From Candidatus Scatosoma sp. (lineage in GTDB: Bacteria > Bacillota > Clostridia > Christensenellales > Borkfalkiaceae): a stretch of DNA of 64,000 nucleotides. The notes beneath the pieces were generated by a model that had not been told where the DNA came from, searched no databases, and was given only the letters and a program-made list of their open reading frames with translations. Location of the stretch: assembly GCA_045632265.1 (NCBI GenBank), contig JAZQWG010000003.1, forward strand, positions 2,511 through 66,510, read 5' to 3'. Both the position numbers and the translations under genes were made by a program. Position 1 is the first letter of the stretch; every line of letters starts with the position of its first letter. Positions 1-64,000 of the stretch are shown piece by piece.

Positions 1-969
1 ACCCGTACCATCGGAAAGGGTGACGTACGTATCACACGTCACGTAATACGCCTTTTCACGGAAAGCAAAAATTTCCTTACCGAAAGGATACAACGGCTCG
101 TATGCGGTAAATTCGTAATCAATACCCTTCTTCGTGGAGAGAATATCGTAGCCTTCTTCGCCGAGCACCGATCTCAAAAGCCCTTCCGCAAGCACGTATC
201 TTTCGCCGCTTTCTTGCATTTGAACTTCTACGTAATCGTAATCGGGGTGCATACAAAGCGCGACGTTAGAGGGAAGCGTCCAAGGCGTGGTCGTCCAAGC
301 GAGAATATATTTATTTTCTTCGCCAACAACCTTGAATTTTACAAACGCCGTCGTTTGCTTAACGTCTTTATAGCCTTGTGCTACTTCGTGAGAAGAAAGC
401 GCCGTTCCGCAACGGGGGCAATAGGGCACGATTTTATGTCCTTTGTACAAAAGCCCCTTCTTGTGGATTTCTTTCAAAGCCCACCATTCCGATTCGATAT
501 AGTTGTCGTGATAGGTGACGTAAGGGTTGTCCATATCGCACCAGTAGCCCACTCTATCCGACATCTTCTTCCATTCGTTAGAATATTGCCAAACGGATTG
601 TTTGCATTCCTTAATGAAAGGTTCGATACCGTAGCTTTCAATGCCCGTTTTGCTTTCCAAACCGAGTTTTTTCTCTACTTCAAGTTCTACGGGAAGACCG
701 TGCGTATCCCAACCCGCTTTTCTCAAAACGTGGTTGCCTTTCATCGTCTTATAACGGGGCACGATGTCCTTCATAACGCGCGTCAAAATGTGGCCGATAT
801 GCGGCTTACCATTTGCCGTGGGAGGGCCGTCGTAGAAGGAAAATTCTTCGCCGCCTTCCGTTTGCATCATGCTTTCTTCAAACACTTTGTTTTCATTCCA
901 GTAATCGACGATAGCTTTTTCTCTTTCGACGAAATTAAGGGATGTGTCCACTTTCTTATACATAGACAT
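1..969 (-). CDS. ileS: Isoleucyl-tRNA synthetase, N-terminal part (gene runs off the left edge)
   Basis: Absent from the ORF track because it has no stop in the window. Manual reverse translation from ATG at 969 gives [63 protein letters not shown], which includes the class I HIGH motif. It is preceded by a T-box leader with an AUC specifier. Confidence 0.85.
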
Positions 970-984
970 AGTATTTTCTCCTTT

Positions 985-1250
985 TGCAAAGGTTTTTTAT
1001 GAAATAAAATAAATAAAGCCGTAGCGTCTTGGAAAAACACTACGGCCTTTTTAACCACCAAAACAAACAATCATTTGCCACACGGGATAACGGTGTGTGA
1101 AACCGTATTAAGCTACTATCCAAAAATAGAGTTCGCCTAATCAGCTGACGGGGTGATATTTTTTGCGCGCGTCTTCTTCCTTTCACCAAAACGGAATTTC
1201 TCTGTGCGACGGGTTAGCAAAAACGGTTGTCCCCTTTTAACGCCTTCTCT
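985..1250 (-). promoter_or_regulatory. T-box leader (tRNA-Ile sensing) with intrinsic terminator upstream of ileS
   Basis: The minus-strand leader has an AGAGA (GA motif) and a GGTGAAAGG distal-loop element. A candidate specifier AUC followed by A lies at plus-strand GAT 1155-1157. A T-box-like TTGGTGGTTAAAAAGGCC lies at 1044-1062, and its UGGU fits a discriminator A. The terminator stem GCCGTAGTG/CGCTACGGC (1018-1046) is followed by a U-run (1003-1016). Confidence 0.7.
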
Positions 1251-1304
1251 AAATATTTAACTGTCTTTATTATATCGAATTATTTTCTATTTGTAAAGCG
1301 ATTT

Positions 1305-2006
1305 TTACTCGTTTATCAGCAAAACTTGCTTATTCGTTCCGTAGAAAATATCCTCCCTACCCGAAAGCTTTTTGCAAATTCTTTCAAACGTTTCCCATGC
1401 GATATATTCCGCATCCATTTCGTACGAATGTCCCCAAATATAAAGGAGCGCATTTTCGTCCGTTTCAAGCGCCAAAAATTTATCCACAACTTCTTCAAAG
1501 TTGTCTTCGATATAGTACACGGACGGGTTAAAGCGGAGCAAGTTGTCTTGCTTCCCAAATCCATACGTAGACGTAATCGTTCTTGCATACTTAACGCCCG
1601 TGTTTTCACGGATAATTTCCGCCACTCTGTCGTCGTTGTTTTGCCCGCCGCAAGGGTACGCCATGCCCACCACTTCGTATCCGCAAAGCTTGGACAAAGC
1701 CTTTCTATCTTCTTCTACTTCGTGGATAATTTCTTCCTTGGAAAGTTGCGTTAAGTGGGGGTGCGTGAGCGTATGTACGGCAATTTCGTGCCCATTGTAA
1801 ATTTCCTTTACCTTTTCGGGCGCAATCTTGTCGTGGCGGATAGGCACGCCGTTTCTTTCCAGTTCCCCCGCTTTTCCAAGCAAGGCGGAGTTGAGATTGA
1901 ACGTGCCTTTCAAGCCGTATTTGTTCAAAATTTCAATCAAGCGAATATCTTGTGTGACGCCGTCGTCGAAACTGAACGTAATTGCTTTTTTCTTATTATT
2001 CCACAT
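1305..2006 (-). CDS. Polysaccharide deacetylase (NodB homology / CE4 family)
   Basis: 233-aa ORF with NodB-type motifs FSFDDG and HTLTHPH. ATG at 2006. Confidence 0.8.
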   Translation of the reverse strand: MWNNKKKAITFSFDDGVTQDIRLIEILNKYGLKGTFNLNSALLGKAGELERNGVPIRHDKIAPEKVKEIYNGHEIAVHTLTHPHLTQLSKEEIIHEVEEDRKALSKLCGYEVVGMAYPCGGQNNDDRVAEIIRENTGVKYARTITSTYGFGKQDNLLRFNPSVYYIEDNFEEVVDKFLALETDENALLYIWGHSYEMDAEYIAWETFERICKKLSGREDIFYGTNKQVLLINE

Positions 2007-2012
2007 GTTTTA

Positions 2013-3344
2013 TTACGGGGAAACGCGGTTGATATCACGGGGGAACATCGTCGCTTCACGAACGTTTTTCGCGCCAAGAAGGTGCATGGTAAGACGTTCC
2101 AAACCGATACCCAAACCACCGTGGGGAGGCGCACCGTATTTGTGGAGCATCAAGTAGGTTGCAAATTCTTCGGGGTTCATGCCGAGTTTTTCCATCTTTG
2201 CAACTTGTTCGTGGTAATCGTGCACACGTTGACCGCCCGACGTGATTTCCAAACCTCTAAACAACAAGTCGAAGGAAAGGGTGTATTCGGGATCTTCGGG
2301 ATCGTCCATCGTATAGAAAGGACGCTTCTTGGAAGGATAGTGCGTGATGAAAATGAAATCAGAATTGAATTGCTTCTTTGCGTACTTGCCAAGAAGTTGT
2401 TCTTCTTCGGGATCGAAGTCCTTCATGTCGGTGGGTTGATACTTGAACTTCTTCATGATAATCTCTTTCGCTTCCATAAATTTAAGCGTAGGGATTTCCG
2501 TAATTTCAGGCACTTCGATGTGCAACAAGTCCACTTCGTTTTTGTATTCCGTCTTAAGCAAGTTCATGATATACTTAAGCGCACCCGTTTCCATGTTCAT
2601 AATGTCTTCAAAGCTGTCGATGAAGCCCATTTCAAAGTCCATGGAAATATATTCGTTCAAGTGACGGCTCGTATCGTGGTGTTCCGCACGGAATACGGGA
2701 GCGATTTCAAATACTCGTTCATACACAGCAACGAGCGCTTGTTTGTAGAGCTGGGGCGATTGCGCAAGGTAAACTTGCTTACCAAAGTAGTCGAGTTTGA
2801 ATACGTTCGTACCACCTTCAGCGCCTGCAAAGTTGATTTTCGGAGAGCGAATTTCCGTGAAGCCTTGCTTGCTCAAAAACTCTCTAAACCCACGGGCAAT
2901 CCCTTCTTGCAATTTGAAAATTGCACGTTCTTTAGGGTTTCTCATCGTCACGGGACGATAATCAAGGTTGGTGGACAAATCGCAGTTTACTTGCTTTTTC
3001 GTGATAACCACGGGCGGGATTTCCGCGGGGTGGGATAAAAGTTCGATGTTGTGGATTTGCACTTCATAACGTTTGCTGCCGTCTTTTTGTACACCCGCAA
3101 CGATTTTACCCGTAATTTTCGCTGCACATTCTTCCTTTACGTCTTCGCTCATGCGATAGGACGAAAATTCTTCCGCATACACGCATTGAATCGTTTCTCT
3201 TGCCGTACGCAAGATGACAAACGCAAAATCGGACATCATACGGATGTTGTGAATCGTACCCTTAATGGTGACGATTTGGTTTTCGTATTTCTCAAAATCC
3301 GCATACGATACGGTGTTGTTGATAATTTCGCCCGTAATAGCCAT
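2013..3344 (-). CDS. aspS: Aspartyl-tRNA synthetase, short archaeal/type-2 form (AsnRS not fully excluded)
   Basis: 443 aa, class IIb aaRS. It has an N-terminal OB-fold region, motif 2 FRAEHHDTSRHLNEY and motif 3 GGLGIGLERL. There is no bacterial GAD-type insertion. RBS AGAGGT lies upstream of ATG 3344. Confidence 0.75.
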   Translation of the reverse strand: MAITGEIINNTVSYADFEKYENQIVTIKGTIHNIRMMSDFAFVILRTARETIQCVYAEEFSSYRMSEDVKEECAAKITGKIVAGVQKDGSKRYEVQIHNIELLSHPAEIPPVVITKKQVNCDLSTNLDYRPVTMRNPKERAIFKLQEGIARGFREFLSKQGFTEIRSPKINFAGAEGGTNVFKLDYFGKQVYLAQSPQLYKQALVAVYERVFEIAPVFRAEHHDTSRHLNEYISMDFEMGFIDSFEDIMNMETGALKYIMNLLKTEYKNEVDLLHIEVPEITEIPTLKFMEAKEIIMKKFKYQPTDMKDFDPEEEQLLGKYAKKQFNSDFIFITHYPSKKRPFYTMDDPEDPEYTLSFDLLFRGLEITSGGQRVHDYHEQVAKMEKLGMNPEEFATYLMLHKYGAPPHGGLGIGLERLTMHLLGAKNVREATMFPRDINRVSP

Positions 3345-3394
3345 AAAATTTACCTCTTTAGAAAAAATTTCTTATCTATTCTATTTTAATACGA

Positions 3395-3423
3395 TTGACA
3401 AAAAAAATCAAGAAATTTATAAT
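3395..3423 (+). promoter_or_regulatory. Sigma-70-type promoter for pdxK
   Basis: TTGACA (3395-3400), 17-nt spacer, TATAAT (3418-3423), about 48 nt upstream of the ATG. Confidence 0.6.
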
Positions 3424-3470
3424 AGATTATAATAGATTTCTTAAATTTTTATAAGGAAGGAGCGTGTTTT

Positions 3471-4283
3471 ATGCGCGTACTTGCCATCAACGACATATCT
3501 TGCGTAGGGAAATGTTCTTTAACCGTATCCCTGCCCGTCATCTCCGCTTGCGGAATTACTTGCGACGTGTTGCCCACGGCGCTTTTATCCACGCACACGG
3601 GCGGCTTTGACGGATATACTTTTTTAGATTTGACGGGCGAGTTTTCGGGCATTTTAGGGCAATGGAAATCGCTTGGTTTGCGTTTTGATTGCATTTACAG
3701 CGGCTATCTTGGCAGCGTAGCGCAAATTGATTTGGTGGCGAAAATCAAGGACGAATTTTTAACGGAAAACGGGATTTTCGTCGTTGACCCCGTCATGGGC
3801 GACGGCGGAAAATTGTACAAGGGCTTCAACGAAGAATACGTAGAAAAAATGCGTGAACTTTGCAAACAAGCACACTTTATTTTGCCCAACCTTACCGAAG
3901 CTTGTTATCTCGCCGCCCTACCCTATCCCACGACGAATATCAGCCAGCTTCTTGAAAAATTGTCGCAAGTTTGCCCCCGCCCTATCGTCACGGGCGTGCT
4001 TGAAGAAAGCGAAATTTCCGTGTGCTACTTGACGGAAAATGGCGAAGAAAAACGTTATTCTTCCCAAAACGTAGAAGGATTTTTCCACGGCGCGGGCGAC
4101 GTATTTTCCTCCGCTTTCGTAGGCGCAATGATGAAGGGAAAAACGGAAGAAAACGCCATTAAACTTGCCGCCGATTTCACAACGGCATCAATAAGACGAA
4201 GCGCAAAAGAAGTGGAAGATAAACGCTTTGGCTTGAATTTTGAAGAAGAAATTTTTGAATTTTTGAAAAATTTGAACGGCTAG
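3471..4283 (+). CDS. pdxK: Pyridoxal/pyridoxamine kinase (ribokinase fold)
   Basis: 270 aa. The N-terminus is RVLAINDISCVGKCSL and the C-terminal region carries the GAGDVFSSAF anion-hole motif typical of PdxK/PdxY-type kinases. Confidence 0.8.
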   Translation: MRVLAINDISCVGKCSLTVSLPVISACGITCDVLPTALLSTHTGGFDGYTFLDLTGEFSGILGQWKSLGLRFDCIYSGYLGSVAQIDLVAKIKDEFLTENGIFVVDPVMGDGGKLYKGFNEEYVEKMRELCKQAHFILPNLTEACYLAALPYPTTNISQLLEKLSQVCPRPIVTGVLEESEISVCYLTENGEEKRYSSQNVEGFFHGAGDVFSSAFVGAMMKGKTEENAIKLAADFTTASIRRSAKEVEDKRFGLNFEEEIFEFLKNLNG

Positions 4284-4301
4284 CTTTTTGCCTTTCAACG
4301 A

Positions 4302-4330
4302 TTGACAAAGCATAGCAAAATAAATATAAT
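4302..4330 (+). promoter_or_regulatory. Consensus sigma-70-type promoter driving a non-coding transcript
   Basis: TTGACA (4302-4307), exactly 17 nt, TATAAT (4325-4330). No ORF or RBS follows. Confidence 0.6.
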
Positions 4331-4336
4331 AGAAAT

Positions 4337-4539
4337 ACGGTCTGCGGTGTTCGGAGTTTGACATAAAACGGAACCCACGATGATTAAAAGGGAGCATGTT
4401 ATTCGTTGCGATAGACAAGGTCTGTTTTACGGAAAGTTCGAAGCGCAAAGATGCGGCACCCACCTGCGAGAAGCGGGTTCATCTTTTTGTCAAGCTGCGG
4501 CACAGGCGGATTGTTAATTTGTTTTCACAAAACCGATCC
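4337..4539 (+). ncRNA. Unclassified structured RNA (sRNA or cis-regulatory leader of the downstream membrane-protein gene)
   Basis: About 200 nt lie between a consensus promoter and an intrinsic terminator. A long closing helix can be drawn by hand: AGUUUGACAUAAA (about 4355-4368) pairs with UUUUUGUCAAGCU, and the adjacent GAACCC pairs with GGGUUC. There is an internal CGCA-AAGA-UGCG hairpin. The only ORFs here are short and unconvincing. Confidence 0.4.
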
Positions 4540-4577
4540 CCCTTCGCTCTCGCGAAGGGTTTTATTTGTCTTTTTTT
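4540..4577 (+). terminator. Rho-independent terminator
   Basis: Stem CCCTTCGC/GCGAAGGG with loop TCTC, followed by TTTTATTTGTCTTTTTTT. Confidence 0.75.
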
Positions 4578-4704
4578 GATAATTTTCGCTTTTTAACGCT
4601 CCATTTGCTTGCAAACGCAAGCCGTATGTGATAGAATGGTGATGAAAAAGTGATACAGCTTTTTTGGAAAAATATTATTGCAATACCATAAGGAGATTAA
4701 AAAA

Positions 4705-5724
4705 ATGGTCATTGAAATGTTCAACGCCTGGTATTTTTTATGGCTTGGCGCTTGTGCGGGCTTAACGGTCGGCTTGTATTTCGCCTTGCGCAAAGCAAGT
4801 CCGCGCGTACAAAAATTAGTATTTTTTTCAATTTTGGCTTTTGGGTTTTTGCTTCACTTCTTAAAAGCGTATATCCCGCCCTATTCGGTAGACGAAGCTA
4901 GAAAACTTCGCGACTCGTGGTTCGTTAACATTTGCGGCGCGAATATCGCACTTTTCCCCTTCTTCATTTGGGCAAAAAACAAGCACATTAAAGATTATAT
5001 GTTCTACGTGGGCGTATTGAGTGGTTTGATTGCATTGTTCTACCCGCAAGAACCGCTTGCAAAATCCAACCAAATGGGCGAATTTTGGGATATTGTAAGA
5101 TTCTATTATCACCATTGGCAACTTATTGCAGTTCCCCTTCTTATGGTGCTTTTGCGCTTACATACCTTATCGTATAGAAGAATTTTGAGCGCACCTATCG
5201 GCATTTTGCTTTTGATGTTGTTCATTATCTTAAACCAATTTTTCCAAGCGGAACTCGGCTTTATTCCCATCAGAGGCGCGCAAGGCTTCGACCACGTTAT
5301 GGGTACTGATTATTGGGAAGCATTCTACGACGTTAACTGGAAAAACACGTCCTATATTTACGGACCTGACCTTCCTGACGCTATCGGTAAAGTATTCTCT
5401 ATCTTCTGCCCTAAATTCTTCAAGGTAATCCCCGTAGGACCGTATGCAGGTCAAGAAAAATATTGGCCTTGGTTCTGGATGATTTTCCCCGTATTTATCC
5501 TTTTGACCCCGTTGGCGTTCGGTCTTTGCATGATTTTCGATCACAAGAATTTTGCACAAGACATGAAGAAAGTTCCTGCAAAATGGCGTAACCTTATCGC
5601 AAAAATCAAGTCTTGGAAAGGCAAGAAAAACGTGGAAACGGTTGAATGCGAAAACGTAGAAGCTTGCGAAGTTTGCGTAGCAGATGATACGAGCGAAAAC
5701 ACCAATAACGAAACGCAAAACTAA
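4705..5724 (+). CDS. Polytopic membrane protein, YwaF/TIGR02206 (TMEM164-like) family candidate
   Basis: AAGGAG lies 8-9 nt before ATG 4705, whereas the track ORF starts at 4678. It has multiple hydrophobic helices. The motif pattern WFVNICG...LFYPQ...YYHHW parallels LPFHLCN...ILPG...WYNH in the 29826-32054 protein and IPDSFCG...IYPA...LHHS in the 62306-63007 protein. Confidence 0.6.
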   Translation: MVIEMFNAWYFLWLGACAGLTVGLYFALRKASPRVQKLVFFSILAFGFLLHFLKAYIPPYSVDEARKLRDSWFVNICGANIALFPFFIWAKNKHIKDYMFYVGVLSGLIALFYPQEPLAKSNQMGEFWDIVRFYYHHWQLIAVPLLMVLLRLHTLSYRRILSAPIGILLLMLFIILNQFFQAELGFIPIRGAQGFDHVMGTDYWEAFYDVNWKNTSYIYGPDLPDAIGKVFSIFCPKFFKVIPVGPYAGQEKYWPWFWMIFPVFILLTPLAFGLCMIFDHKNFAQDMKKVPAKWRNLIAKIKSWKGKKNVETVECENVEACEVCVADDTSENTNNETQN

Positions 5725-5830
5725 ATAAAACGCATTTCCCCGCCCAAATTTGGGCGGGGAATTTTTCACAAACAAAAACCGTTGCAACGAACAAATCGAA
5801 CGCAACGGCTTTTTTATTTCTTTAATTATA

Positions 5831-7261
5831 TTAGTACGCGCGAGCGTAAACGATAACATGCTCGGCTTTCTTACCGCAAACGGCACACGTTTCCGCACTT
5901 TCGCCTTCCGCGTATACACGCGCGGTTGCGCCCGTTTCTTCTTTAATCTTGTCTTCGCAAGCACGGCAGCCGCACCAACCCGCTTTCACAAAGTTGCCTT
6001 CGTCAACACCCGCCAAAATACCTTGCATATCGTCTGCATAAACGATTCGGCTATCTCTACGCGCACGAGCCGCTTCCAACATATCCTTTTGAACGGTTTT
6101 CAAAATATCCTTTACGCTGTCCGCTGCGTTTTCCAAAGCGTATTCCGCTTTTTCACACGTATCACGTCTTGCGCAAATCATTTTGCCCGCTTCAATATCT
6201 CTCGGGCCAAGTTCGATACGGACGGGAACACCCTTCATTTCCCACTCGTTAAACTTCCAGCCGGGGCTGTTATCGGTGGCGTCAAGCGTCACGCGGATAC
6301 CCGCTTCTTCCAATTCCTTTTTCAAGTTTTCGCACGCTTCGACAACGCCGGGTTTTCTTGCAGCGATGGGCACGATTACGCATTGAATAGGCGCAACAAC
6401 GGGCGGGAATACCAAACCTCTTTCGTCGCCGTGCGTCATAATGATTGCACCGATTAAGCGGGTGGAAACGCCAAACGACGTCGTGTATGCCGTTTGCAAA
6501 CCGCCTTCCGCGCCTTGATATTCGATATTGAACGCCTTTGCAAAGTTTTGTCCCAAGTAGTGAGAAGTACCCGATTGCAAGCTTTTGCCGTCTCTCATCA
6601 TTGCTTCCATCGTGTAGGTTGCAACAGCGCCCGCAAAACGTTCTTTTTCCGTCTTTCTACCCGTAAGCACGGGGATAGCAAGACAGCTTTCCATAAATTC
6701 TTTATACAAGTTAAGCATTGCAAGCGTAAATTCTTCCGCTTCTTCCGCCGTCACGTGCGCCGTGTGACCTTCGTGCCACAAGAATTCGCTTGTACGAAGA
6801 AAAGGACGGGTGGTTTTTTCCCAACGCATAACGTTGCACCATTGATTTACCTTCAAGGGCAAATCACGATACGATTGCACCCATTTGGACATCATCGTGC
6901 CGATAATCGTTTCGGACGTGGGACGGATTGCCAAAGGTTCGGCAAGTTCTTCCCCGCCAGCGTGCGTGACAACTGCCACTTCGGGCGCAAAACCTTCAAC
7001 GTGTTCCGCTTCTTTCGTGAAATAACTCATGGGGATAAGCAAAGGGAAATATGCGTTTTGCACGCCTTGTTTTGCAAAGCGAACGTTTAATTCCTTTTGG
7101 ATATTTTCCCAAATTGCATAACCGTAAGGACGAATTACCATCGTACCTTTTACAGGACCGTAGTCAACGAGCTTCGTTTTCAATACTACGTCAGTATACC
7201 ATTGCGGGAAATCAGCGTTGATGTCCGCAATTTGTTCTACAAATTGATTTTCTTTTGCCAT
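5831..7261 (-). CDS. proS: Prolyl-tRNA synthetase, archaeal/eukaryote-like type (no INS editing insertion)
   Basis: 476 aa, class IIa. It contains FPQWYTDV, RPTSETI and a C-terminal Cys-rich tail CGCRAC...CAVCGK ending in Tyr. Confidence 0.9.
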   Translation of the reverse strand: MAKENQFVEQIADINADFPQWYTDVVLKTKLVDYGPVKGTMVIRPYGYAIWENIQKELNVRFAKQGVQNAYFPLLIPMSYFTKEAEHVEGFAPEVAVVTHAGGEELAEPLAIRPTSETIIGTMMSKWVQSYRDLPLKVNQWCNVMRWEKTTRPFLRTSEFLWHEGHTAHVTAEEAEEFTLAMLNLYKEFMESCLAIPVLTGRKTEKERFAGAVATYTMEAMMRDGKSLQSGTSHYLGQNFAKAFNIEYQGAEGGLQTAYTTSFGVSTRLIGAIIMTHGDERGLVFPPVVAPIQCVIVPIAARKPGVVEACENLKKELEEAGIRVTLDATDNSPGWKFNEWEMKGVPVRIELGPRDIEAGKMICARRDTCEKAEYALENAADSVKDILKTVQKDMLEAARARRDSRIVYADDMQGILAGVDEGNFVKAGWCGCRACEDKIKEETGATARVYAEGESAETCAVCGKKAEHVIVYARAY

Positions 7262-7339
7262 AATAACACCTCTACCCGTACTCGGGCGTTTTACACTTTT
7301 TTCATAAACTCACCCCTCCTTTTCGAGGGGTGAAAAACT

Positions 7340-8905
7340 TTATTGTTTTTTATTCTTTACAAACGTTTTGAATTTGCGAAGTTCGAACACCTTATCGCAT
7401 TTAGGGCAACGATGATAGGGCGACGTATCTCTTGCCGCCAACACTTTGCCGCATTGCGGGCAGTACACTTTATATACTCTGTTGGGGTTCATCTCAAAAT
7501 CTTCTACCGTCGTTTCCGTTTCTTCGTCCGTATCTTCCGTGGCTTGTTCTTTCGCTTCTTCAGCAGCCGTCATAGGCGAAGGCGAAGGGAGCAAGTTTGC
7601 AGGAGCGGGAGCAGGCGCCAAGGGCACAAACGGGGTTTCCATCGTGCCGTTTTGAGGGAATGCACAGAATACGGGCACGAAAATAGGTTGATAAGGTTTG
7701 CCGTCGCCGCATTCCATCATCGTATAGGGATAAGGCATTTGCGGTTGGATAGGCAAAGCGTAAGGCGCGTTTTCCTTTTCAAGTTCTTCTTCGTCAGCAA
7801 GAACGGGATCTTCGTCCGTTTCTTCTTCCACGCGTTTTTTATCTTTTGCCTTGAAAAGGCAATCGAACAAGAAACCGCCAAGTGCAATCAACGCCGCCCA
7901 AAGCATAGGCATATTCAATGCAGCGCTTTCCCCTTCTTTAAGACCGATACCGATGAACGGGAAAATCAATTCCGCCGCAAACATAATCGTAAGCGCACAA
8001 GCGAACACGGAAAAGTTCTTAATGCCCGTCGTGTGGTTGCAATTACGGCTGTATTCGGTGGAAGCCGTCGTGTGCTTAATCATAACCGTCAAGAAGATGA
8101 ACGCAAGCATTTCCACGTAAACGGGGAATGCGTTGACGTTGATGATATACATCTTGTTCTTTTCAACGATAATTTGCGTGAGCATGTTTTCAAAGCTATC
8201 CGCAAGCACGCTTGCTTTCATAAGGAAGATAAGCACGCCCGCCAAAACAGCTACTTGGACAAAGTTGCGTACGAAATAGATAAATACGCCGTGGTCACGT
8301 TTTTGTTCGATAATTTTGCCGCCCGTCGTAAACAAAGGCACGTTGCCTTCCATTGCGCCGCAAACGAAGCGAATAAGAAGGGCTACGCCAAGCACGATAG
8401 CGCCGCCAAGCGTAAGGGCGGGCGTAGAGCCAAGCGTGAGCAATGCAAACAACAAGTAGAATACTGCAACTGCCGCAAACGAGCTTGCAAAACGTCTGCC
8501 AAGCGCGTCCATTGCATACATATTGCGGTTGAAACCATTTACGTAGCTTGCCTTCTTTTTGAAAAGCCAGTTAAGCTTACCAAGCGCACGGAATACGTTG
8601 ATAAGAAGGATAAGAAGCAATACGAAATACAAGATAAATTGCAAAAGAGCAATGATGGAAGCGGGCGTTTGGAAGATTGCACCCAAACCCGTGTTCAACA
8701 AACCTCTAAGCCCGTCGTACGCCGATACGACTGCTTTTTTACCGCAGCAAAAGAGCGCCGTGCCGTTCATAAGCGGCATAAGCAACGCCGCCACGAAAAG
8801 CCCTATCGTTGCAAATAAATAGATGATACCTACCGATTTTGCACGGCTATGTACTTCGCTTACTCGTCTTTTCAAAAGCCCCGCTTTCGATTGAATACGT
8901 TTCAT
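7340..8905 (-). CDS. Uncharacterised polytopic membrane protein with acidic/Pro-rich tail and C-terminal zinc ribbon (paralogue 1)
   Basis: 521 aa. It shares the conserved blocks NWLFKKKASYVNGFNRNMYAMD and GNVPLFTTGGKIIEQKRDHGVF with the upstream neighbour. The tail is PAPAPANLLPSPSP followed by CPQCGK...CPKCDK. Confidence 0.7.
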   Translation of the reverse strand: MKRIQSKAGLLKRRVSEVHSRAKSVGIIYLFATIGLFVAALLMPLMNGTALFCCGKKAVVSAYDGLRGLLNTGLGAIFQTPASIIALLQFILYFVLLLILLINVFRALGKLNWLFKKKASYVNGFNRNMYAMDALGRRFASSFAAVAVFYLLFALLTLGSTPALTLGGAIVLGVALLIRFVCGAMEGNVPLFTTGGKIIEQKRDHGVFIYFVRNFVQVAVLAGVLIFLMKASVLADSFENMLTQIIVEKNKMYIINVNAFPVYVEMLAFIFLTVMIKHTTASTEYSRNCNHTTGIKNFSVFACALTIMFAAELIFPFIGIGLKEGESAALNMPMLWAALIALGGFLFDCLFKAKDKKRVEEETDEDPVLADEEELEKENAPYALPIQPQMPYPYTMMECGDGKPYQPIFVPVFCAFPQNGTMETPFVPLAPAPAPANLLPSPSPMTAAEEAKEQATEDTDEETETTVEDFEMNPNRVYKVYCPQCGKVLAARDTSPYHRCPKCDKVFELRKFKTFVKNKKQ

Positions 8906-8930
8906 AAACTATTCGTTCTCCTTTTCGCTT

Positions 8931-10106
8931 TTAGTTTTGATTGTCTTGCCCTTGCGAAGGCATAGGAAGATATATAGGGGGAAGAATTTGCGGTTGAACA
9001 ACGACTTCTTGTTCTTCTTGTTCCATCGCCCCGTCCAAATACTTGGTTGCATCTACGTCGTCGGGATTCGCTTCCTTTACTTTGGGGAATTTACGAAGAC
9101 AGCAGTTGATAATGAACGCCACCAACTCTACGCCCGCCATCGCCATGTAGAATGCGTCGATAGGCAATTTGTAGCATACCGAATAGAACACCGTCGTACC
9201 AAGCGAGATAAGGAAGGACAAGAAGGAAAACCATGCAAAAGCTTTTCTACCAGGCGTTTGCGTGCCCGTAGGTTCAAATTCCTTCGTGCCAAGCGCATAA
9301 CAAATCATGCAAATACCAAACACCAACAAAAGCACTCTCGCCACAAGCAAGATAAGCGTTTTCATTTCAAAAAGGCTCGATTGCAATTCGCCCGACATAA
9401 GCGCCTTGATTGCGCCTGCGGATTTTACAAAGAAGAACATGAACGCAAGCGTGAACACAACTTGCAAGAAGTTGCGCACAAACGCACCGAACGTACCCAC
9501 TTTGCGTTTTTCTTCGATGATTTCGCCATCCACCGTGAAAAGGCTAGTGTTGCCCGCCAAAAGTCCGCAAAGGAAATGGAAGAACAAGCCAACGCCAAGG
9601 ATTCCACCGCCGATAACGACGTTAAGTTTCACGTCGCTTGCAATAGTTGCGATTATGAAAAGCACGCACACGATTGTTTTGAACGCAGACGAATACGCTT
9701 TTTCGATGTCGTCCATTGCGTACATATTGCGGTTGAAGCCGTACAACTTACTTGCTTTCTTTTTGAAAAGCCAGTTCATATTGCAAAGGGAGCCGATAAG
9801 TTTCACAAACACCACAAGCAACATTACGGCGTACAAAACGGCAATCGTCAACGAAACGAGATTGCTAAAAAGCACGTTCAAAAGACCGCCCTCTTTCGTC
9901 AACGTCGTAAACGGTTTCCAGAAAGCGAATACGCCCACTGCGCCGTTTGCAAACGTGATCGGTTGCAAGCACGCCAAGCCAAACAACACCGCCATAGCGA
10001 TGACGTAAAGGGTGCCCACCCACTTTGCTCTACATTGCATTTTTTTGATGCAATGCTTGATATGTAAATACTTTTTGGGGGCTTTTTTTTGTGCGATAGA
10101 AGCCAT
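8931..10106 (-). CDS. Uncharacterised polytopic membrane protein (paralogue 2, no zinc ribbon)
   Basis: The start was moved to ATG 10106, which has GGAGGTG 4 nt upstream. The track ORF extends to 10196. It carries the blocks NWLFKKKASKLYGFNRNMYAMD and GNTSLFTVDGEIIEEKRKVGTF. Confidence 0.7.
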   Translation of the reverse strand: MASIAQKKAPKKYLHIKHCIKKMQCRAKWVGTLYVIAMAVLFGLACLQPITFANGAVGVFAFWKPFTTLTKEGGLLNVLFSNLVSLTIAVLYAVMLLVVFVKLIGSLCNMNWLFKKKASKLYGFNRNMYAMDDIEKAYSSAFKTIVCVLFIIATIASDVKLNVVIGGGILGVGLFFHFLCGLLAGNTSLFTVDGEIIEEKRKVGTFGAFVRNFLQVVFTLAFMFFFVKSAGAIKALMSGELQSSLFEMKTLILLVARVLLLVFGICMICYALGTKEFEPTGTQTPGRKAFAWFSFLSFLISLGTTVFYSVCYKLPIDAFYMAMAGVELVAFIINCCLRKFPKVKEANPDDVDATKYLDGAMEQEEQEVVVQPQILPPIYLPMPSQGQDNQN

Positions 10107-10265
10107 AACCCACCTCCGTTTATTTCCTTGAAAAAATCTTTTTGGCGCCTTACTGAAAAAACAGTAAAACACCAAGCGGATACACTTAATTAACAATTAA
10201 CACTATTATATCGCGCTTTGCGCGCGTTGTCAATATACCCACGCAAAAATTCTATGCGAAAAACT

Positions 10266-10811
10266 TTATTTTTTTCTCTTTTTCTTGCAAAATTCTTTCT
10301 CGTAAGCGTGGATACATTTTCCGATGATTTCCATTGCTTCGTCACGGTGGCAAATTTCCTTTACAGTCGTTTGTTTGTGTTCAAGCGATTTGTACACTTC
10401 AAAGAAGTGCATCATTTCCTCGAAAATGTGTTTGGGCAATTCTTGAATATCGTAATAATCTTTATACGAAGGATCGTTGCAAGGGATTGCAATTATCTTC
10501 TCGTCAAGCGAGCCCCCGTCAACCATCTTGATAACGCCGATGGGATAGCAGGTGACGAGCGTTGCGGGATAAATCGTTTCCCCACAAAGGACGAGTACGT
10601 CCAAAGGGTCGCCGTCTTCCGCCAAGGTGCGGGGGATAAAACCGTAGTTTGCGGGATACACAGTCGACGTGAACAACACCCTATCAAGTTTCAATAAACC
10701 CGTTTCTTTATCCAGTTCGTATTTCGCTTTGCAGCCTTTGGGAATTTCAATAAATGCCTCAAATTGTTTCGGCGTAATTCTCTCCGCCGAAAGATCGTGC
10801 CAAACGTTCAT
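10266..10811 (-). CDS. ppa: Inorganic pyrophosphatase, family I
   Basis: Contains EIPKGCKAKYELDKETG...DGDPLDVLV, typical of soluble family I PPase. ATG 10811 has AGGAGAG 7 nt upstream. The track start at 10835 is an upstream TTG. Confidence 0.9.
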   Translation of the reverse strand: MNVWHDLSAERITPKQFEAFIEIPKGCKAKYELDKETGLLKLDRVLFTSTVYPANYGFIPRTLAEDGDPLDVLVLCGETIYPATLVTCYPIGVIKMVDGGSLDEKIIAIPCNDPSYKDYYDIQELPKHIFEEMMHFFEVYKSLEHKQTTVKEICHRDEAMEIIGKCIHAYEKEFCKKKRKK

Positions 10812-11182
10812 GTTTTTCTCTCCTAATTTCTTCAATTTTTCTCTTTGTTTTTCTATGCCATATCATTGTAGCACATTTTGATTTTTTTAGCAAGAATATG
10901 CACCTATCTTTTCCTTCTTTTTTGGCAATTTTTTTACTTTTTTCTTTTATAAGAAAAGTTTTCTAGCCCCGCTCTTACCTTAATGAAAGAGCCAAAACGC
11001 CCCCTTTTTACCCTATTTTACGCCACCATGTATGCGTTGAAACACATTTTTTGCATAAATAAATCAAGCAAAAATCATCCGAGAAATTTGCCCGATTTTT
11101 GGGTAGTTTTTGGTCAATTTTTTTGGGTAAAAATACGCAATTTTAGACAAAAAAATGATACGATTTTTGCCTTATTTTTTAT

Positions 11183-11260
11183 ACTTTTTCATCTTTTATT
11201 GCTCGCGTGAACTCGTGCCAATCCACGCTTTCAAGCAACACGTTTTACGCCAAAAAACGG
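11183..11260. repeat. 78-bp direct repeat, copy 1
   Basis: 76/78 identical to 11328-11405. It contains GTGAACTCGTGCCA, a 13-nt match to the T-arm of the adjacent tRNA-Ser. Confidence 0.9.
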
Positions 11261-11276
11261 CGCAAAAGACGACATT
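11259..11276 (-). other. Degenerate copy of the 3' end of tRNA-Ser (att-like scar)
   Basis: GGCGCAAAAGACGACATT versus GGCGCAGAAGACGAGATT at the tRNA 3' end (16/18), directly abutting repeat copy 1. Confidence 0.6.
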
Positions 11277-11327
11277 ACTCGCTTCGCTCGTAGCTTCGCA
11301 ATAAACCATTATTTGCGCCCTTTTCTT

Positions 11328-11405
11328 ACTTTTTCATCTTTTATTGCTCGCGTGAACTCGTGCTAATTCACGCTTTCAAGCAACACGTTTTACGCCAAAA
11401 AACGG
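11328..11405. repeat. 78-bp direct repeat, copy 2 (abuts the tRNA terminator)
   Basis: See copy 1. The two differences fall in GTGCTAATTCACG versus GTGCCAATCCACG. Confidence 0.9.
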
Positions 11406-11425
11406 ACGGCAACAATGCCGTCCGT
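11396..11425 (-). terminator. Rho-independent terminator after tRNA-Ser
   Basis: Stem ACGGACGGC/GCCGTCCGT with a 6-nt loop. It is flanked by an A-run and a T-run, so it can act in both directions. Confidence 0.75.
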
Positions 11426-11428
11426 TTT

Positions 11429-11519
11429 TGGCGCAGAAGACGAGATTTGAACTCGTGCCACCAGTTATGATGCTACTCCCTTAGCAGGGGAGCCCCTTGA
11501 GCCTCTTGGGTACTTCTGC
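11429..11519 (-). tRNA. tRNA-Ser (anticodon GCU), CCA encoded
   Basis: Hand-folded cloverleaf: acceptor GCAGAAG/CTTCTGC, 3-bp D stem, anticodon stem CTCCC/GGGAG with loop CTGCTAA, long variable arm CATCA-TAAC-TGGTG, T arm ACGAG-TTCAAAT-CTCGT, discriminator G, then CCA. Confidence 0.95.
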
Positions 11520-11735
11520 ATGGCTCAATCTCAAAAGCTATATTACTATATCATATTTTTTTCGCCTTGTCAAAGCTTTTTGCCGTGAAAAATGAAAAAA
11601 CTTTTTGAAAATTACACGCATTATCTTCCCGCGCGCAACTTATATGAAAAACTGTCAATTTTATACTTTCAAATACTTGATTTTTTTGACAAAATGTTTT
11701 ACAATTAAATCGCAATAAATTTATTGAGGTGCATC

Positions 11736-12458
11736 ATGAACGTTATTATCACGGAAAATTATGAAGAAATGAGCAAAAAGGCTGCCGAAATTATTATCGA
11801 CATCGTTAAAAACAACCCCAACGCTATCCTTGGGCTTGCAACCGGTTCGAGCCCTATCGGCACTTACAAAAACATGATTAAAGACCACAAGGAAAACGGC
11901 ACGTCCTACAAAAACGTAAAATCCGTCAACCTTGACGAATACGTTGGCCTTACCAAAGACCACGACCAAAGCTACGCTTACTTTATGCGTACCAACCTTT
12001 TCGATTACATCGATATCGACCAAGCAAACACCAACCTTCCTTGCGGCAGCGCAGCGGATACGCAAAAGGAATGCGACCGTTATAACGCGCTTTTGGAAAC
12101 GATGAAACAAGACGTGCAAGTGCTTGGCCTTGGCTCGAACGGCCACATCGGTTTCAACGAACCCAACACCCCCTTTGAATCGGTTACCCACCTTGTTGAC
12201 CTTACGGAAAACACCATTAAAGACAACTCTCGTTTGTTCGCTTCTATCGACGAAGTTCCCCGTCAAGCGCTTTCCATGGGTATCAAAAACATCATGCAAG
12301 CAAAATCTATCCTTATGGTTGTTTCGGGCAAGAACAAAGCTGAAGCTGTTAAAGGCATGGTGAAAGGCGAAGTTACCCCCGCCCTTCCCGCTTCCGTTTT
12401 GCAACTTCACCCCTTCGTCACCATCGTTTGCGACAAGGACGCTGCAAGCTTGCTTTAA
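11736..12458 (+). CDS. nagB: Glucosamine-6-phosphate deaminase
   Basis: Contains MNVIITENYEEMS..LGLATGSSP..GLGSNGHIGFNEP. GAGGTG lies upstream of ATG 11736, whereas the track starts at 11724. Confidence 0.9.
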   Translation: MNVIITENYEEMSKKAAEIIIDIVKNNPNAILGLATGSSPIGTYKNMIKDHKENGTSYKNVKSVNLDEYVGLTKDHDQSYAYFMRTNLFDYIDIDQANTNLPCGSAADTQKECDRYNALLETMKQDVQVLGLGSNGHIGFNEPNTPFESVTHLVDLTENTIKDNSRLFASIDEVPRQALSMGIKNIMQAKSILMVVSGKNKAEAVKGMVKGEVTPALPASVLQLHPFVTIVCDKDAASLL

Positions 12459-12483
12459 TAGCCAACTAAAATCAAATCTTTCT

Positions 12484-12515
12484 ACGCAACGGTTTCCCCG
12501 TTGCGTATTTTTTTA
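12484..12515 (+). terminator. Rho-independent terminator after nagB
   Basis: Stem ACGCAACGG/CCGTTGCGT followed by a T-run. Confidence 0.75.
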
Positions 12516-12566
12516 ATAAAAAAATCCACAACAGCAAAAATAACCGCCTATTTTTTACGAAATTGC

Positions 12567-12596
12567 TTGACTTTTTTCGCGCGCGTATGATAAAAT
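12567..12596 (+). promoter_or_regulatory. Extended -10 promoter for the lipoprotein operon
   Basis: TTGACT (12567-12572), 18-nt spacer, TGATAAAAT (-10 at 12591-12596). Confidence 0.5.
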
Positions 12597-12699
12597 TATT
12601 GTAGTGTATTATGGCGTATTGTGGTTTTTTATGCAAAAACGGCAATATATCTCACACTTCAACAACGTTAGAAAAATATAAGATTTAGGAGAAAATATT

Positions 12700-13116
12700 A
12701 TGAAGATTTTCAAAAGAATTGGCGCACTTCTCGCAGCGGCTGTCCTTGCACTTGGCATGGGCACACTTGCAGCTTGTAACAACGGCGATGACGGCGACGG
12801 CGCAGGCGCAGGCAACGGCGGCACGGAAGCCCGCACGGACGCATACACCATTTACGTAAAAGACGCAAGCGGCAACGCTATTGCAAACGTTCAAATCGGC
12901 ATTTGCAAATACAACAAAACGACCGGTCAAAAATCCACTTGCTATGCACCCAAAACGACGGACGCAAACGGCAAAGTTGAATTTGACGCAAACGACAACA
13001 TCGCTGAAGACGTTTACGCATTGAACACCGACCTTTTTGAAGATACCTACGAAGCGCAAACGCTTTACGTATTTGAAGCATACGGCGTATATACCGTAGT
13101 TCTTGCAGCAAAATAA
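12700..13116 (+). CDS. Small lipoprotein with a single beta-sandwich (carboxypeptidase-regulatory-like) domain
   Basis: 138 aa. It has a signal peptide with lipobox LAAC and a Gly/Asp-rich tether. The motif YTIYVKDASGNAIANVQIGI...DANGKVEF resembles the N-terminal domain of the next protein. Confidence 0.7.
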   Translation: MKIFKRIGALLAAAVLALGMGTLAACNNGDDGDGAGAGNGGTEARTDAYTIYVKDASGNAIANVQIGICKYNKTTGQKSTCYAPKTTDANGKVEFDANDNIAEDVYALNTDLFEDTYEAQTLYVFEAYGVYTVVLAAK

Positions 13117-13138
13117 TTCTACCATATAAGGAATTTTT

Positions 13139-16054
13139 ATGAAAAAGCTTAAAAAACTTCTATTACTCACAATCGCTTGTCTTACCCTTTTTACGGCAGG
13201 CTTAATCACCGCTTGCGACAAGGGCGGTGAACAAACAGGCGGCCCCAACACCGAACAAGGTGGCGGACAACAAGGCGGTGGCAACGGCGGCGGACAACAA
13301 GGCGGTGGCAACGAAAACCCCAGCGAACCCGATCCCGTTTCGTACGTATATAAAATTCGTACGCAATCGGAAGGCGGTTATGGCTTGAAAGACGTCAACG
13401 TAGCCCTTTACGACGGCGAAACGAAGATTGCAGCGCTTAACACCAACAACGACGGCAACGCTTTCTTCACCGAAGAACACGTTTCCACGCTTGGCAATTA
13501 TCGCATCGAAGTTTCCAACGCGCCCATTGGTTGGACCCTTAAGGACGACACGATTACCTATCAAACGTCCACCATTTCCGGTTCAAACACCAACATCAAC
13601 TTCGCCGCTTCTATCATCAAAGACCAAAGCACCCCCGAATCGAAGGTGTATCGTCTTGGCGACGTAATGTACGACGTTGATATCACGGCAGCATCGGGCG
13701 AAACGTACACCCTTTCGGAAGTTTTGGAAGAAAAGAAGATGGTGCTTATCAACTTCTGGGCTTCTTGGTGCGGTCCTTGTCAATCGGAATTCCCCGCCAT
13801 GAAAACGGCGTACGATAACTACAAAGACTACGTGGAAGTGTTTGCCGTATCCATCGAATCGAGCGATACGCCCACAAAAATCAACAGGGATTACGATTTT
13901 AACTTCCCTGCAGTAGGTTTCCCCCACAGTGAAGTTGTCTACTCCCACTTCAATACGAGTGGCGGTATTCCCATGTCCGTAGTTGTGGACAGATACGGCG
14001 TAATTTCCTATATCCACACGGGTAGCATGGTAGCCGTAGAAGATTTTGAAAACTTGTTCGACAAGTTTATCGCTGACGATTACGTGCAAACGGTTATCTC
14101 TTCGGAAGAAGGTGGCGGCGGTGAAACGGGTACGTTGGAATGGGCAATCCCCGACGTTTCCAACCCCGACCTTGCGGACGTAAAAGCAGCCTTCTCGGGC
14201 AGCGGCGACGAATTCAAATACAGCTGGGAAGACGATTTGAGATCTTGGCCTTGGCTTATCGGTTCGGATGCAAACGGCGGATATTTGGCAGCATCGAACA
14301 AGCAAATTGATTATTCGTACGCAACCATCAACATCGACTTCACGGCGCAAGCCAACACGGCGCTCGCATTTGATTATTCGATTGCAACGGAAGCGCTTGC
14401 CGATATCCTTTACGTCATGATTGACGGAACGGTTATCCATTCCCTTTCGGGCATGCAAACGGCATGGAAAACGTGTTATAGCTACGTCTTTGAAGAAGAA
14501 CACGCGGGCGATCACAGACTTACGCTTATCTTCATGAAAGACGCAACCGATTCGAGCGACGACGACGTATTTGTAAGAAACCTTCGTTTCGTTGCAAAAT
14601 CGGATTTGCCTGCAAACACACTTGACTTGAACATTCTTCGTCATGCAGCAACCGAGTGGAACAACCCCGCTTCCTATCAAACGGGCAGCGAAAAAACGAC
14701 GAAATTCGACAAGTACGTAAACGTTAAGTTGGGCGCAGACGGTTATTACCACGTAATCCCCGACAACGCACCTGAAAATTACGTAGTAGATCTCAACAGC
14801 GATCCCCTTCTTTTTGCTGACATCATGAACAGCACCCGTTGGAATAAGTACGACTTGTGGCAACTTGCCTATAACGGCTTACTTGTTTACTACGGCTTCA
14901 ATTTGAAAGACGCAGTTGAACAATTTGCTTGGGCGGCAAACGAATCGAGCAACGGCTTCATGCCCGTCACGCCCGATTTGAAGGAACTTTTGGATATTAT
15001 CGCACAAATTGACAACGTTTACGGTCAAGCAAAAGACCAAAACGACAACAATTCCCGTGTGAACTTCTTCGACGAAAAGTGCCACTTGTCCTATTATGAA
15101 AACGAGTGGTTGGAATTCTGTGTATATTACGACCACTACGGCGATACCCCTATTATGGGCGATCCCACGGTTGGTATTACCTACGAAGGCGCAATTGAAA
15201 TTTTTGAAGGTGTAAACCATATCAACTGCTTCAAGTCTATGGTTCCCGTAGGTATCAAACACAAGTTCACGCCGACGAAATCGGGCGTTTACCACTTCTA
15301 CTCTATGGTAGATCCCCAGTTCTCTGACACGAACGAAAAATACAACCCTCAAATGTGGCTTGTAGACAGCGATAAGCAAACCTTCCTTGCTGAAAATGAA
15401 GATTACTTAATTCACCACACGGGCAACCCCGAAAACTTTGACATTAAGTATTATTTGGAAGCAGGCAAGACGTACTACTGCTTGTTCGCATTCTTCCTTA
15501 ACGCTACGGGCGAATTCGATATGAGCATCGAATACCTTGGCGAATATTACGCAAACTTGACCAACTGCGCTATCGGCCCTTACACCATGAACATGGTGAC
15601 GAGCGAAACGTACGTGCCTAATGCGAAAAACATTATTTACGACGAATCGCGCGACTTGTACCGCGTAGCAAATAAAGAAGGCGTATTCCTTGGCGATATT
15701 TACGATGACTTGGACGACTCGGTTTACTGGGATTTGGCTAGCCCCACCTACTTGTTCCCCTCCAACACGTTGAAATCGTACATTGATACGTACTCCAACT
15801 ACAAAGACCAAACGAAACGCTTGTTCTATCTCCCCGATGGAAAGGGCGGCATGAAAGACTATTCCGAAATCATGAGCGATTATCTCTTCGAGGCGGAATT
15901 GCAAGACGGCGCATTGCACGGCAAGGTTGCCCTCAACGCCGAATTGATGCATATCATTCTTGAATTCGCAAAGAAATACGACGGCTTCGGCGGCGTACCT
16001 AATTCTTGGCAAATGATGTGTTATTACTATCAACCTATCGGTCAAAACAGCTAA
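13139..16054 (+). CDS. Large lipoprotein with an embedded thioredoxin/TlpA-like domain (WCGPC)
   Basis: 971 aa. It has lipobox LITAC and a Gly/Gln-rich tether, then a beta-sandwich domain, then a redoxin domain LINFWASWCGPCQSEFPAM, then about 650 aa of unknown function. Confidence 0.75.
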   Translation: MKKLKKLLLLTIACLTLFTAGLITACDKGGEQTGGPNTEQGGGQQGGGNGGGQQGGGNENPSEPDPVSYVYKIRTQSEGGYGLKDVNVALYDGETKIAALNTNNDGNAFFTEEHVSTLGNYRIEVSNAPIGWTLKDDTITYQTSTISGSNTNINFAASIIKDQSTPESKVYRLGDVMYDVDITAASGETYTLSEVLEEKKMVLINFWASWCGPCQSEFPAMKTAYDNYKDYVEVFAVSIESSDTPTKINRDYDFNFPAVGFPHSEVVYSHFNTSGGIPMSVVVDRYGVISYIHTGSMVAVEDFENLFDKFIADDYVQTVISSEEGGGGETGTLEWAIPDVSNPDLADVKAAFSGSGDEFKYSWEDDLRSWPWLIGSDANGGYLAASNKQIDYSYATINIDFTAQANTALAFDYSIATEALADILYVMIDGTVIHSLSGMQTAWKTCYSYVFEEEHAGDHRLTLIFMKDATDSSDDDVFVRNLRFVAKSDLPANTLDLNILRHAATEWNNPASYQTGSEKTTKFDKYVNVKLGADGYYHVIPDNAPENYVVDLNSDPLLFADIMNSTRWNKYDLWQLAYNGLLVYYGFNLKDAVEQFAWAANESSNGFMPVTPDLKELLDIIAQIDNVYGQAKDQNDNNSRVNFFDEKCHLSYYENEWLEFCVYYDHYGDTPIMGDPTVGITYEGAIEIFEGVNHINCFKSMVPVGIKHKFTPTKSGVYHFYSMVDPQFSDTNEKYNPQMWLVDSDKQTFLAENEDYLIHHTGNPENFDIKYYLEAGKTYYCLFAFFLNATGEFDMSIEYLGEYYANLTNCAIGPYTMNMVTSETYVPNAKNIIYDESRDLYRVANKEGVFLGDIYDDLDDSVYWDLASPTYLFPSNTLKSYIDTYSNYKDQTKRLFYLPDGKGGMKDYSEIMSDYLFEAELQDGALHGKVALNAELMHIILEFAKKYDGFGGVPNSWQMMCYYYQPIGQNS
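13262..13312 (+). repeat. In-frame 27-bp tandem repeat (2 units) encoding the Gly/Gln tether
   Basis: GGCGGACAACAAGGCGGTGGCAAC occurs twice, 27 nt apart, encoding GGQQGGGN twice. Confidence 0.85.
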
Positions 16055-16071
16055 TCTACACGGAGAACATT

Positions 16072-17496
16072 ATGAAACTTTGGAAAAAACTTACCACTTT
16101 GTTGCTCGCTTTGACGATGAGCGCTTCTTGCGCTCTTGTCCTTGCTTGCGACAAGGGTGGCAACGATGGCGATGCTGGCACCGAACAAGGCGGCAACGGG
16201 GGCGAACAGCAAGGCGGCGGTCCGCAAGGCCCCACCTATCAACAATTCACCTACGACGTCGATTCCAGCGAACCGGTTGGCAGCGCATACAACCGTTATT
16301 GCGGACAAGAAGGATATTACCAAATCGAGCTTGCAGCAGGCACGACGAGATATTATTCCTTCGCCGTTTCGCAAGCGGGACAATACGCTTTGGAAACGTT
16401 GGAAGCAAAAAGCGGCATCACCATTGAACGTTGCGATGCGAGCGCACACTACATTGCGCCCAACACTTACCCTGCAACCGTGAAAGAAGACGGCACTCTT
16501 TTCTCCGACGTGCATTGTTCCGAATCCCATTACAGCACGTCTTGGCGAGCAACGTATAAAATCACCTCGAGCATCGACGGCATCCTTCCCGTGCGTTTCT
16601 ACCGCTTTGGCGAACCGTTGAGAGAGCCTGCGCATTTGCCCCCCGTTGAAATGACGGCAAGCGAAATTGTCGGCAAGGCAAAAGATGCGGATTTGGAATA
16701 CGTACTTACGGAAGTCCCCTTCCTTTCATCGGACAATCCTAAATATTTCTACGACGCTGATTATGAAATGACCTTCATCGATCTGGTTTCAGGTGAAGAA
16801 AAGACAGCGAAAGGTTTCTATCGCTACGGCGAAGAGGGAGATGACAGCGCTCCCGTTATTTATGCAGCAATCACTGCCCCTTCCCGCTATCTTGAAATTC
16901 CTTTCCCCCAAATCATCACCAAAGGCGGCTCGTTGAAATTGTACGATTATACGGACACCGCAGGCGATTATCATTACAAGGATTACACCAACTTCCTTCT
17001 TAACAACGGCGGCAATATCTATTACCCCGAAAACGCAACAAACCCCGTTTTATCGCCCGGCGACGCAACCAAAAACTGTTATATGAACGTGACGAATTCG
17101 GACGGCGTTTTCCCCGTAACCCAAGAATTATTTGAGTTCTTGTCCATGTACACCAAGAGCAATGCTCCTTACGTAGAAGGCGGAACAATCGCAAGCAAAA
17201 ATTACTGGTTGGCACCTTGCTTTATCTACGAAAGACAAATGCTCTTAAACGTTGGCGAAAACGTTGTAACGGCAAGCAAGACGGAAACGGCGTTCACTTT
17301 GAAAGTGGAAACGGCGGGCACCTATCAAATCGTTGGTTCGCAAGACTTGTACGTGTACGTGAACGGCGTAAACTACGGCACGACGGCTAACCCCTTCCCT
17401 ATCACGTTGGACGTTCCCGCGGAAGGTATCACTTTGTTGTTGAAAGCACGCAGCGAAGGCAATTACACCCTTACCGTGACGAAAATAACCGAATAA
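16072..17496 (+). CDS. Lipoprotein of unknown function
   Basis: ATG 16072 follows GGAGAA, whereas the track starts at 16006. It has lipobox LVLAC and a Gly-rich tether. No recognisable catalytic motif was found. Confidence 0.7.
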   Translation: MKLWKKLTTLLLALTMSASCALVLACDKGGNDGDAGTEQGGNGGEQQGGGPQGPTYQQFTYDVDSSEPVGSAYNRYCGQEGYYQIELAAGTTRYYSFAVSQAGQYALETLEAKSGITIERCDASAHYIAPNTYPATVKEDGTLFSDVHCSESHYSTSWRATYKITSSIDGILPVRFYRFGEPLREPAHLPPVEMTASEIVGKAKDADLEYVLTEVPFLSSDNPKYFYDADYEMTFIDLVSGEEKTAKGFYRYGEEGDDSAPVIYAAITAPSRYLEIPFPQIITKGGSLKLYDYTDTAGDYHYKDYTNFLLNNGGNIYYPENATNPVLSPGDATKNCYMNVTNSDGVFPVTQELFEFLSMYTKSNAPYVEGGTIASKNYWLAPCFIYERQMLLNVGENVVTASKTETAFTLKVETAGTYQIVGSQDLYVYVNGVNYGTTANPFPITLDVPAEGITLLLKARSEGNYTLTVTKITE

Positions 17497-17518
17497 CACG
17501 CAATAAAACAATAAAAAA

Positions 17519-17546
17519 TCTGGCGAGCGTTCGCCAGATTTTTTTG
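17519..17546 (+). terminator. Rho-independent terminator of the lipoprotein operon
   Basis: Stem TCTGGCGA/TCGCCAGA followed by TTTTTTT. Confidence 0.75.
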
Positions 17547-17570
17547 CATTAAAAACAATGCTTTGTATTA

Positions 17571-17600
17571 AAAAACAAGCCTTTGGAAAGGCTTGTTTTT
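17571..17600 (-). terminator. Bidirectional terminator after the TlpA-like gene
   Basis: Stem CAAGCCTTT/AAAGGCTTG flanked by an A-run and a T-run. Confidence 0.65.
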
Positions 17601-17618
17601 ATTTATGTTATTCGATAA

Positions 17619-18248
17619 TTATTCGCCCAAATACGGCAATACAAGCGCTTCTAATTCAGCATACGTCATACTATCCGCAACCACTTCTACCACCTTTCCC
17701 GTGCGGTCGATAACCACCGTGACGGGCAAGCTTCCCGACGTATCATAGCGTTTCAAAACGTCGTTTGTTTTGTCGTATTTTGCAAAGGTACACGTGAACT
17801 CGTTCCACGTATTGTAATATTGTTGATAATCTTTATCCTTGGCGTTATTCAACTCCGCATCCAAAAGCTGTTGCGCCGTCATGGACACGTCCGTGCTGAC
17901 GATAACCACTTCCAAGCCTTGGTCTTTATATTCTTCGTAGAATTCGTTAAAGTGGGGGATTTCTTCCTTACAAGGCTGACACCAAACCGCCCAGAAGTTG
18001 AGCACGACAACGTCGCCGATTGCATCGTCAAGCGTGAACGTCTTGCCTTCGTCAATCGCAAAGCTGCCGTTTTCAATTTTGTACACCGTATCAAGACGCA
18101 TAACGGAGTTCGTATCTTCTGCGCCGTCGTCCAAATCGCTTGCTTGTTCGTAGATGAAATTGTAATACACCAAGCCGCCGCAAAGAAGCGCACCCGCAAG
18201 CGTATAAGCGCCTATTTTAAGCCATTTGTTTTTGTTAAGCTTCTTCAT
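17619..18248 (-). CDS. Membrane-anchored thioredoxin-like thiol:disulfide oxidoreductase (TlpA/ResA family, WCQPC)
   Basis: 209 aa with an N-terminal TM helix. It contains VLNFWAVWCQPCKEEIPHF. Its start overlaps the upstream gene by 14 nt. Confidence 0.8.
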   Translation of the reverse strand: MKKLNKNKWLKIGAYTLAGALLCGGLVYYNFIYEQASDLDDGAEDTNSVMRLDTVYKIENGSFAIDEGKTFTLDDAIGDVVVLNFWAVWCQPCKEEIPHFNEFYEEYKDQGLEVVIVSTDVSMTAQQLLDAELNNAKDKDYQQYYNTWNEFTCTFAKYDKTNDVLKRYDTSGSLPVTVVIDRTGKVVEVVADSMTYAELEALVLPYLGE

Positions 18249-19248
18249 CGGTTTGCACCTCCAAAGCCGTATTTTGCGCCGTTTCTACGCTTTCAACGTC
18301 CGTTGATTGCGTATCTACCCCCTCCGTTTTCGGTTTTACCATGCCAAGCAAGTTAATTCCTTCCGATTGAATAGGCATATCCGTATCGTTCTTTTTCACA
18401 AACAATTTTGCGCCCTTCCAGCTAATTGCTTTCGTGGGGCAAACGGAGATACATTTGCCGCATTGAATACATTCGTGGTCGCCCACCGTCTTGATATCCA
18501 TCGGGCATACGCCTTGGCAAAGTCCGCAATCGGTACATTTCGTCTTATCAAGTTTTACACCCAAAAGCGCAATTTTATTGAAGAAGCCGTACAATGCGCC
18601 AAGCGGGCAAAGGAAACGGCAGAATGTTCTATAACAGAAGATAGAAAGCACCACAATGATGATAAGCATCATAAACTTCCACGTAAAGAAGGGGCCAAGC
18701 GTAGCAAGCCAGCCCTCGTTCGTAGGGAAGGATAACAAGCCCGCCATCGTGCCTGCGGGGCAAATATATTCGCAAAAACCGGGTACGGTGAACATCAAAG
18801 GCACAATCACTACAAGCGCAACCAAAATGAAATATTTCACAAAGGAAAGCGCACGAGTGATTTTGCTCTTCTTAATCTTGGGCGTTTTAATCTTATACAG
18901 CAAGTCTTGTCCAAGACCTACGGGGCAAAGCCAACCGCAAATCGTTCTGCCAAGCATCAAAGCAAAAAGTGCCAAAATACCGATGACGTACGTGGGCGTT
19001 CTTACGTTGGACGCCGACAAAGCGTTTTGCAATGAGCCAAGCGGACAAGCACCGATTGCGCCGGGGCAAGAATAGCAGTTAAGCCCGGGCATACACAATT
19101 TTTTGCTGTTGCCTTGGTACATTTTGCCCGTGATAAAGCCCTTCACGTATGCGTTATGTAATAATGCTGCGTATAACTGGATAATTCTACGCTTGCTGGG
19201 CAAATGGTTGACTATCCAAGTTTTCACTTTACTAAAAAATTTCTTCAT
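18235..19248 (-). CDS. Polytopic membrane polyferredoxin (NapH/COG0348-like 4Fe-4S protein)
   Basis: 337 aa. It contains CYSCPGAIGACP and the repeated CxxxCP-type motifs CGWLCP, CEYICP and CRFLCP. It has two ferredoxin motifs, CTDCGLCQGVCP and CIQCGKCISVCP. Confidence 0.75.
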   Translation of the reverse strand: MKKFFSKVKTWIVNHLPSKRRIIQLYAALLHNAYVKGFITGKMYQGNSKKLCMPGLNCYSCPGAIGACPLGSLQNALSASNVRTPTYVIGILALFALMLGRTICGWLCPVGLGQDLLYKIKTPKIKKSKITRALSFVKYFILVALVVIVPLMFTVPGFCEYICPAGTMAGLLSFPTNEGWLATLGPFFTWKFMMLIIIVVLSIFCYRTFCRFLCPLGALYGFFNKIALLGVKLDKTKCTDCGLCQGVCPMDIKTVGDHECIQCGKCISVCPTKAISWKGAKLFVKKNDTDMPIQSEGINLLGMVKPKTEGVDTQSTDVESVETAQNTALEVQTDEEA

Positions 19249-19252
19249 TGGC

Positions 19253-20071
19253 TCAACCTATCCCTATACATTGTTTACAAATGTTTACGCCCTTTTCAAG
19301 CACGGCAAGCACACCACCGTTGTAAATGCCTACAATTACGAACACTACGCCTACAACCGCAATCGCAACTCTTATTCCAAGCACAAACCATTTATTGTGT
19401 ACAAACGCAAATTTCTTTGCAAGCACGCTTTTAAGCGTGGTTTTTTCTTCTTTATTCGCTACCTTTACGCCCTTTCTCGCATTTTCAGCGATTTCCGTCT
19501 TTGCAAGCACAATTTCTTTTTTGTACGCGCCTTGCGTGAAATAGCCCGTGCCGATCATCAAGGCAACCGCCGCCAACGTCCAAAGCAGCGCACGGATAAT
19601 GCGTTCCGCTTCTTCGTGTTCGTGTAAAAATCCACTCTTTGCCGCAAGTTTCACGTCCGCAATCATGTACACAAGTGAAACGACCACGCAAGCAAGCACG
19701 ACGATAGCGCAAGCAAGGGAAGCCACCAAGCGTTGTTTTTGATACTTTTCACGTTCTTTCGAGTTTGCGGGCAAACGCTTGTTCAAACGTTCAAGCGTGC
19801 ATTTGACGTCAACGTATGCCGTCGTTTTTGCCTTGGGCGCAGGATAAATGCAAGCAAGTACGCCTGCAGCCACAACCGCCGCCAACCAAATGTAAACGGG
19901 CACGGCGATTTGGCGGAAATGTTGGGCAATACGTTCTACCGTGTACGCCCTATCCCCGTGTGAAAAGATACGCCATGCTTGTATGATAAACACCAAGCCG
20001 ACAACCACCGTCCAAACGGCGATAAATATGCCAAAGCCCTTGCGTAAATTGTTTTTCGCCTTATCCGTCAT
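19253..20071 (-). CDS. Membrane protein of unknown function (first gene of the redox operon)
   Basis: ATG 20071 has GAGGTG upstream, whereas the track start at 20098 is a TTG. It has about 6 hydrophobic helices. Only 4 nt separate it from the polyferredoxin gene. Confidence 0.6.
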   Translation of the reverse strand: MTDKAKNNLRKGFGIFIAVWTVVVGLVFIIQAWRIFSHGDRAYTVERIAQHFRQIAVPVYIWLAAVVAAGVLACIYPAPKAKTTAYVDVKCTLERLNKRLPANSKEREKYQKQRLVASLACAIVVLACVVVSLVYMIADVKLAAKSGFLHEHEEAERIIRALLWTLAAVALMIGTGYFTQGAYKKEIVLAKTEIAENARKGVKVANKEEKTTLKSVLAKKFAFVHNKWFVLGIRVAIAVVGVVFVIVGIYNGGVLAVLEKGVNICKQCIGIG

Positions 20072-20351
20072 AAGCACCTCTTTGCTTTTACTGCTCAATT
20101 TTTTGCGCAGATATAATTATTATATACTATCCGCCCTTTTCTGTCAAGCAATTACGAAAAGCGGAGCAAGCTTTTTCCGTAGGAAAATATAATAAAAACG
20201 CCGATTTTTCCTAAAAATTTCTTGTGTTTTTTTTCAATATATAGTATAATAGTGTTGTATTGTTAAATGGGGTATTGCGCAGCTGTAATCAAAAAGCGCA
20301 AAATCCCGCAAAAAGAATTAACCCTTTTTATAAGGGCTTTACGGAGTATAT

Positions 20352-23300
20352 ATGAGAAAAACTATTCTTGCGTTATTACTGGCTTTTTCCGCAACGCTTG
20401 CATTTGCGGCAATCGGTTGCGATAAGGGCCCCGATAACACACCCACCGAAAACGTCGGTGGCGGCACGGACAACGGAGCAGGCAACACCGACAGCGCAAA
20501 TCAATGCACTGTCACGTTCACTTCGGGCGAAGGTTATAAAGTTGTTGGCAACAATATCTCGTTTGACCAAAACGACAACTGCTATAAAGCGAGCGTAAAA
20601 GAAAACGGCACGCTTAAATTCTCGGTGGAATTAGGCGCTTTCTATTCGGGCACCCCTATCGTCACCGTGAACAACGTTGCGCTTTCCGACACCAACGGCG
20701 AATACAGCATGATTATCACGCGCGATATCGATATTTCTATTACGGGCGTGAAAAAGGCAAGATCGGCGATGGTTGGTTCGGGTACGTTTGAAGATGCGTA
20801 CGTTGTGTCCGAGCCTATTGATTTGGTGCATATCGCTGAACAAGTAAATGCGGGCAACCAAAAATATGCAAAGGCGTATTACGTACTCGCAAACGACATC
20901 GATTTCAAAGGCGAAGAAATCACCCCTATCGGGACGACGGAAAACCCCTTCAGCGGTTGTTTTAGCTGTCTTACCAACTCGGAAACGGGTGCAATGGAAA
21001 GATTTGCAATTTCCAACTTCAAAATCAATGCGGACGATAAAAACTACGTAGGGCTTTTCGGCTGCGTGCAAGTAGATTTGTCCGTGACGAGCAGCGGCTT
21101 GTTCTACGGCGTGCGTATCGACAACTTTGAAATCAACGCGGCTACGGCAAAGCTTGGCAAGGGCAACCGTAATATCTACTGCGGCGGCTTAATCGGCTAC
21201 GGGCTTGGTACGCGTATGTATCTTTGCGATGCAACGAACGGCACGATTAACATCACTGCCGACCCTTCCGAATTCTCCTTCGTAGGCGGTTTGGTAGGCG
21301 TTCAACAAAGCTATTACATGGCGGAATACGATCAATACTTCACAGCGGAAACGGCGTATGCAACCGTTGACGTGGACGTAAACGTCGTAAGCGGTACTAC
21401 CCTTTATGCGGGCGGTATTGCCGGTTATTTGTACACCAACTCCTTTGCTTGCCCTTCCTATATCCACAACTCCTACGCAACGGGCAACGTTAGCGGTGCA
21501 ATCCGTACGGGCGGCATCGTCGGCGGACTTGGTCAATACACCTCCGTTGCAACTTGCTATTCGTCGGGCAACGTGACGGCGGACGTTAAACTCACATCCA
21601 AAGTTGAAGGCTATTCCGCTGAACATTGTATCGCGTATGCGGGCGGTATTGCTGGCTACGGCGAAAACGACACGATTGTAAACGACTGTTTCGCTGTTGG
21701 TACGATTACGGCAAAAGCAGTTGACGGCGTAGATGCACAAAAGACGGGACACGCTATCGCGGGCGGCGATGAAGACGGCAAGATGTCCGCTGCGGCAAGA
21801 AAGTACGTTGTGCGCGATTGCCTTGGCAGCATAGATAAAGCCACGATGAAAGAAACGCTTGCGGAAATCGGTTGGCACGAATATAACTGGGTTTTCCCCG
21901 TAAATGGTTATCCCACCATCAATTATGAAGCAAGCGGCGACAGCGTTTCTATTAAGACGACGGTTGAATTTATTAACAAGGACGGCGAACCTGTAAGAAC
22001 GGGCGGCGCAACGAGCACCAGCTATTCTTATACGGACATGTACGCACCTATTGCGAGCGCGTTTGTTGACGGTTTCTTGTCTATGTACGAAACGGCGGAC
22101 GATAGAAGAAACCTTTCGTTTGGCTACTTCTTCGATGCGGCATGCACACAACCCGTTCCCTATTCTTACATCTCCACTCGCAACTCTACGTTGTACATGG
22201 GCTTCACCGACCCTGCGGAAATCCTTGGCGAATATGCTTTCGCCGTGAAGAACTCTGCAAACAAGATTTATATTACCTTGAAAGCGGACGGCACGGTAGT
22301 TTACACGGACGGCGACAACGTACAAACGACAACCTATCAATACGACGGCGAAACGTTGGTTATTGAAGCGGCAAGACTTGCAAGATATTTCACGGGCGCA
22401 GTTAAGAAAGACCAAAGCATAAACGAAGACACGAACTTCGATGCAAACCGTTATGAAAAATATTATTTCAAAGGCGTAATCACCGAAGCGGGCTTGGAAC
22501 TTTACGACGGCACGTATTTCACGAAAGATGCTCCTTTGGTTGCTTACGCCCCCACCGAATTTACCAAACTCGGTTCGTACTACGTAAACGATAACGATAG
22601 AATTTACGAATACGTATTCCTTCCCGACGGAACGGGCACGAAAGACGGACGTAAGTTTACCTACACCTATGAAAACGGCGTAATCACGATTGACGGCAGA
22701 ACGACGCTTAACGAAAGCGATTTGTTGGAATACTGCGCTTTGAAAGGCACGTGGAACAACTCTGCGTTCGTCAACAGCGTATTCTATTTCGACGGCATCG
22801 ACACGTGGAAACAATACACCACCGTTTATAAGCGCAATATGCAAACGGGCAGCGTATCCGCAACCCCCGAAAACCTTATCGACGGCACCTTCTCCACCAC
22901 CGACGGCATTACGTACGTATTGAAGACCAAGAACGGCGACGATTATGCAAGCGTACAATTCGACGAATTTGGCTTCTTGAAAGTGACCTATGCAAACGGC
23001 GACAACGAGAAATTCTCCGTTGAACACTCGCTTGTAGGCAAATGGAGTGGCAGCGGCGTTGAAATGCAACTCTTTGGTGTAAACGAAAACGGCGTTGGCG
23101 AAGCGGTTGTAAACTTCACCCGTCTTAACATTTCGTACGACTTGACGTATGCAATCAGCGAAACGGTTGCACCTTACACCTACCTTTGCTTGTATTATGA
23201 AGGCAGCCTTTTCGGCTACTTCGCATTCGACGAATTCTCGAACGCATTGCAAGCAACGATGTTCGACCCTTCGAGCATGGAAGGCGGCTACACCACCTTT

Positions 23301-24983
23301 GCCCTTCGTTTGGTGAGCGAACTTGACGACGCTTGGATTAGCAACGATGCAACGTTTGACGGCATTACCTTCAACGGCACGGGCTACTTTGACAACAACG
23401 GCGACTGGACGAGCACGGTTATCGTAAACGGCACGTCCACGCAATACGTACTCTATAGCGGCGGCTTGGACGGCTACTTCAACTACAACGGACAACGCTA
23501 TTCGTTGCACTACGATTATATCAACAAGGTTGTCACCGTCAACGACAACACGGTGCTTGAACGCAAAGACGTGCTTGCTGATACGGCGTTTGTGTCTATC
23601 GACAGCGCAAACAAGATTTCCTCCTTCAAGTTTGACGGCAAGAGCGCACTTGACGACGGCGGCAAGATGACGGCAACGATTGCAGGTGAATCGGCTGTTG
23701 AATACGTTTACAAATATAGCAGCGACAACGAATATATTGTGTATAGCGGCAACACTCAAGTAGGCACGATTGTACGCAACGACAGCAAAGCTTGCTACGA
23801 CATCACCTTGAACGGCACGCTCTACACCACGTATATCAGCAACGAATTTATCGGCAGCTGGGCAATGAGTGGTCAATTCAAAAACGATGCGTTCGTCATC
23901 GGCGCAACCGACTTGAACGGCGACATCCACGCAACCTTCCAAGGCGAAAGCGTGTTGATTAAGAAGATTGACACCGATTACTACTACTTCTCTTGCGTAC
24001 TTGATTACATGCCCGTCACCTATTACGTATTTGCGTTGTACACCTACAACGATGCAGGTGAAAAGATTGCATTTGATAGCTTCGCTATCTCCGAATACGC
24101 AAACCTTGCAAACAGCGAATATATCCTTTGCTCGCGCATGGACGCAATGCAAGGCACGTGGGTACAAAACGACAATCCAAGCTTCAGTATCTCGTTCGAC
24201 GGCGTACAAAGCTCTTACAGCAACGGTACGGCAACCCTTTCGTATAAGAACTACGCAACCTATTATTCCTATCGTATCTATACGGATGCAAACGGCAACG
24301 TGACGTCGGTTATGCTCTGGTCGCAAGAAACCTATTCAAATAGCACCTTGTATTACAAGCTTACCCCTTGTGAAACGACAAAAGCAGGTGCGTACGTGCT
24401 TGGCGATAAAGCGTTCTGGAGAGAAGAAGTCGATTCGTTGTACATGATGTCGGCAAAAGGTTTGAACGGTTATACGTACGTATTCGACGGCGGCAACCTT
24501 AACAACGACACGTGGGGTACGATTACCGCAACCCATCCCAACGCTTCGTCTTTTGAATTGAAATACGATATCATATCCTTCAACACCAACAGCACGGCAA
24601 CCATTTCCGTAAAAGATAGCGATAACAACGTTAGATTGTATATCCTTGACTACTCCGATTCTTCCAACGTAATGCTTTACGATAGTTTGCATGGCGTAAT
24701 CGCAACGCTTGAAGACGGATACACCTACACCTTCAACGGCGGCAACCTTAACGACGACACGTTGGGTATTATCACCGCAAAGAAGGCGGGTGCAACGGAT
24801 AGAGTTTTGAAATACAACATCGTTTCCGTTTCCGAAACGGAAGTAAACGGCGTAGAAGTGAAAACGGCTATCGTCACCGTAACCGAAGAAGTGAACGGCA
24901 CCACCGTCACCTACACGGCAACGGTTGATTATAGCGATAGCAAAGAAGTTGTGCTCACGTTTGAAATCGTTGAAAACAACTGA
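20352..24983 (+). CDS. Giant surface lipoprotein with GLUG-motif repeats
   Basis: 1543 aa with lipobox AIGC. It carries the repeats YVGLFGCV, YCGGLIGYG, FVGGLVGV, YAGGIAGY and RTGGIVGG, which are GLUG-like. The last roughly 170 aa form two tandem homologous domains (YTYVFDGGNLNNDTWG and YTYTFNGGNLNDDTLG). Confidence 0.75.
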   Translation: MRKTILALLLAFSATLAFAAIGCDKGPDNTPTENVGGGTDNGAGNTDSANQCTVTFTSGEGYKVVGNNISFDQNDNCYKASVKENGTLKFSVELGAFYSGTPIVTVNNVALSDTNGEYSMIITRDIDISITGVKKARSAMVGSGTFEDAYVVSEPIDLVHIAEQVNAGNQKYAKAYYVLANDIDFKGEEITPIGTTENPFSGCFSCLTNSETGAMERFAISNFKINADDKNYVGLFGCVQVDLSVTSSGLFYGVRIDNFEINAATAKLGKGNRNIYCGGLIGYGLGTRMYLCDATNGTINITADPSEFSFVGGLVGVQQSYYMAEYDQYFTAETAYATVDVDVNVVSGTTLYAGGIAGYLYTNSFACPSYIHNSYATGNVSGAIRTGGIVGGLGQYTSVATCYSSGNVTADVKLTSKVEGYSAEHCIAYAGGIAGYGENDTIVNDCFAVGTITAKAVDGVDAQKTGHAIAGGDEDGKMSAAARKYVVRDCLGSIDKATMKETLAEIGWHEYNWVFPVNGYPTINYEASGDSVSIKTTVEFINKDGEPVRTGGATSTSYSYTDMYAPIASAFVDGFLSMYETADDRRNLSFGYFFDAACTQPVPYSYISTRNSTLYMGFTDPAEILGEYAFAVKNSANKIYITLKADGTVVYTDGDNVQTTTYQYDGETLVIEAARLARYFTGAVKKDQSINEDTNFDANRYEKYYFKGVITEAGLELYDGTYFTKDAPLVAYAPTEFTKLGSYYVNDNDRIYEYVFLPDGTGTKDGRKFTYTYENGVITIDGRTTLNESDLLEYCALKGTWNNSAFVNSVFYFDGIDTWKQYTTVYKRNMQTGSVSATPENLIDGTFSTTDGITYVLKTKNGDDYASVQFDEFGFLKVTYANGDNEKFSVEHSLVGKWSGSGVEMQLFGVNENGVGEAVVNFTRLNISYDLTYAISETVAPYTYLCLYYEGSLFGYFAFDEFSNALQATMFDPSSMEGGYTTFALRLVSELDDAWISNDATFDGITFNGTGYFDNNGDWTSTVIVNGTSTQYVLYSGGLDGYFNYNGQRYSLHYDYINKVVTVNDNTVLERKDVLADTAFVSIDSANKISSFKFDGKSALDDGGKMTATIAGESAVEYVYKYSSDNEYIVYSGNTQVGTIVRNDSKACYDITLNGTLYTTYISNEFIGSWAMSGQFKNDAFVIGATDLNGDIHATFQGESVLIKKIDTDYYYFSCVLDYMPVTYYVFALYTYNDAGEKIAFDSFAISEYANLANSEYILCSRMDAMQGTWVQNDNPSFSISFDGVQSSYSNGTATLSYKNYATYYSYRIYTDANGNVTSVMLWSQETYSNSTLYYKLTPCETTKAGAYVLGDKAFWREEVDSLYMMSAKGLNGYTYVFDGGNLNNDTWGTITATHPNASSFELKYDIISFNTNSTATISVKDSDNNVRLYILDYSDSSNVMLYDSLHGVIATLEDGYTYTFNGGNLNDDTLGIITAKKAGATDRVLKYNIVSVSETEVNGVEVKTAIVTVTEEVNGTTVTYTATVDYSDSKEVVLTFEIVENN

Positions 24984-25000
24984 TAATTAAGCACTAACAA

Positions 25001-25037
25001 CCCGCCGCAAGCGCAATGCTTGCGGCGGGTTTCTTTT
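25001..25037 (+). terminator. Rho-independent terminator
   Basis: 12-bp stem CCCGCCGCAAGC/GCTTGCGGCGGG followed by a T-rich tail. Confidence 0.8.
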
Positions 25038-25213
25038 GCCCTATTTCCCCGTATTTTAGCCCTTTTTTGCGATGTTTATTACGGTTTCATGTTGTTTATA
25101 TGGTTTGCGGTTTATCGGCTGTTTATCGTGCGTTTACACAGCAATTCTACCACACCTTTTCACTATTCACTTTTCACTTTTCCTTTTACTTATTACTTTC
25201 TCAAGCCTATGTG

Positions 25214-25250
25214 AAAATAAAACCGCCGAGCGATTTTATTCGCTCGGCGG
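25214..25250 (-). terminator. Rho-independent terminator of the ABC/lipoprotein operon
   Basis: 11-bp stem CCGCCGAGCGA/TCGCTCGGCGG, with a U-run on the minus strand. Confidence 0.75.
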
Positions 25251-25292
25251 AAAACTTTATTTGCGTTTATTTGGTTTTGTTTGTTCGCTTAA

Positions 25293-27683
25293 TTAGCCAC
25301 GAATTTGGGGATACAAATCGTATACTTCAACCCAACCAAGCATCATCGCTGCAGGGTCGGTTACGCCCAACGCTGCGTTGGAGAAGCCATAGTAGCCTTG
25401 CCACAAATTATATTGAGGCGCAAACATATACGTCGTGTTGAATTTAATCGTAGGTTGACCTTGAGGATCTACCGGCGTATTTTCGCCCGTCTTCCAGTCG
25501 GACGTGCTACCCGTACTCATAACAATCGCAATAAGGTTGATGTATTGAAGTCCGTTGATTTCTTTGATAACCGAGCACGTGTTTTGCGTTGCGCCTGCAA
25601 TACCAGGGTTGTTAGGGTCTCTAGGGTCACCAGTTTCAAGAACCGTCTTCAACATACCAGCCGTGTCAGCCATATCGAACGCCGTGAAGAACGCATCGTC
25701 ACCCGTGATATAGTTTTCAACTTTCGTGTCAGTCATGTTGATAATCGTTTCAATGTCCGTGTTAGCGTTAGGGCATTCGTCAATGTGGATAGCAGGACCG
25801 CTGTTATCGCCAAGGTACGAACCAGAAATGTTCATAACCGTCAAGTCCCAACCATAGAGGGACGAACCCCAGTTGTGCTTAATCTTAGAGTTTACCAACG
25901 TTAACGTTGCTGCGTACGTATTTGCTACTTCGTCGTGGTCACTTGCAACCAAAACGCCCGTCTTGGTGTTGGTGACGGTGGTGTTGTTCATCGTAAGTTG
26001 ACCGCCACGAAGAACGATACCGCAATATGCGCCTGCTTGTTCAAGCAATTCTCTATCACCGTATTTAACCGTGTAGCCAGCTTCTTTCGTGTAGTTACCC
26101 GAAACGTGCAAGTCGTTAATCGTAACTTCGCCGTTATTTCTATAACGTTTCAAATCGCCTGCGCCATGATCAATTACGTTAAAGTACAAGAACATACCGA
26201 TTTGTACGTTGGGGATATAGTATGCGGGGTTGGTTTCCGTCCAGTTCCAACCGCTATAGTCGTTGTTTACGTAAGGCAAGTTGCTGCCGTCTACCTTGAA
26301 GAAGTTGCCGTTTACCGTAATCTTATCTTCATCAGCAGCCACTACAAGACGCGTATATACGCCGTGGTCTCTATCGTTGATGGGATAGTTGGGATAGCCG
26401 GGCACCAAATCTTCGGGAGCTGCTTCCGCTTTGATGTTGCGAAGAACGTTGATTTCGTGTACGTCTTTATTTGCATAAGCCGTACGCAAGCCAGCGTTGT
26501 CGTAAACGTTTACACCTTCGTTAAGTTTTACGTTAACTTTCATCGATTGATTGGTAAGCGAATATTTAGGCGCATACGTAATTTCTACAACCGAGCCAGC
26601 CGCGATAGATTGACCAAACGTGAACGCGCCGTTTGCAAACGTATAATCGGTCGTTTCAACGCCGTCGTCTTTTACCGTGAATTGAATGTGTGCCGTATCC
26701 CAGCTCAATACTTGGTCGCTATCGTTAAGCATGTACATATCAGGAACGTAGTTGTTTCTACCAACGGACATCGTCGTGTTAGCAACCGTCTTGTTTGCGT
26801 CTTGGAAGTTTGCGCTTCTATCTGCGCCCACACCCCACGAAGCAATGTAATCAGCACCACCGTCAAACGATTCTACTTGGTCAACAACCTTTGCATCACG
26901 TTCGTAGGAAACTTCCGTGCCGTCAACTTCTTTCGTGATTTGAAGTTTGAAATCTTCCACAGCCTTGTTTGCTTTGAAAGACAAGCCGTTTTGTTCGATT
27001 GCGCTACCGCCACCTACGATACCAAGTTCGGTAAGCGTAGAGAAGTTGTACGTCATACCCGTTACGAATACGTACGTAAATTCGTCTTCAACGCTTGCAC
27101 GTTCTTTGAAATAAGAGCCTTCTTTCACGAAAAGTGCCGTGCTTGCATCTTCGTCAGCATCGCCGCTGATTTTATCCCAAACTGCCGTAAGGAAGCAACC
27201 GCTCGTCAATGCGTACGTGCCGCTTGCAGGGAATTCTGCCGTCGTGCCGTCTTCGTTTTCGATTTCCCAACCAACGAAGGTGTAGTTCGTCTTGCTGGGA
27301 ACGGGCAACGAGTACGTTTCGTTGTGTTTTACGAGTACGTATTTGTTTACGCCTTCTTCAAGCGAGCCGCCGTCAAGGTCCAAGGAAATACGAAGTTGTT
27401 TTGCTTCATATTTTGCATACAACGTCAAGTTTGCACTCAACACGCTCGGTTCATACTTTTGCGTGCATTCCGCATCCGTGTACCAACCAATGAAGGTATA
27501 ACCTTCTTTCGTAGGCGCCGCGGGCGTGGACAATTGACTGTCCTTATTCACTTCCATCGTGCTGTAAACTTCAGCACCGATTTGCAAGGTGACGGTGTAG
27601 GAATCGCCACCCTTTTCGCAACCCACAAAGTTGATACAACTTAATGCGAGTATGCTTGCCACTACACTCTTCAGTTTTTTCAT
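25293..27683 (-). CDS. Lipoprotein with InlB-B/Flg_new-type repeats and a probable right-handed beta-helix
   Basis: 796 aa with lipobox FVGC. It has two repeats of the type GYTFIGWYTD and NYTFVGWE. The C-terminal half has beta-helix-like periodicity (NNTTVTNTKTGVLV...). Confidence 0.7.
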   Translation of the reverse strand: MKKLKSVVASILALSCINFVGCEKGGDSYTVTLQIGAEVYSTMEVNKDSQLSTPAAPTKEGYTFIGWYTDAECTQKYEPSVLSANLTLYAKYEAKQLRISLDLDGGSLEEGVNKYVLVKHNETYSLPVPSKTNYTFVGWEIENEDGTTAEFPASGTYALTSGCFLTAVWDKISGDADEDASTALFVKEGSYFKERASVEDEFTYVFVTGMTYNFSTLTELGIVGGGSAIEQNGLSFKANKAVEDFKLQITKEVDGTEVSYERDAKVVDQVESFDGGADYIASWGVGADRSANFQDANKTVANTTMSVGRNNYVPDMYMLNDSDQVLSWDTAHIQFTVKDDGVETTDYTFANGAFTFGQSIAAGSVVEITYAPKYSLTNQSMKVNVKLNEGVNVYDNAGLRTAYANKDVHEINVLRNIKAEAAPEDLVPGYPNYPINDRDHGVYTRLVVAADEDKITVNGNFFKVDGSNLPYVNNDYSGWNWTETNPAYYIPNVQIGMFLYFNVIDHGAGDLKRYRNNGEVTINDLHVSGNYTKEAGYTVKYGDRELLEQAGAYCGIVLRGGQLTMNNTTVTNTKTGVLVASDHDEVANTYAATLTLVNSKIKHNWGSSLYGWDLTVMNISGSYLGDNSGPAIHIDECPNANTDIETIINMTDTKVENYITGDDAFFTAFDMADTAGMLKTVLETGDPRDPNNPGIAGATQNTCSVIKEINGLQYINLIAIVMSTGSTSDWKTGENTPVDPQGQPTIKFNTTYMFAPQYNLWQGYYGFSNAALGVTDPAAMMLGWVEVYDLYPQIRG

Positions 27684-27743
27684 ACTTTTTCTCCTTTTTT
27701 CTATAATTTCGCCGATATTCTCGACGTAATAGACTTAAATTGA

Positions 27744-28166
27744 TTAGATATCTACGTCCCCGCCCGACGTCTTTTGCAAGACGATACGGATAGAGTCCAC
27801 GATATTGCTTCCGTCCGTGGTGGAAATGATAATCGTCACGTCACCCGTCTTTTCATAAAAGGTGACTACGCCGTCTTCATCCACTTCCGCAAACTCGGGT
27901 TTGCTCGACGTGAAGCGTACTTCTTTGTTTGCCGCGTTGTCAGGACCGATCGTCCAGTACAACTGATATTCATTTTTCGAGCCTTTAAGTTCAAATTTCA
28001 ACGCTTTGCCGTCTTCAATCATCGTGCCGTCTTCGTACGTGAAATACAATTCGTTTACGGAAACGTTGTGCGTTGCGCTGAAAATTGCTTGTCCAAAGAA
28101 ACTGATTGCGAGCACGGCGAGGACACATTCGATTAAAATTACGATATATACGACTTTCTTATTCAT
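27744..28166 (-). CDS. Membrane-anchored Big_2 (bacterial Ig-like) domain protein
   Basis: 140 aa with an N-terminal TM helix. It contains VRFTSSKPEFAEVDEDGVVTFYEKTGDVTIIISTTDGS, which is Big_2-like. Confidence 0.65.
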   Translation of the reverse strand: MNKKVVYIVILIECVLAVLAISFFGQAIFSATHNVSVNELYFTYEDGTMIEDGKALKFELKGSKNEYQLYWTIGPDNAANKEVRFTSSKPEFAEVDEDGVVTFYEKTGDVTIIISTTDGSNIVDSIRIVLQKTSGGDVDI

Positions 28167-28178
28167 ATCCGCACCTCG

Positions 28179-29822
28179 TCACATTTGAATATCGCTGAAA
28201 TATACTTTGATATTCCGTCTTAAAAGATAGAATCTTGCAACAAGGAAAGCTCCCGCAATCGCAAACAAACGAATCCAACCGCTCGTTTTCGTTGCATCTA
28301 ACAACAACAAAAGTGCAAGTGCGCCCGCAAGCGTTGCTATGACGAAACTGATGACGATGGCTTTGCCGATGTTTACGTTGTCAACGACGTTGTTCCCCTT
28401 TTGCGCATAGTCCAAAATGCGGGGATTGTTGATGTCGAGTTGAAAACTCCACATGATATGCGCCGTCGTGATAATGAGAAGCAAAATCGCCATCAAAGCC
28501 AAATCGCCGCCACCCAAGTTGGTGGTGAACGTCAACATCGTGAACGTGACTGCCATAGCAACCAAGTTGACGAGCGAGGTAACCGCTATCTTTGCCCAAC
28601 AAATAACCGACGTATCCGAAGGCGCTGTTTTCAAAATTGCAAACTCGTTGCCTTCCGAAGAAATCGCCGATGCTACTTGGGCGTTGTTTGCGCCAAGGAC
28701 GTTGAGCGTAATCATTATATTGAAGGCGATACTCATAAAGTCGCCTATCGTGTTTTTATTGATAACGAGCAATACGAAGTTGAACACGTACGAGATGAAC
28801 GGGAAAAGCAAAATGGTCGTCACCGCCGAGTTCACCGATTGCGAGTTTCTAAAGAACAATTTCAATTCCTTACGGAAGAAGGTCAAGAAAAGGTTGTTGT
28901 GCTTATGTTCAATCGCCTTATGCTTTTTCGTTCTGCCCGCTTCTACCGTGGACGACACCGCCTTGAAATAGAAAGGACGAGCAATCAAGAAACAGCCCAC
29001 GCCAAACGCTGCGAAAATGCCAAGCGCTGCGGGCAAAGTCCAGTACACCTTTTCGCCGAACATTGCCGCACCGATAAACGCATACCAAAGCGAACAGCTA
29101 CGCAACGAAGCGAAGAAGCCTTCGATTTTCGCCATAAACTTACCGTAAACGGCAACCAAACGCAAAGGATCGGGCAAGCGACGAAGCAAAATCGTCACGC
29201 CGAAGAAGCAGCCTGCAATGATAAGCACGACAAGCGTTGCATACACGGACACGTGTTTTTCTAAGAAACGCTTCACGTAAACGAGCGGAATGGAAATAAG
29301 TGCGCCGATAAGCACGGGGAACAAACAAAGCATTGCCCACATAGGGATTGCAAGCAACCAGTAGGCTACCCCGCCCGTCGTCAAGCCAAACGCCACTAAG
29401 ATAGGCACAAGGAAGTAAGCGCTCTTTTTCAATTCGCTTATCGCAAATACGATAATTCGGCTTAAAAAGATTTCGCCGTACGTACAAGGGAACGCCAACA
29501 GCATTGTGTTATCTTTGCTTGTGTACAGTATCGAAATCATACTGCTTATACAAGAAAGCAACGTAATAATCTGCGTAATGAAGATGAAAGACACGAACAT
29601 ATCTTTCGACGGTTGCACGTGGAAAGTCTTTGAAAGGAAAGACAACATGAACATGATCACCACCGTCACCGCTACCGTAATGCAACATTTCAAAAACGTG
29701 ATAAACGCCTTTGCTTTCGGCGTACGCGTTTTCTTCGCACGGAGCTGTTCGCCCATCTGCATTAGCGACAGATATTTAACCCGCCTAAAGGGGGTATTTT
29801 TTATCTCTTTCGCTTGTTTCAT
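28179..29822 (-). CDS. Large polytopic permease (putative ABC-exporter membrane component)
   Basis: 547 aa with at least 10 hydrophobic helices. Its start lies 3 nt after the stop of the upstream ABC ATPase fusion. Confidence 0.6.
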   Translation of the reverse strand: MKQAKEIKNTPFRRVKYLSLMQMGEQLRAKKTRTPKAKAFITFLKCCITVAVTVVIMFMLSFLSKTFHVQPSKDMFVSFIFITQIITLLSCISSMISILYTSKDNTMLLAFPCTYGEIFLSRIIVFAISELKKSAYFLVPILVAFGLTTGGVAYWLLAIPMWAMLCLFPVLIGALISIPLVYVKRFLEKHVSVYATLVVLIIAGCFFGVTILLRRLPDPLRLVAVYGKFMAKIEGFFASLRSCSLWYAFIGAAMFGEKVYWTLPAALGIFAAFGVGCFLIARPFYFKAVSSTVEAGRTKKHKAIEHKHNNLFLTFFRKELKLFFRNSQSVNSAVTTILLFPFISYVFNFVLLVINKNTIGDFMSIAFNIMITLNVLGANNAQVASAISSEGNEFAILKTAPSDTSVICWAKIAVTSLVNLVAMAVTFTMLTFTTNLGGGDLALMAILLLIITTAHIMWSFQLDINNPRILDYAQKGNNVVDNVNIGKAIVISFVIATLAGALALLLLLDATKTSGWIRLFAIAGAFLVARFYLLRRNIKVYFSDIQM

Positions 29823-29825
29823 ATC

Positions 29826-32054
29826 TTATACTCTCTCGCCTTCCGCATCTTCCTTCGTCGATTTTTGCGCATATTGCAAATATACTTCTTCCAACGAACG
29901 GCCTTCGCTTTGGATTTCTTCCACTTTTGCTACTCGGCAAAGTTTACCACCGCTGATGATGGCGATTCTATCGCACACCTTTTCCACAACTTCGATAACG
30001 TGGCTGGAGAAGAATACGATATTGCCCGCGTCTGCGTGTTGGCGCATACATTCTTTAATTTGCCAAGCACTCGTAGGGTCCAAACCGGTAAGAGGTTCGT
30101 CCAAAACCCAAACTTTGGGGTTGTGGATAAGCGCACCGATAACCATTGTCTTTTGTTTCATACCGTGCGAATAGCACTTGATTTCGCTGTCAAGCGCCTT
30201 TTCCAAGTGGAACATCTTTGCATATTTTTCAATGCGTTCCTTCTTGTCTTCTTCGCTTACCATATACAAATCGGCAACGTAGCTGATATATTCTCTACCC
30301 GTAAGGTTTTCGTAAACCGCGTGGTTATCCGATACGTAGCCCATATTCAATTTCGCTTCCAAGGGTTGACGAGCAACGTCGTAACCTTGCACTTCAATCT
30401 TGCCTTCCGTAATCGATTGAATGCCTACAAGGCTCTTAATCGTCGTACTCTTACCCGCGCCGTTGTGGCCGATGAAACCAAACACTTCCCCTTCAAGAAT
30501 TTCAAGGTTCAAATTGTCCACCGCTTTTCTATCCGTACCAGCGTAGGTCTTTGTGAAGTTCGTAAATTTAATCATGTGTGCTCCTTCGGGCGACAACGGT
30601 TCTTTTACCGACCTACCGTCCAATTCTTTGAGTAGCTGTGCGTGGTCTACCCGCATCAATTTCGCTTTTCTTGCAAGTTCTTTATGCGCATCCGACGTGC
30701 GATACAAGGTGGCGTATACGCCCCAAATAACAAACATAAACGCAACGTACACAAGCCAAATCGCCAAATCGTACATCCAGTAAATTTTGAGATGCATGCT
30801 TCCGATATAGAAATCCCAAACATGGTCTTTCATCGGCAAGGTGAACGTGAACAAATCGACGAACTTATTGCCGTACAAGAAGAAGTAGTCAACCAAATTC
30901 CCTTCGGGATTGAGCGTAGGAGAGTTGTTCAGCCAGCCGTTGAGGAAAATAACGACGAACACGTACGCCGAAAACGCACCTATCGCCTTGTACATCATCT
31001 TGATATTGGGACGAGGGAAAATGCCAAGTGCTACGCCGAAGATGGGAAGCACGAACGCATACGTGTGGTTGTACCAGAACATTACTACCAAGCTCTTCGT
31101 CAATTCGCCCAAGTCGCCGGGCAAAATGATAGCAATAAGCGCACCCAACACGTTTACAAGATAGGTAAAGTAGAATACGCTGTTCCAGCGGAAGGCGTAT
31201 GCAAACAACATCAATACAACTGCCGTGTTGCAAAGGTGGAAGGGCAACGTGGTTACCCCTACACGATGGCTGGTGTAGCTGAAATATTGCAAAAATGCGC
31301 TAAGGGCAAGGAAGATAAGGAAGAAAAGTTTTTCTTCTCTCGTCTTCTTGCGATACAATATGTATCCGCCGAACATGAACGCAATGCAAATATAGAACAA
31401 AATTCTGTGCGACAAGGTGAAACCGTCGGGGTTGCCACCTGCGTACCCAAAATAGAGTTGAGGCACGTAGTAAGGCATAAAGCCCATAAGCCAAATGAGC
31501 ATAAACAACAAGGCTTGTCCAAGACGTTTTGCTATCTTTTCAAAATCTTTGGCAAAAAGCGTATCGCAAAGCGCATTACCCGCAACGCACGAAGCCAAGC
31601 CAAGGCTGACTGCGTACACCACCATTCTATAATCGTAATAGTTTACCCCACCCGTAATGAAAATAGCATAGGGCTTTAAGAAAACTGCGTTAAGAATCAA
31701 AATCACGGGCACGAAGAACGCCGTGAAATCACGCACGTTTTTCTTCGTAAAGAAGGGCTGTACCATACAAACTGCGATGGAGAAATAGGCAAGCCATTTC
31801 AAAATGCTCATGCCCACCAACTTCGCCGCGGGGAAGATACCACCCGCAAGCCCGATTTGATCCCCTATCACTTCCAAACAAATCAAATAGGGAAGATATG
31901 CAACGAAAAGCACGATGGAAAGCGCACGAATAAGAAAATCTTTCCACGGCATCGTTTTCCTGAAAATACGCACGTCACCGCGCAGCTTTCGAGCAAATAT
32001 CCCCGTCGCAGCGCCACCAACGCACATACCTAATATCAATAAAGCAACGTTCAT
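29826..32054 (-). CDS. Fusion protein: YwaF-like polytopic membrane domain (aa 1-493) plus ABC ATPase (aa 494-742)
   Basis: A single uninterrupted 742-aa ORF. The membrane part contains LPFHLCNTAV. The C-terminal 249 aa (29826-30575) carry Walker A GHNGAGKST, signature YSHGMKQK, Walker B VWVLDEP and H-loop SSHV. Confidence 0.8.
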   Translation of the reverse strand: MNVALLILGMCVGGAATGIFARKLRGDVRIFRKTMPWKDFLIRALSIVLFVAYLPYLICLEVIGDQIGLAGGIFPAAKLVGMSILKWLAYFSIAVCMVQPFFTKKNVRDFTAFFVPVILILNAVFLKPYAIFITGGVNYYDYRMVVYAVSLGLASCVAGNALCDTLFAKDFEKIAKRLGQALLFMLIWLMGFMPYYVPQLYFGYAGGNPDGFTLSHRILFYICIAFMFGGYILYRKKTREEKLFFLIFLALSAFLQYFSYTSHRVGVTTLPFHLCNTAVVLMLFAYAFRWNSVFYFTYLVNVLGALIAIILPGDLGELTKSLVVMFWYNHTYAFVLPIFGVALGIFPRPNIKMMYKAIGAFSAYVFVVIFLNGWLNNSPTLNPEGNLVDYFFLYGNKFVDLFTFTLPMKDHVWDFYIGSMHLKIYWMYDLAIWLVYVAFMFVIWGVYATLYRTSDAHKELARKAKLMRVDHAQLLKELDGRSVKEPLSPEGAHMIKFTNFTKTYAGTDRKAVDNLNLEILEGEVFGFIGHNGAGKSTTIKSLVGIQSITEGKIEVQGYDVARQPLEAKLNMGYVSDNHAVYENLTGREYISYVADLYMVSEEDKKERIEKYAKMFHLEKALDSEIKCYSHGMKQKTMVIGALIHNPKVWVLDEPLTGLDPTSAWQIKECMRQHADAGNIVFFSSHVIEVVEKVCDRIAIISGGKLCRVAKVEEIQSEGRSLEEVYLQYAQKSTKEDAEGERV

Positions 32055-32070
32055 TTTATCCTCACCGTCC

Positions 32071-32090
32071 TTCCGTTTATATAAACGGAA
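32071..32090. promoter_or_regulatory. Perfect 20-bp palindrome in the 5' UTR/operator region of the ABC-fusion operon
   Basis: TTCCGTTTATATAAACGGAA, 17 nt upstream of the start codon at 32054. Confidence 0.5.
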
Positions 32091-32503
32091 AGCCCGTTTT
32101 TCTCTTGCATTAAAATAGGACGTATTTTCCTATTTTTATCATTATACCACTTTGAAAATAGCGATGTCAACGATTTGACGTCCTTTTTTGATTTTTTATC
32201 GCAAAATTATCATAATTCGACAAAAAAATCGTTGTCAAAAATGGAAAATTTTGCATATTTATACACTCTTTGCGTGTATAATTTTATGTTTATACGTAAT
32301 ATCCTATACAAAACGGCGTTTTATGTATATTTTCACATTTTTCACATATTTTACACAATTTTTGTTTTTGGCGTGAAAAATAGGCGAAAATCGTCCAATT
32401 TTGCCCCGTTTTTGTCATTTTGTTTAGCCCCAAAACAAAGATTTTGGGCAATTTTTATTTAGGAAAAGTTCGTCCCCTATTTTTCACGAGAAAAAGGGCA
32501 AAA

Positions 32504-32548
32504 AGCAAAAAAAATACGCCCCGTTTCAAGCGTTTTTGAAACGGGGCG
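32504..32548 (-). terminator. Rho-independent terminator after the giant protease gene
   Basis: 13-bp stem CGCCCCGTTTCAA/TTGAAACGGGGCG, with a U-run on the minus strand. Confidence 0.8.
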
Positions 32549-32624
32549 TAATGTTTAGTTTTGTGTTTGCAAAATTATCTTAACACGCTTTCCCTTTTGC
32601 CGACAAGCGGCTTTTAGGGGCGCA

Positions 32625-35600
32625 TTATTTCATTTTGCGTTTCTTTACAACAAAGCCCAAAGCTGCCGCAAAGCCGATGACGCCAAGAGCGGAAAGGCTG
32701 TTCTTGCAACCCTTTTCTTCGGGTTGTTCAACCACTTCGTTATCCGTCGTAGGCACGTCAACGGTAGGTTCTTCCACTTCCACTTCTTTTACTTCGATGG
32801 ATACACGGAAGGTGTAGGTGTTGTCAGCGTCTTGATAACGGATTCTTACGTAGCTGTCCGTTCTTTCGAGTTCTTTATTGTATTCCGAAAGCAACGTAAG
32901 GTTTTCCGTGCTTACCACTCTCGTGGTGTTATCGTCGTATTTAAGGGTAATCTTCATGCCCGTGATATCGAATTTTTCGCCAACCAAGTAGCTCTTCTTA
33001 AACGTGCTGGTGTCGATGGTGTGTCCCTTAATTTTTGCGATAATGCCAAAGTTGGATTTCGCGCCACGGATTGCTTCTTCAGCCGCCTTCAATTGCGTTT
33101 CTTTATCCGCAACGAAGTCTTTTTGACCTGCGTCTTTGATGAGCAAATCGTACGTTGTACGCAACGATTTAATCATTTCAGCGCAATCGATAACTTCCGT
33201 CTTCTTCGCTTCGTCCGTCTTATCCCACGTTGCCCAAGCACGGATATCGTCCATAGGCAAGCCGTTCAAATCGGTGATGAAGTCACGAGTGGTATCCGAC
33301 ATAACGATCTCCGTTTGTGCACGCGTACCAAAGTAGGTTGCGTAAACGTAGCTGTCGTAGCCCACACCGTTGACGGGGTATTTCATTTCCAACGTGCTTT
33401 CCTTGCCACCAAATTGCGTGAAATCGTAGAAATACGTTTCAAAGTTGGTGTAATAGTAGCCCTTGTAGTAAGCAACCGCTTGTTCGTCGGCAACTTCTTC
33501 CACCCAAAGGGTGACTTCTTCACGATAACTCGTTTCCAAAATAGGCGCTTGTACACTTTCAAAGGTGTACGTCTTAATGCCGCTTCTAAAGAACGCGCTG
33601 TCGCCGATTGCGTTTACACTGTAAGGCAATACCACGCCAACCAAAGCGCCGCTGTTCAATTCCAAGAACGCAGCCGATTGAACGTAGAGCGTGCCGTCCG
33701 CAATCTTATACGTCTTCGTTGCTTCTACGCGTGCTGCGGGATAGCATACGATTTCGTACGTTTGCGCCGTCTTATCAATGTAGCGATACAATACGCCGTA
33801 GCCGTTTGCATCAACGTCCATCGTCAAGAACGTTGCGTTGTCTTGCGACACTTTGAAGCCCTTCAAGTTCTTGGACGAAGCAAATGCGCCGTAGCCGATT
33901 TCTTTTACGCTTGCGGGCAATTCAACGTACGTTTCGCCGCCGTTCAAGAAGGCGTACGCACCGATTTTTTCCACTTTCGGCATATTGATTGCCGTATAAG
34001 CAGCTTCTTTCGTGCCGTATTCGTTTTCTACCGCAAACGCACCGTAACCAACTTCTTTTGCTTCCAAAAGTTCAAGATTCGTCAAGCCAGCATTGTAGAA
34101 TGCTTTTGCGCCTACGTAAACCACTTTATCAAGGTTGTTTACGACGGTAAGTCTTCTGCAATCGCTAAACGCTTGTTCTTTTACAGTATTATATATAATC
34201 GTTTCAACGCCGCCGACCATAATCGTCTTTTGCGTGAGCGGCGACAAGGTGACTTCTCTCAAGTTGCTGCATTCGCCAAACATTGCCGTGCCAGCTTCCA
34301 TTTGACCTTCGGCAAACGTGAACGATTGAAGCGCCGTATAGATGAACGTGAAGTTGCCTACCGCCGTGGAATCAGCACCAAACGTTGCCGATTGCAACTT
34401 GCTTGCATACGCAAATACGTAATCGCCCATTTCCGTAATGTTAGGCAACTCTACGCTTTCAAGCGATACGCAGTAGAAGAACGCACTGTCGCCAATTGCC
34501 GTAAGTTTGGACGAAACGACGATAGCCCCTTCCACTTTGCTGTTGCCCGTAAGCACTTTTTCAATCATGGAACAAAGTTCAAACGCATCGTTGCCGATGT
34601 ATTCTACGTTAGGCAAGAACGCTTCACGGATACCCGAGTATGCAAAGGCAAAATCTTCCACCTTCGTTGCCGACGTAGGAAGAACGATCGACGAAAGGTT
34701 GGTTGCCAAATAGAAGGCATACGCAGGAAGGGACGTAATAGACGTGCCCGACAAATCGATATCCAAAATCTTCGCGCCGTAGAACGCGCCTTCTCCCATC
34801 TTCGTCAACGAACCTGCATCTTCAAAGGAAACTTTCGTCAATTTGCTGTTTGCAAACGCATACGAACCGATTTCCGTCACGCTTGCGGGAACAACGAATT
34901 CGCCCGTGAGCGAAGTGTTGACAAACAAGAGTTTGCTCATATCTTGCGAGTAAATTGCGCCGTTTACTTCCGCGTACTTATCGCCCGCGTAGTTATCCGA
35001 CAATTTAATCGTAATATTGTTGAAAGACATACCGCCCAAGCGCAACGCTTCAAACGCAAACGAATCGTTGATGGCAATTTCCGTGATACCGCTACCGATG
35101 AACGCATCTACGCCTATCGTACGGATAATTTCGTTGCCGAAATCTACCGAGAAGCCGTATCTCGTGTTCAAACCGCAGTTTTCAAACGCTCTTGCGCCGA
35201 TGTCAAATTCGAGCGAGTAGCCATTAGGCGATTCAAATACCACGCCGCCCAAGTTTACGCAACCAGCAAACGCGCCTTCGCCGATGTTGGGCGTATTCAA
35301 AACGAGTTCGCCACGAAGACCCGTACAGTTTTTGAACGCTTCTCTACCTATCGAAGTGAATCGATCCGTCTTGATATCTTCAAGCCCGATACAGCCTTCA
35401 AAGACGTTGTTACCCATAACGAACGTACCCGAAAGGTCGATTTCCGACAAGGACGTACAGCCCTTAAACGCTCTGTGGTACAAAGTACCAAGGTTGCTCA
35501 TCTTGACAATTTCGTCCAAAGACGTACAGCCCGAGAAACAATCTTGCGCAATCGTAATCGTCTTTGCGTTGGTCAAGTCAATCTTCTTCAAGTTGGTACA

Positions 35601-38600
35601 GTTTTTGAACGCACCCGCATTGATAAGAGAGCAATCCGCAAAGTCGATAGATTGATCCACTTGCTTCACGCCGTTTACGTACGTTTCACGGTGTTTCGTG
35701 GATACAAAGTAAACCGCTTCAAGTGCGGAACAGTTTTCAAACGCACCTTCTTGGATTTGTACGACGGATGCGGGAATAACCACGATACGTACGTTGTCGT
35801 TATCCTTGAACGCATCTTCACCGATATACATAATGTTCATATCGGTAGGAATCCACAAAATTCCGTCGTCCTTATCCGTGCTGTACCCTACGCCGTTGTA
35901 CTTATTAAGCGTATAGTTGCTTACGTTAAATTCGTTTACGACGTTCAACGTGACGGTTGCCAAGTTCATCGTAGGCACGTTGCCACGATAAAGCTTCGCT
36001 TCCACCGCCGCCGTACCCTTCTTCAACGTCTTGACGTTGCCGTTTTGGTCCACCGTTGCAACGCTTTCGTCGTAGCTCTTCCAAACGACGGTGTAGCCCG
36101 TCATCGGATGATACCAAGGATCGGTGATAAGTTGCAACTGGAAGTTTTGTCCGGGGTTTACGTCCACTCTGCCTTCCGCTTTGGAAAGAGCTTCGCCCGA
36201 CGTCTTAATTACGCCAAGGGAAATGGACGGCTCGGAAAGGGTTTTCTTCTTATTAGAAACGTTGACGGTAATCTTTTGCACGCCGCCCTTTCTATTACTT
36301 ACCGAAATGGTTGCCGTACCTTCGGAAAGACCTACGATTTCGCCGTCTTTAACAGCCGCAACCGTCGGAGTATCCGACGTCCAAGAGAAGTTTGCAATGG
36401 ATGCGTTGCCGTCGTACACAAGTTTTACCTTGTGCGTGCCATAAATGTCAAGCGAGATGTTGTCTTCGCCGCTTGCCAAAGCAAAATCACCATTTTCAGG
36501 AAGTTGGCTGGAGTGCATCGTATCCAAATCGAGTTGATACAAACAGCTGTTTACTGCGTAGTCGTCGATTTGTACGTACAATTGATTGCCGTATTGTTCG
36601 TAAATGTCCGTAATGTCAATGGAAACGGTGGTCGTGCCGTTTTTCGTTTGGCTTCTTACGGGCGTTGCGTAATCGGTTGCAAGTTGCAACACGAGTTCGC
36701 CTTGAGAGTTCGTCTTGGGATAGCAAAGCATGATTGCTTGTGCATAGTGGTTATCATATACGTCCAAGTCAAGATAAATGCTTTGTTTTTCCTTACCGCT
36801 GCTGTCCTTAATCGTCTTATAACGAACGCGCGCATCTTGCAATACGGGAGCGTCGTAGTCAACGGTGAAGGTGAAGGAATATTCCCCTCTCATGTTGTTG
36901 GGGTTAGCCCCTTCGGGAAGGTTGGGGTCGTCCGCAAAAATCGTGTATTCGTCGGGGTCGTTCATGTAGAAGGTGAAGTCCATACGATATACGCCGTTTG
37001 CAAGCAAGCCGTATTCTTCGGGGTAAAGTTCCAACTCAACGTTGCCAGGCACTGCTTGACCGCCGCCTGCATACGCTTTACCAACACGGTTGATTTCCTT
37101 ATTCACGAACACAGCTTCGCCCGTTTCTTCGTTGATGAGCGAATAGGTGACCAAACGAGCGTTGCGCAACAAGCCTGCGTACACCGCTTTGATACCCGTC
37201 GTCGTGAGATAGTTTTCCGTATTGTCTTCGCCGTAGTAGTTGTTATAACGGGAAATAGAGTTATACTTTTCGTCCGTATAAACGGGGTCGTCATTTTCGT
37301 CTACAAGGTAAACGTAGCCGCCCATAGGCAAAATGTATTTTTCGTTGTAGTAGATGGAATAAGGTTGCGTTGCCCATACGCTTGCTTGTTTCTTTTCAGA
37401 ATCTTCCAAGCTGGGGTCAGCTTCGTCTTTCGCTACTTCGTACGCATCGTAATCGAGCATTGCCGAGCCTTCCCAGTCACCATGGAAACCAAGGAAAGGA
37501 ATGCTCAAATCGCATTGCGAAGCAGACGTAGATTTAAGTTGCAAGAAACCTTCGAGATACATACCGTTGGGGAAGTTTTGCTCAAAGTATTTCAATTCGT
37601 CGTTAGAAAGATTCAACTCTACGCTAATCGTCAAGGTTGCGCCTGCTTCCACCGTGATTTCATCGCCGCTCAATTTCGAGCCGTTTACGTACCATTCGGA
37701 AGCTACGTCGTCAAGCATGTACGCTTGTTCAGCCACGGCAAGGCCGCCCGATTCCACCGTTTCCGTGAAGAAGAGATGGCTGGTGGTAAAGCTCAATTCG
37801 TTCGTGCCGAAGTTGCTGAGTTTGAACGTAAGTCTATCTTTGGAAATAACGCCCGTCTTTTGAGGATCGTCGCCGATTTCAAGCTTGGGACGATAATCAC
37901 TGCCAGCGTTGTCCACCCAAAGGTATGCCGACGTGTTGTTTACTACGTTGTCAAGGCTACCCAAGCCCGCGCCTTGTTTTCTAGGCGAGTAAGGTCTGCC
38001 ACCCTTGTCGCGTACCGTCGTTGCCGTACTCATGATAAGTTGGTTTGCAAGGCGGTTGATAAGGACGGGGTTCACTTCCGTTCCTTCCGTTGCCAACGCG
38101 CGAAGCGCAGGGTTTGCTTTGATGTAGTTGCGGATAATCGCCATAACGCCTGCCATGTTGGGCGATGCCATGGACGTACCGCTTTGTTCGCCGTAGCCGC
38201 CAGGTACGGTGGACGTAATTTCGCCGCCGTGCGCCGTGATTTCAGGCTTCAATTTCAAATCGTGCGTAGGACCCCACGAAGAGAATTCGCTCATGAAAGG
38301 ACCTGCGGACGTGTCGCGACAAATTTTGATTTTACCTACGGGAAGGTTGGGCAAGTTGCCGTTTTGGTCACGAAGAGCATCGATAAGCGTTTTGCCCGAT
38401 TCCTTATCAATGGATACGGCGGGAATACGCATACTATCTTCAATTTCGCCAAGGTTCATGCGGATAAGACCTGCAACGTTGTTGTAAACGATGATTGCAT
38501 CTGCGCCCATACGTTTTGCCATTTGCACTTTTTCTTGGAAGGTGGATTCACCACGTTCTACAAGCGCAATGGACATGATGCCTTCCGCTCTATTTTTCTT

Positions 38601-40184
38601 AAATTCGTCGGTGATTGCTTTAGAGTAATGCCCCATCGCGCCCGTGCCGGGGATAACTACGTATTCGGCAATCATTTCCGTTTTGCTTTCGTCGCCAAGC
38701 ATTTGGTTTACGAAATCGTAAGGGTTGCCGTTTTCGTCACGGGATTCTTCAAAGAATACGAAGCTGTCGTCTTCGCCGTTTTGATTAAGACCGATCATGT
38801 ACGGGGATTCTTGACCGCTGATACTTGCAACGGAAAGCGCCGATGCAAACGTCGAGGGCGAACCTACCGTGCTGGAATCGGGGTTTTGTTTCAAGTTCGT
38901 ACCAAACACACCGCCGTAGCCCGAGCTGTAATCGTTGCTCGCTGCGCAAACAAGGCTGATGCCCTCGTCCGCAATCGCTTCGTAAACGGCGTTGAGCATT
39001 TCCCCTTCATCGTCGCCGTCGTCCGTCGTCGAGAAACCGCACGACGTACCAAGCGACATGTTGATAACGTCAACGCCAAGCATTACGCAGTCTTCCAAAG
39101 CTGCGATGATATTTTCCGCTTCCGCACCGCCAAGTTCGGTCGATTCCAAATCGTCGGTGAATACTTTACAGATAACGAGCTGCGCATCGGGAACTACCCC
39201 TCTAAACACTTCGTGAACGTCGTTGCCATCCTTGTCGGTGTAGCCGTTTTCATTATAACCGCCGATGATACCCGCTACGTGCGTGCCGTGGTTGGAATAG
39301 GAAGGATATACGTCGGGGTCGTTATCAGCATAGTCGTATGCGAAAGGAATTTTCGAGCTTACGTAAACGTCTTTCGTTTCCAAGCCGTTAGAACGCTTTT
39401 CAGACGTAAGGTTGTTGGCGTTCAACTTTTGCGTGACGGTGTCCGTATTCCATGCGGGATTTTCCGGTTGACGTTGGTACGCTTCGTGCGTGTAGTCCAA
39501 GCCCGTGTCAAGGATTGCAACAACCGTGCCTTCGCCGTAATCGTTTTCCGAGCCCGTCACGTCCGTAAACGACGTGGAATCGTAAATACCCGTCTTGTAC
39601 ACGCTCGTCATGTTAAATACTTCTTGCGTGGACGAAGTGGTAAACGTCTTAGGTTCAGAATACGCCGTCGTGATAACAACCGATTCTACGCCTTGCATTT
39701 TCTTGATTTGCGAAACGTATTTGGTGTTCACTTCAATCGCAACTGCGTTGAGAAGGGTTTCGTATCTGCCCTCTTCTTTGAAGGAAATGCCTTCTTGCGC
39801 CAAAGCACGAAGGAAAGCGTTTTGTTCGCTGCGGATAGACGAAAGGGTGTTTTGTCCCGTGAACGTATTAAGATAATCTTGAACGGTCGTCTTCGATGCT
39901 TCCGCTACGCTATCCCCTTCAAGCGTGACCATAACGGTACGCGTTTCGTACGTGGGTTTCTTATCCGTGTTTTTCAATACGGAATCGTTCAACTGACTTT
40001 CACGCAAGCTGGACGTATCTATCGTACCCGTCACGTCTTTGAACCCAACGCTTGCGCTGGTAGCGCTCGTCAAATTGAGTAGTTCGTTAGACGCACTCGA
40101 ACGAATTGCTTGTTCCACAACAAGCGTCGAAGCAAGACCAAGCGAAAGCGCTCCGCAAAGTATCCTTCTCCATTTTTTCTTCAT
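32625..40184 (-). CDS. Giant membrane-anchored surface protein: subtilisin-like S8 protease with PA insert, Big_2 domains, BspA-type leucine-rich repeats and Ig-like domain
   Basis: The likely start is MKKKWRR (ATG 40184), whereas the track starts at 40202. It has signal peptide LCGALSLGLASTLV. The catalytic motifs are VAILDTGLD (Asp about 232), HGTHVAG (His about 305) and SGTSMASPNMAG (Ser about 677), with a PA-like insert between His and Ser. Big_2-like domains lie at about 1250-1420. About 800 aa of IGxxAFxxCxxL repeats follow. The C-terminal anchor is LSALGVIGFAAALGFVVKKRKMK, with no LPXTG. Confidence 0.85.
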   Translation of the reverse strand: MKKKWRRILCGALSLGLASTLVVEQAIRSSASNELLNLTSATSASVGFKDVTGTIDTSSLRESQLNDSVLKNTDKKPTYETRTVMVTLEGDSVAEASKTTVQDYLNTFTGQNTLSSIRSEQNAFLRALAQEGISFKEEGRYETLLNAVAIEVNTKYVSQIKKMQGVESVVITTAYSEPKTFTTSSTQEVFNMTSVYKTGIYDSTSFTDVTGSENDYGEGTVVAILDTGLDYTHEAYQRQPENPAWNTDTVTQKLNANNLTSEKRSNGLETKDVYVSSKIPFAYDYADNDPDVYPSYSNHGTHVAGIIGGYNENGYTDKDGNDVHEVFRGVVPDAQLVICKVFTDDLESTELGGAEAENIIAALEDCVMLGVDVINMSLGTSCGFSTTDDGDDEGEMLNAVYEAIADEGISLVCAASNDYSSGYGGVFGTNLKQNPDSSTVGSPSTFASALSVASISGQESPYMIGLNQNGEDDSFVFFEESRDENGNPYDFVNQMLGDESKTEMIAEYVVIPGTGAMGHYSKAITDEFKKNRAEGIMSIALVERGESTFQEKVQMAKRMGADAIIVYNNVAGLIRMNLGEIEDSMRIPAVSIDKESGKTLIDALRDQNGNLPNLPVGKIKICRDTSAGPFMSEFSSWGPTHDLKLKPEITAHGGEITSTVPGGYGEQSGTSMASPNMAGVMAIIRNYIKANPALRALATEGTEVNPVLINRLANQLIMSTATTVRDKGGRPYSPRKQGAGLGSLDNVVNNTSAYLWVDNAGSDYRPKLEIGDDPQKTGVISKDRLTFKLSNFGTNELSFTTSHLFFTETVESGGLAVAEQAYMLDDVASEWYVNGSKLSGDEITVEAGATLTISVELNLSNDELKYFEQNFPNGMYLEGFLQLKSTSASQCDLSIPFLGFHGDWEGSAMLDYDAYEVAKDEADPSLEDSEKKQASVWATQPYSIYYNEKYILPMGGYVYLVDENDDPVYTDEKYNSISRYNNYYGEDNTENYLTTTGIKAVYAGLLRNARLVTYSLINEETGEAVFVNKEINRVGKAYAGGGQAVPGNVELELYPEEYGLLANGVYRMDFTFYMNDPDEYTIFADDPNLPEGANPNNMRGEYSFTFTVDYDAPVLQDARVRYKTIKDSSGKEKQSIYLDLDVYDNHYAQAIMLCYPKTNSQGELVLQLATDYATPVRSQTKNGTTTVSIDITDIYEQYGNQLYVQIDDYAVNSCLYQLDLDTMHSSQLPENGDFALASGEDNISLDIYGTHKVKLVYDGNASIANFSWTSDTPTVAAVKDGEIVGLSEGTATISVSNRKGGVQKITVNVSNKKKTLSEPSISLGVIKTSGEALSKAEGRVDVNPGQNFQLQLITDPWYHPMTGYTVVWKSYDESVATVDQNGNVKTLKKGTAAVEAKLYRGNVPTMNLATVTLNVVNEFNVSNYTLNKYNGVGYSTDKDDGILWIPTDMNIMYIGEDAFKDNDNVRIVVIPASVVQIQEGAFENCSALEAVYFVSTKHRETYVNGVKQVDQSIDFADCSLINAGAFKNCTNLKKIDLTNAKTITIAQDCFSGCTSLDEIVKMSNLGTLYHRAFKGCTSLSEIDLSGTFVMGNNVFEGCIGLEDIKTDRFTSIGREAFKNCTGLRGELVLNTPNIGEGAFAGCVNLGGVVFESPNGYSLEFDIGARAFENCGLNTRYGFSVDFGNEIIRTIGVDAFIGSGITEIAINDSFAFEALRLGGMSFNNITIKLSDNYAGDKYAEVNGAIYSQDMSKLLFVNTSLTGEFVVPASVTEIGSYAFANSKLTKVSFEDAGSLTKMGEGAFYGAKILDIDLSGTSITSLPAYAFYLATNLSSIVLPTSATKVEDFAFAYSGIREAFLPNVEYIGNDAFELCSMIEKVLTGNSKVEGAIVVSSKLTAIGDSAFFYCVSLESVELPNITEMGDYVFAYASKLQSATFGADSTAVGNFTFIYTALQSFTFAEGQMEAGTAMFGECSNLREVTLSPLTQKTIMVGGVETIIYNTVKEQAFSDCRRLTVVNNLDKVVYVGAKAFYNAGLTNLELLEAKEVGYGAFAVENEYGTKEAAYTAINMPKVEKIGAYAFLNGGETYVELPASVKEIGYGAFASSKNLKGFKVSQDNATFLTMDVDANGYGVLYRYIDKTAQTYEIVCYPAARVEATKTYKIADGTLYVQSAAFLELNSGALVGVVLPYSVNAIGDSAFFRSGIKTYTFESVQAPILETSYREEVTLWVEEVADEQAVAYYKGYYYTNFETYFYDFTQFGGKESTLEMKYPVNGVGYDSYVYATYFGTRAQTEIVMSDTTRDFITDLNGLPMDDIRAWATWDKTDEAKKTEVIDCAEMIKSLRTTYDLLIKDAGQKDFVADKETQLKAAEEAIRGAKSNFGIIAKIKGHTIDTSTFKKSYLVGEKFDITGMKITLKYDDNTTRVVSTENLTLLSEYNKELERTDSYVRIRYQDADNTYTFRVSIEVKEVEVEEPTVDVPTTDNEVVEQPEEKGCKNSLSALGVIGFAAALGFVVKKRKMK

Positions 40185-40430
40185 AAAGCCTCCCGACCGC
40201 AAAATGCGGCCTAATCAATCGTTTCTTTAGAGTAAAATCTGCCTTTTTCGTGCCTTTTTTGTCGTTTGCACAATTAGAGCATTATAACACATTATACCAT
40301 ATTATTTTATAACAAATCCAGCCGCCTTGTCAAGTATTTTCTCGTGCGTATGCGCATAATGTGAGTTTTATAATAAAAATTTTATTATAGCGTTTTTGCC
40401 AAATTATCCCCTTTCCCTAAAAACGAACGC

Positions 40431-40459
40431 TTGACTTTCCCTTGGGAAAGGGGTATAAT
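40431..40459 (+). promoter_or_regulatory. Consensus promoter with a 7-2-7 palindrome in the spacer
   Basis: TTGACT (40431-40436), 17 nt, TATAAT (40454-40459). CTTTCCC-TT-GGGAAAG spans 40435-40450, overlapping the last two bases of the -35 hexamer and most of the spacer. Confidence 0.6.
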
Positions 40460-40468
40460 AGGGGTAAT

Positions 40469-41950
40469 ATGGAAAACGTACAAACGGAAGAAACCGTACA
40501 AAACACACAAGAAAAACCCATATCCGGCGTTGAAACGAAATCGTTTATCGTTATCGTGGTGCTTCTTTCCCTTATCATTGCGCTAAGCGGAATCCTTTCG
40601 TATATTATTCCACAAGGGTATTACGCGCGCACCGAGCAGGGGTACATTCTCCCCGATTCGTTTATTCTCGGCGAAGTGGAAGGCATTGCTATTTGGCGTA
40701 TCATCACCGCCCCCTTCCGCGTTTACGCATCCGAGGATTCGCTGACGATTATTTTGATAAGCGTGTTCTTGCTTATCATGAGCGGCGTTTTCAACCTTAT
40801 GGACAAGACGGGCGGCATACGAATTTTTATCGGCAAAACGATGAAAAAGTTTGCTTCAAAAAGCAAACTCGTCGTATGTATCACAACCCTTATCTTTATG
40901 CTCTTTGGCAGCTTCTTTGGGTTGTTTGAAGAACTTGTCACCTTGCTTCCTATCGTTATCTTGTTCATGCTCTCGCTTGGGTACGATAGCATGACGGGGC
41001 TTGGCGTATGTATGATGGCGGCGTGCTTTGGTTTCTCGGCGGCAATCACCAACCCCTTCTCGGTGGGACTTATCCCCGAAATGGCGGCGGACAGCGGACT
41101 TTCCTTTAGCGTTATCGACGGGTTGTGGCTGCGTATCGTCTTCTTCTTTTGCGTATTCGCCGTCGTTTGCGGTTTCTTACTTTTACATATCCGTAAAATC
41201 AAGAAAAACCCGAAAAAATCACTCAGCTACGAAATCGACTTAAAGAAACGCGAATCGTTGCAAGCGCAACTTTCCGCAACCGACATCGACCCTGCAAAAG
41301 AACAACGTCTTTTCAAGGTTTTCGCCGTATTCTTCGCCGTGCAATTCACCCTTTTGGTGTTGATTGCAAGCGTGCGTGCGATTAGCGGCTACGCTATCCC
41401 TATCCTTGCCGTAAGCTTCCTTATCGGCGGCATTATTTGCGGGCTTCTCGTTTGCGAGAAAAAGAGCGAAGCCTTCCGTTATCTTGGCAAAGGCGCACTT
41501 TCTATGTTGCCCGCAGTCCTTTTGATTGCCCTTGCTTCTTCCGTAAAACTCGTTATGGTAGAAGGCGGCATTATGGACACGGTTATGTACTACGTCACCG
41601 AGTACTTGAAGGGGCGCAACCCCTATACGTGCGTGATTTTGTTGTATTTCCTTATCTTGGTTTTGCAACTTTTCATCGGCTCGGCAAGCGCAAAAATCTT
41701 CTTGATTATGCCCATCGTTTTGCCTATCGCCGCAAACCTTGGCATTTCCCCCACCGTCGTTGCACTCACCTATTGTATCGCCGACGGCTTCACCGATATG
41801 ATTTTGCCTACCAACCCCGTCCTTATCATCGGTCTTTCGATTGCGGGCGTTTCCTACGGCAAGTGGGTGAAATGGACGTGGCTTATGCAACTGTTCTTGT
41901 TCCTTTTCACCATTTTGGTCCTGCTCTTCGCCGTTGCAATCGGCTACTAA
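40469..41950 (+). CDS. YfcC/DcuC-like anaerobic carrier family transporter
   Basis: About 493 aa and polytopic. The N-terminal pattern SFIVIVVLLSLIIALSGILSYIIPQG...FNLMDKTGG is typical of the YfcC family. The ATG lies only 9 nt after the -10 box. The track TTG start at 40442 lies inside the promoter. Confidence 0.7.
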   Translation: MENVQTEETVQNTQEKPISGVETKSFIVIVVLLSLIIALSGILSYIIPQGYYARTEQGYILPDSFILGEVEGIAIWRIITAPFRVYASEDSLTIILISVFLLIMSGVFNLMDKTGGIRIFIGKTMKKFASKSKLVVCITTLIFMLFGSFFGLFEELVTLLPIVILFMLSLGYDSMTGLGVCMMAACFGFSAAITNPFSVGLIPEMAADSGLSFSVIDGLWLRIVFFFCVFAVVCGFLLLHIRKIKKNPKKSLSYEIDLKKRESLQAQLSATDIDPAKEQRLFKVFAVFFAVQFTLLVLIASVRAISGYAIPILAVSFLIGGIICGLLVCEKKSEAFRYLGKGALSMLPAVLLIALASSVKLVMVEGGIMDTVMYYVTEYLKGRNPYTCVILLYFLILVLQLFIGSASAKIFLIMPIVLPIAANLGISPTVVALTYCIADGFTDMILPTNPVLIIGLSIAGVSYGKWVKWTWLMQLFLFLFTILVLLFAVAIGY

Positions 41951-41977
41951 AAACGACGAAAAATACAATATAAAAAA

Positions 41978-42010
41978 CGCGGAAGTGAATTCCGCGTTTT
42001 TGTTTTTATG
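41978..42010 (+). terminator. Rho-independent terminator
   Basis: Stem CGCGGAA/TTCCGCG followed by TTTTTGTTTTT. Confidence 0.7.
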
Positions 42011-42011
42011 T

Positions 42012-42044
42012 AAGAAAACCGCCCCCGACACGTATCGGGGTCGG
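42012..42044 (-). terminator. Terminator at the end of the microcompartment operon
   Basis: Stem CCCCGA/TCGGGG with GC-rich flanks. On the minus strand it is followed by GCGGUUUUCUU. Confidence 0.55.
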
Positions 42045-42065
42045 TTTGATTTTTTCTCTTAAAAA

Positions 42066-42347
42066 TTACAACAAATAATAAGGCATGTCGTCGCCAAAGC
42101 TTACTCTTTCAAAAGCGTTTTTCGTCGTTTTCTTGCAAGCGGGTTTCTTTGCGGGCGCCTTCTTTGCCGCAGGCTTTTTCGCCACTTTTGCTTCCGTTGC
42201 TGCTTCTACGGGCGCAACCATTTTTTCCATTACTTGCTCGTCAAGATTTGCAATCACGTTGCTGTTCTCCATGTCGGGTGCGCTCGTCTTTACGTTAGAA
42301 TACCCGTTGTTTTCCACTCTTTTAATTGCATTTTTACCGATTGGCAT
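42066..42347 (-). CDS. Small disordered Lys/Ala/Pro-rich protein, candidate ParA partner (McdB-like)
   Basis: 93 aa. It has a basic N-terminus MPIGKNAIKRV, a central AKVAKKPAAKKAPAKKPACKK and a C-terminus FGDDMPYYLL. Its start overlaps the parA-like stop by 14 nt. Confidence 0.55.
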   Translation of the reverse strand: MPIGKNAIKRVENNGYSNVKTSAPDMENSNVIANLDEQVMEKMVAPVEAATEAKVAKKPAAKKAPAKKPACKKTTKNAFERVSFGDDMPYYLL

Positions 42348-43125
42348 ACTCCATAATCTCCTTTGTTAAATTGATATATTCCACGGCGCTACGGCTCGTC
42401 TTTTTATACGCTACAACGGGCTTGCTGTTGTCTTGTGCCCATTCCACCGCGCTATCTACGCGGACGTAGTTGTCAAACAAGCGAGTGCCGTCCATTTCTT
42501 TGAGAATATCCATCGTTTGCTTGAAGTATTTTTTGCGTTCATCCGCTTTCGTAATCGCAATACCAAGCACTTCTAATCTGGGTGCAATGGTCTTTGCTTG
42601 ATTGCAAAACTCGAACATGTTCGCCAAGCCAAACAAACCCCAAGGGCTTGCTTCTACGGGGATAACCACGTAATCGGATGCACACATAACGTTCATTACC
42701 CAGCCGCCAAGCGTGGGGGGCGAATCAATGAGAATATAATCGTAATAGCCCGTTGCTTTTACCCTTTCCAAGCACTTTCTCAAAACGAATTCTCTTTGCC
42801 ATTTTGCGAACAAATCAAATTCGATACCACTCATAAGGGAAGAGGAAGGGATAATATCCAAGCCTTCAATGCCCGTATTTACGATGAAATCGGTTAAATC
42901 CTTTTCCATCTTAATTGCGGTGTGGATATTTTTGCCGCCTTGCGCAAACTCAAGCGCTTGTTCTTCATCGAAATAGGAAATGGTGAGATTGAGCTGCATA
43001 TCGCCGTCAATCATAAGCACCTTTTTCCCTTCTAACGCCATTGCGCAACCAACGTTGGAACAAGTGGTGGTTTTGCCGCTGCCGCCTTTGTTATTTGCAA
43101 AGGCAATTACTTTTGTTTTGCTCAT
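42334..43125 (-). CDS. ParA/MinD-family P-loop ATPase (McdA-like candidate)
   Basis: 263 aa with deviant Walker A FANNKGGSGKTT, then LMIDGDMQ and LIDSPP. AAGGAAG RBS. It starts 19 nt after the EutP/PduV-like stop. Confidence 0.85.
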   Translation of the reverse strand: MSKTKVIAFANNKGGSGKTTTCSNVGCAMALEGKKVLMIDGDMQLNLTISYFDEEQALEFAQGGKNIHTAIKMEKDLTDFIVNTGIEGLDIIPSSSLMSGIEFDLFAKWQREFVLRKCLERVKATGYYDYILIDSPPTLGGWVMNVMCASDYVVIPVEASPWGLFGLANMFEFCNQAKTIAPRLEVLGIAITKADERKKYFKQTMDILKEMDGTRLFDNYVRVDSAVEWAQDNSKPVVAYKKTSRSAVEYINLTKEIMEYANR

Positions 43126-43144
43126 ATTTATTCTTCCTTGTCTA

Positions 43145-43663
43145 TTACAACAGCCACGTATCCAAAGTTTTATTGACCGTCGTTGTTTCCTTTTCTTCCG
43201 TCTTTTTCTCTATTTTACGAACCTTTTTCTTGCCCGTTTCGTCGTTGAGAAAATCGACAAGTTCCTTTATCCCCTCACCCGTAATCGAACTGACGGGAAA
43301 CACCTTTTTACAGCCCGCCAACTTCAGCCATCTTACAACCCTTTCCACGTTGCCGTCCGGCTTATCAATGCCCGTGACAATGCCTATCGCTTCACGGTTG
43401 ACCATGCTCGTTAAACAAGGTGGGAAGATGGAATAGGGCTCGTTTGAAGAAAGCACCAAGCCCACCACGTCCGCTTCGTATGCGTATAAAGCGAGCGCAC
43501 CACTCGTTTCTCGTCTTTCGGTGTATTCCCCTGGGGTGTCGATAACGGTGTCCAAATAATTGACGTACTGCGTTTTGAAATATTTAATTTCTTCACCGCG
43601 CAAGGCTTGCGTGAGCGTCGTTTTGCCCGCACCTACCCTGCCAAATAACATAATTTTACGCAT
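43145..43663 (-). CDS. EutP/PduV-family small GTPase with a about 30-aa Lys/Glu-rich C-terminal tail
   Basis: 172 aa. It contains MRKIMLFGRVGAGKTTL...IDTPGEY. The tail is GKKKVRKIEKKTEEKETTTVNKTLDTWLL. Confidence 0.8.
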   Translation of the reverse strand: MRKIMLFGRVGAGKTTLTQALRGEEIKYFKTQYVNYLDTVIDTPGEYTERRETSGALALYAYEADVVGLVLSSNEPYSIFPPCLTSMVNREAIGIVTGIDKPDGNVERVVRWLKLAGCKKVFPVSSITGEGIKELVDFLNDETGKKKVRKIEKKTEEKETTTVNKTLDTWLL

Positions 43664-43691
43664 TTGTCTTTATCGTTTTCCGTGCTTGATA

Positions 43692-44051
43692 TTAGGTTTT
43701 CGTGAGTTCGCAACAAGTATAACCAAGCTTGTTGATGCAGTATTCTCTAATCGCCACGAACGCCGCTTCTACGGACGAAACGCTGCCCGTGATAATAAGC
43801 GTACCCGTGAATCTATCTACGAAGCCGATTTCCGCACCCGATGCCTTCATAGCAATATCCGCCGCGATAACGGCGCTTTCGTAAGGAATAACCGTCAATA
43901 CGCCGATAGCGCTTCTCGTGTAATCGGTTTGCGGATCCAAACCAAGCTTCGTGTACAGCGTTTCGCCAGGGTTGGCGATGATGTGGCAAAGCGTGATTTG
44001 CTTACCAGGCACGAATTCTTGTATAATTGTCATTTTATCTTTGAGTTCCAT
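43692..44051 (-). CDS. Circularly permuted BMC-H shell protein (PduU/EutS-like)
   Basis: 119 aa. It contains IIQEFVPGKQITLCHIIANP...GVLTVIPYESAVIAADIAMKASGAEIGFVDRFTGTLIITG. Confidence 0.8.
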   Translation of the reverse strand: MELKDKMTIIQEFVPGKQITLCHIIANPGETLYTKLGLDPQTDYTRSAIGVLTVIPYESAVIAADIAMKASGAEIGFVDRFTGTLIITGSVSSVEAAFVAIREYCINKLGYTCCELTKT

Positions 44052-44199
44052 ATATCACTCCTACGGATGATTTCCGTTTTTGTTTTTTTCATAACGCCTA
44101 GCGGCGTTGCATGCAAATACCTTAACACCGTAAACGGCGTAGATGCGAGCAAGACGAGAAGGGCGCGGATTTGCCCATCTACGATAAAGCTACACAAAA

Positions 44200-44245
44200 G
44201 CGATAACGAAAGATAGAAATACTCGCCCGCGGTGGCTCACCGCTT
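44200..44245 (-). repeat. 46-bp intercistronic repeat with hairpin, copy A (downstream of activase)
   Basis: 40/46 identical to 45099-45144. The hairpin GCGGTG-AGC-CACCGC (minus-strand sense) lies at 44229-44243. Confidence 0.85.
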
Positions 44246-44263
44246 GCGAAGTAAATACGTCGT

Positions 44264-45049
44264 TTAACCGCCGATTTGGCATTTAAGACCGCTTTCTTCC
44301 GCCACCGACAAAAGATATTCCATCTTTTCTTTGCTGGGCGGTTGGATGTCCTTTAACGAGTAGTTGCGATCTAATCCCGTGTACTTGTCTTGACCTAATC
44401 TATGATAGGGCAACAAGTGGTGTTCCTTTACACCAGGGAGCGAAGCCGCAAATTTTGCAATCGCGCGGATTTCTTCCGCCGTATCGTTGAACGTAGGCAC
44501 GACGGGGGTGCGGATAATCAATTCTACACCGCTTTCCGCTATCTTTTTGGCGTTTGCCAAAATCAATTCGTTGCCCGCCTTCGTGTATTGCTTGTGCTTT
44601 TCGGAATCCATGTGCTTAATATCCATTAAGTACAAGTCCAAATAGGGCAAAATTTCTTGGATTTTTTCAAATTCGGCATAGCCCGTGGATTCCACCGCCG
44701 TATGCAAACCGTTTTGCTTGCACGCACGGAGCAAGTCACGCGCGAAGTCCACTTGACCAAGAATTTCCCCGCCCGACAACGTCACGCCACCACCACTTCT
44801 ACGATAGTATTGTGCGTCCGCAAGAATTTCGGGCATAATTTCTTCCACCGTCACGTCCTTGCCGACGATTTTTTCTTTGCCGTTTTCCACCATCGTTTGG
44901 ATGGCGTATTCTTGCGATTCGGGGTTGCAACACCATGCGCAACGCATATAACAGCCTTTGAAGAATACGATGGTGCGGATTCCCCTTCCGTCATGGATGG
45001 AGAACCGCTGAATATTAAATATTCTTCCTTTCGTATCGTAAATGCTCAT
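44264..45049 (-). CDS. Glycyl-radical enzyme activating enzyme (radical SAM), short PflA-like form
   Basis: 261 aa. It has the CYMRCAWC radical SAM CxxxCxxC motif and SGGE. No Cys-rich ferredoxin-like insert follows the cluster motif. Confidence 0.85.
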   Translation of the reverse strand: MSIYDTKGRIFNIQRFSIHDGRGIRTIVFFKGCYMRCAWCCNPESQEYAIQTMVENGKEKIVGKDVTVEEIMPEILADAQYYRRSGGGVTLSGGEILGQVDFARDLLRACKQNGLHTAVESTGYAEFEKIQEILPYLDLYLMDIKHMDSEKHKQYTKAGNELILANAKKIAESGVELIIRTPVVPTFNDTAEEIRAIAKFAASLPGVKEHHLLPYHRLGQDKYTGLDRNYSLKDIQPPSKEKMEYLLSVAEESGLKCQIGG

Positions 45050-45098
45050 AGTGTTTTCCTTTTTAATTTATTTCTCTCTTCGACAACGCTTTGTTTAT

Positions 45099-45144
45099 GC
45101 GTTAGCGAAAGATAGAAAAGTTTGCCCGCGGTGGCTCACCGCTT
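45099..45144 (-). repeat. 46-bp intercistronic repeat with hairpin, copy B (abuts the GRE stop codon)
   Basis: See copy A. The hairpin lies at 45128-45142, immediately 3' of the TAA at 45143-45145. Confidence 0.85.
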
Positions 45145-47674
45145 AAAAGCCTTGTTCCGTTCTATTGATAATGTCGTCTTGCAACGAACGGGAAAGCGTT
45201 GTGAAGAGTGCGCTATAACCCGCAACGCGTACAACGAGCGTCTTATATTTTTCGGGGTTCTTTTGCGCATCCAAAAGTGTTTCACGGGTGACAACGTTGA
45301 ATTGCATGTGCATACCCTTTTGGTCGAAATACGAACGGATAAGCGCAACGAATTTCGTCAAGCCCGACATACCCGCAAGTGCGGAAGGATGGAATTTTTG
45401 GTTCAAAAGCGTACCGTTGCTTGCTACGCCTTGTTCGAGTTTTGCAACCGAGTTTGCCGTAGCCGTAGGACCTTTCACGTCTCTACCCGATGCAGGACCG
45501 ATACCGTCCGCAATAGGCGTAAACGCAAGTCTGCCGTCGGGCGTTGCGCCCGTTTGTCCGCCAAGGGGTACGTTTGCCGAAACGGGATACAAACCTGCTT
45601 GGAAGATACCGCCACGGTAGTTTTTATATTTTTCCACTTCTTTGGTGTAGCTGTTTGCAACGTCACGTGCGAACATATCCGCATCGTAGATGTCGTTGCC
45701 GTATTTAGGACACGTTTCGTCAATCAAACGCTTGATTTCACGATAGCGAGCCTTCTTTTCAGGGTCAATCGAGTTGCCCGTCGTCACTTCTTCGTATACC
45801 GTACGGATAACCGATTCCGTAATTTCTACACCGCTGTTTGCAAGCTGTTGTACGATGTCGTTCGTCACACGTTCTGCAGCTGCGCCTTGCAAGCCGTAGC
45901 CGAAGTTTGCGTTCATCGCTTCACGGTATTCCGCCATCGTCAATTTCTTTTCTTCAAACACGAGTTGCTTAATAGCAAGCAAGCCGTCCGTATTGTTGGC
46001 AATACCGAAGCCTTGGGGGCCCGTGAAGTTGTAAATTGCGCCGCCTTCTTGCAACGATTTACCACGAGCGATACAATCGTCAACCATACAAGACTGGAAG
46101 GGAAGCGGACAACGGGTTGCGTGCGCCGCATCAATAGCGTTGTTAGCGTTTACAAGCAATTTAATGAAATAGCTTTGTTGCGTTTTGTACGCTTCGTACA
46201 CTTCTTCAAACGTCTTCATGTCCGCTACGTCGCCCGTATCAGGACCGATTTTTACGCCCTTATCCATGCCGTTGGAGAATACGAGTTCCATAGGACGGCA
46301 CATATTGAAGAACGCCGCGTCGTGCCAACCGTCCGTTTTACCGCCCTTTTGCGGTTCTACGCAACCGATGATACAATAATCTCTTGCATCTTCCAAAGTA
46401 AGTCCCCTTGCCATAATGGAAGGAATCATAACTTCGTCGTTATAATATGCGGGCAAGCCCGTGCCAAGTCTTGTCAACGCCGCCGCTTTTACCAGCAACG
46501 ATTCGGGCGAGCCGTTCCATACACGAATGGAGATGGAAGGTTGGGGAAGGGGCACGTGCATAGATGCTTCCAAACACATGTACGACAAATCGTTCGTTGC
46601 GTCCATGCCGTGGATGTCTTGACCACCGACAATCAAGTTTTGGAACATACCATAACCTGCAAAGCCGTCCGCCGACACTGCATCGCGCACCTTGTTAATA
46701 TCGTTGAGTTTTACCCAAATACAATCGATGAGTTCTTGCGCTTGTTCTTTCGTAAGCTTGCCTTCGTCGATGTCTTTTTTATAGTAGGGATACATGTATT
46801 GATCGAAACGACCGGGAGAGATAGAGTGGCCGCTCGATTCCACTTGCAAAAGCATTTGTACAAACCAGAAGGATTGACAAGCTTCGTGGAAAGAAGTTGC
46901 AGGGAATTCGGGAACTCTTGCGCAGTTTGCGGAAATTTTTTCAAGTTCCGCTTTTCTATCTGCGTTCTTTTCCTTTTTCGCCATTTCACGAGCGAGCGCA
47001 GCGTATCTTCTTGCGTAGTGGATAACCGCTTCACAGCTTTCGATGACTGCGTACAAGAAGTTGCTTCTCGTCACGTAATCGCCGTCCGATACGTCCAACT
47101 TATCAAGCGCAGCTTGCGCTTCCGCCATAATCCCACGATACCCTTTTTTAAGTACCTTATCGTATTGCACGTTTACGTGGCCGATACCATTGTAGAAATA
47201 GTTGCCGGGCGTGAAAATGCCGTGTACGGTAAACGCTTCGTACGCTTCGGGCGCCATGTTCGCCTTTGCCAAATCGCTGCACGTTTTGCCCTTCCAGTAA
47301 GGGTACGCCCCACGCAAATCTTCCTTCGTTTTTTCGCTGATATAGAAGGGGTCTGCCGCACGGGTAGCCACCGTTTCAAATTCCGCTTCCAACCATTCGT
47401 AGGAATATTCGGGGAAAACTTGGCAACCACGAGGGCTAACCGTAGGCGCACCTACGATAAGTTCGTTATCACGGATAACGATAGGCAAGTTTTCCAAAAT
47501 ATGCGCAAAGCACGCACTACGACGACGGATAATAGGAAGGGATTCCGTCTGTTTATAACTCTCGGTAACGAGCAAGCCGCGCGCCGATTCGATTTCGGGC
47601 ATCTTTGCGTACAACGCATCGATAAGCTTGTCGATTCTCGCACTCTTTTCCATTACGAATTTAATGTTTTCCAT
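45143..47674 (-). CDS. Glycyl radical enzyme, probable B12-independent 1,2-propanediol dehydratase
   Basis: 843 aa. It has the C-terminal glycyl radical motif VVRVAGYSALF and active-site region IIGCVEPQ. The substrate is assigned from the rhamnose/fucose gene context only. Confidence 0.8.
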   Translation of the reverse strand: MENIKFVMEKSARIDKLIDALYAKMPEIESARGLLVTESYKQTESLPIIRRRSACFAHILENLPIVIRDNELIVGAPTVSPRGCQVFPEYSYEWLEAEFETVATRAADPFYISEKTKEDLRGAYPYWKGKTCSDLAKANMAPEAYEAFTVHGIFTPGNYFYNGIGHVNVQYDKVLKKGYRGIMAEAQAALDKLDVSDGDYVTRSNFLYAVIESCEAVIHYARRYAALAREMAKKEKNADRKAELEKISANCARVPEFPATSFHEACQSFWFVQMLLQVESSGHSISPGRFDQYMYPYYKKDIDEGKLTKEQAQELIDCIWVKLNDINKVRDAVSADGFAGYGMFQNLIVGGQDIHGMDATNDLSYMCLEASMHVPLPQPSISIRVWNGSPESLLVKAAALTRLGTGLPAYYNDEVMIPSIMARGLTLEDARDYCIIGCVEPQKGGKTDGWHDAAFFNMCRPMELVFSNGMDKGVKIGPDTGDVADMKTFEEVYEAYKTQQSYFIKLLVNANNAIDAAHATRCPLPFQSCMVDDCIARGKSLQEGGAIYNFTGPQGFGIANNTDGLLAIKQLVFEEKKLTMAEYREAMNANFGYGLQGAAAERVTNDIVQQLANSGVEITESVIRTVYEEVTTGNSIDPEKKARYREIKRLIDETCPKYGNDIYDADMFARDVANSYTKEVEKYKNYRGGIFQAGLYPVSANVPLGGQTGATPDGRLAFTPIADGIGPASGRDVKGPTATANSVAKLEQGVASNGTLLNQKFHPSALAGMSGLTKFVALIRSYFDQKGMHMQFNVVTRETLLDAQKNPEKYKTLVVRVAGYSALFTTLSRSLQDDIINRTEQGF

Positions 47675-47724
47675 ACTGTTTCCACCTTGTTATAGCATAG
47701 CTATAAAAAATAGCGATTAAATGA

Positions 47725-48270
47725 TTATAATTGATTCCAAAGTTCTTCGTGGGGCGCTGCAATGATTGCGTTGGAAGAAAGTTGCCCCGATTGTTTTGCG
47801 TAGTTAGAACCTGCTTCTACTGCCGCCGTCACGTCGCCGACTTCGCCCGTCAAAAGCACTACGCCCTTGCCGCCCATACCACGGGAAACACGCAAATCGA
47901 AAATGTCAACGCGCGCCGTCTTCACCGCAATATCCGCAGCCTTAATCGTCGTTGCCGCCGAAAACGTTTCAATCAAGCCAAGCGAGCCTTTTTTCACGCC
48001 TTGTTGCGTGCCGAAAAGAGCCGTAATAACTTGTTCGTCAATTCTACCCATGATGGACGAATCGATGACGTAGCTGCCAAACTTTTCCACAACGTGGTCA
48101 ACCGAAGCCGTCACGTTGGAAATCGAGCCCGTCAAAATGATTTCGTACTTGCCAGGGCAAGCAGGGTGCGCTGCAACCATTTCTACGCCTGCGCTCTTAA
48201 GCGCTGCGTCCGTTGCTTCAACCCCCTTGGGTACGCTCTTTAATTCAATAACACCAATCGACTTAAACAT
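47725..48270 (-). CDS. Tandem-domain BMC-T shell protein (PduT-like, putative 4Fe-4S site)
   Basis: 181 aa with two BMC domains. The Cys in HPACPGKY aligns with the cluster-ligand Cys of PduT. The C-terminus is PHEELWNQL. Confidence 0.8.
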   Translation of the reverse strand: MFKSIGVIELKSVPKGVEATDAALKSAGVEMVAAHPACPGKYEIILTGSISNVTASVDHVVEKFGSYVIDSSIMGRIDEQVITALFGTQQGVKKGSLGLIETFSAATTIKAADIAVKTARVDIFDLRVSRGMGGKGVVLLTGEVGDVTAAVEAGSNYAKQSGQLSSNAIIAAPHEELWNQL

Positions 48271-49592
48271 TATTCGCTATCCTTTTCAATGATTATTTTT
48301 ACACCTTCTTCTATCATCACTCTACCCGAGATAGAAGCATATTGCGGAAGGGAAAGTCCGTCGCCGCTTTCAGCGATTTTATCACCTTTTTGCACCTTGT
48401 CCCCGTCCTTTACAATCGCCACGCTAGGCGCGCCGATGTGTTGACGAAGATAGATTTCCGCTTTGTCAAAATCCGTTTGTTTGCCAACGAATTTTGCAAC
48501 TTTATCGTATTTTGCCACGCCGAGAATATGTTCCCAACGTTCGGAAGGCACCATGCGGTAATCTCTTTCAGGGGCAACTACGCTTTCTTCCTTCCCTACG
48601 TAGCGGAGCTTGTTTTTCGCAAGCAACGCTTTATATTCGTTGATAACTGCTTTGGGGGAAATGCCTTGGCAGCACGCAAGCGATTCGCATACGCCGCAAC
48701 CACAACAAAGGGTTGCCGAAAGCACCATTTGCGGCAAAATCGTTGCCGCACCCTTTGCCGTACGCACCATTTTATGCGGTTCTAAAGGATACCCAAGCAA
48801 GTGGCGAGGACACATGTCCGTACAACGGGTGCATTGACAGCAAGCCGTTTCCGCACGGGCAATGGACATCGCGCCGTTGATAAATTTGGAAGTGATAGCT
48901 TCGCAACTATTCGGCAAAATCAACAAGCCTTTCGTTGTCTTGGTGACAACCGCCGTTTCTACGTCAATCACTTTACCCATGGAAGGTCCACCGTCCAAAA
49001 CGGTGTGCCCTTCGGGCACGATAATATTATTCTTTTCAAAAAGTTGCCAAACGGGCGTACCTACGGGCACTTTTACCACGATAGGTTCGTTTACGTTCCC
49101 CGAAATCGTCAACCATTTTTCCGTAAGCGGCTCGCCTAATTTCACCGCTCTTGCGACGTTGTACATCGTTTCTACGTTGTACACGATTACGCCCGCCGTA
49201 ATAGGCAAGTTGCCCGCCTTTACGACACGCCCCGTCGCTTGATAAATCATCGCGATTTCGTCGCCCATCGGATAGACGTCAGGCAACGTACGCAACGTTA
49301 TTTTATCCGCCAACTTAGTGCCGTCCGTCAAGCGTAAACGCTTTGCCGTGTGATCTTTCACGCAAAGCAAGGCGCTTGGAATATTTGCAAATTCCAGCAC
49401 CGCTTTTATGCCTGCCAACACCGTTGACATTTCTTTATGTAAAAGCACGTAATCGGTGTAGAGCAACGGCTCGCATTCCGCACCGTTGATGACAAGCGTA
49501 TCCGCCCCGTCCGCGAGTTTTGCGTACGAGGGGAAGCCTGCGCCACCAGCGCCGACAATACCTGCTTCTTTCATAATTTCTTTCAAATTCAT
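48270..49592 (-). CDS. PduS/RnfC-like Fe-S flavoprotein
   Basis: 440 aa. It contains GIVGAGGAGFPSYAKL and two Cys clusters, CCQCTRCTDMCP and CCGCGVCESLACC. Its TAA overlaps the next ATG (TAATG). Confidence 0.75.
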   Translation of the reverse strand: MNLKEIMKEAGIVGAGGAGFPSYAKLADGADTLVINGAECEPLLYTDYVLLHKEMSTVLAGIKAVLEFANIPSALLCVKDHTAKRLRLTDGTKLADKITLRTLPDVYPMGDEIAMIYQATGRVVKAGNLPITAGVIVYNVETMYNVARAVKLGEPLTEKWLTISGNVNEPIVVKVPVGTPVWQLFEKNNIIVPEGHTVLDGGPSMGKVIDVETAVVTKTTKGLLILPNSCEAITSKFINGAMSIARAETACCQCTRCTDMCPRHLLGYPLEPHKMVRTAKGAATILPQMVLSATLCCGCGVCESLACCQGISPKAVINEYKALLAKNKLRYVGKEESVVAPERDYRMVPSERWEHILGVAKYDKVAKFVGKQTDFDKAEIYLRQHIGAPSVAIVKDGDKVQKGDKIAESGDGLSLPQYASISGRVMIEEGVKIIIEKDSE

Positions 49593-49688
49593 ATTTCAGC
49601 CTATTTTTCGCGTTTTTCACGCGTATTCTCTATACTTTCACCCCAAACGAACTTGGCGAAAAGAGAAATTTTGCCTTTTGGGGCTTGA

Positions 49689-49937
49689 TTAGTCTACGAT
49701 ACCTACGATAACTGCATCGCAAGGTGCGTTCGTGTTATGCAACGCAAGTCTTGCCGAGCTGCCAGTCGTCACGAGCACCGTTTCGCCGATACCTGCGCCA
49801 ACGCTGTCCACTGCAATGAGATATTTTTCGGTGAGTGCGTTGTTTTCGATAACTTGCACTTCCATAAATTTAGAACCAACGAGCGCTTCTTGTTTTCTTG
49901 TGGAAACTACGTTCCCTCTGATAATACCTTTTAACAC
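49689..49937 (-). CDS. BMC-P vertex protein (EutN/PduN/CcmL family)
   Basis: 82 aa. It contains GNVVSTRKQEALVGSKFMEVQ...DSVGAGIGETVLVTTGSSAR. Confidence 0.85.
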   Translation of the reverse strand: MLKGIIRGNVVSTRKQEALVGSKFMEVQVIENNALTEKYLIAVDSVGAGIGETVLVTTGSSARLALHNTNAPCDAVIVGIVD

Positions 49938-49941
49938 TTTA

Positions 49942-50601
49942 TTACTCCTTAACGACCTTTACTTTGAAGCCGTTGCCAATCCCTGCGGCGTTGGCATCGT
50001 CCGTATCCACGTGCATTTCCAAACGGAAATCGGGATGTACGCGCACTTGTACGTCATACCATCTCGTACGACGTCTGCCTTCTACGTCTACCGTCACCGT
50101 TTCGCCGTCTTTAACGTTGAATTTTTCACCATCGGCAGGCGACATGTGAATATGTCGGTTTGCAATGATGCAACCTTCCTTCAATTCCACTACGCCCTTC
50201 GGCCCGATAATCGTCACTCCCGCAGAACCTGCAATATTGCCCGATTCTCTTACGGGCGGTTTTACTTTCAACACGTAAGAATCAGTCATGGAAATTTCCA
50301 CTTGCGAACTTTTACGAAGCGGTCCTAACACGCGTACGCCTTCAATAGGACGCATTGCAGGACCTATCAACGTCAACGTTTCTTTGCATGCGTATTGTCC
50401 CGGTTGCGACAAATCTTTAAGCGGCGTGAGCTCGTATCCTGCCCCAAAAAGCGTTTCCATATCCGCCTTGTTTAAGTGGATGTGTCTATTCGATACGCCT
50501 ACGGGCACTTCGTTCGATGCGCTTGCGCTTGCCGTTGCACCGCCCATTTCGCCAAGAACTTTTCTTACCATTTCCGCAATTTTTGCACTTGAAATTTCCA
50601 T
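49942..50601 (-). CDS. pduL: Phosphate propanoyltransferase with N-terminal encapsulation peptide
   Basis: 219 aa with two PduL repeats carrying SNRHIHL and ANRHIHM. The N-terminus SSAKIAEMVRKVLGEMGG is an amphipathic helix. Confidence 0.85.
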   Translation of the reverse strand: MEISSAKIAEMVRKVLGEMGGATASASASNEVPVGVSNRHIHLNKADMETLFGAGYELTPLKDLSQPGQYACKETLTLIGPAMRPIEGVRVLGPLRKSSQVEISMTDSYVLKVKPPVRESGNIAGSAGVTIIGPKGVVELKEGCIIANRHIHMSPADGEKFNVKDGETVTVDVEGRRRTRWYDVQVRVHPDFRLEMHVDTDDANAAGIGNGFKVKVVKE

Positions 50602-50661
50602 AACAAACCTTCCGTCTTTTTGTTGTTTTTTTCTCTCTTATCTTTGCGGCTTTTTGCCGCA

Positions 50662-50727
50662 TTTTAGGGTAGAATACCCCTATTTTAGGGTGCAATACCC
50701 CTTATTTTTGCGTAAAACACCCCTATA
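50662..50727 (-). promoter_or_regulatory. Three phased direct repeats (minus strand AGGGGTRTT...) upstream of pduL
   Basis: On the plus strand, TTTTAGGGTAGAATACCCCTA (50662-50682) is followed by TTTTAGGGTGCAATACCCCTTA (50683-50704), and a third AACACCCCTA lies at about 50716-50725. Spacing is 21-23 bp. Each full unit is also an imperfect palindrome, AGGGT-N-ACCCCT. Confidence 0.5.
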
Positions 50728-50766
50728 ACGGGCTTTTTTACGACTTTTTTGCCGCTTTATGCGATT

Positions 50767-50811
50767 GAAAAACCCCCACAGCATCCGCGAAATTTTGCGC
50801 GGATACTGTGG
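50767..50811 (-). terminator. Strong intra-operon rho-independent terminator after the BMC-H gene block
   Basis: On the minus strand there is a 14-bp stem CCACAGUAUCCGCG/CGCGGAUGCUGUGG with one G-U pair, followed by GGGUUUUUC. On the plus strand the same position would be a C-A mismatch, so the structure is oriented for the minus strand. Confidence 0.75.
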
Positions 50812-50832
50812 AAACCGTTGCTAAATAATAAC

Positions 50833-51105
50833 TTATTTAATAGCGGGAAGAAGTTTTTCAACGTCTGCGTGGGGTCTGGGGATTACGTGCGTAGCGATAA
50901 CTTCGCCAAGCGACGTAGCTGCTGCCGAGCCAGCTTCTACAGCTGCTTTAACTGCGCCAACGTCACCACGAACCATAACGCTTACCAAACCGCTACCGAT
51001 CTTTTCGCTACCGATAAGAACAACGTTAGCTGCCTTTACCATAGCATCTGCTGCTTCGATTGCTGCTACGAGACCTCTCGTTTCAACCATACCTAATGCT
51101 TCCAT
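50833..51105 (-). CDS. BMC-H shell protein (PduA/EutM-like), copy 1
   Basis: 90 aa. It contains [28 protein letters not shown]...[10 protein letters not shown]. Confidence 0.9.
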
Positions 51106-51182
51106 TTTTAAAATCCTCCTAAAGATTTTTAATTTTTTTTGTTTTTTTATTTGTTAAAACCTTGTGGTTTTAATTGCCTTTT

Positions 51183-51455
51183 TTAACCCGTCGTTAAGAA
51201 ACGCATAACGTCGGGGTGCGGACGTGCAATCACTTCACACACTTTAACGTTGCCTACCTCCGCCGCTGCGGCTGCGCCTGCTTGAAGCGCCGCCGTGCAA
51301 GCCGATACTTCGCCTTCAACGACAACCGTCACCAGTCTGCCGCCAAGACGCTTTTCTACGTGAATAAGCTTTACGTCCGCCGCCTTTACCATCGCGTCAA
51401 GACCGGTGATTGCTGCAACCATCGCTTGCACTTCGAGTAACGCTATTGCTTTCAT
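51183..51455 (-). CDS. Divergent BMC-H shell protein (pore loop RLGGR)
   Basis: 90 aa with a BMC fold, ALLEVQAMVAAITGLDAMVKAADV...EKRLGGRLVTV. Confidence 0.8.
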   Translation of the reverse strand: MKAIALLEVQAMVAAITGLDAMVKAADVKLIHVEKRLGGRLVTVVVEGEVSACTAALQAGAAAAAEVGNVKVCEVIARPHPDVMRFLTTG

Positions 51456-51493
51456 AAAAACCTTCTCCTTAATTTACAAATCGTGTTTTAAGA

Positions 51494-51769
51494 TTATTTG
51501 ATAGCGGGAAGAAGTTTTTCAACGTCTGCGTGAGGTCTGGGGATTACGTGCGTAGCGATAACTTCGCCAAGCGACGTAGCTGCTGCACAGCCAGCTTCAA
51601 CAGCTGCCTTAACTGCGCCAACGTCACCACGAACCATAACGCTTACCAAACCGCTACCGATTTTTTCGCTGCCGATAAGTACAACGTTTGCTGCCTTTAC
51701 CATTGCATCCGCTGCTTCAATTGCTGCTACCAAACCTCTCGTTTCTACCATGCCCAATGCTTCCATCAT
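51494..51769 (-). CDS. BMC-H shell protein (PduA/EutM-like), copy 2
   Basis: 91 aa. It is identical to copy 1 except for an extra N-terminal Met and one Ser-to-Cys change (AGCAAATS). Confidence 0.9.
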
Positions 51770-51811
51770 TTTTGTAATTCTCCTTGAATTTTATTTTATT
51801 TTTTTATTTTT

Positions 51812-52129
51812 TTATCTTAATTTGTCTTTGCCGAGTGCACTCAAACGAGCAAACCACTCGATTTCTTCGCTTTGTCTTGCAATTACTTTATGCGTAATGT
51901 ACAAGCCACGTTTTTCGGCTTCCTCTTTACCCGCTTGCACCGAAGCTTCTACTGCCGCCGCGCTGCCTTCAACTTTGATTGCCATAACCAAAGGCACACG
52001 CGCGGAATCGCCCGCTGCGGGTTTATTCTTATCAATAGCCACCACTTCAACTTCGGCAGCTTTTGCCATCTTGTCGGCAACTACGATAGCGGTAGCGAAG
52101 CCGAAGACTTCTATCATACCAAGTGCCAT
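51812..52129 (-). CDS. BMC-H shell protein with enlarged pore loop and C-terminal extension
   Basis: 105 aa. It contains ALGMIEVFGFATAIVVADKMAKAAEV. The loop is DKNKPAAGDSARVP and the tail is SEEIEWFARLSALGKDKLR. Confidence 0.75.
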   Translation of the reverse strand: MALGMIEVFGFATAIVVADKMAKAAEVEVVAIDKNKPAAGDSARVPLVMAIKVEGSAAAVEASVQAGKEEAEKRGLYITHKVIARQSEEIEWFARLSALGKDKLR

Positions 52130-52148
52130 ACGATTATCTCCTTAGCGC

Positions 52149-53354
52149 TTATTTTGCAACGTAGCAGATTTTGATACCCTTTTGCGCCACGTTCGTTTCC
52201 ATCGCTTCGTTCAACTGATCGAGCGAGTATTCGTGCGTGATCAAATCGCATACGGGAATCTTCATTTCTCTTGCTTGACGAAGGAATGCCATCGTCGTAG
52301 GATAATCGTCTGCGCTATAGTCCCAAGAACCAACGAGGTTGATTTCCTTATTGCACATTGCAAAGTGGGGATTTACGTTGTATTCGCCGTTATTTACGAA
52401 GAAGCCCATTTCGCAAAGGCCACCACCACGACGGATGTATTCGTAAATATCTTTTGCTGCTGCGGGTGCGCCCGTGCATTGGAAAGCAAAGTCAGCACCT
52501 ACGCCGTTTGCAACGCTCTTAACGTAATTCACTCTCGTAGCAAGGTCGGGCATTTCACGGAAGTTGATAACCGTTTTTGCGCCGAGTTTCTTAGCCATTT
52601 CCAAACGCATCGGCGTGCCGTCGATTGCGATGATGTGGTTGATACCTGCCGCGCGAAGTACGCTGATCATAACCAAACCTACGGGACCAAGACCTTGGAT
52701 AAGGACTTTGGAATTGAAGTTGATAAGACCGGTCGTTTGCGCTCTCTTCAATGCGTGTACGCATACGCAAGCGAGTTCGAGAATCATTCTTTCTTTCAAA
52801 TCCAAATCGTTTACTACGAAATAGGTAGAACCTTTGCCACGGATAAGCAAGTATTCAGCAAACCAACCAGTAAAGGGGTTTGCATCGCTGTGAGGAATCA
52901 AACCGAACACGCCTTGCTTATCGCAAAGGTTGGTGTTTGCGGGTTGATTGCGACAAATGTAGCATTCGCCACAGCTGATAACGCTCGTTACGAGCTTGTC
53001 GCCCACTTTGATAGGCTTGCCCGACGTATCCGCTTTAATGTTTTTACCAAGGTAAACGATTTCACCCGTACCTTCGTGGCCAAGCGTGACGGGGATAATC
53101 CCGAACGGGTCAGCTTTCCATTCGTGTACGTCCGTACCGCAAACGCCGCAACCTTCTACTTTAACAAGGATGTCGTCGTCCGTCAATGCGGGGATAGCGA
53201 ATTCTTTTACTTCGATTTTCTTTTGAGCCGTAAGCATTGCAACCTTTGCCGTCTTGGGAATTTTACCGCCGCAACCGCAAGAAGCTTTTGCGCCGCCCAT
53301 TTCGCCAAGGATTTTACGTACGATGCTCTCTACTTGAGAAGATGTAATATCCAT
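52149..53354 (-). CDS. Zn-dependent (MDR family) alcohol dehydrogenase with N-terminal encapsulation peptide
   Basis: 401 aa. The N-terminus is SSQVESIVRKILGEMGGAKASCGCGG, followed by GCGVCGTDVHEW and GHEGTGE zinc motifs. Confidence 0.8.
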   Translation of the reverse strand: MDITSSQVESIVRKILGEMGGAKASCGCGGKIPKTAKVAMLTAQKKIEVKEFAIPALTDDDILVKVEGCGVCGTDVHEWKADPFGIIPVTLGHEGTGEIVYLGKNIKADTSGKPIKVGDKLVTSVISCGECYICRNQPANTNLCDKQGVFGLIPHSDANPFTGWFAEYLLIRGKGSTYFVVNDLDLKERMILELACVCVHALKRAQTTGLINFNSKVLIQGLGPVGLVMISVLRAAGINHIIAIDGTPMRLEMAKKLGAKTVINFREMPDLATRVNYVKSVANGVGADFAFQCTGAPAAAKDIYEYIRRGGGLCEMGFFVNNGEYNVNPHFAMCNKEINLVGSWDYSADDYPTTMAFLRQAREMKIPVCDLITHEYSLDQLNEAMETNVAQKGIKICYVAK

Positions 53355-53376
53355 GATTTTTCTCTCCTTTATTTCC

Positions 53377-54834
53377 TTAAATAATGCGGAAGCTTTCGCT
53401 TAAAACGCAACGACGGAATCTCGTAAAGCTACGTGCGCTGGTCAAGCCTTCGCCCGTAGGACCTGCGATCGTGAACGTCGTGTGTCCTTCTCCGCCGAAA
53501 CCGATACCTGCATACGAAGGTGCATTCTTAACGAAAATCGTCGTTTCCACCGCGCGAGCAAATCTCGTCAAGTGGTCGATGTTCTTCGAGTGCATGTGCG
53601 CCGTATGTCTATTACCGTGTTCCGCTTTAACCGCCAAGTCGATTGCTTGATCGATGTCGTTTACACGCACGATAGGCAAAATCGGCATCATGAGTTCTTC
53701 TTGAACGAAGGGATGATCGAAACCCGTTTCGCAAATGATACAACGGATGTTTCCGCCTACCTTTACGCCGATTTTATCGAGCAACACCGCCGCGTCGCGA
53801 CCAACACAATCACGGCTGATCGTCTTCTTCACGATACCCGTCTTAGGGTTTTTGCTGTCAACGAGTACGATATTAGCAAGTTTGCTTGCTTGTTCAGCCG
53901 TAATCAAATACGCGCCGTTCTTTTGCATTTCGGCAATAAGTTGATCTGCAATGTTCTTAAATGCAAACACTTCTTTTTCCGCAATACAAGGCAAGTTGTT
54001 GTCAAACGTACAACCGTCGATGATGTCTTTTGCTGCTTTGGGAATATTCGCCGTGTCGTCTACGATTACGGGAGGGTTACCCGCACCTGCGCCGATGGCT
54101 TTCTTTCCGCTGGAAAGCACGCTTCTAACAACCCCAGGGCCGCCCGTACATACGAGCAAACGGATGTTGGGGTGTTTATACATGATTTGAGCCGTGTCCA
54201 ACGTGGGTTTAACCACGGATGCAACGAGGACGTTAGGGCCGCCTGCCATTGCACTTGCGCGGTTGATTAAGTCTACCGCGTAGTTGGACGTCGAGATTGC
54301 GTTGGGGTGGGGGTTGAATACCACGCCGTTGCCTGCCGCAATCATACCGATACTATTACAAATTACCGTTTCCGAAGGATTGGTGCTGGGGGTGATGCTG
54401 CCCACAACGCCGAAAGGCGCCATTTCCGTGAGCGTAAGACCGTAGTCCCCCGTCTTTACTTGTGCGACGATGTCAGCCGTGCCAGGCGTTTTGTCCGCAA
54501 CGAGCATGTGTTTTGCCGTTTTGTGTTCGACACGACCCATCTTCGTTTCCGCTACGCCGAGTGCCGCCATGATCGGAGCTTCTTTACGGCACAAATCACG
54601 GATATTTGCGATAACTTTTTCTCTTTCTTCCAACGACATAGCGCGGATTGCTTTATAACCAGCAGTCGCTGCATCGATGGCGTCGTTCATATCCGCGTAA
54701 ATACCGATGAGCTTACGACCATTGTACTGCGTCGAATCCCAATCGTTTCTTACGGTGGAAGCTGCGCCGCCGAGATTTTTAATCACTTGCGCGATTACTT
54801 TCTCGATTTGGGCTTCCGTCCAATTGATTGCCAT
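53377..54834 (-). CDS. CoA-acylating aldehyde dehydrogenase (PduP/EutE-like) with N-terminal encapsulation peptide
   Basis: 485 aa in the ALDH superfamily. Its catalytic region contains DNNLPCIAEKE. The N-terminus is TEAQIEKVIAQVIKNLGGA. Confidence 0.8.
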   Translation of the reverse strand: MAINWTEAQIEKVIAQVIKNLGGAASTVRNDWDSTQYNGRKLIGIYADMNDAIDAATAGYKAIRAMSLEEREKVIANIRDLCRKEAPIMAALGVAETKMGRVEHKTAKHMLVADKTPGTADIVAQVKTGDYGLTLTEMAPFGVVGSITPSTNPSETVICNSIGMIAAGNGVVFNPHPNAISTSNYAVDLINRASAMAGGPNVLVASVVKPTLDTAQIMYKHPNIRLLVCTGGPGVVRSVLSSGKKAIGAGAGNPPVIVDDTANIPKAAKDIIDGCTFDNNLPCIAEKEVFAFKNIADQLIAEMQKNGAYLITAEQASKLANIVLVDSKNPKTGIVKKTISRDCVGRDAAVLLDKIGVKVGGNIRCIICETGFDHPFVQEELMMPILPIVRVNDIDQAIDLAVKAEHGNRHTAHMHSKNIDHLTRFARAVETTIFVKNAPSYAGIGFGGEGHTTFTIAGPTGEGLTSARSFTRFRRCVLSESFRII

Positions 54835-54892
54835 AGCTGTTTCTCCTTTTTAGACTATATGGATGAGTTTACGCTCTCGCGTAAAATATCAA

Positions 54893-55642
54893 TTATTTGC
54901 CAAGTGCTGCAAGAACTTTCTTCGTGATAGCTTCAACGAGGTCAGCATTTGCACCGCAACCGCAGGATTCTTCTTCGCATTCGATACCAGGGTGACGGCC
55001 GGGCAAGTTCATCTTCTTTCTCAAATCCATAAGCTTCTTGAGTTGGTCGCAGGAAATTTCGTGAACTGCGCCAAGGTCCATAGCGTGCTTGCAAATAACT
55101 GCGTTGAATTCTACTTCTTCCATAACGAAGAACGCTTTGGTAAGGTTGCAACCAACCGTCAAAGCACCGTGGTTACGAAGCAAGAACGCGTCGTGGTTTT
55201 GAAGGTACGGATCGAGCGAATCGGGAATTTCCATCGTGGAGGGAGTACCGTAGTCGCAGGTGGGAACAGCGCCGATCGTCAAAACCGCTTCGGGAAGCAC
55301 GTATTGATCAAGGTCGATGTCTGCAACGGTGAACGCCGTAGCAACGGGAGGGTGTGCGTGCACAACTGCCGTAACGTCGGGACGTTCGCGATATACTCTC
55401 ATGTGCATTTTGATTTCGGAAGAAGGATTGAGTTTACCTTCCAACTTCTTACCGTTCTTGTCAACCTTGATAATCATATCAGGCGTCAAGGATGCTTTGG
55501 ATACGCCCGTAGGGGTGCAGTAGAATTCGTTATCGCTAATCTTAACGGAAATATTACCGTCGTTTGCAGCAACGAAACCTTTTTGCCAAAGTTTAAGACC
55601 TACTTCGCAAATTTCTTTCTTAATCTCGAATGGGGATTTCAT
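54893..55642 (-). CDS. Class II aldolase (L-fuculose/rhamnulose-1-phosphate aldolase type) with C-terminal encapsulation peptide
   Basis: 249 aa. It contains GNISVK...VVHAHPP...LLRNHG. The C-terminal extension is EEESCGCGANADLVEAITKKVLAALGK. Confidence 0.8.
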   Translation of the reverse strand: MKSPFEIKKEICEVGLKLWQKGFVAANDGNISVKISDNEFYCTPTGVSKASLTPDMIIKVDKNGKKLEGKLNPSSEIKMHMRVYRERPDVTAVVHAHPPVATAFTVADIDLDQYVLPEAVLTIGAVPTCDYGTPSTMEIPDSLDPYLQNHDAFLLRNHGALTVGCNLTKAFFVMEEVEFNAVICKHAMDLGAVHEISCDQLKKLMDLRKKMNLPGRHPGIECEEESCGCGANADLVEAITKKVLAALGK

Positions 55643-55671
55643 ATTAGTTCTCCTTTTCTATATATATTTTT

Positions 55672-56862
55672 TTATTTTGTCAAATTTTGAGTGTCGAGAG
55701 CAATCATATACTCTTCGTTGGTGGGGATAACGTAGGTTTTTACCTTCGCACCCTTTGCGCTGATGTCTGCATCTTCGCCGCGAGGACAGGTGTTGTTGAT
55801 TTCTTTATCAATTTCAACGCCAAGCCAGTCAAGCCCGTCGCAAACCTTTTCTCTAAGTTCTCTATCGTTTTCGCCGATACCCGCCGTGAATACCAAAGCA
55901 TCCACACCGTTCATTTCAGCGATGTACGAGCCGATAATCTTTTTGATGTTATGTACCAAAATCTTAAGGGCAAGTTGTGCACGAGCGTTGCCTTCCGCCG
56001 CCGCGTTGCTTACGTCACGGCAGTCACTGGAAATACCCGATACACCGAGCAAGCCCGATTTATTGTTGAGCACTTTTTCCACTTCTTCCGCCGAGATGCC
56101 CTTCTTTTTCATAATGTACATAGGCACCGTGGGATCGAGCGCGCCGCTACGCGTGCCCATGGGTACGCCGTCTTGGGGCGTGAAGCCCATCGACGTATCA
56201 ATTGCCTTGCCGTTTACCGTCGCCGTAATGGACGAGCCGTTGCCAAGGTGGCAAGTGATAATTTTCGCATCTTTGTTTCCAAGCATTTCCGCAGCTTTTG
56301 CCGCAACGTATCTATGCGACGTGCCGTGGAAGCCGTAACGACGAATCTTGTATTCTTCATACAATTCGTAAGGGATAGGATATACGTACGCTTCTTCTTT
56401 CATGTTGGAATAGTACGACGTATCGAATACACCTACGTGTTTGATGTCGGGCATAACTTCCTTACAAGCCTTGAAACCGCTGATTGCGGGAGGACCGTGC
56501 AAGGGGTTAAGTTCGCAAATGCTTTCCAAATACTTGATTTCGTCTTCGCCGAGCACTGCCGATGCGCGGAGTTTTTCGCCGCCATGCGCAAATCTGTGCC
56601 CTACTGCCGCAATTTCCTTTACGCTGCCGATTACGCCAAGCTTTTCATCGGTGAGCAAGCCGAGCACGCATTCGATTGCGGCACGGTGGTTGGGGAAATC
56701 TGCCGAAGTTTTGTAATCCGCTTTGCCAGGGCATTTATGCGTGACCACGCCGTCAATGCCGATTCTTTCGCAGTTGCCCTTTGCTATCGCCGTATTCGTT
56801 TCCATATCAAAAAGTTGATATTTAAGCGAAGAGCTACCTGCATTTACAACCAAAATCTTCAC
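55672..56862 (-). CDS. Acetate/propionate kinase
   Basis: 396 aa. It contains MKILVVNAGSSSLKYQLF...GFHGTSH...TAGIGEN. Confidence 0.9.
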   Translation of the reverse strand: MKILVVNAGSSSLKYQLFDMETNTAIAKGNCERIGIDGVVTHKCPGKADYKTSADFPNHRAAIECVLGLLTDEKLGVIGSVKEIAAVGHRFAHGGEKLRASAVLGEDEIKYLESICELNPLHGPPAISGFKACKEVMPDIKHVGVFDTSYYSNMKEEAYVYPIPYELYEEYKIRRYGFHGTSHRYVAAKAAEMLGNKDAKIITCHLGNGSSITATVNGKAIDTSMGFTPQDGVPMGTRSGALDPTVPMYIMKKKGISAEEVEKVLNNKSGLLGVSGISSDCRDVSNAAAEGNARAQLALKILVHNIKKIIGSYIAEMNGVDALVFTAGIGENDRELREKVCDGLDWLGVEIDKEINNTCPRGEDADISAKGAKVKTYVIPTNEEYMIALDTQNLTK

Positions 56863-56865
56863 GTC

Positions 56866-58110
56866 TTAACCTCTCTTTGCAATTACTTCTTTTTCAAATT
56901 TTTCTACTTCTTCCCACCAGTCTTCGGAAAGTCCTTGGCGAGCAAGATATTCGTTCCAAACGTCTACAAACGGGAGATATTTAACTCTTTCGTGCATGTA
57001 GAACACTTTGGTATAATTGCCTTCGTCTTGCAATTTCTTCATTTCCGCATACGGTTGCAAAATTGCGGAAAGGAGCGCTTTTTGCATCGAGCGTACACCC
57101 GTAACCCAAGCGCACAAACGGTTGATAGAAGCATCGAAATAGTCGAGCGCTACAACCACTTTATCGTCCGCGTCGTTGCGGATAATTTCTTTGGAAAGTT
57201 CTTTAAGTTCGTCGTCCACTACGATTACGTGGTCGCTATCCCATCTAACGGGACGGGAAACGTGGAGTTGCACTTTATCATAGAAAGCAAGCATCGAAGG
57301 AATCTTATCGGAAACGACTTCCGTGGGATGATAGTGACCCGTATCGAGCAAGCAGCAGATGCCGCGCGTAGCTGCGTAGTTTTGATAGAATTCGTTGCTG
57401 CCCACCGTGTAGCTTTCTACGCCGATACCAAATACTTTGCTTTCAACTGCGGGGATAACCCATTCCTTATCGTAACCTTCAAGCACTTCGTCCAACGATT
57501 TCTTCAAACGAAGACGGGGGCCAAGTCTATCAGCGGGGATATCTTTCGTGCCGTCGGGTACCCAAAGGTTTACGCAGCAAGGGCTGCCCATTGCTTTACC
57601 GATTTCAGCGGCAATCTTCATACAAGCTTTACCGTGGTTTACCCAGAATTTTCTTACGTTTTCATCGGGGGAAGAAAGGGACAAGCCGTCTTTCATCATC
57701 GGGTGAGAGAACCACGTGGGGTTGAAGTCAACGCCTTCCAAGCCCGTTTCTTTCGCCCATTTAACCCAAGGTTCAAAATGCTTATATTCGTACGCATCTC
57801 TATCAACCTTGCCTTTATCTTCGCCAAGGAGCGCATAGCAAGCGTGCACGTTTACTCTCTTCTTACCGGGCATCAATTTGAAAGCCGTCGTAAGGTCTGC
57901 AAAGAGTTCTTCGGGCGTTCTTGCTCTACCGGGGTAATTACCCGTCGTTTGGATACCACCGGAAAGGGAATCGCTACCGTCGAAACCGATAACGTCGTCA
58001 CCTTGCCAGCAATGTACGCTTACGGAAAGTTTTGCAAGTCTTTCCATTGCTGCTTCGGTGTCAATACCAAATTGCGCATAAATCTTTTTTGCTTCTTCGT
58101 ATCTGGACAT
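56866..58110 (-). CDS. rhaA: L-rhamnose isomerase
   Basis: 414 aa. It contains VSVHCWQGDDVIGF, GGIQTTGNYPGRART and HVSRPVRWDSDHV, which closely parallel E. coli RhaA as recalled. Confidence 0.9.
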   Translation of the reverse strand: MSRYEEAKKIYAQFGIDTEAAMERLAKLSVSVHCWQGDDVIGFDGSDSLSGGIQTTGNYPGRARTPEELFADLTTAFKLMPGKKRVNVHACYALLGEDKGKVDRDAYEYKHFEPWVKWAKETGLEGVDFNPTWFSHPMMKDGLSLSSPDENVRKFWVNHGKACMKIAAEIGKAMGSPCCVNLWVPDGTKDIPADRLGPRLRLKKSLDEVLEGYDKEWVIPAVESKVFGIGVESYTVGSNEFYQNYAATRGICCLLDTGHYHPTEVVSDKIPSMLAFYDKVQLHVSRPVRWDSDHVIVVDDELKELSKEIIRNDADDKVVVALDYFDASINRLCAWVTGVRSMQKALLSAILQPYAEMKKLQDEGNYTKVFYMHERVKYLPFVDVWNEYLARQGLSEDWWEEVEKFEKEVIAKRG

Positions 58111-58157
58111 ATATAACTCCTTAAAAATAATTTTCTTTTATGTTTTTTCGCCCACAC

Positions 58158-59540
58158 TTACACTTCGTAAATGTCAAACGAATTTTTAATGATTTCTCTA
58201 CCCGCTTTTACGTCGGCAACATCGCCCGCACCAACCATTTGCATCATCAAGTTGCCAAGCGCCGTGCCTTCCGCAGGACCTGCGATAACTTTCTTGCCCG
58301 TGTGTTCTTTCGTCAAGGCGTTCAAAAGTTTGTTTTGACTGCCGCCGCCGATGATGTTAAGCGTTTCGTACTTTTCGCCCGTCACTTCTTCCAAAGCCTT
58401 CAACGATTCGTCGTAGCAAATCGCCAAGTTCTTGTAAACCACGTACGCCATTTCGCCAACCGAAAGTTCTCTGCCCGCCGCCGCGTTGATCGCCGCAATC
58501 ATGCTCTTGGGAGCGAAGAAGGATTGATCGTTTACGTTGATTTTGATATCTACGGGGTTTGCTTTTGCCATTTCAGCAAGTTGTACGAAGCTGTACTTAT
58601 CGTCCAACTCGTGACGAACTTGTTGAATCATCCAAAGCCCCATGATGTTGATTTGGAAGCGGAAGCTCTTGTTTACGCTGCCTTCGTTGGAATAGCCAAC
58701 TTCCATTGCAGACTTGTCGTTGTGCGCTACGTTTTGTTCTACGCCGAGAAGCGACCAAGTACCACTCGAAATATACGGGGTTTGTCCCGAAAGCGGAGCT
58801 GCCAAAACGGCGCTTGCCGTGTCGTGCGTTGCGGGCAACATTACGATTGCCTTATAACCTACGAACGCCGCTACTTCGTCGGAAAGTTCGCCAACCACGC
58901 TGCCGGGTTGCGTAAGTTCGCCGAAGAGTTCTTTCTTATAGCCAAGCTTTTCGATGATTTCTTCATCCCATTCGTGGGTAATCGTGTTGACCATACCCGT
59001 CGTCGTTGCGTTGGTGTATTCTTGCTTCTTCACGCCCGTCAAACGGAAGTTGAAATAATCGGGAAGCATCAACATCGATTTCGCCTTGTCCATACGTCCC
59101 GTTTCCAAATCGTGATAGAATTGATAAACGCTGTTGAACGTGGAAATTTGAATGCCCGTCTTTGCATACAATTCTTCAAAAGGAATGATTGCGTGAACCT
59201 TGTCCATCGTATCTTCCGTTCTCGAATCACGGTAGCAGTACACCCCGCCGATTGCCTTGTCGTTTTCGTCGAGAAGTGCGTAGTCAACGCCCCACGTGTC
59301 GATGCCGATTGCATAGGGAACTTTGCCAAGCTCGCCTGCTTTTTTCAAACCGTTAAGAATTTCCGTAAACAAGCGTTCGGGTTCCCAAACGAGATGTTCT
59401 TTGCCGTCGTAGGCAATTTGGTTTACGGGGCCGTTTTGGAAACGATACACTTCTTCAGTAATCATTTTGCCATTTTCAAGGTGCGCAACAATGTGTCTAC
59501 CAGAAGATGCGCCGATGTCGATTGCAAGATAGTATTTCAT
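58158..59540 (-). CDS. rhaB: Rhamnulokinase (FGGY family)
   Basis: 460 aa. It contains YLAIDIGASSGRHIV...YRFQNG...GIDTWGVDY. Confidence 0.85.
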   Translation of the reverse strand: MKYYLAIDIGASSGRHIVAHLENGKMITEEVYRFQNGPVNQIAYDGKEHLVWEPERLFTEILNGLKKAGELGKVPYAIGIDTWGVDYALLDENDKAIGGVYCYRDSRTEDTMDKVHAIIPFEELYAKTGIQISTFNSVYQFYHDLETGRMDKAKSMLMLPDYFNFRLTGVKKQEYTNATTTGMVNTITHEWDEEIIEKLGYKKELFGELTQPGSVVGELSDEVAAFVGYKAIVMLPATHDTASAVLAAPLSGQTPYISSGTWSLLGVEQNVAHNDKSAMEVGYSNEGSVNKSFRFQINIMGLWMIQQVRHELDDKYSFVQLAEMAKANPVDIKINVNDQSFFAPKSMIAAINAAAGRELSVGEMAYVVYKNLAICYDESLKALEEVTGEKYETLNIIGGGSQNKLLNALTKEHTGKKVIAGPAEGTALGNLMMQMVGAGDVADVKAGREIIKNSFDIYEV

Positions 59541-59582
59541 GCTTACTCCTTTGCTGTTCGGCTGTGAAAGTGCGAATTTTTA

Positions 59583-59598
59583 TGTTCGTTTGTGTTCA
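59583..59598. promoter_or_regulatory. Operator half of an inverted 16-bp pair (TGTTCGTTTGTGTTCA)
   Basis: The reverse complement of 59704-59719 (TGTTCGTTTATGTTCA) matches at 15/16. A related TGTTCGGCTGTGAA lies at 59555-59568. Confidence 0.55.
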
Positions 59599-59673
59599 CT
59601 TTCAAACCGACATTTTTTGCTTCGGATATATTATATCATACTTTTTTATTTTTGTCTATATATGTGCGAAAGA

Positions 59674-59702
59674 TTGACAAAAAAATTTTTTTATGCTACA
59701 AT
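59674..59702 (+). promoter_or_regulatory. Promoter of the DeoR regulator gene
   Basis: TTGACA (59674-59679), 17 nt, TACAAT (59697-59702). Confidence 0.6.
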
Positions 59703-59703
59703 A

Positions 59704-59719
59704 TGAACATAAACGAACA
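59704..59719. promoter_or_regulatory. Operator (TGAACATAAACGAACA) immediately downstream of the -10 box
   Basis: This is the inverted partner of 59583-59598. A further TGAACAAAAATCACACA lies at 59724-59740. Confidence 0.55.
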
Positions 59720-59774
59720 AAAATGAACAAAAATCACACATTTTTCGAGTATTTTTTCGTGAAAGGAGGCAAAT

Positions 59775-60512
59775 ATGGCATTAAACGAACGCCAAAACGA
59801 GATTTTGCGCATTTTGAAAGAGAAAAAAAAGGCAAACGTAAACGACCTTGCCCAGCTTTTTTACGTGAGTGAAGCGACCATTCGTCGCGACCTTACGGAG
59901 ATGCACGGCATGGGGCTTGTAGAGCGCAGCCACGGGGGCGCGTTGCTACCCGAAAACAGCGAAGAAATTTCCATCTTTTTCCGTATGGAAAAAAACGCGC
60001 AAGAAAAGGAACGTGCAGCCACCAAAGCGTTGCCCTATATCCCCCCTTTCAAGTCCGTTTTCATCGACAGTTCTTCCACCGTTTTGGCGCTTGCCGAACG
60101 CATGGATTTTAGCCATAAAACGGTTGTCACCAACAACTTGCAAACGGCAATTCAGCTGTCTAAAAAGCCCAACGTCACGCTTGTTATGCTTGGGGGTATG
60201 GTGCAGTATAACACCATTTCCACAACGGGAAGCTGGACGGCAAGACTGCTTGACGATTTCAAGTTTGATTTGATGATTTCTTCGTGCGCAGCCGTCGTTG
60301 ACGGGTACGCATACGAACGCTCGCTCGACCAAAAAGAGATTAAACTCGCAGCGTTTGAACGCTCGCAAAAGCGCATACTTCTCATTGACAGCACCAAGTT
60401 TGGCGCACACGGTTCCTACCGCCTTACGTCGCTCGATTCGTACGATTTCGTCGTCACCGATGCACAACCGCCCAAAGATTTGGAAGAAAAAAATATTAAA
60501 TTCATCTATTAA
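59775..60512 (+). CDS. DeoR-family transcriptional regulator
   Basis: 245 aa. It has an N-terminal HTH RQNEILRILKEKKKANVNDLAQLFYVSEATIRRDL and a C-terminal DeoR sugar-phosphate sensor domain. It is divergent from rhaB. Confidence 0.85.
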   Translation: MALNERQNEILRILKEKKKANVNDLAQLFYVSEATIRRDLTEMHGMGLVERSHGGALLPENSEEISIFFRMEKNAQEKERAATKALPYIPPFKSVFIDSSSTVLALAERMDFSHKTVVTNNLQTAIQLSKKPNVTLVMLGGMVQYNTISTTGSWTARLLDDFKFDLMISSCAAVVDGYAYERSLDQKEIKLAAFERSQKRILLIDSTKFGAHGSYRLTSLDSYDFVVTDAQPPKDLEEKNIKFIY

Positions 60513-60539
60513 ATTTGTCAAAAATTTTTCTATAAACCC

Positions 60540-60568
60540 TTGCATTATTCGTTGGGTTATACTATAAT
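60540..60568 (+). promoter_or_regulatory. Promoter of the PHP-domain gene
   Basis: TTGCAT, 17 nt, TATAAT. AAGGAG RBS at 60575-60580. Confidence 0.5.
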
Positions 60569-60590
60569 AGAGCCAAGGAGAATTGAAACT

Positions 60591-61340
60591 ATGATACAAG
60601 ATTTACACGCGCACACCTATTATTCGTTTTGCAGCAACGATAAACCTGAAAAGGTTATTGAAGCGGCAATCAACAGCGGCGTGCAACAACTTGGGATATG
60701 CGACCACAACTACGGAATCGGCTGCGCAAGAAGAGATTTTTGCTTTGGCAAAGGGGCAAGACGAGATGCCGATTATGGGAGAACGTTAGAACGTTATTTC
60801 GACCATATCGACACGCTTCGTAAACTTTATAAAAACAAAATTACCATACTTCGCGGCATTGAAATTTGCACGATTATGTCGGGGGATAGCTATGCTATGC
60901 CTGAAAAAGCGGACGTGTCTTTCTTTGATTATTGCTTGATTGAACACTTGACCGAGCCCACCTCCTTTATGAAAGGCGACCTTTTCCCCTATGCTGAAAA
61001 AATGGGCTGCACGACGGGCGTTGCGCACACCGATTTGTTCGCGCATATTAAGTCGCTCGGCGAAGACCCCTATCGCTATTTCAAGAAGATGGCGGAACGT
61101 GGAATTTTTTGGGAAATGAACGTCAATTTGGACAGCCTTCACGGGTATAGAACACACGACTACGTGACCGAATTTTTGAAGAACAAAGAACAACAAGAAA
61201 TCGTCAAAAAATCGGGCGTAAAATTGTCGGTTGGCTTTGACGGACACATCGTCAAGGAATACAAACCCGATCGTGTTAAAATGGCATGCAAGCGTATTCA
61301 AGACATGGGTATTCGCCTTGTGTTTGAAGGCAGACTGTAA
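60591..61340 (+). CDS. PHP-domain metal-dependent phosphoesterase (histidinol-phosphatase-like)
   Basis: ATG 60591 follows AAGGAG, whereas the track starts at 60540. It contains DLHAHTYYS...ICDHN...GVAHTD. Confidence 0.7.
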   Translation: MIQDLHAHTYYSFCSNDKPEKVIEAAINSGVQQLGICDHNYGIGCARRDFCFGKGARRDADYGRTLERYFDHIDTLRKLYKNKITILRGIEICTIMSGDSYAMPEKADVSFFDYCLIEHLTEPTSFMKGDLFPYAEKMGCTTGVAHTDLFAHIKSLGEDPYRYFKKMAERGIFWEMNVNLDSLHGYRTHDYVTEFLKNKEQQEIVKKSGVKLSVGFDGHIVKEYKPDRVKMACKRIQDMGIRLVFEGRL

Positions 61341-61387
61341 AAAAGATTGCCACGCCTAAGGGCTCGCAATGACAACAAAAAAATGAA

Positions 61388-61416
61388 GCGGAGCGTTGAA
61401 AAACGCTCCGCTTTTT
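61388..61416. terminator. Bidirectional terminator hairpin, copy 1 of a reused sequence
   Basis: Stem GCGGAGCGTT/AACGCTCCGC flanked by A- and T-runs. The same stem occurs at 62269-62293. Confidence 0.75.
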
Positions 61417-61418
61417 AT

Positions 61419-61928
61419 TTATTCTTTCGCTAAAATCCTAGAAATTCTAAGCATAGTTACCCTATCGCGCAGTATTGGATTTTCTAAAACGTTTTGCCAA
61501 TTCCCCGCGCTTTTTATCAAGATTTCGTTCTTTCCCTTTCGCTCGTTTTCTTCTCTTCCCTTTTGCAATTTCTCGCGATAATTCCCGCTTAAGCTTTGCT
61601 CAAAAGAGCGAAATTCCAACGTATTTTCCATTAAAAAATCGTATAGAATAGGATTCATCATCACGTTGCTTAGGAAGTTCCCTAACGCCCTTTCAAAACC
61701 CGCCTTTTCATTGGCGCAAAAAAGAACCCCTAAAAATAAACGGATGTAAAAATCGTCCAATTCTTTCCGTATCTCGCCTTCCCCTTTCTCGATTAAAAAC
61801 CGCTCGTTTCTCTCTAAAAAATCTTGCTCCGCCACCGCAACTAGACTCTTGACTTTCCCAAAGGTATAAGGAATTTCACGCGCGTATTTTTCCCTTATTT
61901 CCGCCGTTATCCCTTGTAAATCTACCAT
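61419..61928 (-). CDS. Hypothetical all-helical protein, divergent partner of the XRE regulator
   Basis: Roughly 170-179 aa with an uncertain start (ATG 61928 or TTG 61958). No recognisable motif was found. Confidence 0.5.
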   Translation of the reverse strand: MVDLQGITAEIREKYAREIPYTFGKVKSLVAVAEQDFLERNERFLIEKGEGEIRKELDDFYIRLFLGVLFCANEKAGFERALGNFLSNVMMNPILYDFLMENTLEFRSFEQSLSGNYREKLQKGREENERKGKNEILIKSAGNWQNVLENPILRDRVTMLRISRILAKE

Positions 61929-61967
61929 TTTAACCCCGCATTTTTTATTTCTTAACAATATTTTACA

Positions 61968-62010
61968 AGAAGATTTCTTCTATGTCAAGCATTTTAAGAA
62001 GTTTTCTTCT
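61968..62010. promoter_or_regulatory. Two AGAAG-N-CTTCT palindromes in the 63-bp divergent region
   Basis: AGAAGATTTCTTCT lies at 61968-61981 and AGAAGTTTTCTTCT at 61997-62010. The second abuts TATAAT (62010-62015). Confidence 0.5.
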
Positions 62011-62021
62011 ATAATAAAGAT

Positions 62022-62222
62022 ATGAAAATCGGCGAAAGAATTAAAGAATTAAGAACTGAAAAAGGGTTTTCTCAAATGCAACTTGCGAAACTGATTGGCG
62101 TGAGCCAAAAGGCGATTGATTATTGGGAAAGAAGCATTAACGAGCCAAAGGCAAGTTATATTATCGAACTCGTAAAGACGTTTGATATTACTTTCGACGA
62201 GTTTTTTGCGGACGTAAAATAA
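62022..62222 (+). CDS. XRE-family helix-turn-helix regulator
   Basis: 66 aa. It contains IKELRTEKGFSQMQLAKLIGVSQKAIDYWE. Confidence 0.85.
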   Translation: MKIGERIKELRTEKGFSQMQLAKLIGVSQKAIDYWERSINEPKASYIIELVKTFDITFDEFFADVK

Positions 62223-62252
62223 AGCCACGATTATACAATCGTGGCTTTTTTC
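62223..62252 (+). terminator. Rho-independent terminator after the XRE gene
   Basis: Stem AGCCACGATT/AATCGTGGCT followed by TTTTTT. Confidence 0.75.
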
Positions 62253-62268
62253 GTAGAGTTTTATAAAA

Positions 62269-62298
62269 GCGGAGCGTTTCAAAAACGCTCCGCTTTTT
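62269..62298. terminator. Bidirectional terminator hairpin, copy 2 of the reused sequence
   Basis: Stem GCGGAGCGTTT/AAACGCTCCGC flanked by A- and T-runs. Confidence 0.75.
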
Positions 62299-62305
62299 GT
62301 TTTAT

Positions 62306-63007
62306 TTATTTGCGTGATTTGGTTTTTTTGTATTTTCTCACCAACTCAATAATCGCAAAAATTAAGCCGTGGGAAGCAAAGTAGATAGGCGCCATTACCC
62401 ATGCAGTCAAATTCGTATCCGACAACAACGGCTCGACAATATGGTACGCATCGCTCATGCCAAACACCGACATTAAAAACGCACCCACCGTCATATAACA
62501 AGTGAGCCCAAGGACTACGCAATACCATTTTTTATAGGTGATATGGATTTGATTAAAGAGCAATAAAGCGATCACCGTCGTTGCGCAAAAACTGTGGTGC
62601 AAAAATCCCGAAAAGGTGGGCAAATAGAAAAAGGACAAATCCTGAGAAATGAACGCGGGATAAATCACCGTGGAAATACCACCAAACAAGCCCAACAACC
62701 ACGAAAAATGAAGGGCTACGTTGTCCTTTTTTCCAAGCAACACCGCCAAACCTAAAACAAGGCTCGTCATGCCGCAAAAGCTGTCGGGAATAATGCAATA
62801 CCAACGCACTTGCCCATAGCGGAATACTTGCGATAAGCGATTTGCCATAATGCTAATAAATAACATTGCCCCTAAACTTTTCAAAATAATCGTTTGGGAT
62901 TTTTCCGACTTTGCATATTTTTTTGCCAACAGTAACCCTACCGTCGCCATAACGGAAGTGATTACCATATATAGGATGTGTTCTTTCCCATAAAGTTGCG
63001 GTGCCAT
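62306..63007 (-). CDS. YwaF/TIGR02206-like membrane protein (third paralogue in the window)
   Basis: ATG 63007 has GGAGG upstream, whereas the track starts at 63133. It contains IIPDSFCGMTSL...VIYPAF...FLHHSF. Confidence 0.6.
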   Translation of the reverse strand: MAPQLYGKEHILYMVITSVMATVGLLLAKKYAKSEKSQTIILKSLGAMLFISIMANRLSQVFRYGQVRWYCIIPDSFCGMTSLVLGLAVLLGKKDNVALHFSWLLGLFGGISTVIYPAFISQDLSFFYLPTFSGFLHHSFCATTVIALLLFNQIHITYKKWYCVVLGLTCYMTVGAFLMSVFGMSDAYHIVEPLLSDTNLTAWVMAPIYFASHGLIFAIIELVRKYKKTKSRK

Positions 63008-63145
63008 AATAAAACCTCCATAGTATCGCTCGCACTTATTATAATGCACTAAAAAATTAGAAAAGTCAACAAAACGAACGCAAAAACTTGCAAAAAAATT
63101 ACCCATATTCGTAGGGCAATTTTTATAAAACAATACTTTTGAGGG

Positions 63146-63174
63146 TTGACAAGGCGGCGTTTTTTTGATACAAT
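63146..63174 (+). promoter_or_regulatory. Extended -10 promoter
   Basis: TTGACA, 17 nt, TGATACAAT. Confidence 0.55.
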
Positions 63175-63207
63175 CAATCTATCTTATTTTTATTGAGGGA
63201 GAATGGT

Positions 63208-64000
63208 ATGGCAAAACGCAAAAAATGGATTATTTCTATCCTTTCCGTAATCGGCGCAGGCATCATTGCTTTCTTCTCGTTTTTTGGGCTTCGAGTAATC
63301 AAAAACAGACCACGCTTTAGCGTGAAAGATACGCTTGCCGACGGGCAAGGCAAAAAAGCTACCGTCATTTTGCTGGGCGGACAATCAAACGCCTCCGGTT
63401 GCAGCAGCGTGGAATACTTGGAAAAGAACGTTTCCCCCGAAAGATACGCTCAATTTGAAAACGGGTTCGACAACGTGTATATCAATTACTACGTGTCCGA
63501 TGAAAATATCTCTAACGAGTTCGTGAAATGCTCCGTAAATCAAGGCGAATTTGGCACGTGTTTCGGCCCCGAACTTGGCATGGCGGAAAAGTTAAGCGAA
63601 ATGTATCCCGATCAAACGTTTTTCATTATCAAATGCGCTTGGGGCGGCACCGAACTTTTCGATAAATGGCTTTCCCCTTCCAGCTACACCGCAAAACACA
63701 AAGCCAATAAATTTTTCTATTTCAATAAGACCAAAACGGGCAAGCTTTACGAACATTTCGTTTCGTTTGTCAAGACGAGCTTGAAATATCTCAAATCGAA
63801 AAATTACGATATCAGCGTAGAAGGTATGTGTTGGATGCAAGGCGAATCGGACTCGTTTGAAACGACGCACGCAACCAATTATGAAACCCATTTAACCAAC
63901 TTTATCAAGGACATACGCAAACAATTTAAGCGCTTCTCGGCAGACGACGGTTTGGCGTTTATCGATGCGTATATCGCCCATCTCCCCGCTTACTGGGTGT
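63208..64000 (+). CDS. SASA/SGNH-type carbohydrate O-acetylesterase-like protein, membrane anchored (runs off the right edge)
   Basis: Absent from the track because it has no stop in the window. ATG 63208 follows GAGGGAGAA. It has an N-terminal TM helix, then ILLGGQSNASG and WMQGESD motifs typical of sialate O-acetylesterase-like (DUF303) proteins. Confidence 0.65.
   Translation, partial: MAKRKKWIISILSVIGAGIIAFFSFFGLRVIKNRPRFSVKDTLADGQGKKATVILLGGQSNASGCSSVEYLEKNVSPERYAQFENGFDNVYINYYVSDENISNEFVKCSVNQGEFGTCFGPELGMAEKLSEMYPDQTFFIIKCAWGGTELFDKWLSPSSYTAKHKANKFFYFNKTKTGKLYEHFVSFVKTSLKYLKSKNYDISVEGMCWMQGESDSFETTHATNYETHLTNFIKDIRKQFKRFSADDGLAFIDAYIAHLPAYWV

Follow-up and report, generated by a model that had tools for sequence, protein, structure and literature searches.

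The 3′ end of a long minus-strand operon in the 64-kb window (the whole stretch of Candidatus Scatosoma DNA analyzed here) is formed by three genes, all on the minus strand: a PduV/EutP gene with a C-terminal tail (43145-43663; 172 aa), a ParA-type ATPase gene (42334-43125; 263 aa), and a small ORF of 93 codons (42066-42347), which we refer to as the candidate adaptor. The ParA start lies 19 nt past the PduV stop and is served by an AGGAAG Shine-Dalgarno sequence at 43133-43138; the ATG of the small ORF overlaps the 3′ end of ParA by 14 nt and is preceded by a strong Shine-Dalgarno sequence (AAGGAG) at 42358-42363. A terminator-like hairpin (42023..42040, minus strand) begins 25 nt past the small-ORF stop codon, followed by a second, bidirectional hairpin (41973-42001) and by the next gene, which encodes a DcuC-type transporter and is convergent to the small ORF (40442-41950, plus strand). 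Coordinates, spacing, overlap, and terminator had been put forward in the original prediction; all of these, and the ribosome-binding sites, were confirmed on the sequence.

Directly upstream of pduV lies the gene for a EutS/PduU-type permuted BMC shell protein (43692..44051, minus strand; Pfam BMC at residues 48-107), which reaches 112 bits against the NCBIfam EutS model (cut-off 123). The rest of the operon (44264..59540, minus strand; Pfam assignments) is of the GRM5 type and starts, in 5′ to 3′ order, with a rhamnulokinase-like FGGY kinase, RhaA, acetate kinase, class II aldolase, AldDH, and Zn-ADH, followed by four BMC-H genes, PduL, EutN, PduS, BMC-T, GRE, and the GRE activase; a DeoR regulator is encoded divergently from the operon (59775-60512, plus strand). 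The published definition of GRM5 comprises GRE and an activase without ferredoxin insertion, class II aldolase (PF00596), a Zn-ADH lactaldehyde reductase (PF00107/PF08240), PduS, a PduT-type BMC-T, AldDH, PduL, BMC-H, and BMC-P (PMC6325248). All of these were found by Pfam within one co-oriented operon, and the activase, of 261 aa, contains the domains Radical_SAM and Fer4_12 only. Judged by gene content, the host operon is a GRM5-type glycyl-radical microcompartment operon leading from rhamnose/fucose to 1,2-propanediol. The pduV, parA, and small-ORF genes had been taken to be cotranscribed with the shell and enzyme genes; joint transcription with the upstream enzyme genes is likely. The activase gene and pduU are separated here by a 212-nt gap with a hairpin; in some other species the distance between them is essentially zero.

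The assignment of the central gene to the ParA/MinD ATPases, made from its KGGSGKTT motif, is borne out by family models and motifs alike. The protein matches AAA_31 (E=6e-51, 173 bits; cut-off 27) and CbiA (E=2e-18, 67 bits; cut-off 25.4), as well as the PHROG "ParA-like partition protein" model (E=6e-64). Its deviant Walker A motif reads NNKGGSGKTT, with the signature residues K13 and K18 kept in at least 99% of 79 orthologues, and the DGD motif and the Walker B DYILIDSPP are conserved in the same orthologues and align with HpSoj. On these models and motifs it is a bona fide deviant-Walker-A ATPase. A basic cluster in the C-terminal half (K193/R197/K198/K202/R222/K241/K242/R245) is also conserved across the 79 orthologues: K202 corresponds to the HpSoj DNA-contact residue K199, and K241/K242/R245 to the region of K247, whereas the other two of the DNA-contact lysines, four in all in HpSoj, have no lysine counterpart (K227 is S225 here, and K230 is E228). 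The closest solved structures are chromosomal Soj/ParA proteins, namely that of H. pylori (6IUB; E=1e-26, full length), 8JMJ, and 1WCV; identity to chromosomal Soj/ParA is only ~33-40%. The cyanobacterial McdA-like protein (6NON/6NOO) matches more weakly than Soj, at E=3e-12 and over residues 4-180 only, and orthology to the characterized alpha- or beta-McdA is not supported by this comparison. Recruitment of the ATPase from a Soj-like ancestor, independent of the known McdA, appears more likely than shared descent with them.

The candidate adaptor begins MPIGKNAIKRV, has a core of AKKPAAKKAPAKKPACKK, and ends in FGDDMPYYLL. Its N-terminal module (residues 1-31; 42255..42347, minus strand) consists of a basic helix, MPIGKNAIKRVE, followed by NNGYSxVKTxAPDMENS; the variable linker (residues 32-76; 42120..42254, minus strand) passes from an acidic stretch into AKKPAAKK-type Lys/Ala/Pro repeats; and the C-terminal motif region (residues 77-93; 42069..42119, minus strand) carries the tip. 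The family counts 1021 homologues after clustering at 90%, which fall into 275 clusters at 50% identity, with lengths of 49-202 aa. Among 150 representatives at 50% identity the 31-residue N-terminus is near-invariant (MPIGKNxxKRVxNNGYSxVKTxAPDMENS), with G4-K5 invariant and K5, K9, and R10 near-invariant. Codon differences are 799 synonymous against 257 nonsynonymous, and many positions of the N-terminal module show a single amino acid encoded by 3-4 different codons. Given the 275 clusters, this signature of purifying selection, and the strong Shine-Dalgarno sequence, we consider the adaptor to be a real, translated, and conserved protein under purifying selection.

The disorder proposed for this protein also held: the AF2 model has a mean pLDDT of 58.7 and a pTM of 0.17, with helices only at residues 5-12 and 37-53 and just a 3-residue helical turn at the tip. 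The pI is 9.4, and Lys and Ala make up 30% of the residues. Across the family the linker varies from 24 to 128 residues in length and draws ~90% of its residues from K/A/P/T/E/V/S/Q; of 126 representatives, 124 carry a net positive charge on it, 2 are neutral there, and none is negative (median +8). The only Pfam or NCBIfam match was a sub-threshold one to HC2, a histone-H1-like model (19 bits, against a cut-off of 40), and a profile built from 30 diverse members had no PDB match even at E values of up to 10; taken with the AF2 model, these searches gave no ribbon-helix-helix, HTH, ParB, or other folded domain. The [LI]-G-[KR] motif near the start does resemble the N-termini of ParB, in which K3/K7 of BsSpo0J and K5/R9 of HpParB are the residues that act on ParA. 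We propose residues 1-31 as a candidate ParA-contact, ATPase-stimulating peptide and the C-terminal region as a candidate shell-docking tip, the assignment of the two ends to their partners being assumed by analogy. It should be noted that an invariant N-terminus of 31 residues exceeds the need of a simple ATPase-stimulating peptide, which counts against a role in positioning.

To what extent the ATPase and the adaptor are codistributed was surveyed in 120 related loci from ~80 species, including members of the family with as little as ~35% identity to the search query. The gene immediately upstream of the small ORF is ParA in 119/119 loci with scorable upstream sequence: in all 80 genome loci (at the species level), 76 of which have the identical 14-nt overlap, and in 39 of the 40 metagenome loci, the remaining contig giving no ParA match. 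PduV, PduU, GRE activase, GRE, BMC-T, PduS, PduL, and BMC-H follow wherever the contigs extend, and in none of the 120 loci does the pair occur away from the 3′ end of a GRM operon. Cooccurrence of the pair with GRM loci in related genomes, one of the expectations of the original prediction, was thus seen in every related locus examined. Its opposites, an association with plasmids, with parS-like repeats, or with replication genes, were looked for as well: no centromere-like repeats or repeat arrays were found nearby, and no plasmid or replication features were found. The best plasmid ParA is at most 40% identical to this ParA, the 64-kb window contains aminoacyl-tRNA synthetase genes and 6S RNA in a chromosomal housekeeping setting, and related contigs are as long as 317-444 kb. 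The strict genomic linkage is directly established, as are gene structure, conservation, and predicted disorder. The whole family sits in one clade (Ca. Scatosoma, Christensenellales-like Clostridia MAGs) with conserved synteny, and the linkage could therefore be partly attributable to shared ancestry.

PduV matches PF10662 over residues 1-140 (E=8e-51) and TIGR02528 with 146.4 bits (cut-off 138.35), and has an N-terminal P-loop, GRVGAGKTT. Its label as a GTPase is uncertain, because the NCBIfam EutP equivalog model NF012011 is named "ethanolamine utilization acetate kinase." Outside the family model lies a 32-aa, Lys/Glu-rich tail ending in LDTWLL (residues 141-172; 43148..43243, minus strand); AF2 gives a folded core (pTM 0.62) and, for residues 144-169, a pLDDT <50 without secondary structure. 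The tip [WYH]LL ends 118 of the 120 closest PduV clusters, and the linker sequence before it is hypervariable. Among 74 species, the tail is tipped in 40, basic but untipped in 16, and absent in 18. The unusual tail is present as described, Lys/Glu-rich and ending in LDTWLL, but its tip is not general; as only about half of the species with the ParA/adaptor pair have it, we regard the tipped tail as an optional addition that is not core to the ParA/adaptor module.

The adaptor tip has the logo [LVIF]-G-x-[DE]-[LM]-P-x-[YHWF]-L-L among 127 representatives, with G(-9), P(-5), L(-2), and L(-1) invariant, Asp or Glu at position -7 in 102 of the 127, and Tyr (89), His (25), Trp (9), or Phe (4) at position -3; in the set of 150 representatives, 135 end in [YHWF]LL. 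The corresponding logo of PduV is L-[DE]-T-[WHY]-L-L. A common ending of acidic-x-aromatic-Leu-Leu, as first suggested, is exact for PduV (D-T-W-L-L) but not for the adaptor, which reads D-M-P-Y-Y-L-L; the pattern truly common to both, hydrophobic(-6)-x-x-aromatic(-3)-L-L, is accompanied by an acidic residue at either -5 or -7. Such endings are otherwise rare. The adaptor and PduV are the only proteins ending in [WYHF]LL among the 323 ORFs of at least 50 aa in the 64-kb window, and a six-frame survey of 80 related loci gave 120 ORFs with the ending [WYH]LL among the 4014 that reach 70 aa; only 4 of the 120 are neither adaptor nor PduV, a background of 4 in ~3900 ORFs. Compared at the sequence level, the likeness of the two tips is genuine but not universal. 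As to a docking partner, pduU and pduV are adjacent in 74 of 80 loci, the exceptions being contig ends, and a PduU–PduV interaction has been reported in Salmonella by two-hybrid assay (PMC4315436); a PduU-type shell protein is a possible candidate. It is conceivable, though we would put it no higher than tentative, that [LM]-x-x-[WYH]-L-L serves two nucleotide-binding systems as a portable peptide for docking onto the outside of the metabolosome shell, perhaps onto the adjacent PduU/EutS-type hexamer. Read in this way, the peptide is permanent on the ParA adaptor and has been gained by PduV, on its disordered tail, in part of the clade. If true, the portable tip would physically tie PduV, the long-enigmatic "compartment dynamics" protein, to ParA-based positioning on one organelle surface, and it would be the first surface-display tag for metabolosomes.

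Considering all of this, it seems fairly probable that the genes form an McdAB-like module for ParA-driven, nucleoid-based positioning, dedicated to the GRM5 metabolosome; we infer DNA binding, ATPase stimulation, shell docking, and positioning itself by analogy. ParA-ATP dimers would coat the nucleoid through the conserved basic surface, and the adaptor would be held on the compartment exterior by its G-x-[DE]-[LM]-P-x-[YHW]-L-L tip, its flexible polycationic linker letting the invariant basic helix (MPIGKNAIKRV) reach nucleoid-bound ParA. Contact with this helix would stimulate ATP hydrolysis and release ParA, and the resulting local depletion of ParA would space the compartments along the nucleoid by a Brownian ratchet, so that they do not aggregate and are inherited reliably, in the way McdAB acts on carboxysomes. 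Where PduV has its own disordered tail with the look-alike tip L-[DE]-T-W-L-L, in about half of the species, it would probably attach to the same surface site. Weighing against the positioning reading are the closer kinship of ParA to chromosomal Soj than to the solved McdA-like protein, the two substituted DNA-contact positions, an adaptor without detectable homology to any known McdB and with Tyr or His in place of Trp, and a linkage to which shared ancestry may contribute. Of the original reading as a dedicated segregation and positioning system, the ParA family, the conserved disordered partner, and the linkage to GRM loci stand; the tipped PduV tail is not a core part, and the idea is not new.

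An unlikely alternative, which is compatible with ParA-driven positioning, is a passive nucleoid tether of the PhaM/PhaF type: the H1-like linker, and maybe the basic PduV tails, would bind DNA so that compartments segregate with the chromosome, and ParA would merely modulate or release the tether. PhaM, through its PAKKA motifs, and PhaF, through its H1-like tail, anchor PHA granules to the nucleoid and ensure their segregation in this manner (PMC9049629), and the AKKPAAKK-type linker of the adaptor retains its positive charge despite free variation in length and sequence; the basic PduV tails without hydrophobic tip (16/74 species) would also suit a tether. The weak match to HC2, however, stays well below threshold, known McdBs are likewise highly charged and of low complexity without DNA binding being invoked, and a dedicated ParA, translationally coupled to the adaptor by the conserved 14-nt overlap and better conserved than the adaptor across related loci, speaks for active cycling of the ATPase. 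An assembly or condensate factor is improbable; here the disordered cationic adaptor, with ParA and PduV as nucleotide-dependent regulators, would scaffold the closure of shells, set compartment number or size, or prevent fusion, without nucleoid-based transport. That the genes close the structural operon, and that a cationic low-complexity composition with a terminal aromatic suits cation-pi interactions, fits such a role, as does the formation of condensates by McdB proteins, tuned by the C-terminal aromatic (PMC11321042). Against this, deviant-Walker-A ParAs with the signature Lys and a Soj-like basic surface position cargo on the nucleoid or membrane in every studied case; moreover, anti-aggregation is already the phenotype of McdAB (PMC8359340), so that this account differs from McdAB-like positioning mainly in emphasis.

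Anchoring to the membrane or pole is very improbable. In this scenario the polybasic stretch and the aromatic-Leu-Leu tip of adaptor and PduV would act as a weak membrane-targeting element that tethers compartments or ParA to the cytoplasmic membrane instead of docking on the shell, the N-terminal module of the adaptor then binding shell or ParA. In both tails a short hydrophobic/aromatic tip at the C-terminus does follow a cationic disordered segment, and MinD-type relatives of ParA act on membranes. The tip, however, comprises just three to four hydrophobic residues and forms no amphipathic helix: in the AF2 models the adaptor shows no more than the 3-residue turn, and the PduV tail is unstructured. 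Gly and Pro, both invariant in G-x-[DE]-[LM]-P-x-Ar-L-L, point instead to a specific peptide–protein contact, and ParA lacks a C-terminal membrane-targeting helix and keeps the Soj-like basic residues. An ordinary DNA-partition cassette, that is a type Ib ParA with a small ParB/ParG-like centromere binder serving the chromosome or an integrated element and lying merely beside the BMC operon, is suggested by the Soj/ParA structural relatives, the PHROG match, protein sizes like those of type Ib pairs, and the ParB-like IGK of the adaptor, yet it is extremely unlikely and largely refuted by genomic context: the partner has no folded domain, the 19 nt between pduV and ParA leave no room for a promoter or centromere, no repeat arrays lie nearby, the plasmid ParAs are distant and the setting is chromosomal, and 0/120 loci show the pair outside the 3′ end of a GRM operon.

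ParA-driven positioning of a metabolosome would be of wider relevance, as the McdAB of carboxysomes is the only demonstrated microcompartment spacing system, with none for Pdu, Eut, or GRM, and the literature holds no experimental support for McdAB-like systems outside carboxysomes; the positioning of Salmonella Pdu is unaffected by heterologous McdAB, native ParA, or native MinD. The adaptor family is an unusually clean candidate for metabolosome positioning, always in the operon and with sharply defined, short, mutable motifs at both ends of a disordered protein, and a second shell-associated protein with a look-alike tip, PduV, adds to its appeal. If the positioning reading is true, the ParA Brownian-ratchet principle extends to catabolic organelles of abundant gut anaerobes, and engineers gain a peptide with which to tag GRM shells on the outside. 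It would also indicate convergent evolution of McdB-like adaptors, given that these share no sequence homology and that the ATPase derives from Soj. The value is tempered by the idea having been in print since 2021 and by the hosts being uncultured MAG lineages.

Several known systems can be compared with this locus. The PduV protein belongs to the same EutP/PduV family as Salmonella PduV and is likewise encoded beside pduU; unlike it, it has a ~30-residue disordered C-terminal tail with a conserved tip in part of the clade, and we know of no comparable C-terminal tail in the Salmonella protein. Salmonella PduV is thought to lie outside the shell, binding the PduU beta-barrel and influencing compartment dynamics (PMC8262871; PMC4315436; Parsons 2010, Jorda 2015), and is targeted by its N-terminal region, the first 42 residues, no terminal extension having been modelled (PMC4315436). 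PhaM (Cupriavidus necator) and PhaF (Pseudomonas putida), which function in the equal distribution of PHA granules to daughter cells, share with the adaptor a disordered Lys/Ala/Pro-rich, H1-like segment on an organelle-binding protein (PMC9049629), but they have no ParA partner and bind the granule by a phasin domain. The nearest sequence and structure relatives of the ATPase are the chromosomal Soj/ParA of B. subtilis, T. thermophilus, and H. pylori, and the [LI]-G-[KR] start of the adaptor is similar to the N-terminal LG(K/R)G peptide of Spo0J/ParB, whose Lys/Arg acts on ParA. Unlike in Soj/Spo0J, the partner here lacks a ParB/HTH domain; parS is absent as well, and the gene lies outside the origin region.

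The closest parallel in organization is the alpha-carboxysome McdA/McdB of Halothiobacillus neapolitanus (type 1 alpha-McdB), which likewise combines a signature-Lys ParA in a BMC operon with a small partner gene immediately downstream. The alpha-McdB is, like the adaptor, predicted to be near-fully disordered except for a short basic N-terminal helix (cf. PMC12139897), and it shares with the adaptor a charged body of low complexity and acidic residues close to a C-terminal aromatic. Differences are that the cargo here is a catabolic glycyl-radical metabolosome of an anaerobic gut Firmicute, that the ATPase resembles Soj more closely than it does the solved McdA-like protein, that the adaptor has Tyr/His/Trp at -3 before an invariant Leu-Leu where carboxysome McdB has an invariant Trp, and that its conserved N-terminal module, at 31 residues, is far more conserved than in McdBs. 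Profile searches upheld the ParA half of the proposed McdAB-like pair and detected no sequence homology between adaptor and McdB; this carries little weight, as McdBs average only ~15% identity to one another (PMC11321042).

Bioinformatic work has already reported McdA/McdB-like genes inside GRM and PDU loci or beside them (PMC8359340 section 2.9; PMC8262871; PMC11321042 Fig. 4), and the McdB-like proteins of GRM/PDU loci are described there as having Tyr or Phe within the last 4-5 residues and acidic residues nearby (MacCready 2021 Mol Microbiol, PMC8359340, section 2.9, Fig. 8f; Basalla 2024 MBoC, PMC11321042). The adaptor does not have the invariant C-terminal Trp of carboxysome McdBs, and its aromatic at -3 with acidic residues nearby agrees with this relaxed pattern. 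The central idea of a metabolosome McdAB-like pair is not new, the claim and the level of evidence (neighborhood, small partner, aromatic end) are the same, and the adaptor family may well be identical with one of the published GRM/PDU examples. What the present analysis adds to these are the size and limits of the family, its invariant N-terminal module with the ParB-like IGK, the precise C-terminal logo, the purifying selection, the linkage in all 119 scorable loci, and the look-alike tip on PduV tails.

The PduV, parA and adaptor genes are the last three of a 17.5-kb minus-strand operon. As read from the raw sequence and its ORFs in all six frames, PduV, a member of the EutP/PduV family (172 aa), is encoded at 43145-43663 (-), a ParA-type ATPase of 263 aa at 42334-43125 (-), and a 93-aa product, here termed the adaptor and considered a candidate McdB-like partner of ParA, at 42066-42347 (-). 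The 19-nt spacing, the 14-nt overlap and the terminator given in the original prediction are all present in the sequence: parA starts 19 nt 3' of the PduV stop and is preceded by AGGAAG, the adaptor ATG lies 14 nt within the parA 3' end and is preceded by AAGGAG, and a terminator-like GC-rich hairpin with a T-run is found 25 nt past the adaptor stop codon. A second, bidirectional hairpin and the convergently oriented gene for a DcuC-type transporter follow. The domain assignments of PduV and ParA are solid. PF10662 covers PduV residues 1-140, with a TIGR02528 score above the curated cut-off, and the remainder is a 32-residue Lys/Glu-rich tail (43148-43243, -) with the C-terminus LDTWLL; ParA matches AAA_31 and CbiA well over threshold and carries the deviant Walker A motif KGGSGKTT.

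The operon opens, downstream of a divergent DeoR regulator gene, with a rhamnulokinase-like FGGY kinase, L-rhamnose isomerase and acetate kinase, and continues with a class II aldolase, an aldehyde dehydrogenase (AldDH) and a Zn-dependent alcohol dehydrogenase (ADH). Four BMC-H proteins, PduL, EutN, PduS and a tandem BMC-T follow, then a glycyl radical enzyme (GRE), its activase and a permuted shell protein of the EutS/PduU type, all on the minus strand. This gene content matches the published definition of GRM5, the rhamnose/fucose type of glycyl-radical metabolosome, which calls for an aldolase, a reductase for lactaldehyde, PduS/PduT and an activase that lacks the ferredoxin insertion (PMC6325248). 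The N-termini of PduL (49942-50601, -), ADH (52149-53354, -) and AldDH (53377-54834, -) resemble encapsulation peptides: those of PduL (MEISSAKIAEMVRKVLGEMGG) and ADH (MDITSSQVESIVRKILGEMGG) are near-identical, and that of AldDH is AQIEKVIAQVIKNLGG. A similar amphipathic stretch forms the C-terminus of the aldolase (54893-55642, -; DLVEAITKKVLAALGK). The interval between the activase and pduU genes is noncoding over 212 nt (44052-44263, -) and contains a GC hairpin, GCGGTGagcCACCGC, with T-rich sequence after it; it may represent an internal attenuator or promoter giving rise to a pduU-pduV-parA-adaptor sub-operon in this genome, and is essentially absent in some other species.

The remaining window encodes aminoacyl-tRNA synthetases, a 6S RNA (4336-4516, +; 60 bits against a gathering score of 46) and a tRNA (11432-11519, -), and the setting is therefore chromosomal. 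It also encodes a giant predicted surface protein of 2525 aa (32625-40202, -) with the subtilase catalytic motifs DTGLD, HGTHVAG and GTSMASP, numerous leucine-rich-type repeats and a hydrophobic anchor at the C-terminus; the strand opposite this gene has a stop-free frame of 2452 codons. Very long stop-free ORFs also lie antisense to the genes for GRE (45122-47695, +), AckA/RhaA (55687-58116, +), ADH (52182-53384, +) and the kinase (58140-59567, +); these are probably artefacts of codon usage rather than genes, and would misdirect naive ORF callers. Two proteins (29826-32054 and 62306-63133, both -) contain a domain of the TMEM164 family, known chiefly from eukaryotes, in one case fused to an ABC-transporter ATPase domain.

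The best-supported reading of the three distal genes, and one we regard as moderately probable, is that they provide the GRM5 metabolosome with an McdAB-like Brownian-ratchet positioning system. ParA-ATP would be bound to the nucleoid, the disordered adaptor would be bound to the shell through a C-terminal docking tip, and the adaptor N-terminus would stimulate ParA. The polarity of the adaptor, with its N-terminus toward ParA and its C-terminus toward the shell, is assumed by analogy and may be the other way round.

The adaptor ORF is a real, conserved protein. We identified 1021 homologues at 90% clustering, and a profile search placed the family in 275 clusters at 50% identity; among the best 150 of these 275 clusters, lengths range from 49 to 202 aa and nearly all align from residue 1. 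In these 150 representatives there is hardly any variation over the N-terminal 31 residues (MPIGKN[AS][IL]KRVxNNGYSxVKTxAPDMENS), whereas neither length nor sequence is constrained in the middle region; the C-terminus is [YHWF]LL in 135, within the logo [LVIF]-G-x-[DE]-[LM]-P-x-[YHWF]-L-L, where G, P and LL are invariant. A codon comparison across 80 species gave 799 synonymous against 257 nonsynonymous differences in codons 1-31, and A7, G15, S17, V19 and A23 each keep a single amino acid with three or four codons; the N-terminal module is under purifying selection. Conservation of the small ORF in relatives, on which the original prediction had made the positioning idea depend, is established, and the disorder ascribed to its product is also predicted by AlphaFold2: with an alignment of 27 sequences the adaptor model has no fold (mean pLDDT 58.7, pTM 0.17), and its helices are short and confined to residues 5-12 and 37-53. 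Searches of Pfam, NCBIfam and the PDB returned nothing beyond a sub-threshold match to the histone-H1-like HC2 family, and with E values as high as 10 allowed, no solved structure, the McdB homologue included, proved related in sequence.

About 90% of the adaptor linker consists of K, A, P, T, E, V, S and Q, and its net charge is positive in 124 of 126 representatives (median +8). Because this charge is conserved while the sequence varies, the Lys/Ala/Pro-rich linker could instead tether the metabolosome directly to the nucleoid in the manner of PhaM/PhaF (PMC9049629); this is the main rival to the positioning system, or a complement of it.

The proposed positioning system calls on ParA to bind the nucleoid. 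The closest solved structures are chromosomal Soj/ParA proteins (Helicobacter pylori 6IUB, E=1e-26; 8RAY; Thermus thermophilus 1WCV); the cyanobacterial McdA-like structures 6NON/6NOO match the N-terminal two-thirds only (E=3e-12), and no NCBIfam equivalog was reached. The ParA homologues listed were dominated by sequences of >80% identity. None of the catalytic motifs varies among 79 orthologues, and the C-terminal half has a conserved basic set comprising K193, R197, K198, K202, R222, K241, K242 and R245. HpSoj contacts DNA through K199, K227, K230 and K247 (PMC11229316). By alignment, K199 corresponds to the conserved K202 and the K247 region to K241/K242/R245, with S225 and E228 at the positions of K227 and K230, and this mapping leaves nucleoid binding by ParA plausible. 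The HpParA loop in contact with the ParB peptide, L50-G51-F52, aligns with Y51-F52-D53, and F52, D53 and E54 are conserved. An apparent ParA-adaptor fusion of 357 aa from a metagenome (P0125) contains an internal duplication of ParA (residues ~40-135), and this long form is most likely an assembly artefact.

The original prediction proposed a C-terminal motif common to the adaptor and the PduV tail. Both tip logos end in Leu-Leu (-2/-1), preceded by an aromatic residue at -3 and a hydrophobic one at -6; their acidic residue lies at -5 in PduV versus -7 in the adaptor. The tip occurs in two of the 323 window ORFs, those of the adaptor (FGDDMPYYLL) and PduV, and in only 4 of ~3900 other ORFs across 80 loci. 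It is thus all but confined to this pair of proteins, and the shared motif is real and under selection. In PduV, AlphaFold2 folds residues 1-140 (pTM 0.62) and assigns pLDDT < 50 to residues 144-169. The C-terminus is [WYH]LL in 118 of the 120 closest PduV clusters, after a hypervariable linker; the PduV family members listed were dominated by close relatives. The common motif held up as a near-exclusive feature; as a property of PduV it is limited to 40 of the 74 species with a complete gene, the others having a basic tail without the tip (16 species; Arg/Lys-rich, e.g., DDEDRARRL...KKK) or no tail (18 species; 143-154 aa). The 40 tipped tails, of the class L[DE]T[WYH]LL, end in WLL (34), HLL (3), YLL (2) or VLL (1). 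The ParA/adaptor pair is present and the adaptor tip retained in all three classes, and the tip on PduV is a lineage-specific addition. No covariation was seen between the tip residues of PduV and adaptor: species with HLL or YLL in PduV keep YLL in the adaptor. Since PduU and PduV of Salmonella interact in a two-hybrid assay (PMC4315436), the adjacent PduU/EutS-type shell protein is an obvious candidate for binding the tip.

When GTDB species were scanned, each represented by one genome, relatives were recovered in 111 species, the best 80 of which were used; these are without exception MAGs, under the labels Candidatus Scatosoma, Clostridia, Clostridiales, Christensenellaceae or Eubacteriales. 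ParA is encoded immediately upstream of the adaptor in all 80, in 76 at an identical offset of -778 nt and hence with the same 14-nt overlap. PduV is found in 77 of these loci, PduU in 74, the activase in 66, GRE in 64, BMC-T, PduS and BMC-H in 57 each, and PduL in 51; the missing genes appear to be due to contig ends, as in most incomplete loci the upstream end of the contig is only ~0.3-5 kb away from the adaptor. The test was repeated on metagenome contigs, this time with a query alignment chosen for its divergence, whose members are ~35% identical to its first sequence: ParA is immediately upstream in 39 of 40 loci (59-84% identity to the window ParA), followed by the same GRM genes wherever the sequence reaches, the sole exception being a 1.1-kb contig (L120) without a ParA match. 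The anticipated co-occurrence with GRM loci was observed, and no case of the pair outside a GRM context was found among the 80 genome and 40 metagenome loci. It should be noted that this linkage, strong as it is, is not phylogenetically independent, because all loci belong to one clade with conserved synteny.

A plain DNA-partition cassette is unlikely, and an origin of the pair in a plasmid or partition system was rejected. Plasmid carriage, flanking repeats, replication genes and the lack of a BMC association had been named as contrary signs, and none was encountered in the 120 loci or in the repeat and plasmid searches: no direct, inverted or centromere-like repeat arrays surround the genes, and tblastn against 72,556 plasmids gave identities of <= 40%, with large secondary replicons (0.5-2.6 Mb) as the top matches among those listed. 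Related contigs are in several cases longer than 200 kb. A phage origin was likewise rejected, the generic PHROG ParA model being the only match. Membrane anchoring is considered unlikely, as is a role in assembly or condensates alone.

The concept of a metabolosome McdAB-like pair is already published. The original observation is confirmed, and its interpretation is partly supported, being computationally consistent and, as an idea, not original. Axen 2014 counted ParA as an ancillary gene of BMC loci. MacCready 2021 describes McdA/McdB-like sequences within or beside four non-carboxysome BMC types, and McdB-like proteins with Tyr among the final four residues (PMC8359340), a claim on non-carboxysome BMCs restated in a 2021 mBio review (PMC8262871). 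Basalla 2024 tabulates the C-termini of PDU/GRM McdB-like proteins, with Y or F in the final five residues and acidic neighbours, and shows that Trp can be replaced by Tyr in real McdBs (PMC11321042). Experimental tests of a metabolosome positioning system of this kind were absent from the literature searched. New here are how far the adaptor family extends and how strictly it is tied to this locus, the 31 invariant residues of the N-terminal module and the ParB-like IGK motif in it, the C-terminal logo in its exact form, the linker with its conserved cationic character and the look-alike tip on PduV tails. The pair is a clean, well-delimited candidate for addressing how metabolosomes are positioned and what PduV does, a value tempered by the fact that the idea is already in print and that the hosts are uncultured.

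The adaptor starts with M-P-I-G-K-N-A-I-K-R-V, where G4 and K5 are invariant and K9 and R10 near-invariant in the 80 genome loci; the Spo0J sequence is MAKGLGKGINAL. Chromosomal ParB acts on ParA via an N-terminal L-G-[KR]-G peptide, with key residues K3/K7 in BsSpo0J, K5/R9 in HpParB and R10 in TtSpo0J (PMC11229316), and in Halothiobacillus neapolitanus McdB an N-terminal helix of 17 residues binds at the interface of the McdA dimer, with K7 critical (PMC12139897). The likeness of the adaptor to the ParB peptide is short (~4 residues), and its N-terminus would fit a Soj-derived ATPase whose partner mimics that peptide. The adaptor family appears to satisfy the feature-based definition of "McdB-like", and the ParA/adaptor pair falls outside the characterised McdA and McdB families as defined by homology. 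If it works as proposed, the system would operate like McdA/McdB, having probably arisen independently from a Soj-like ParA.
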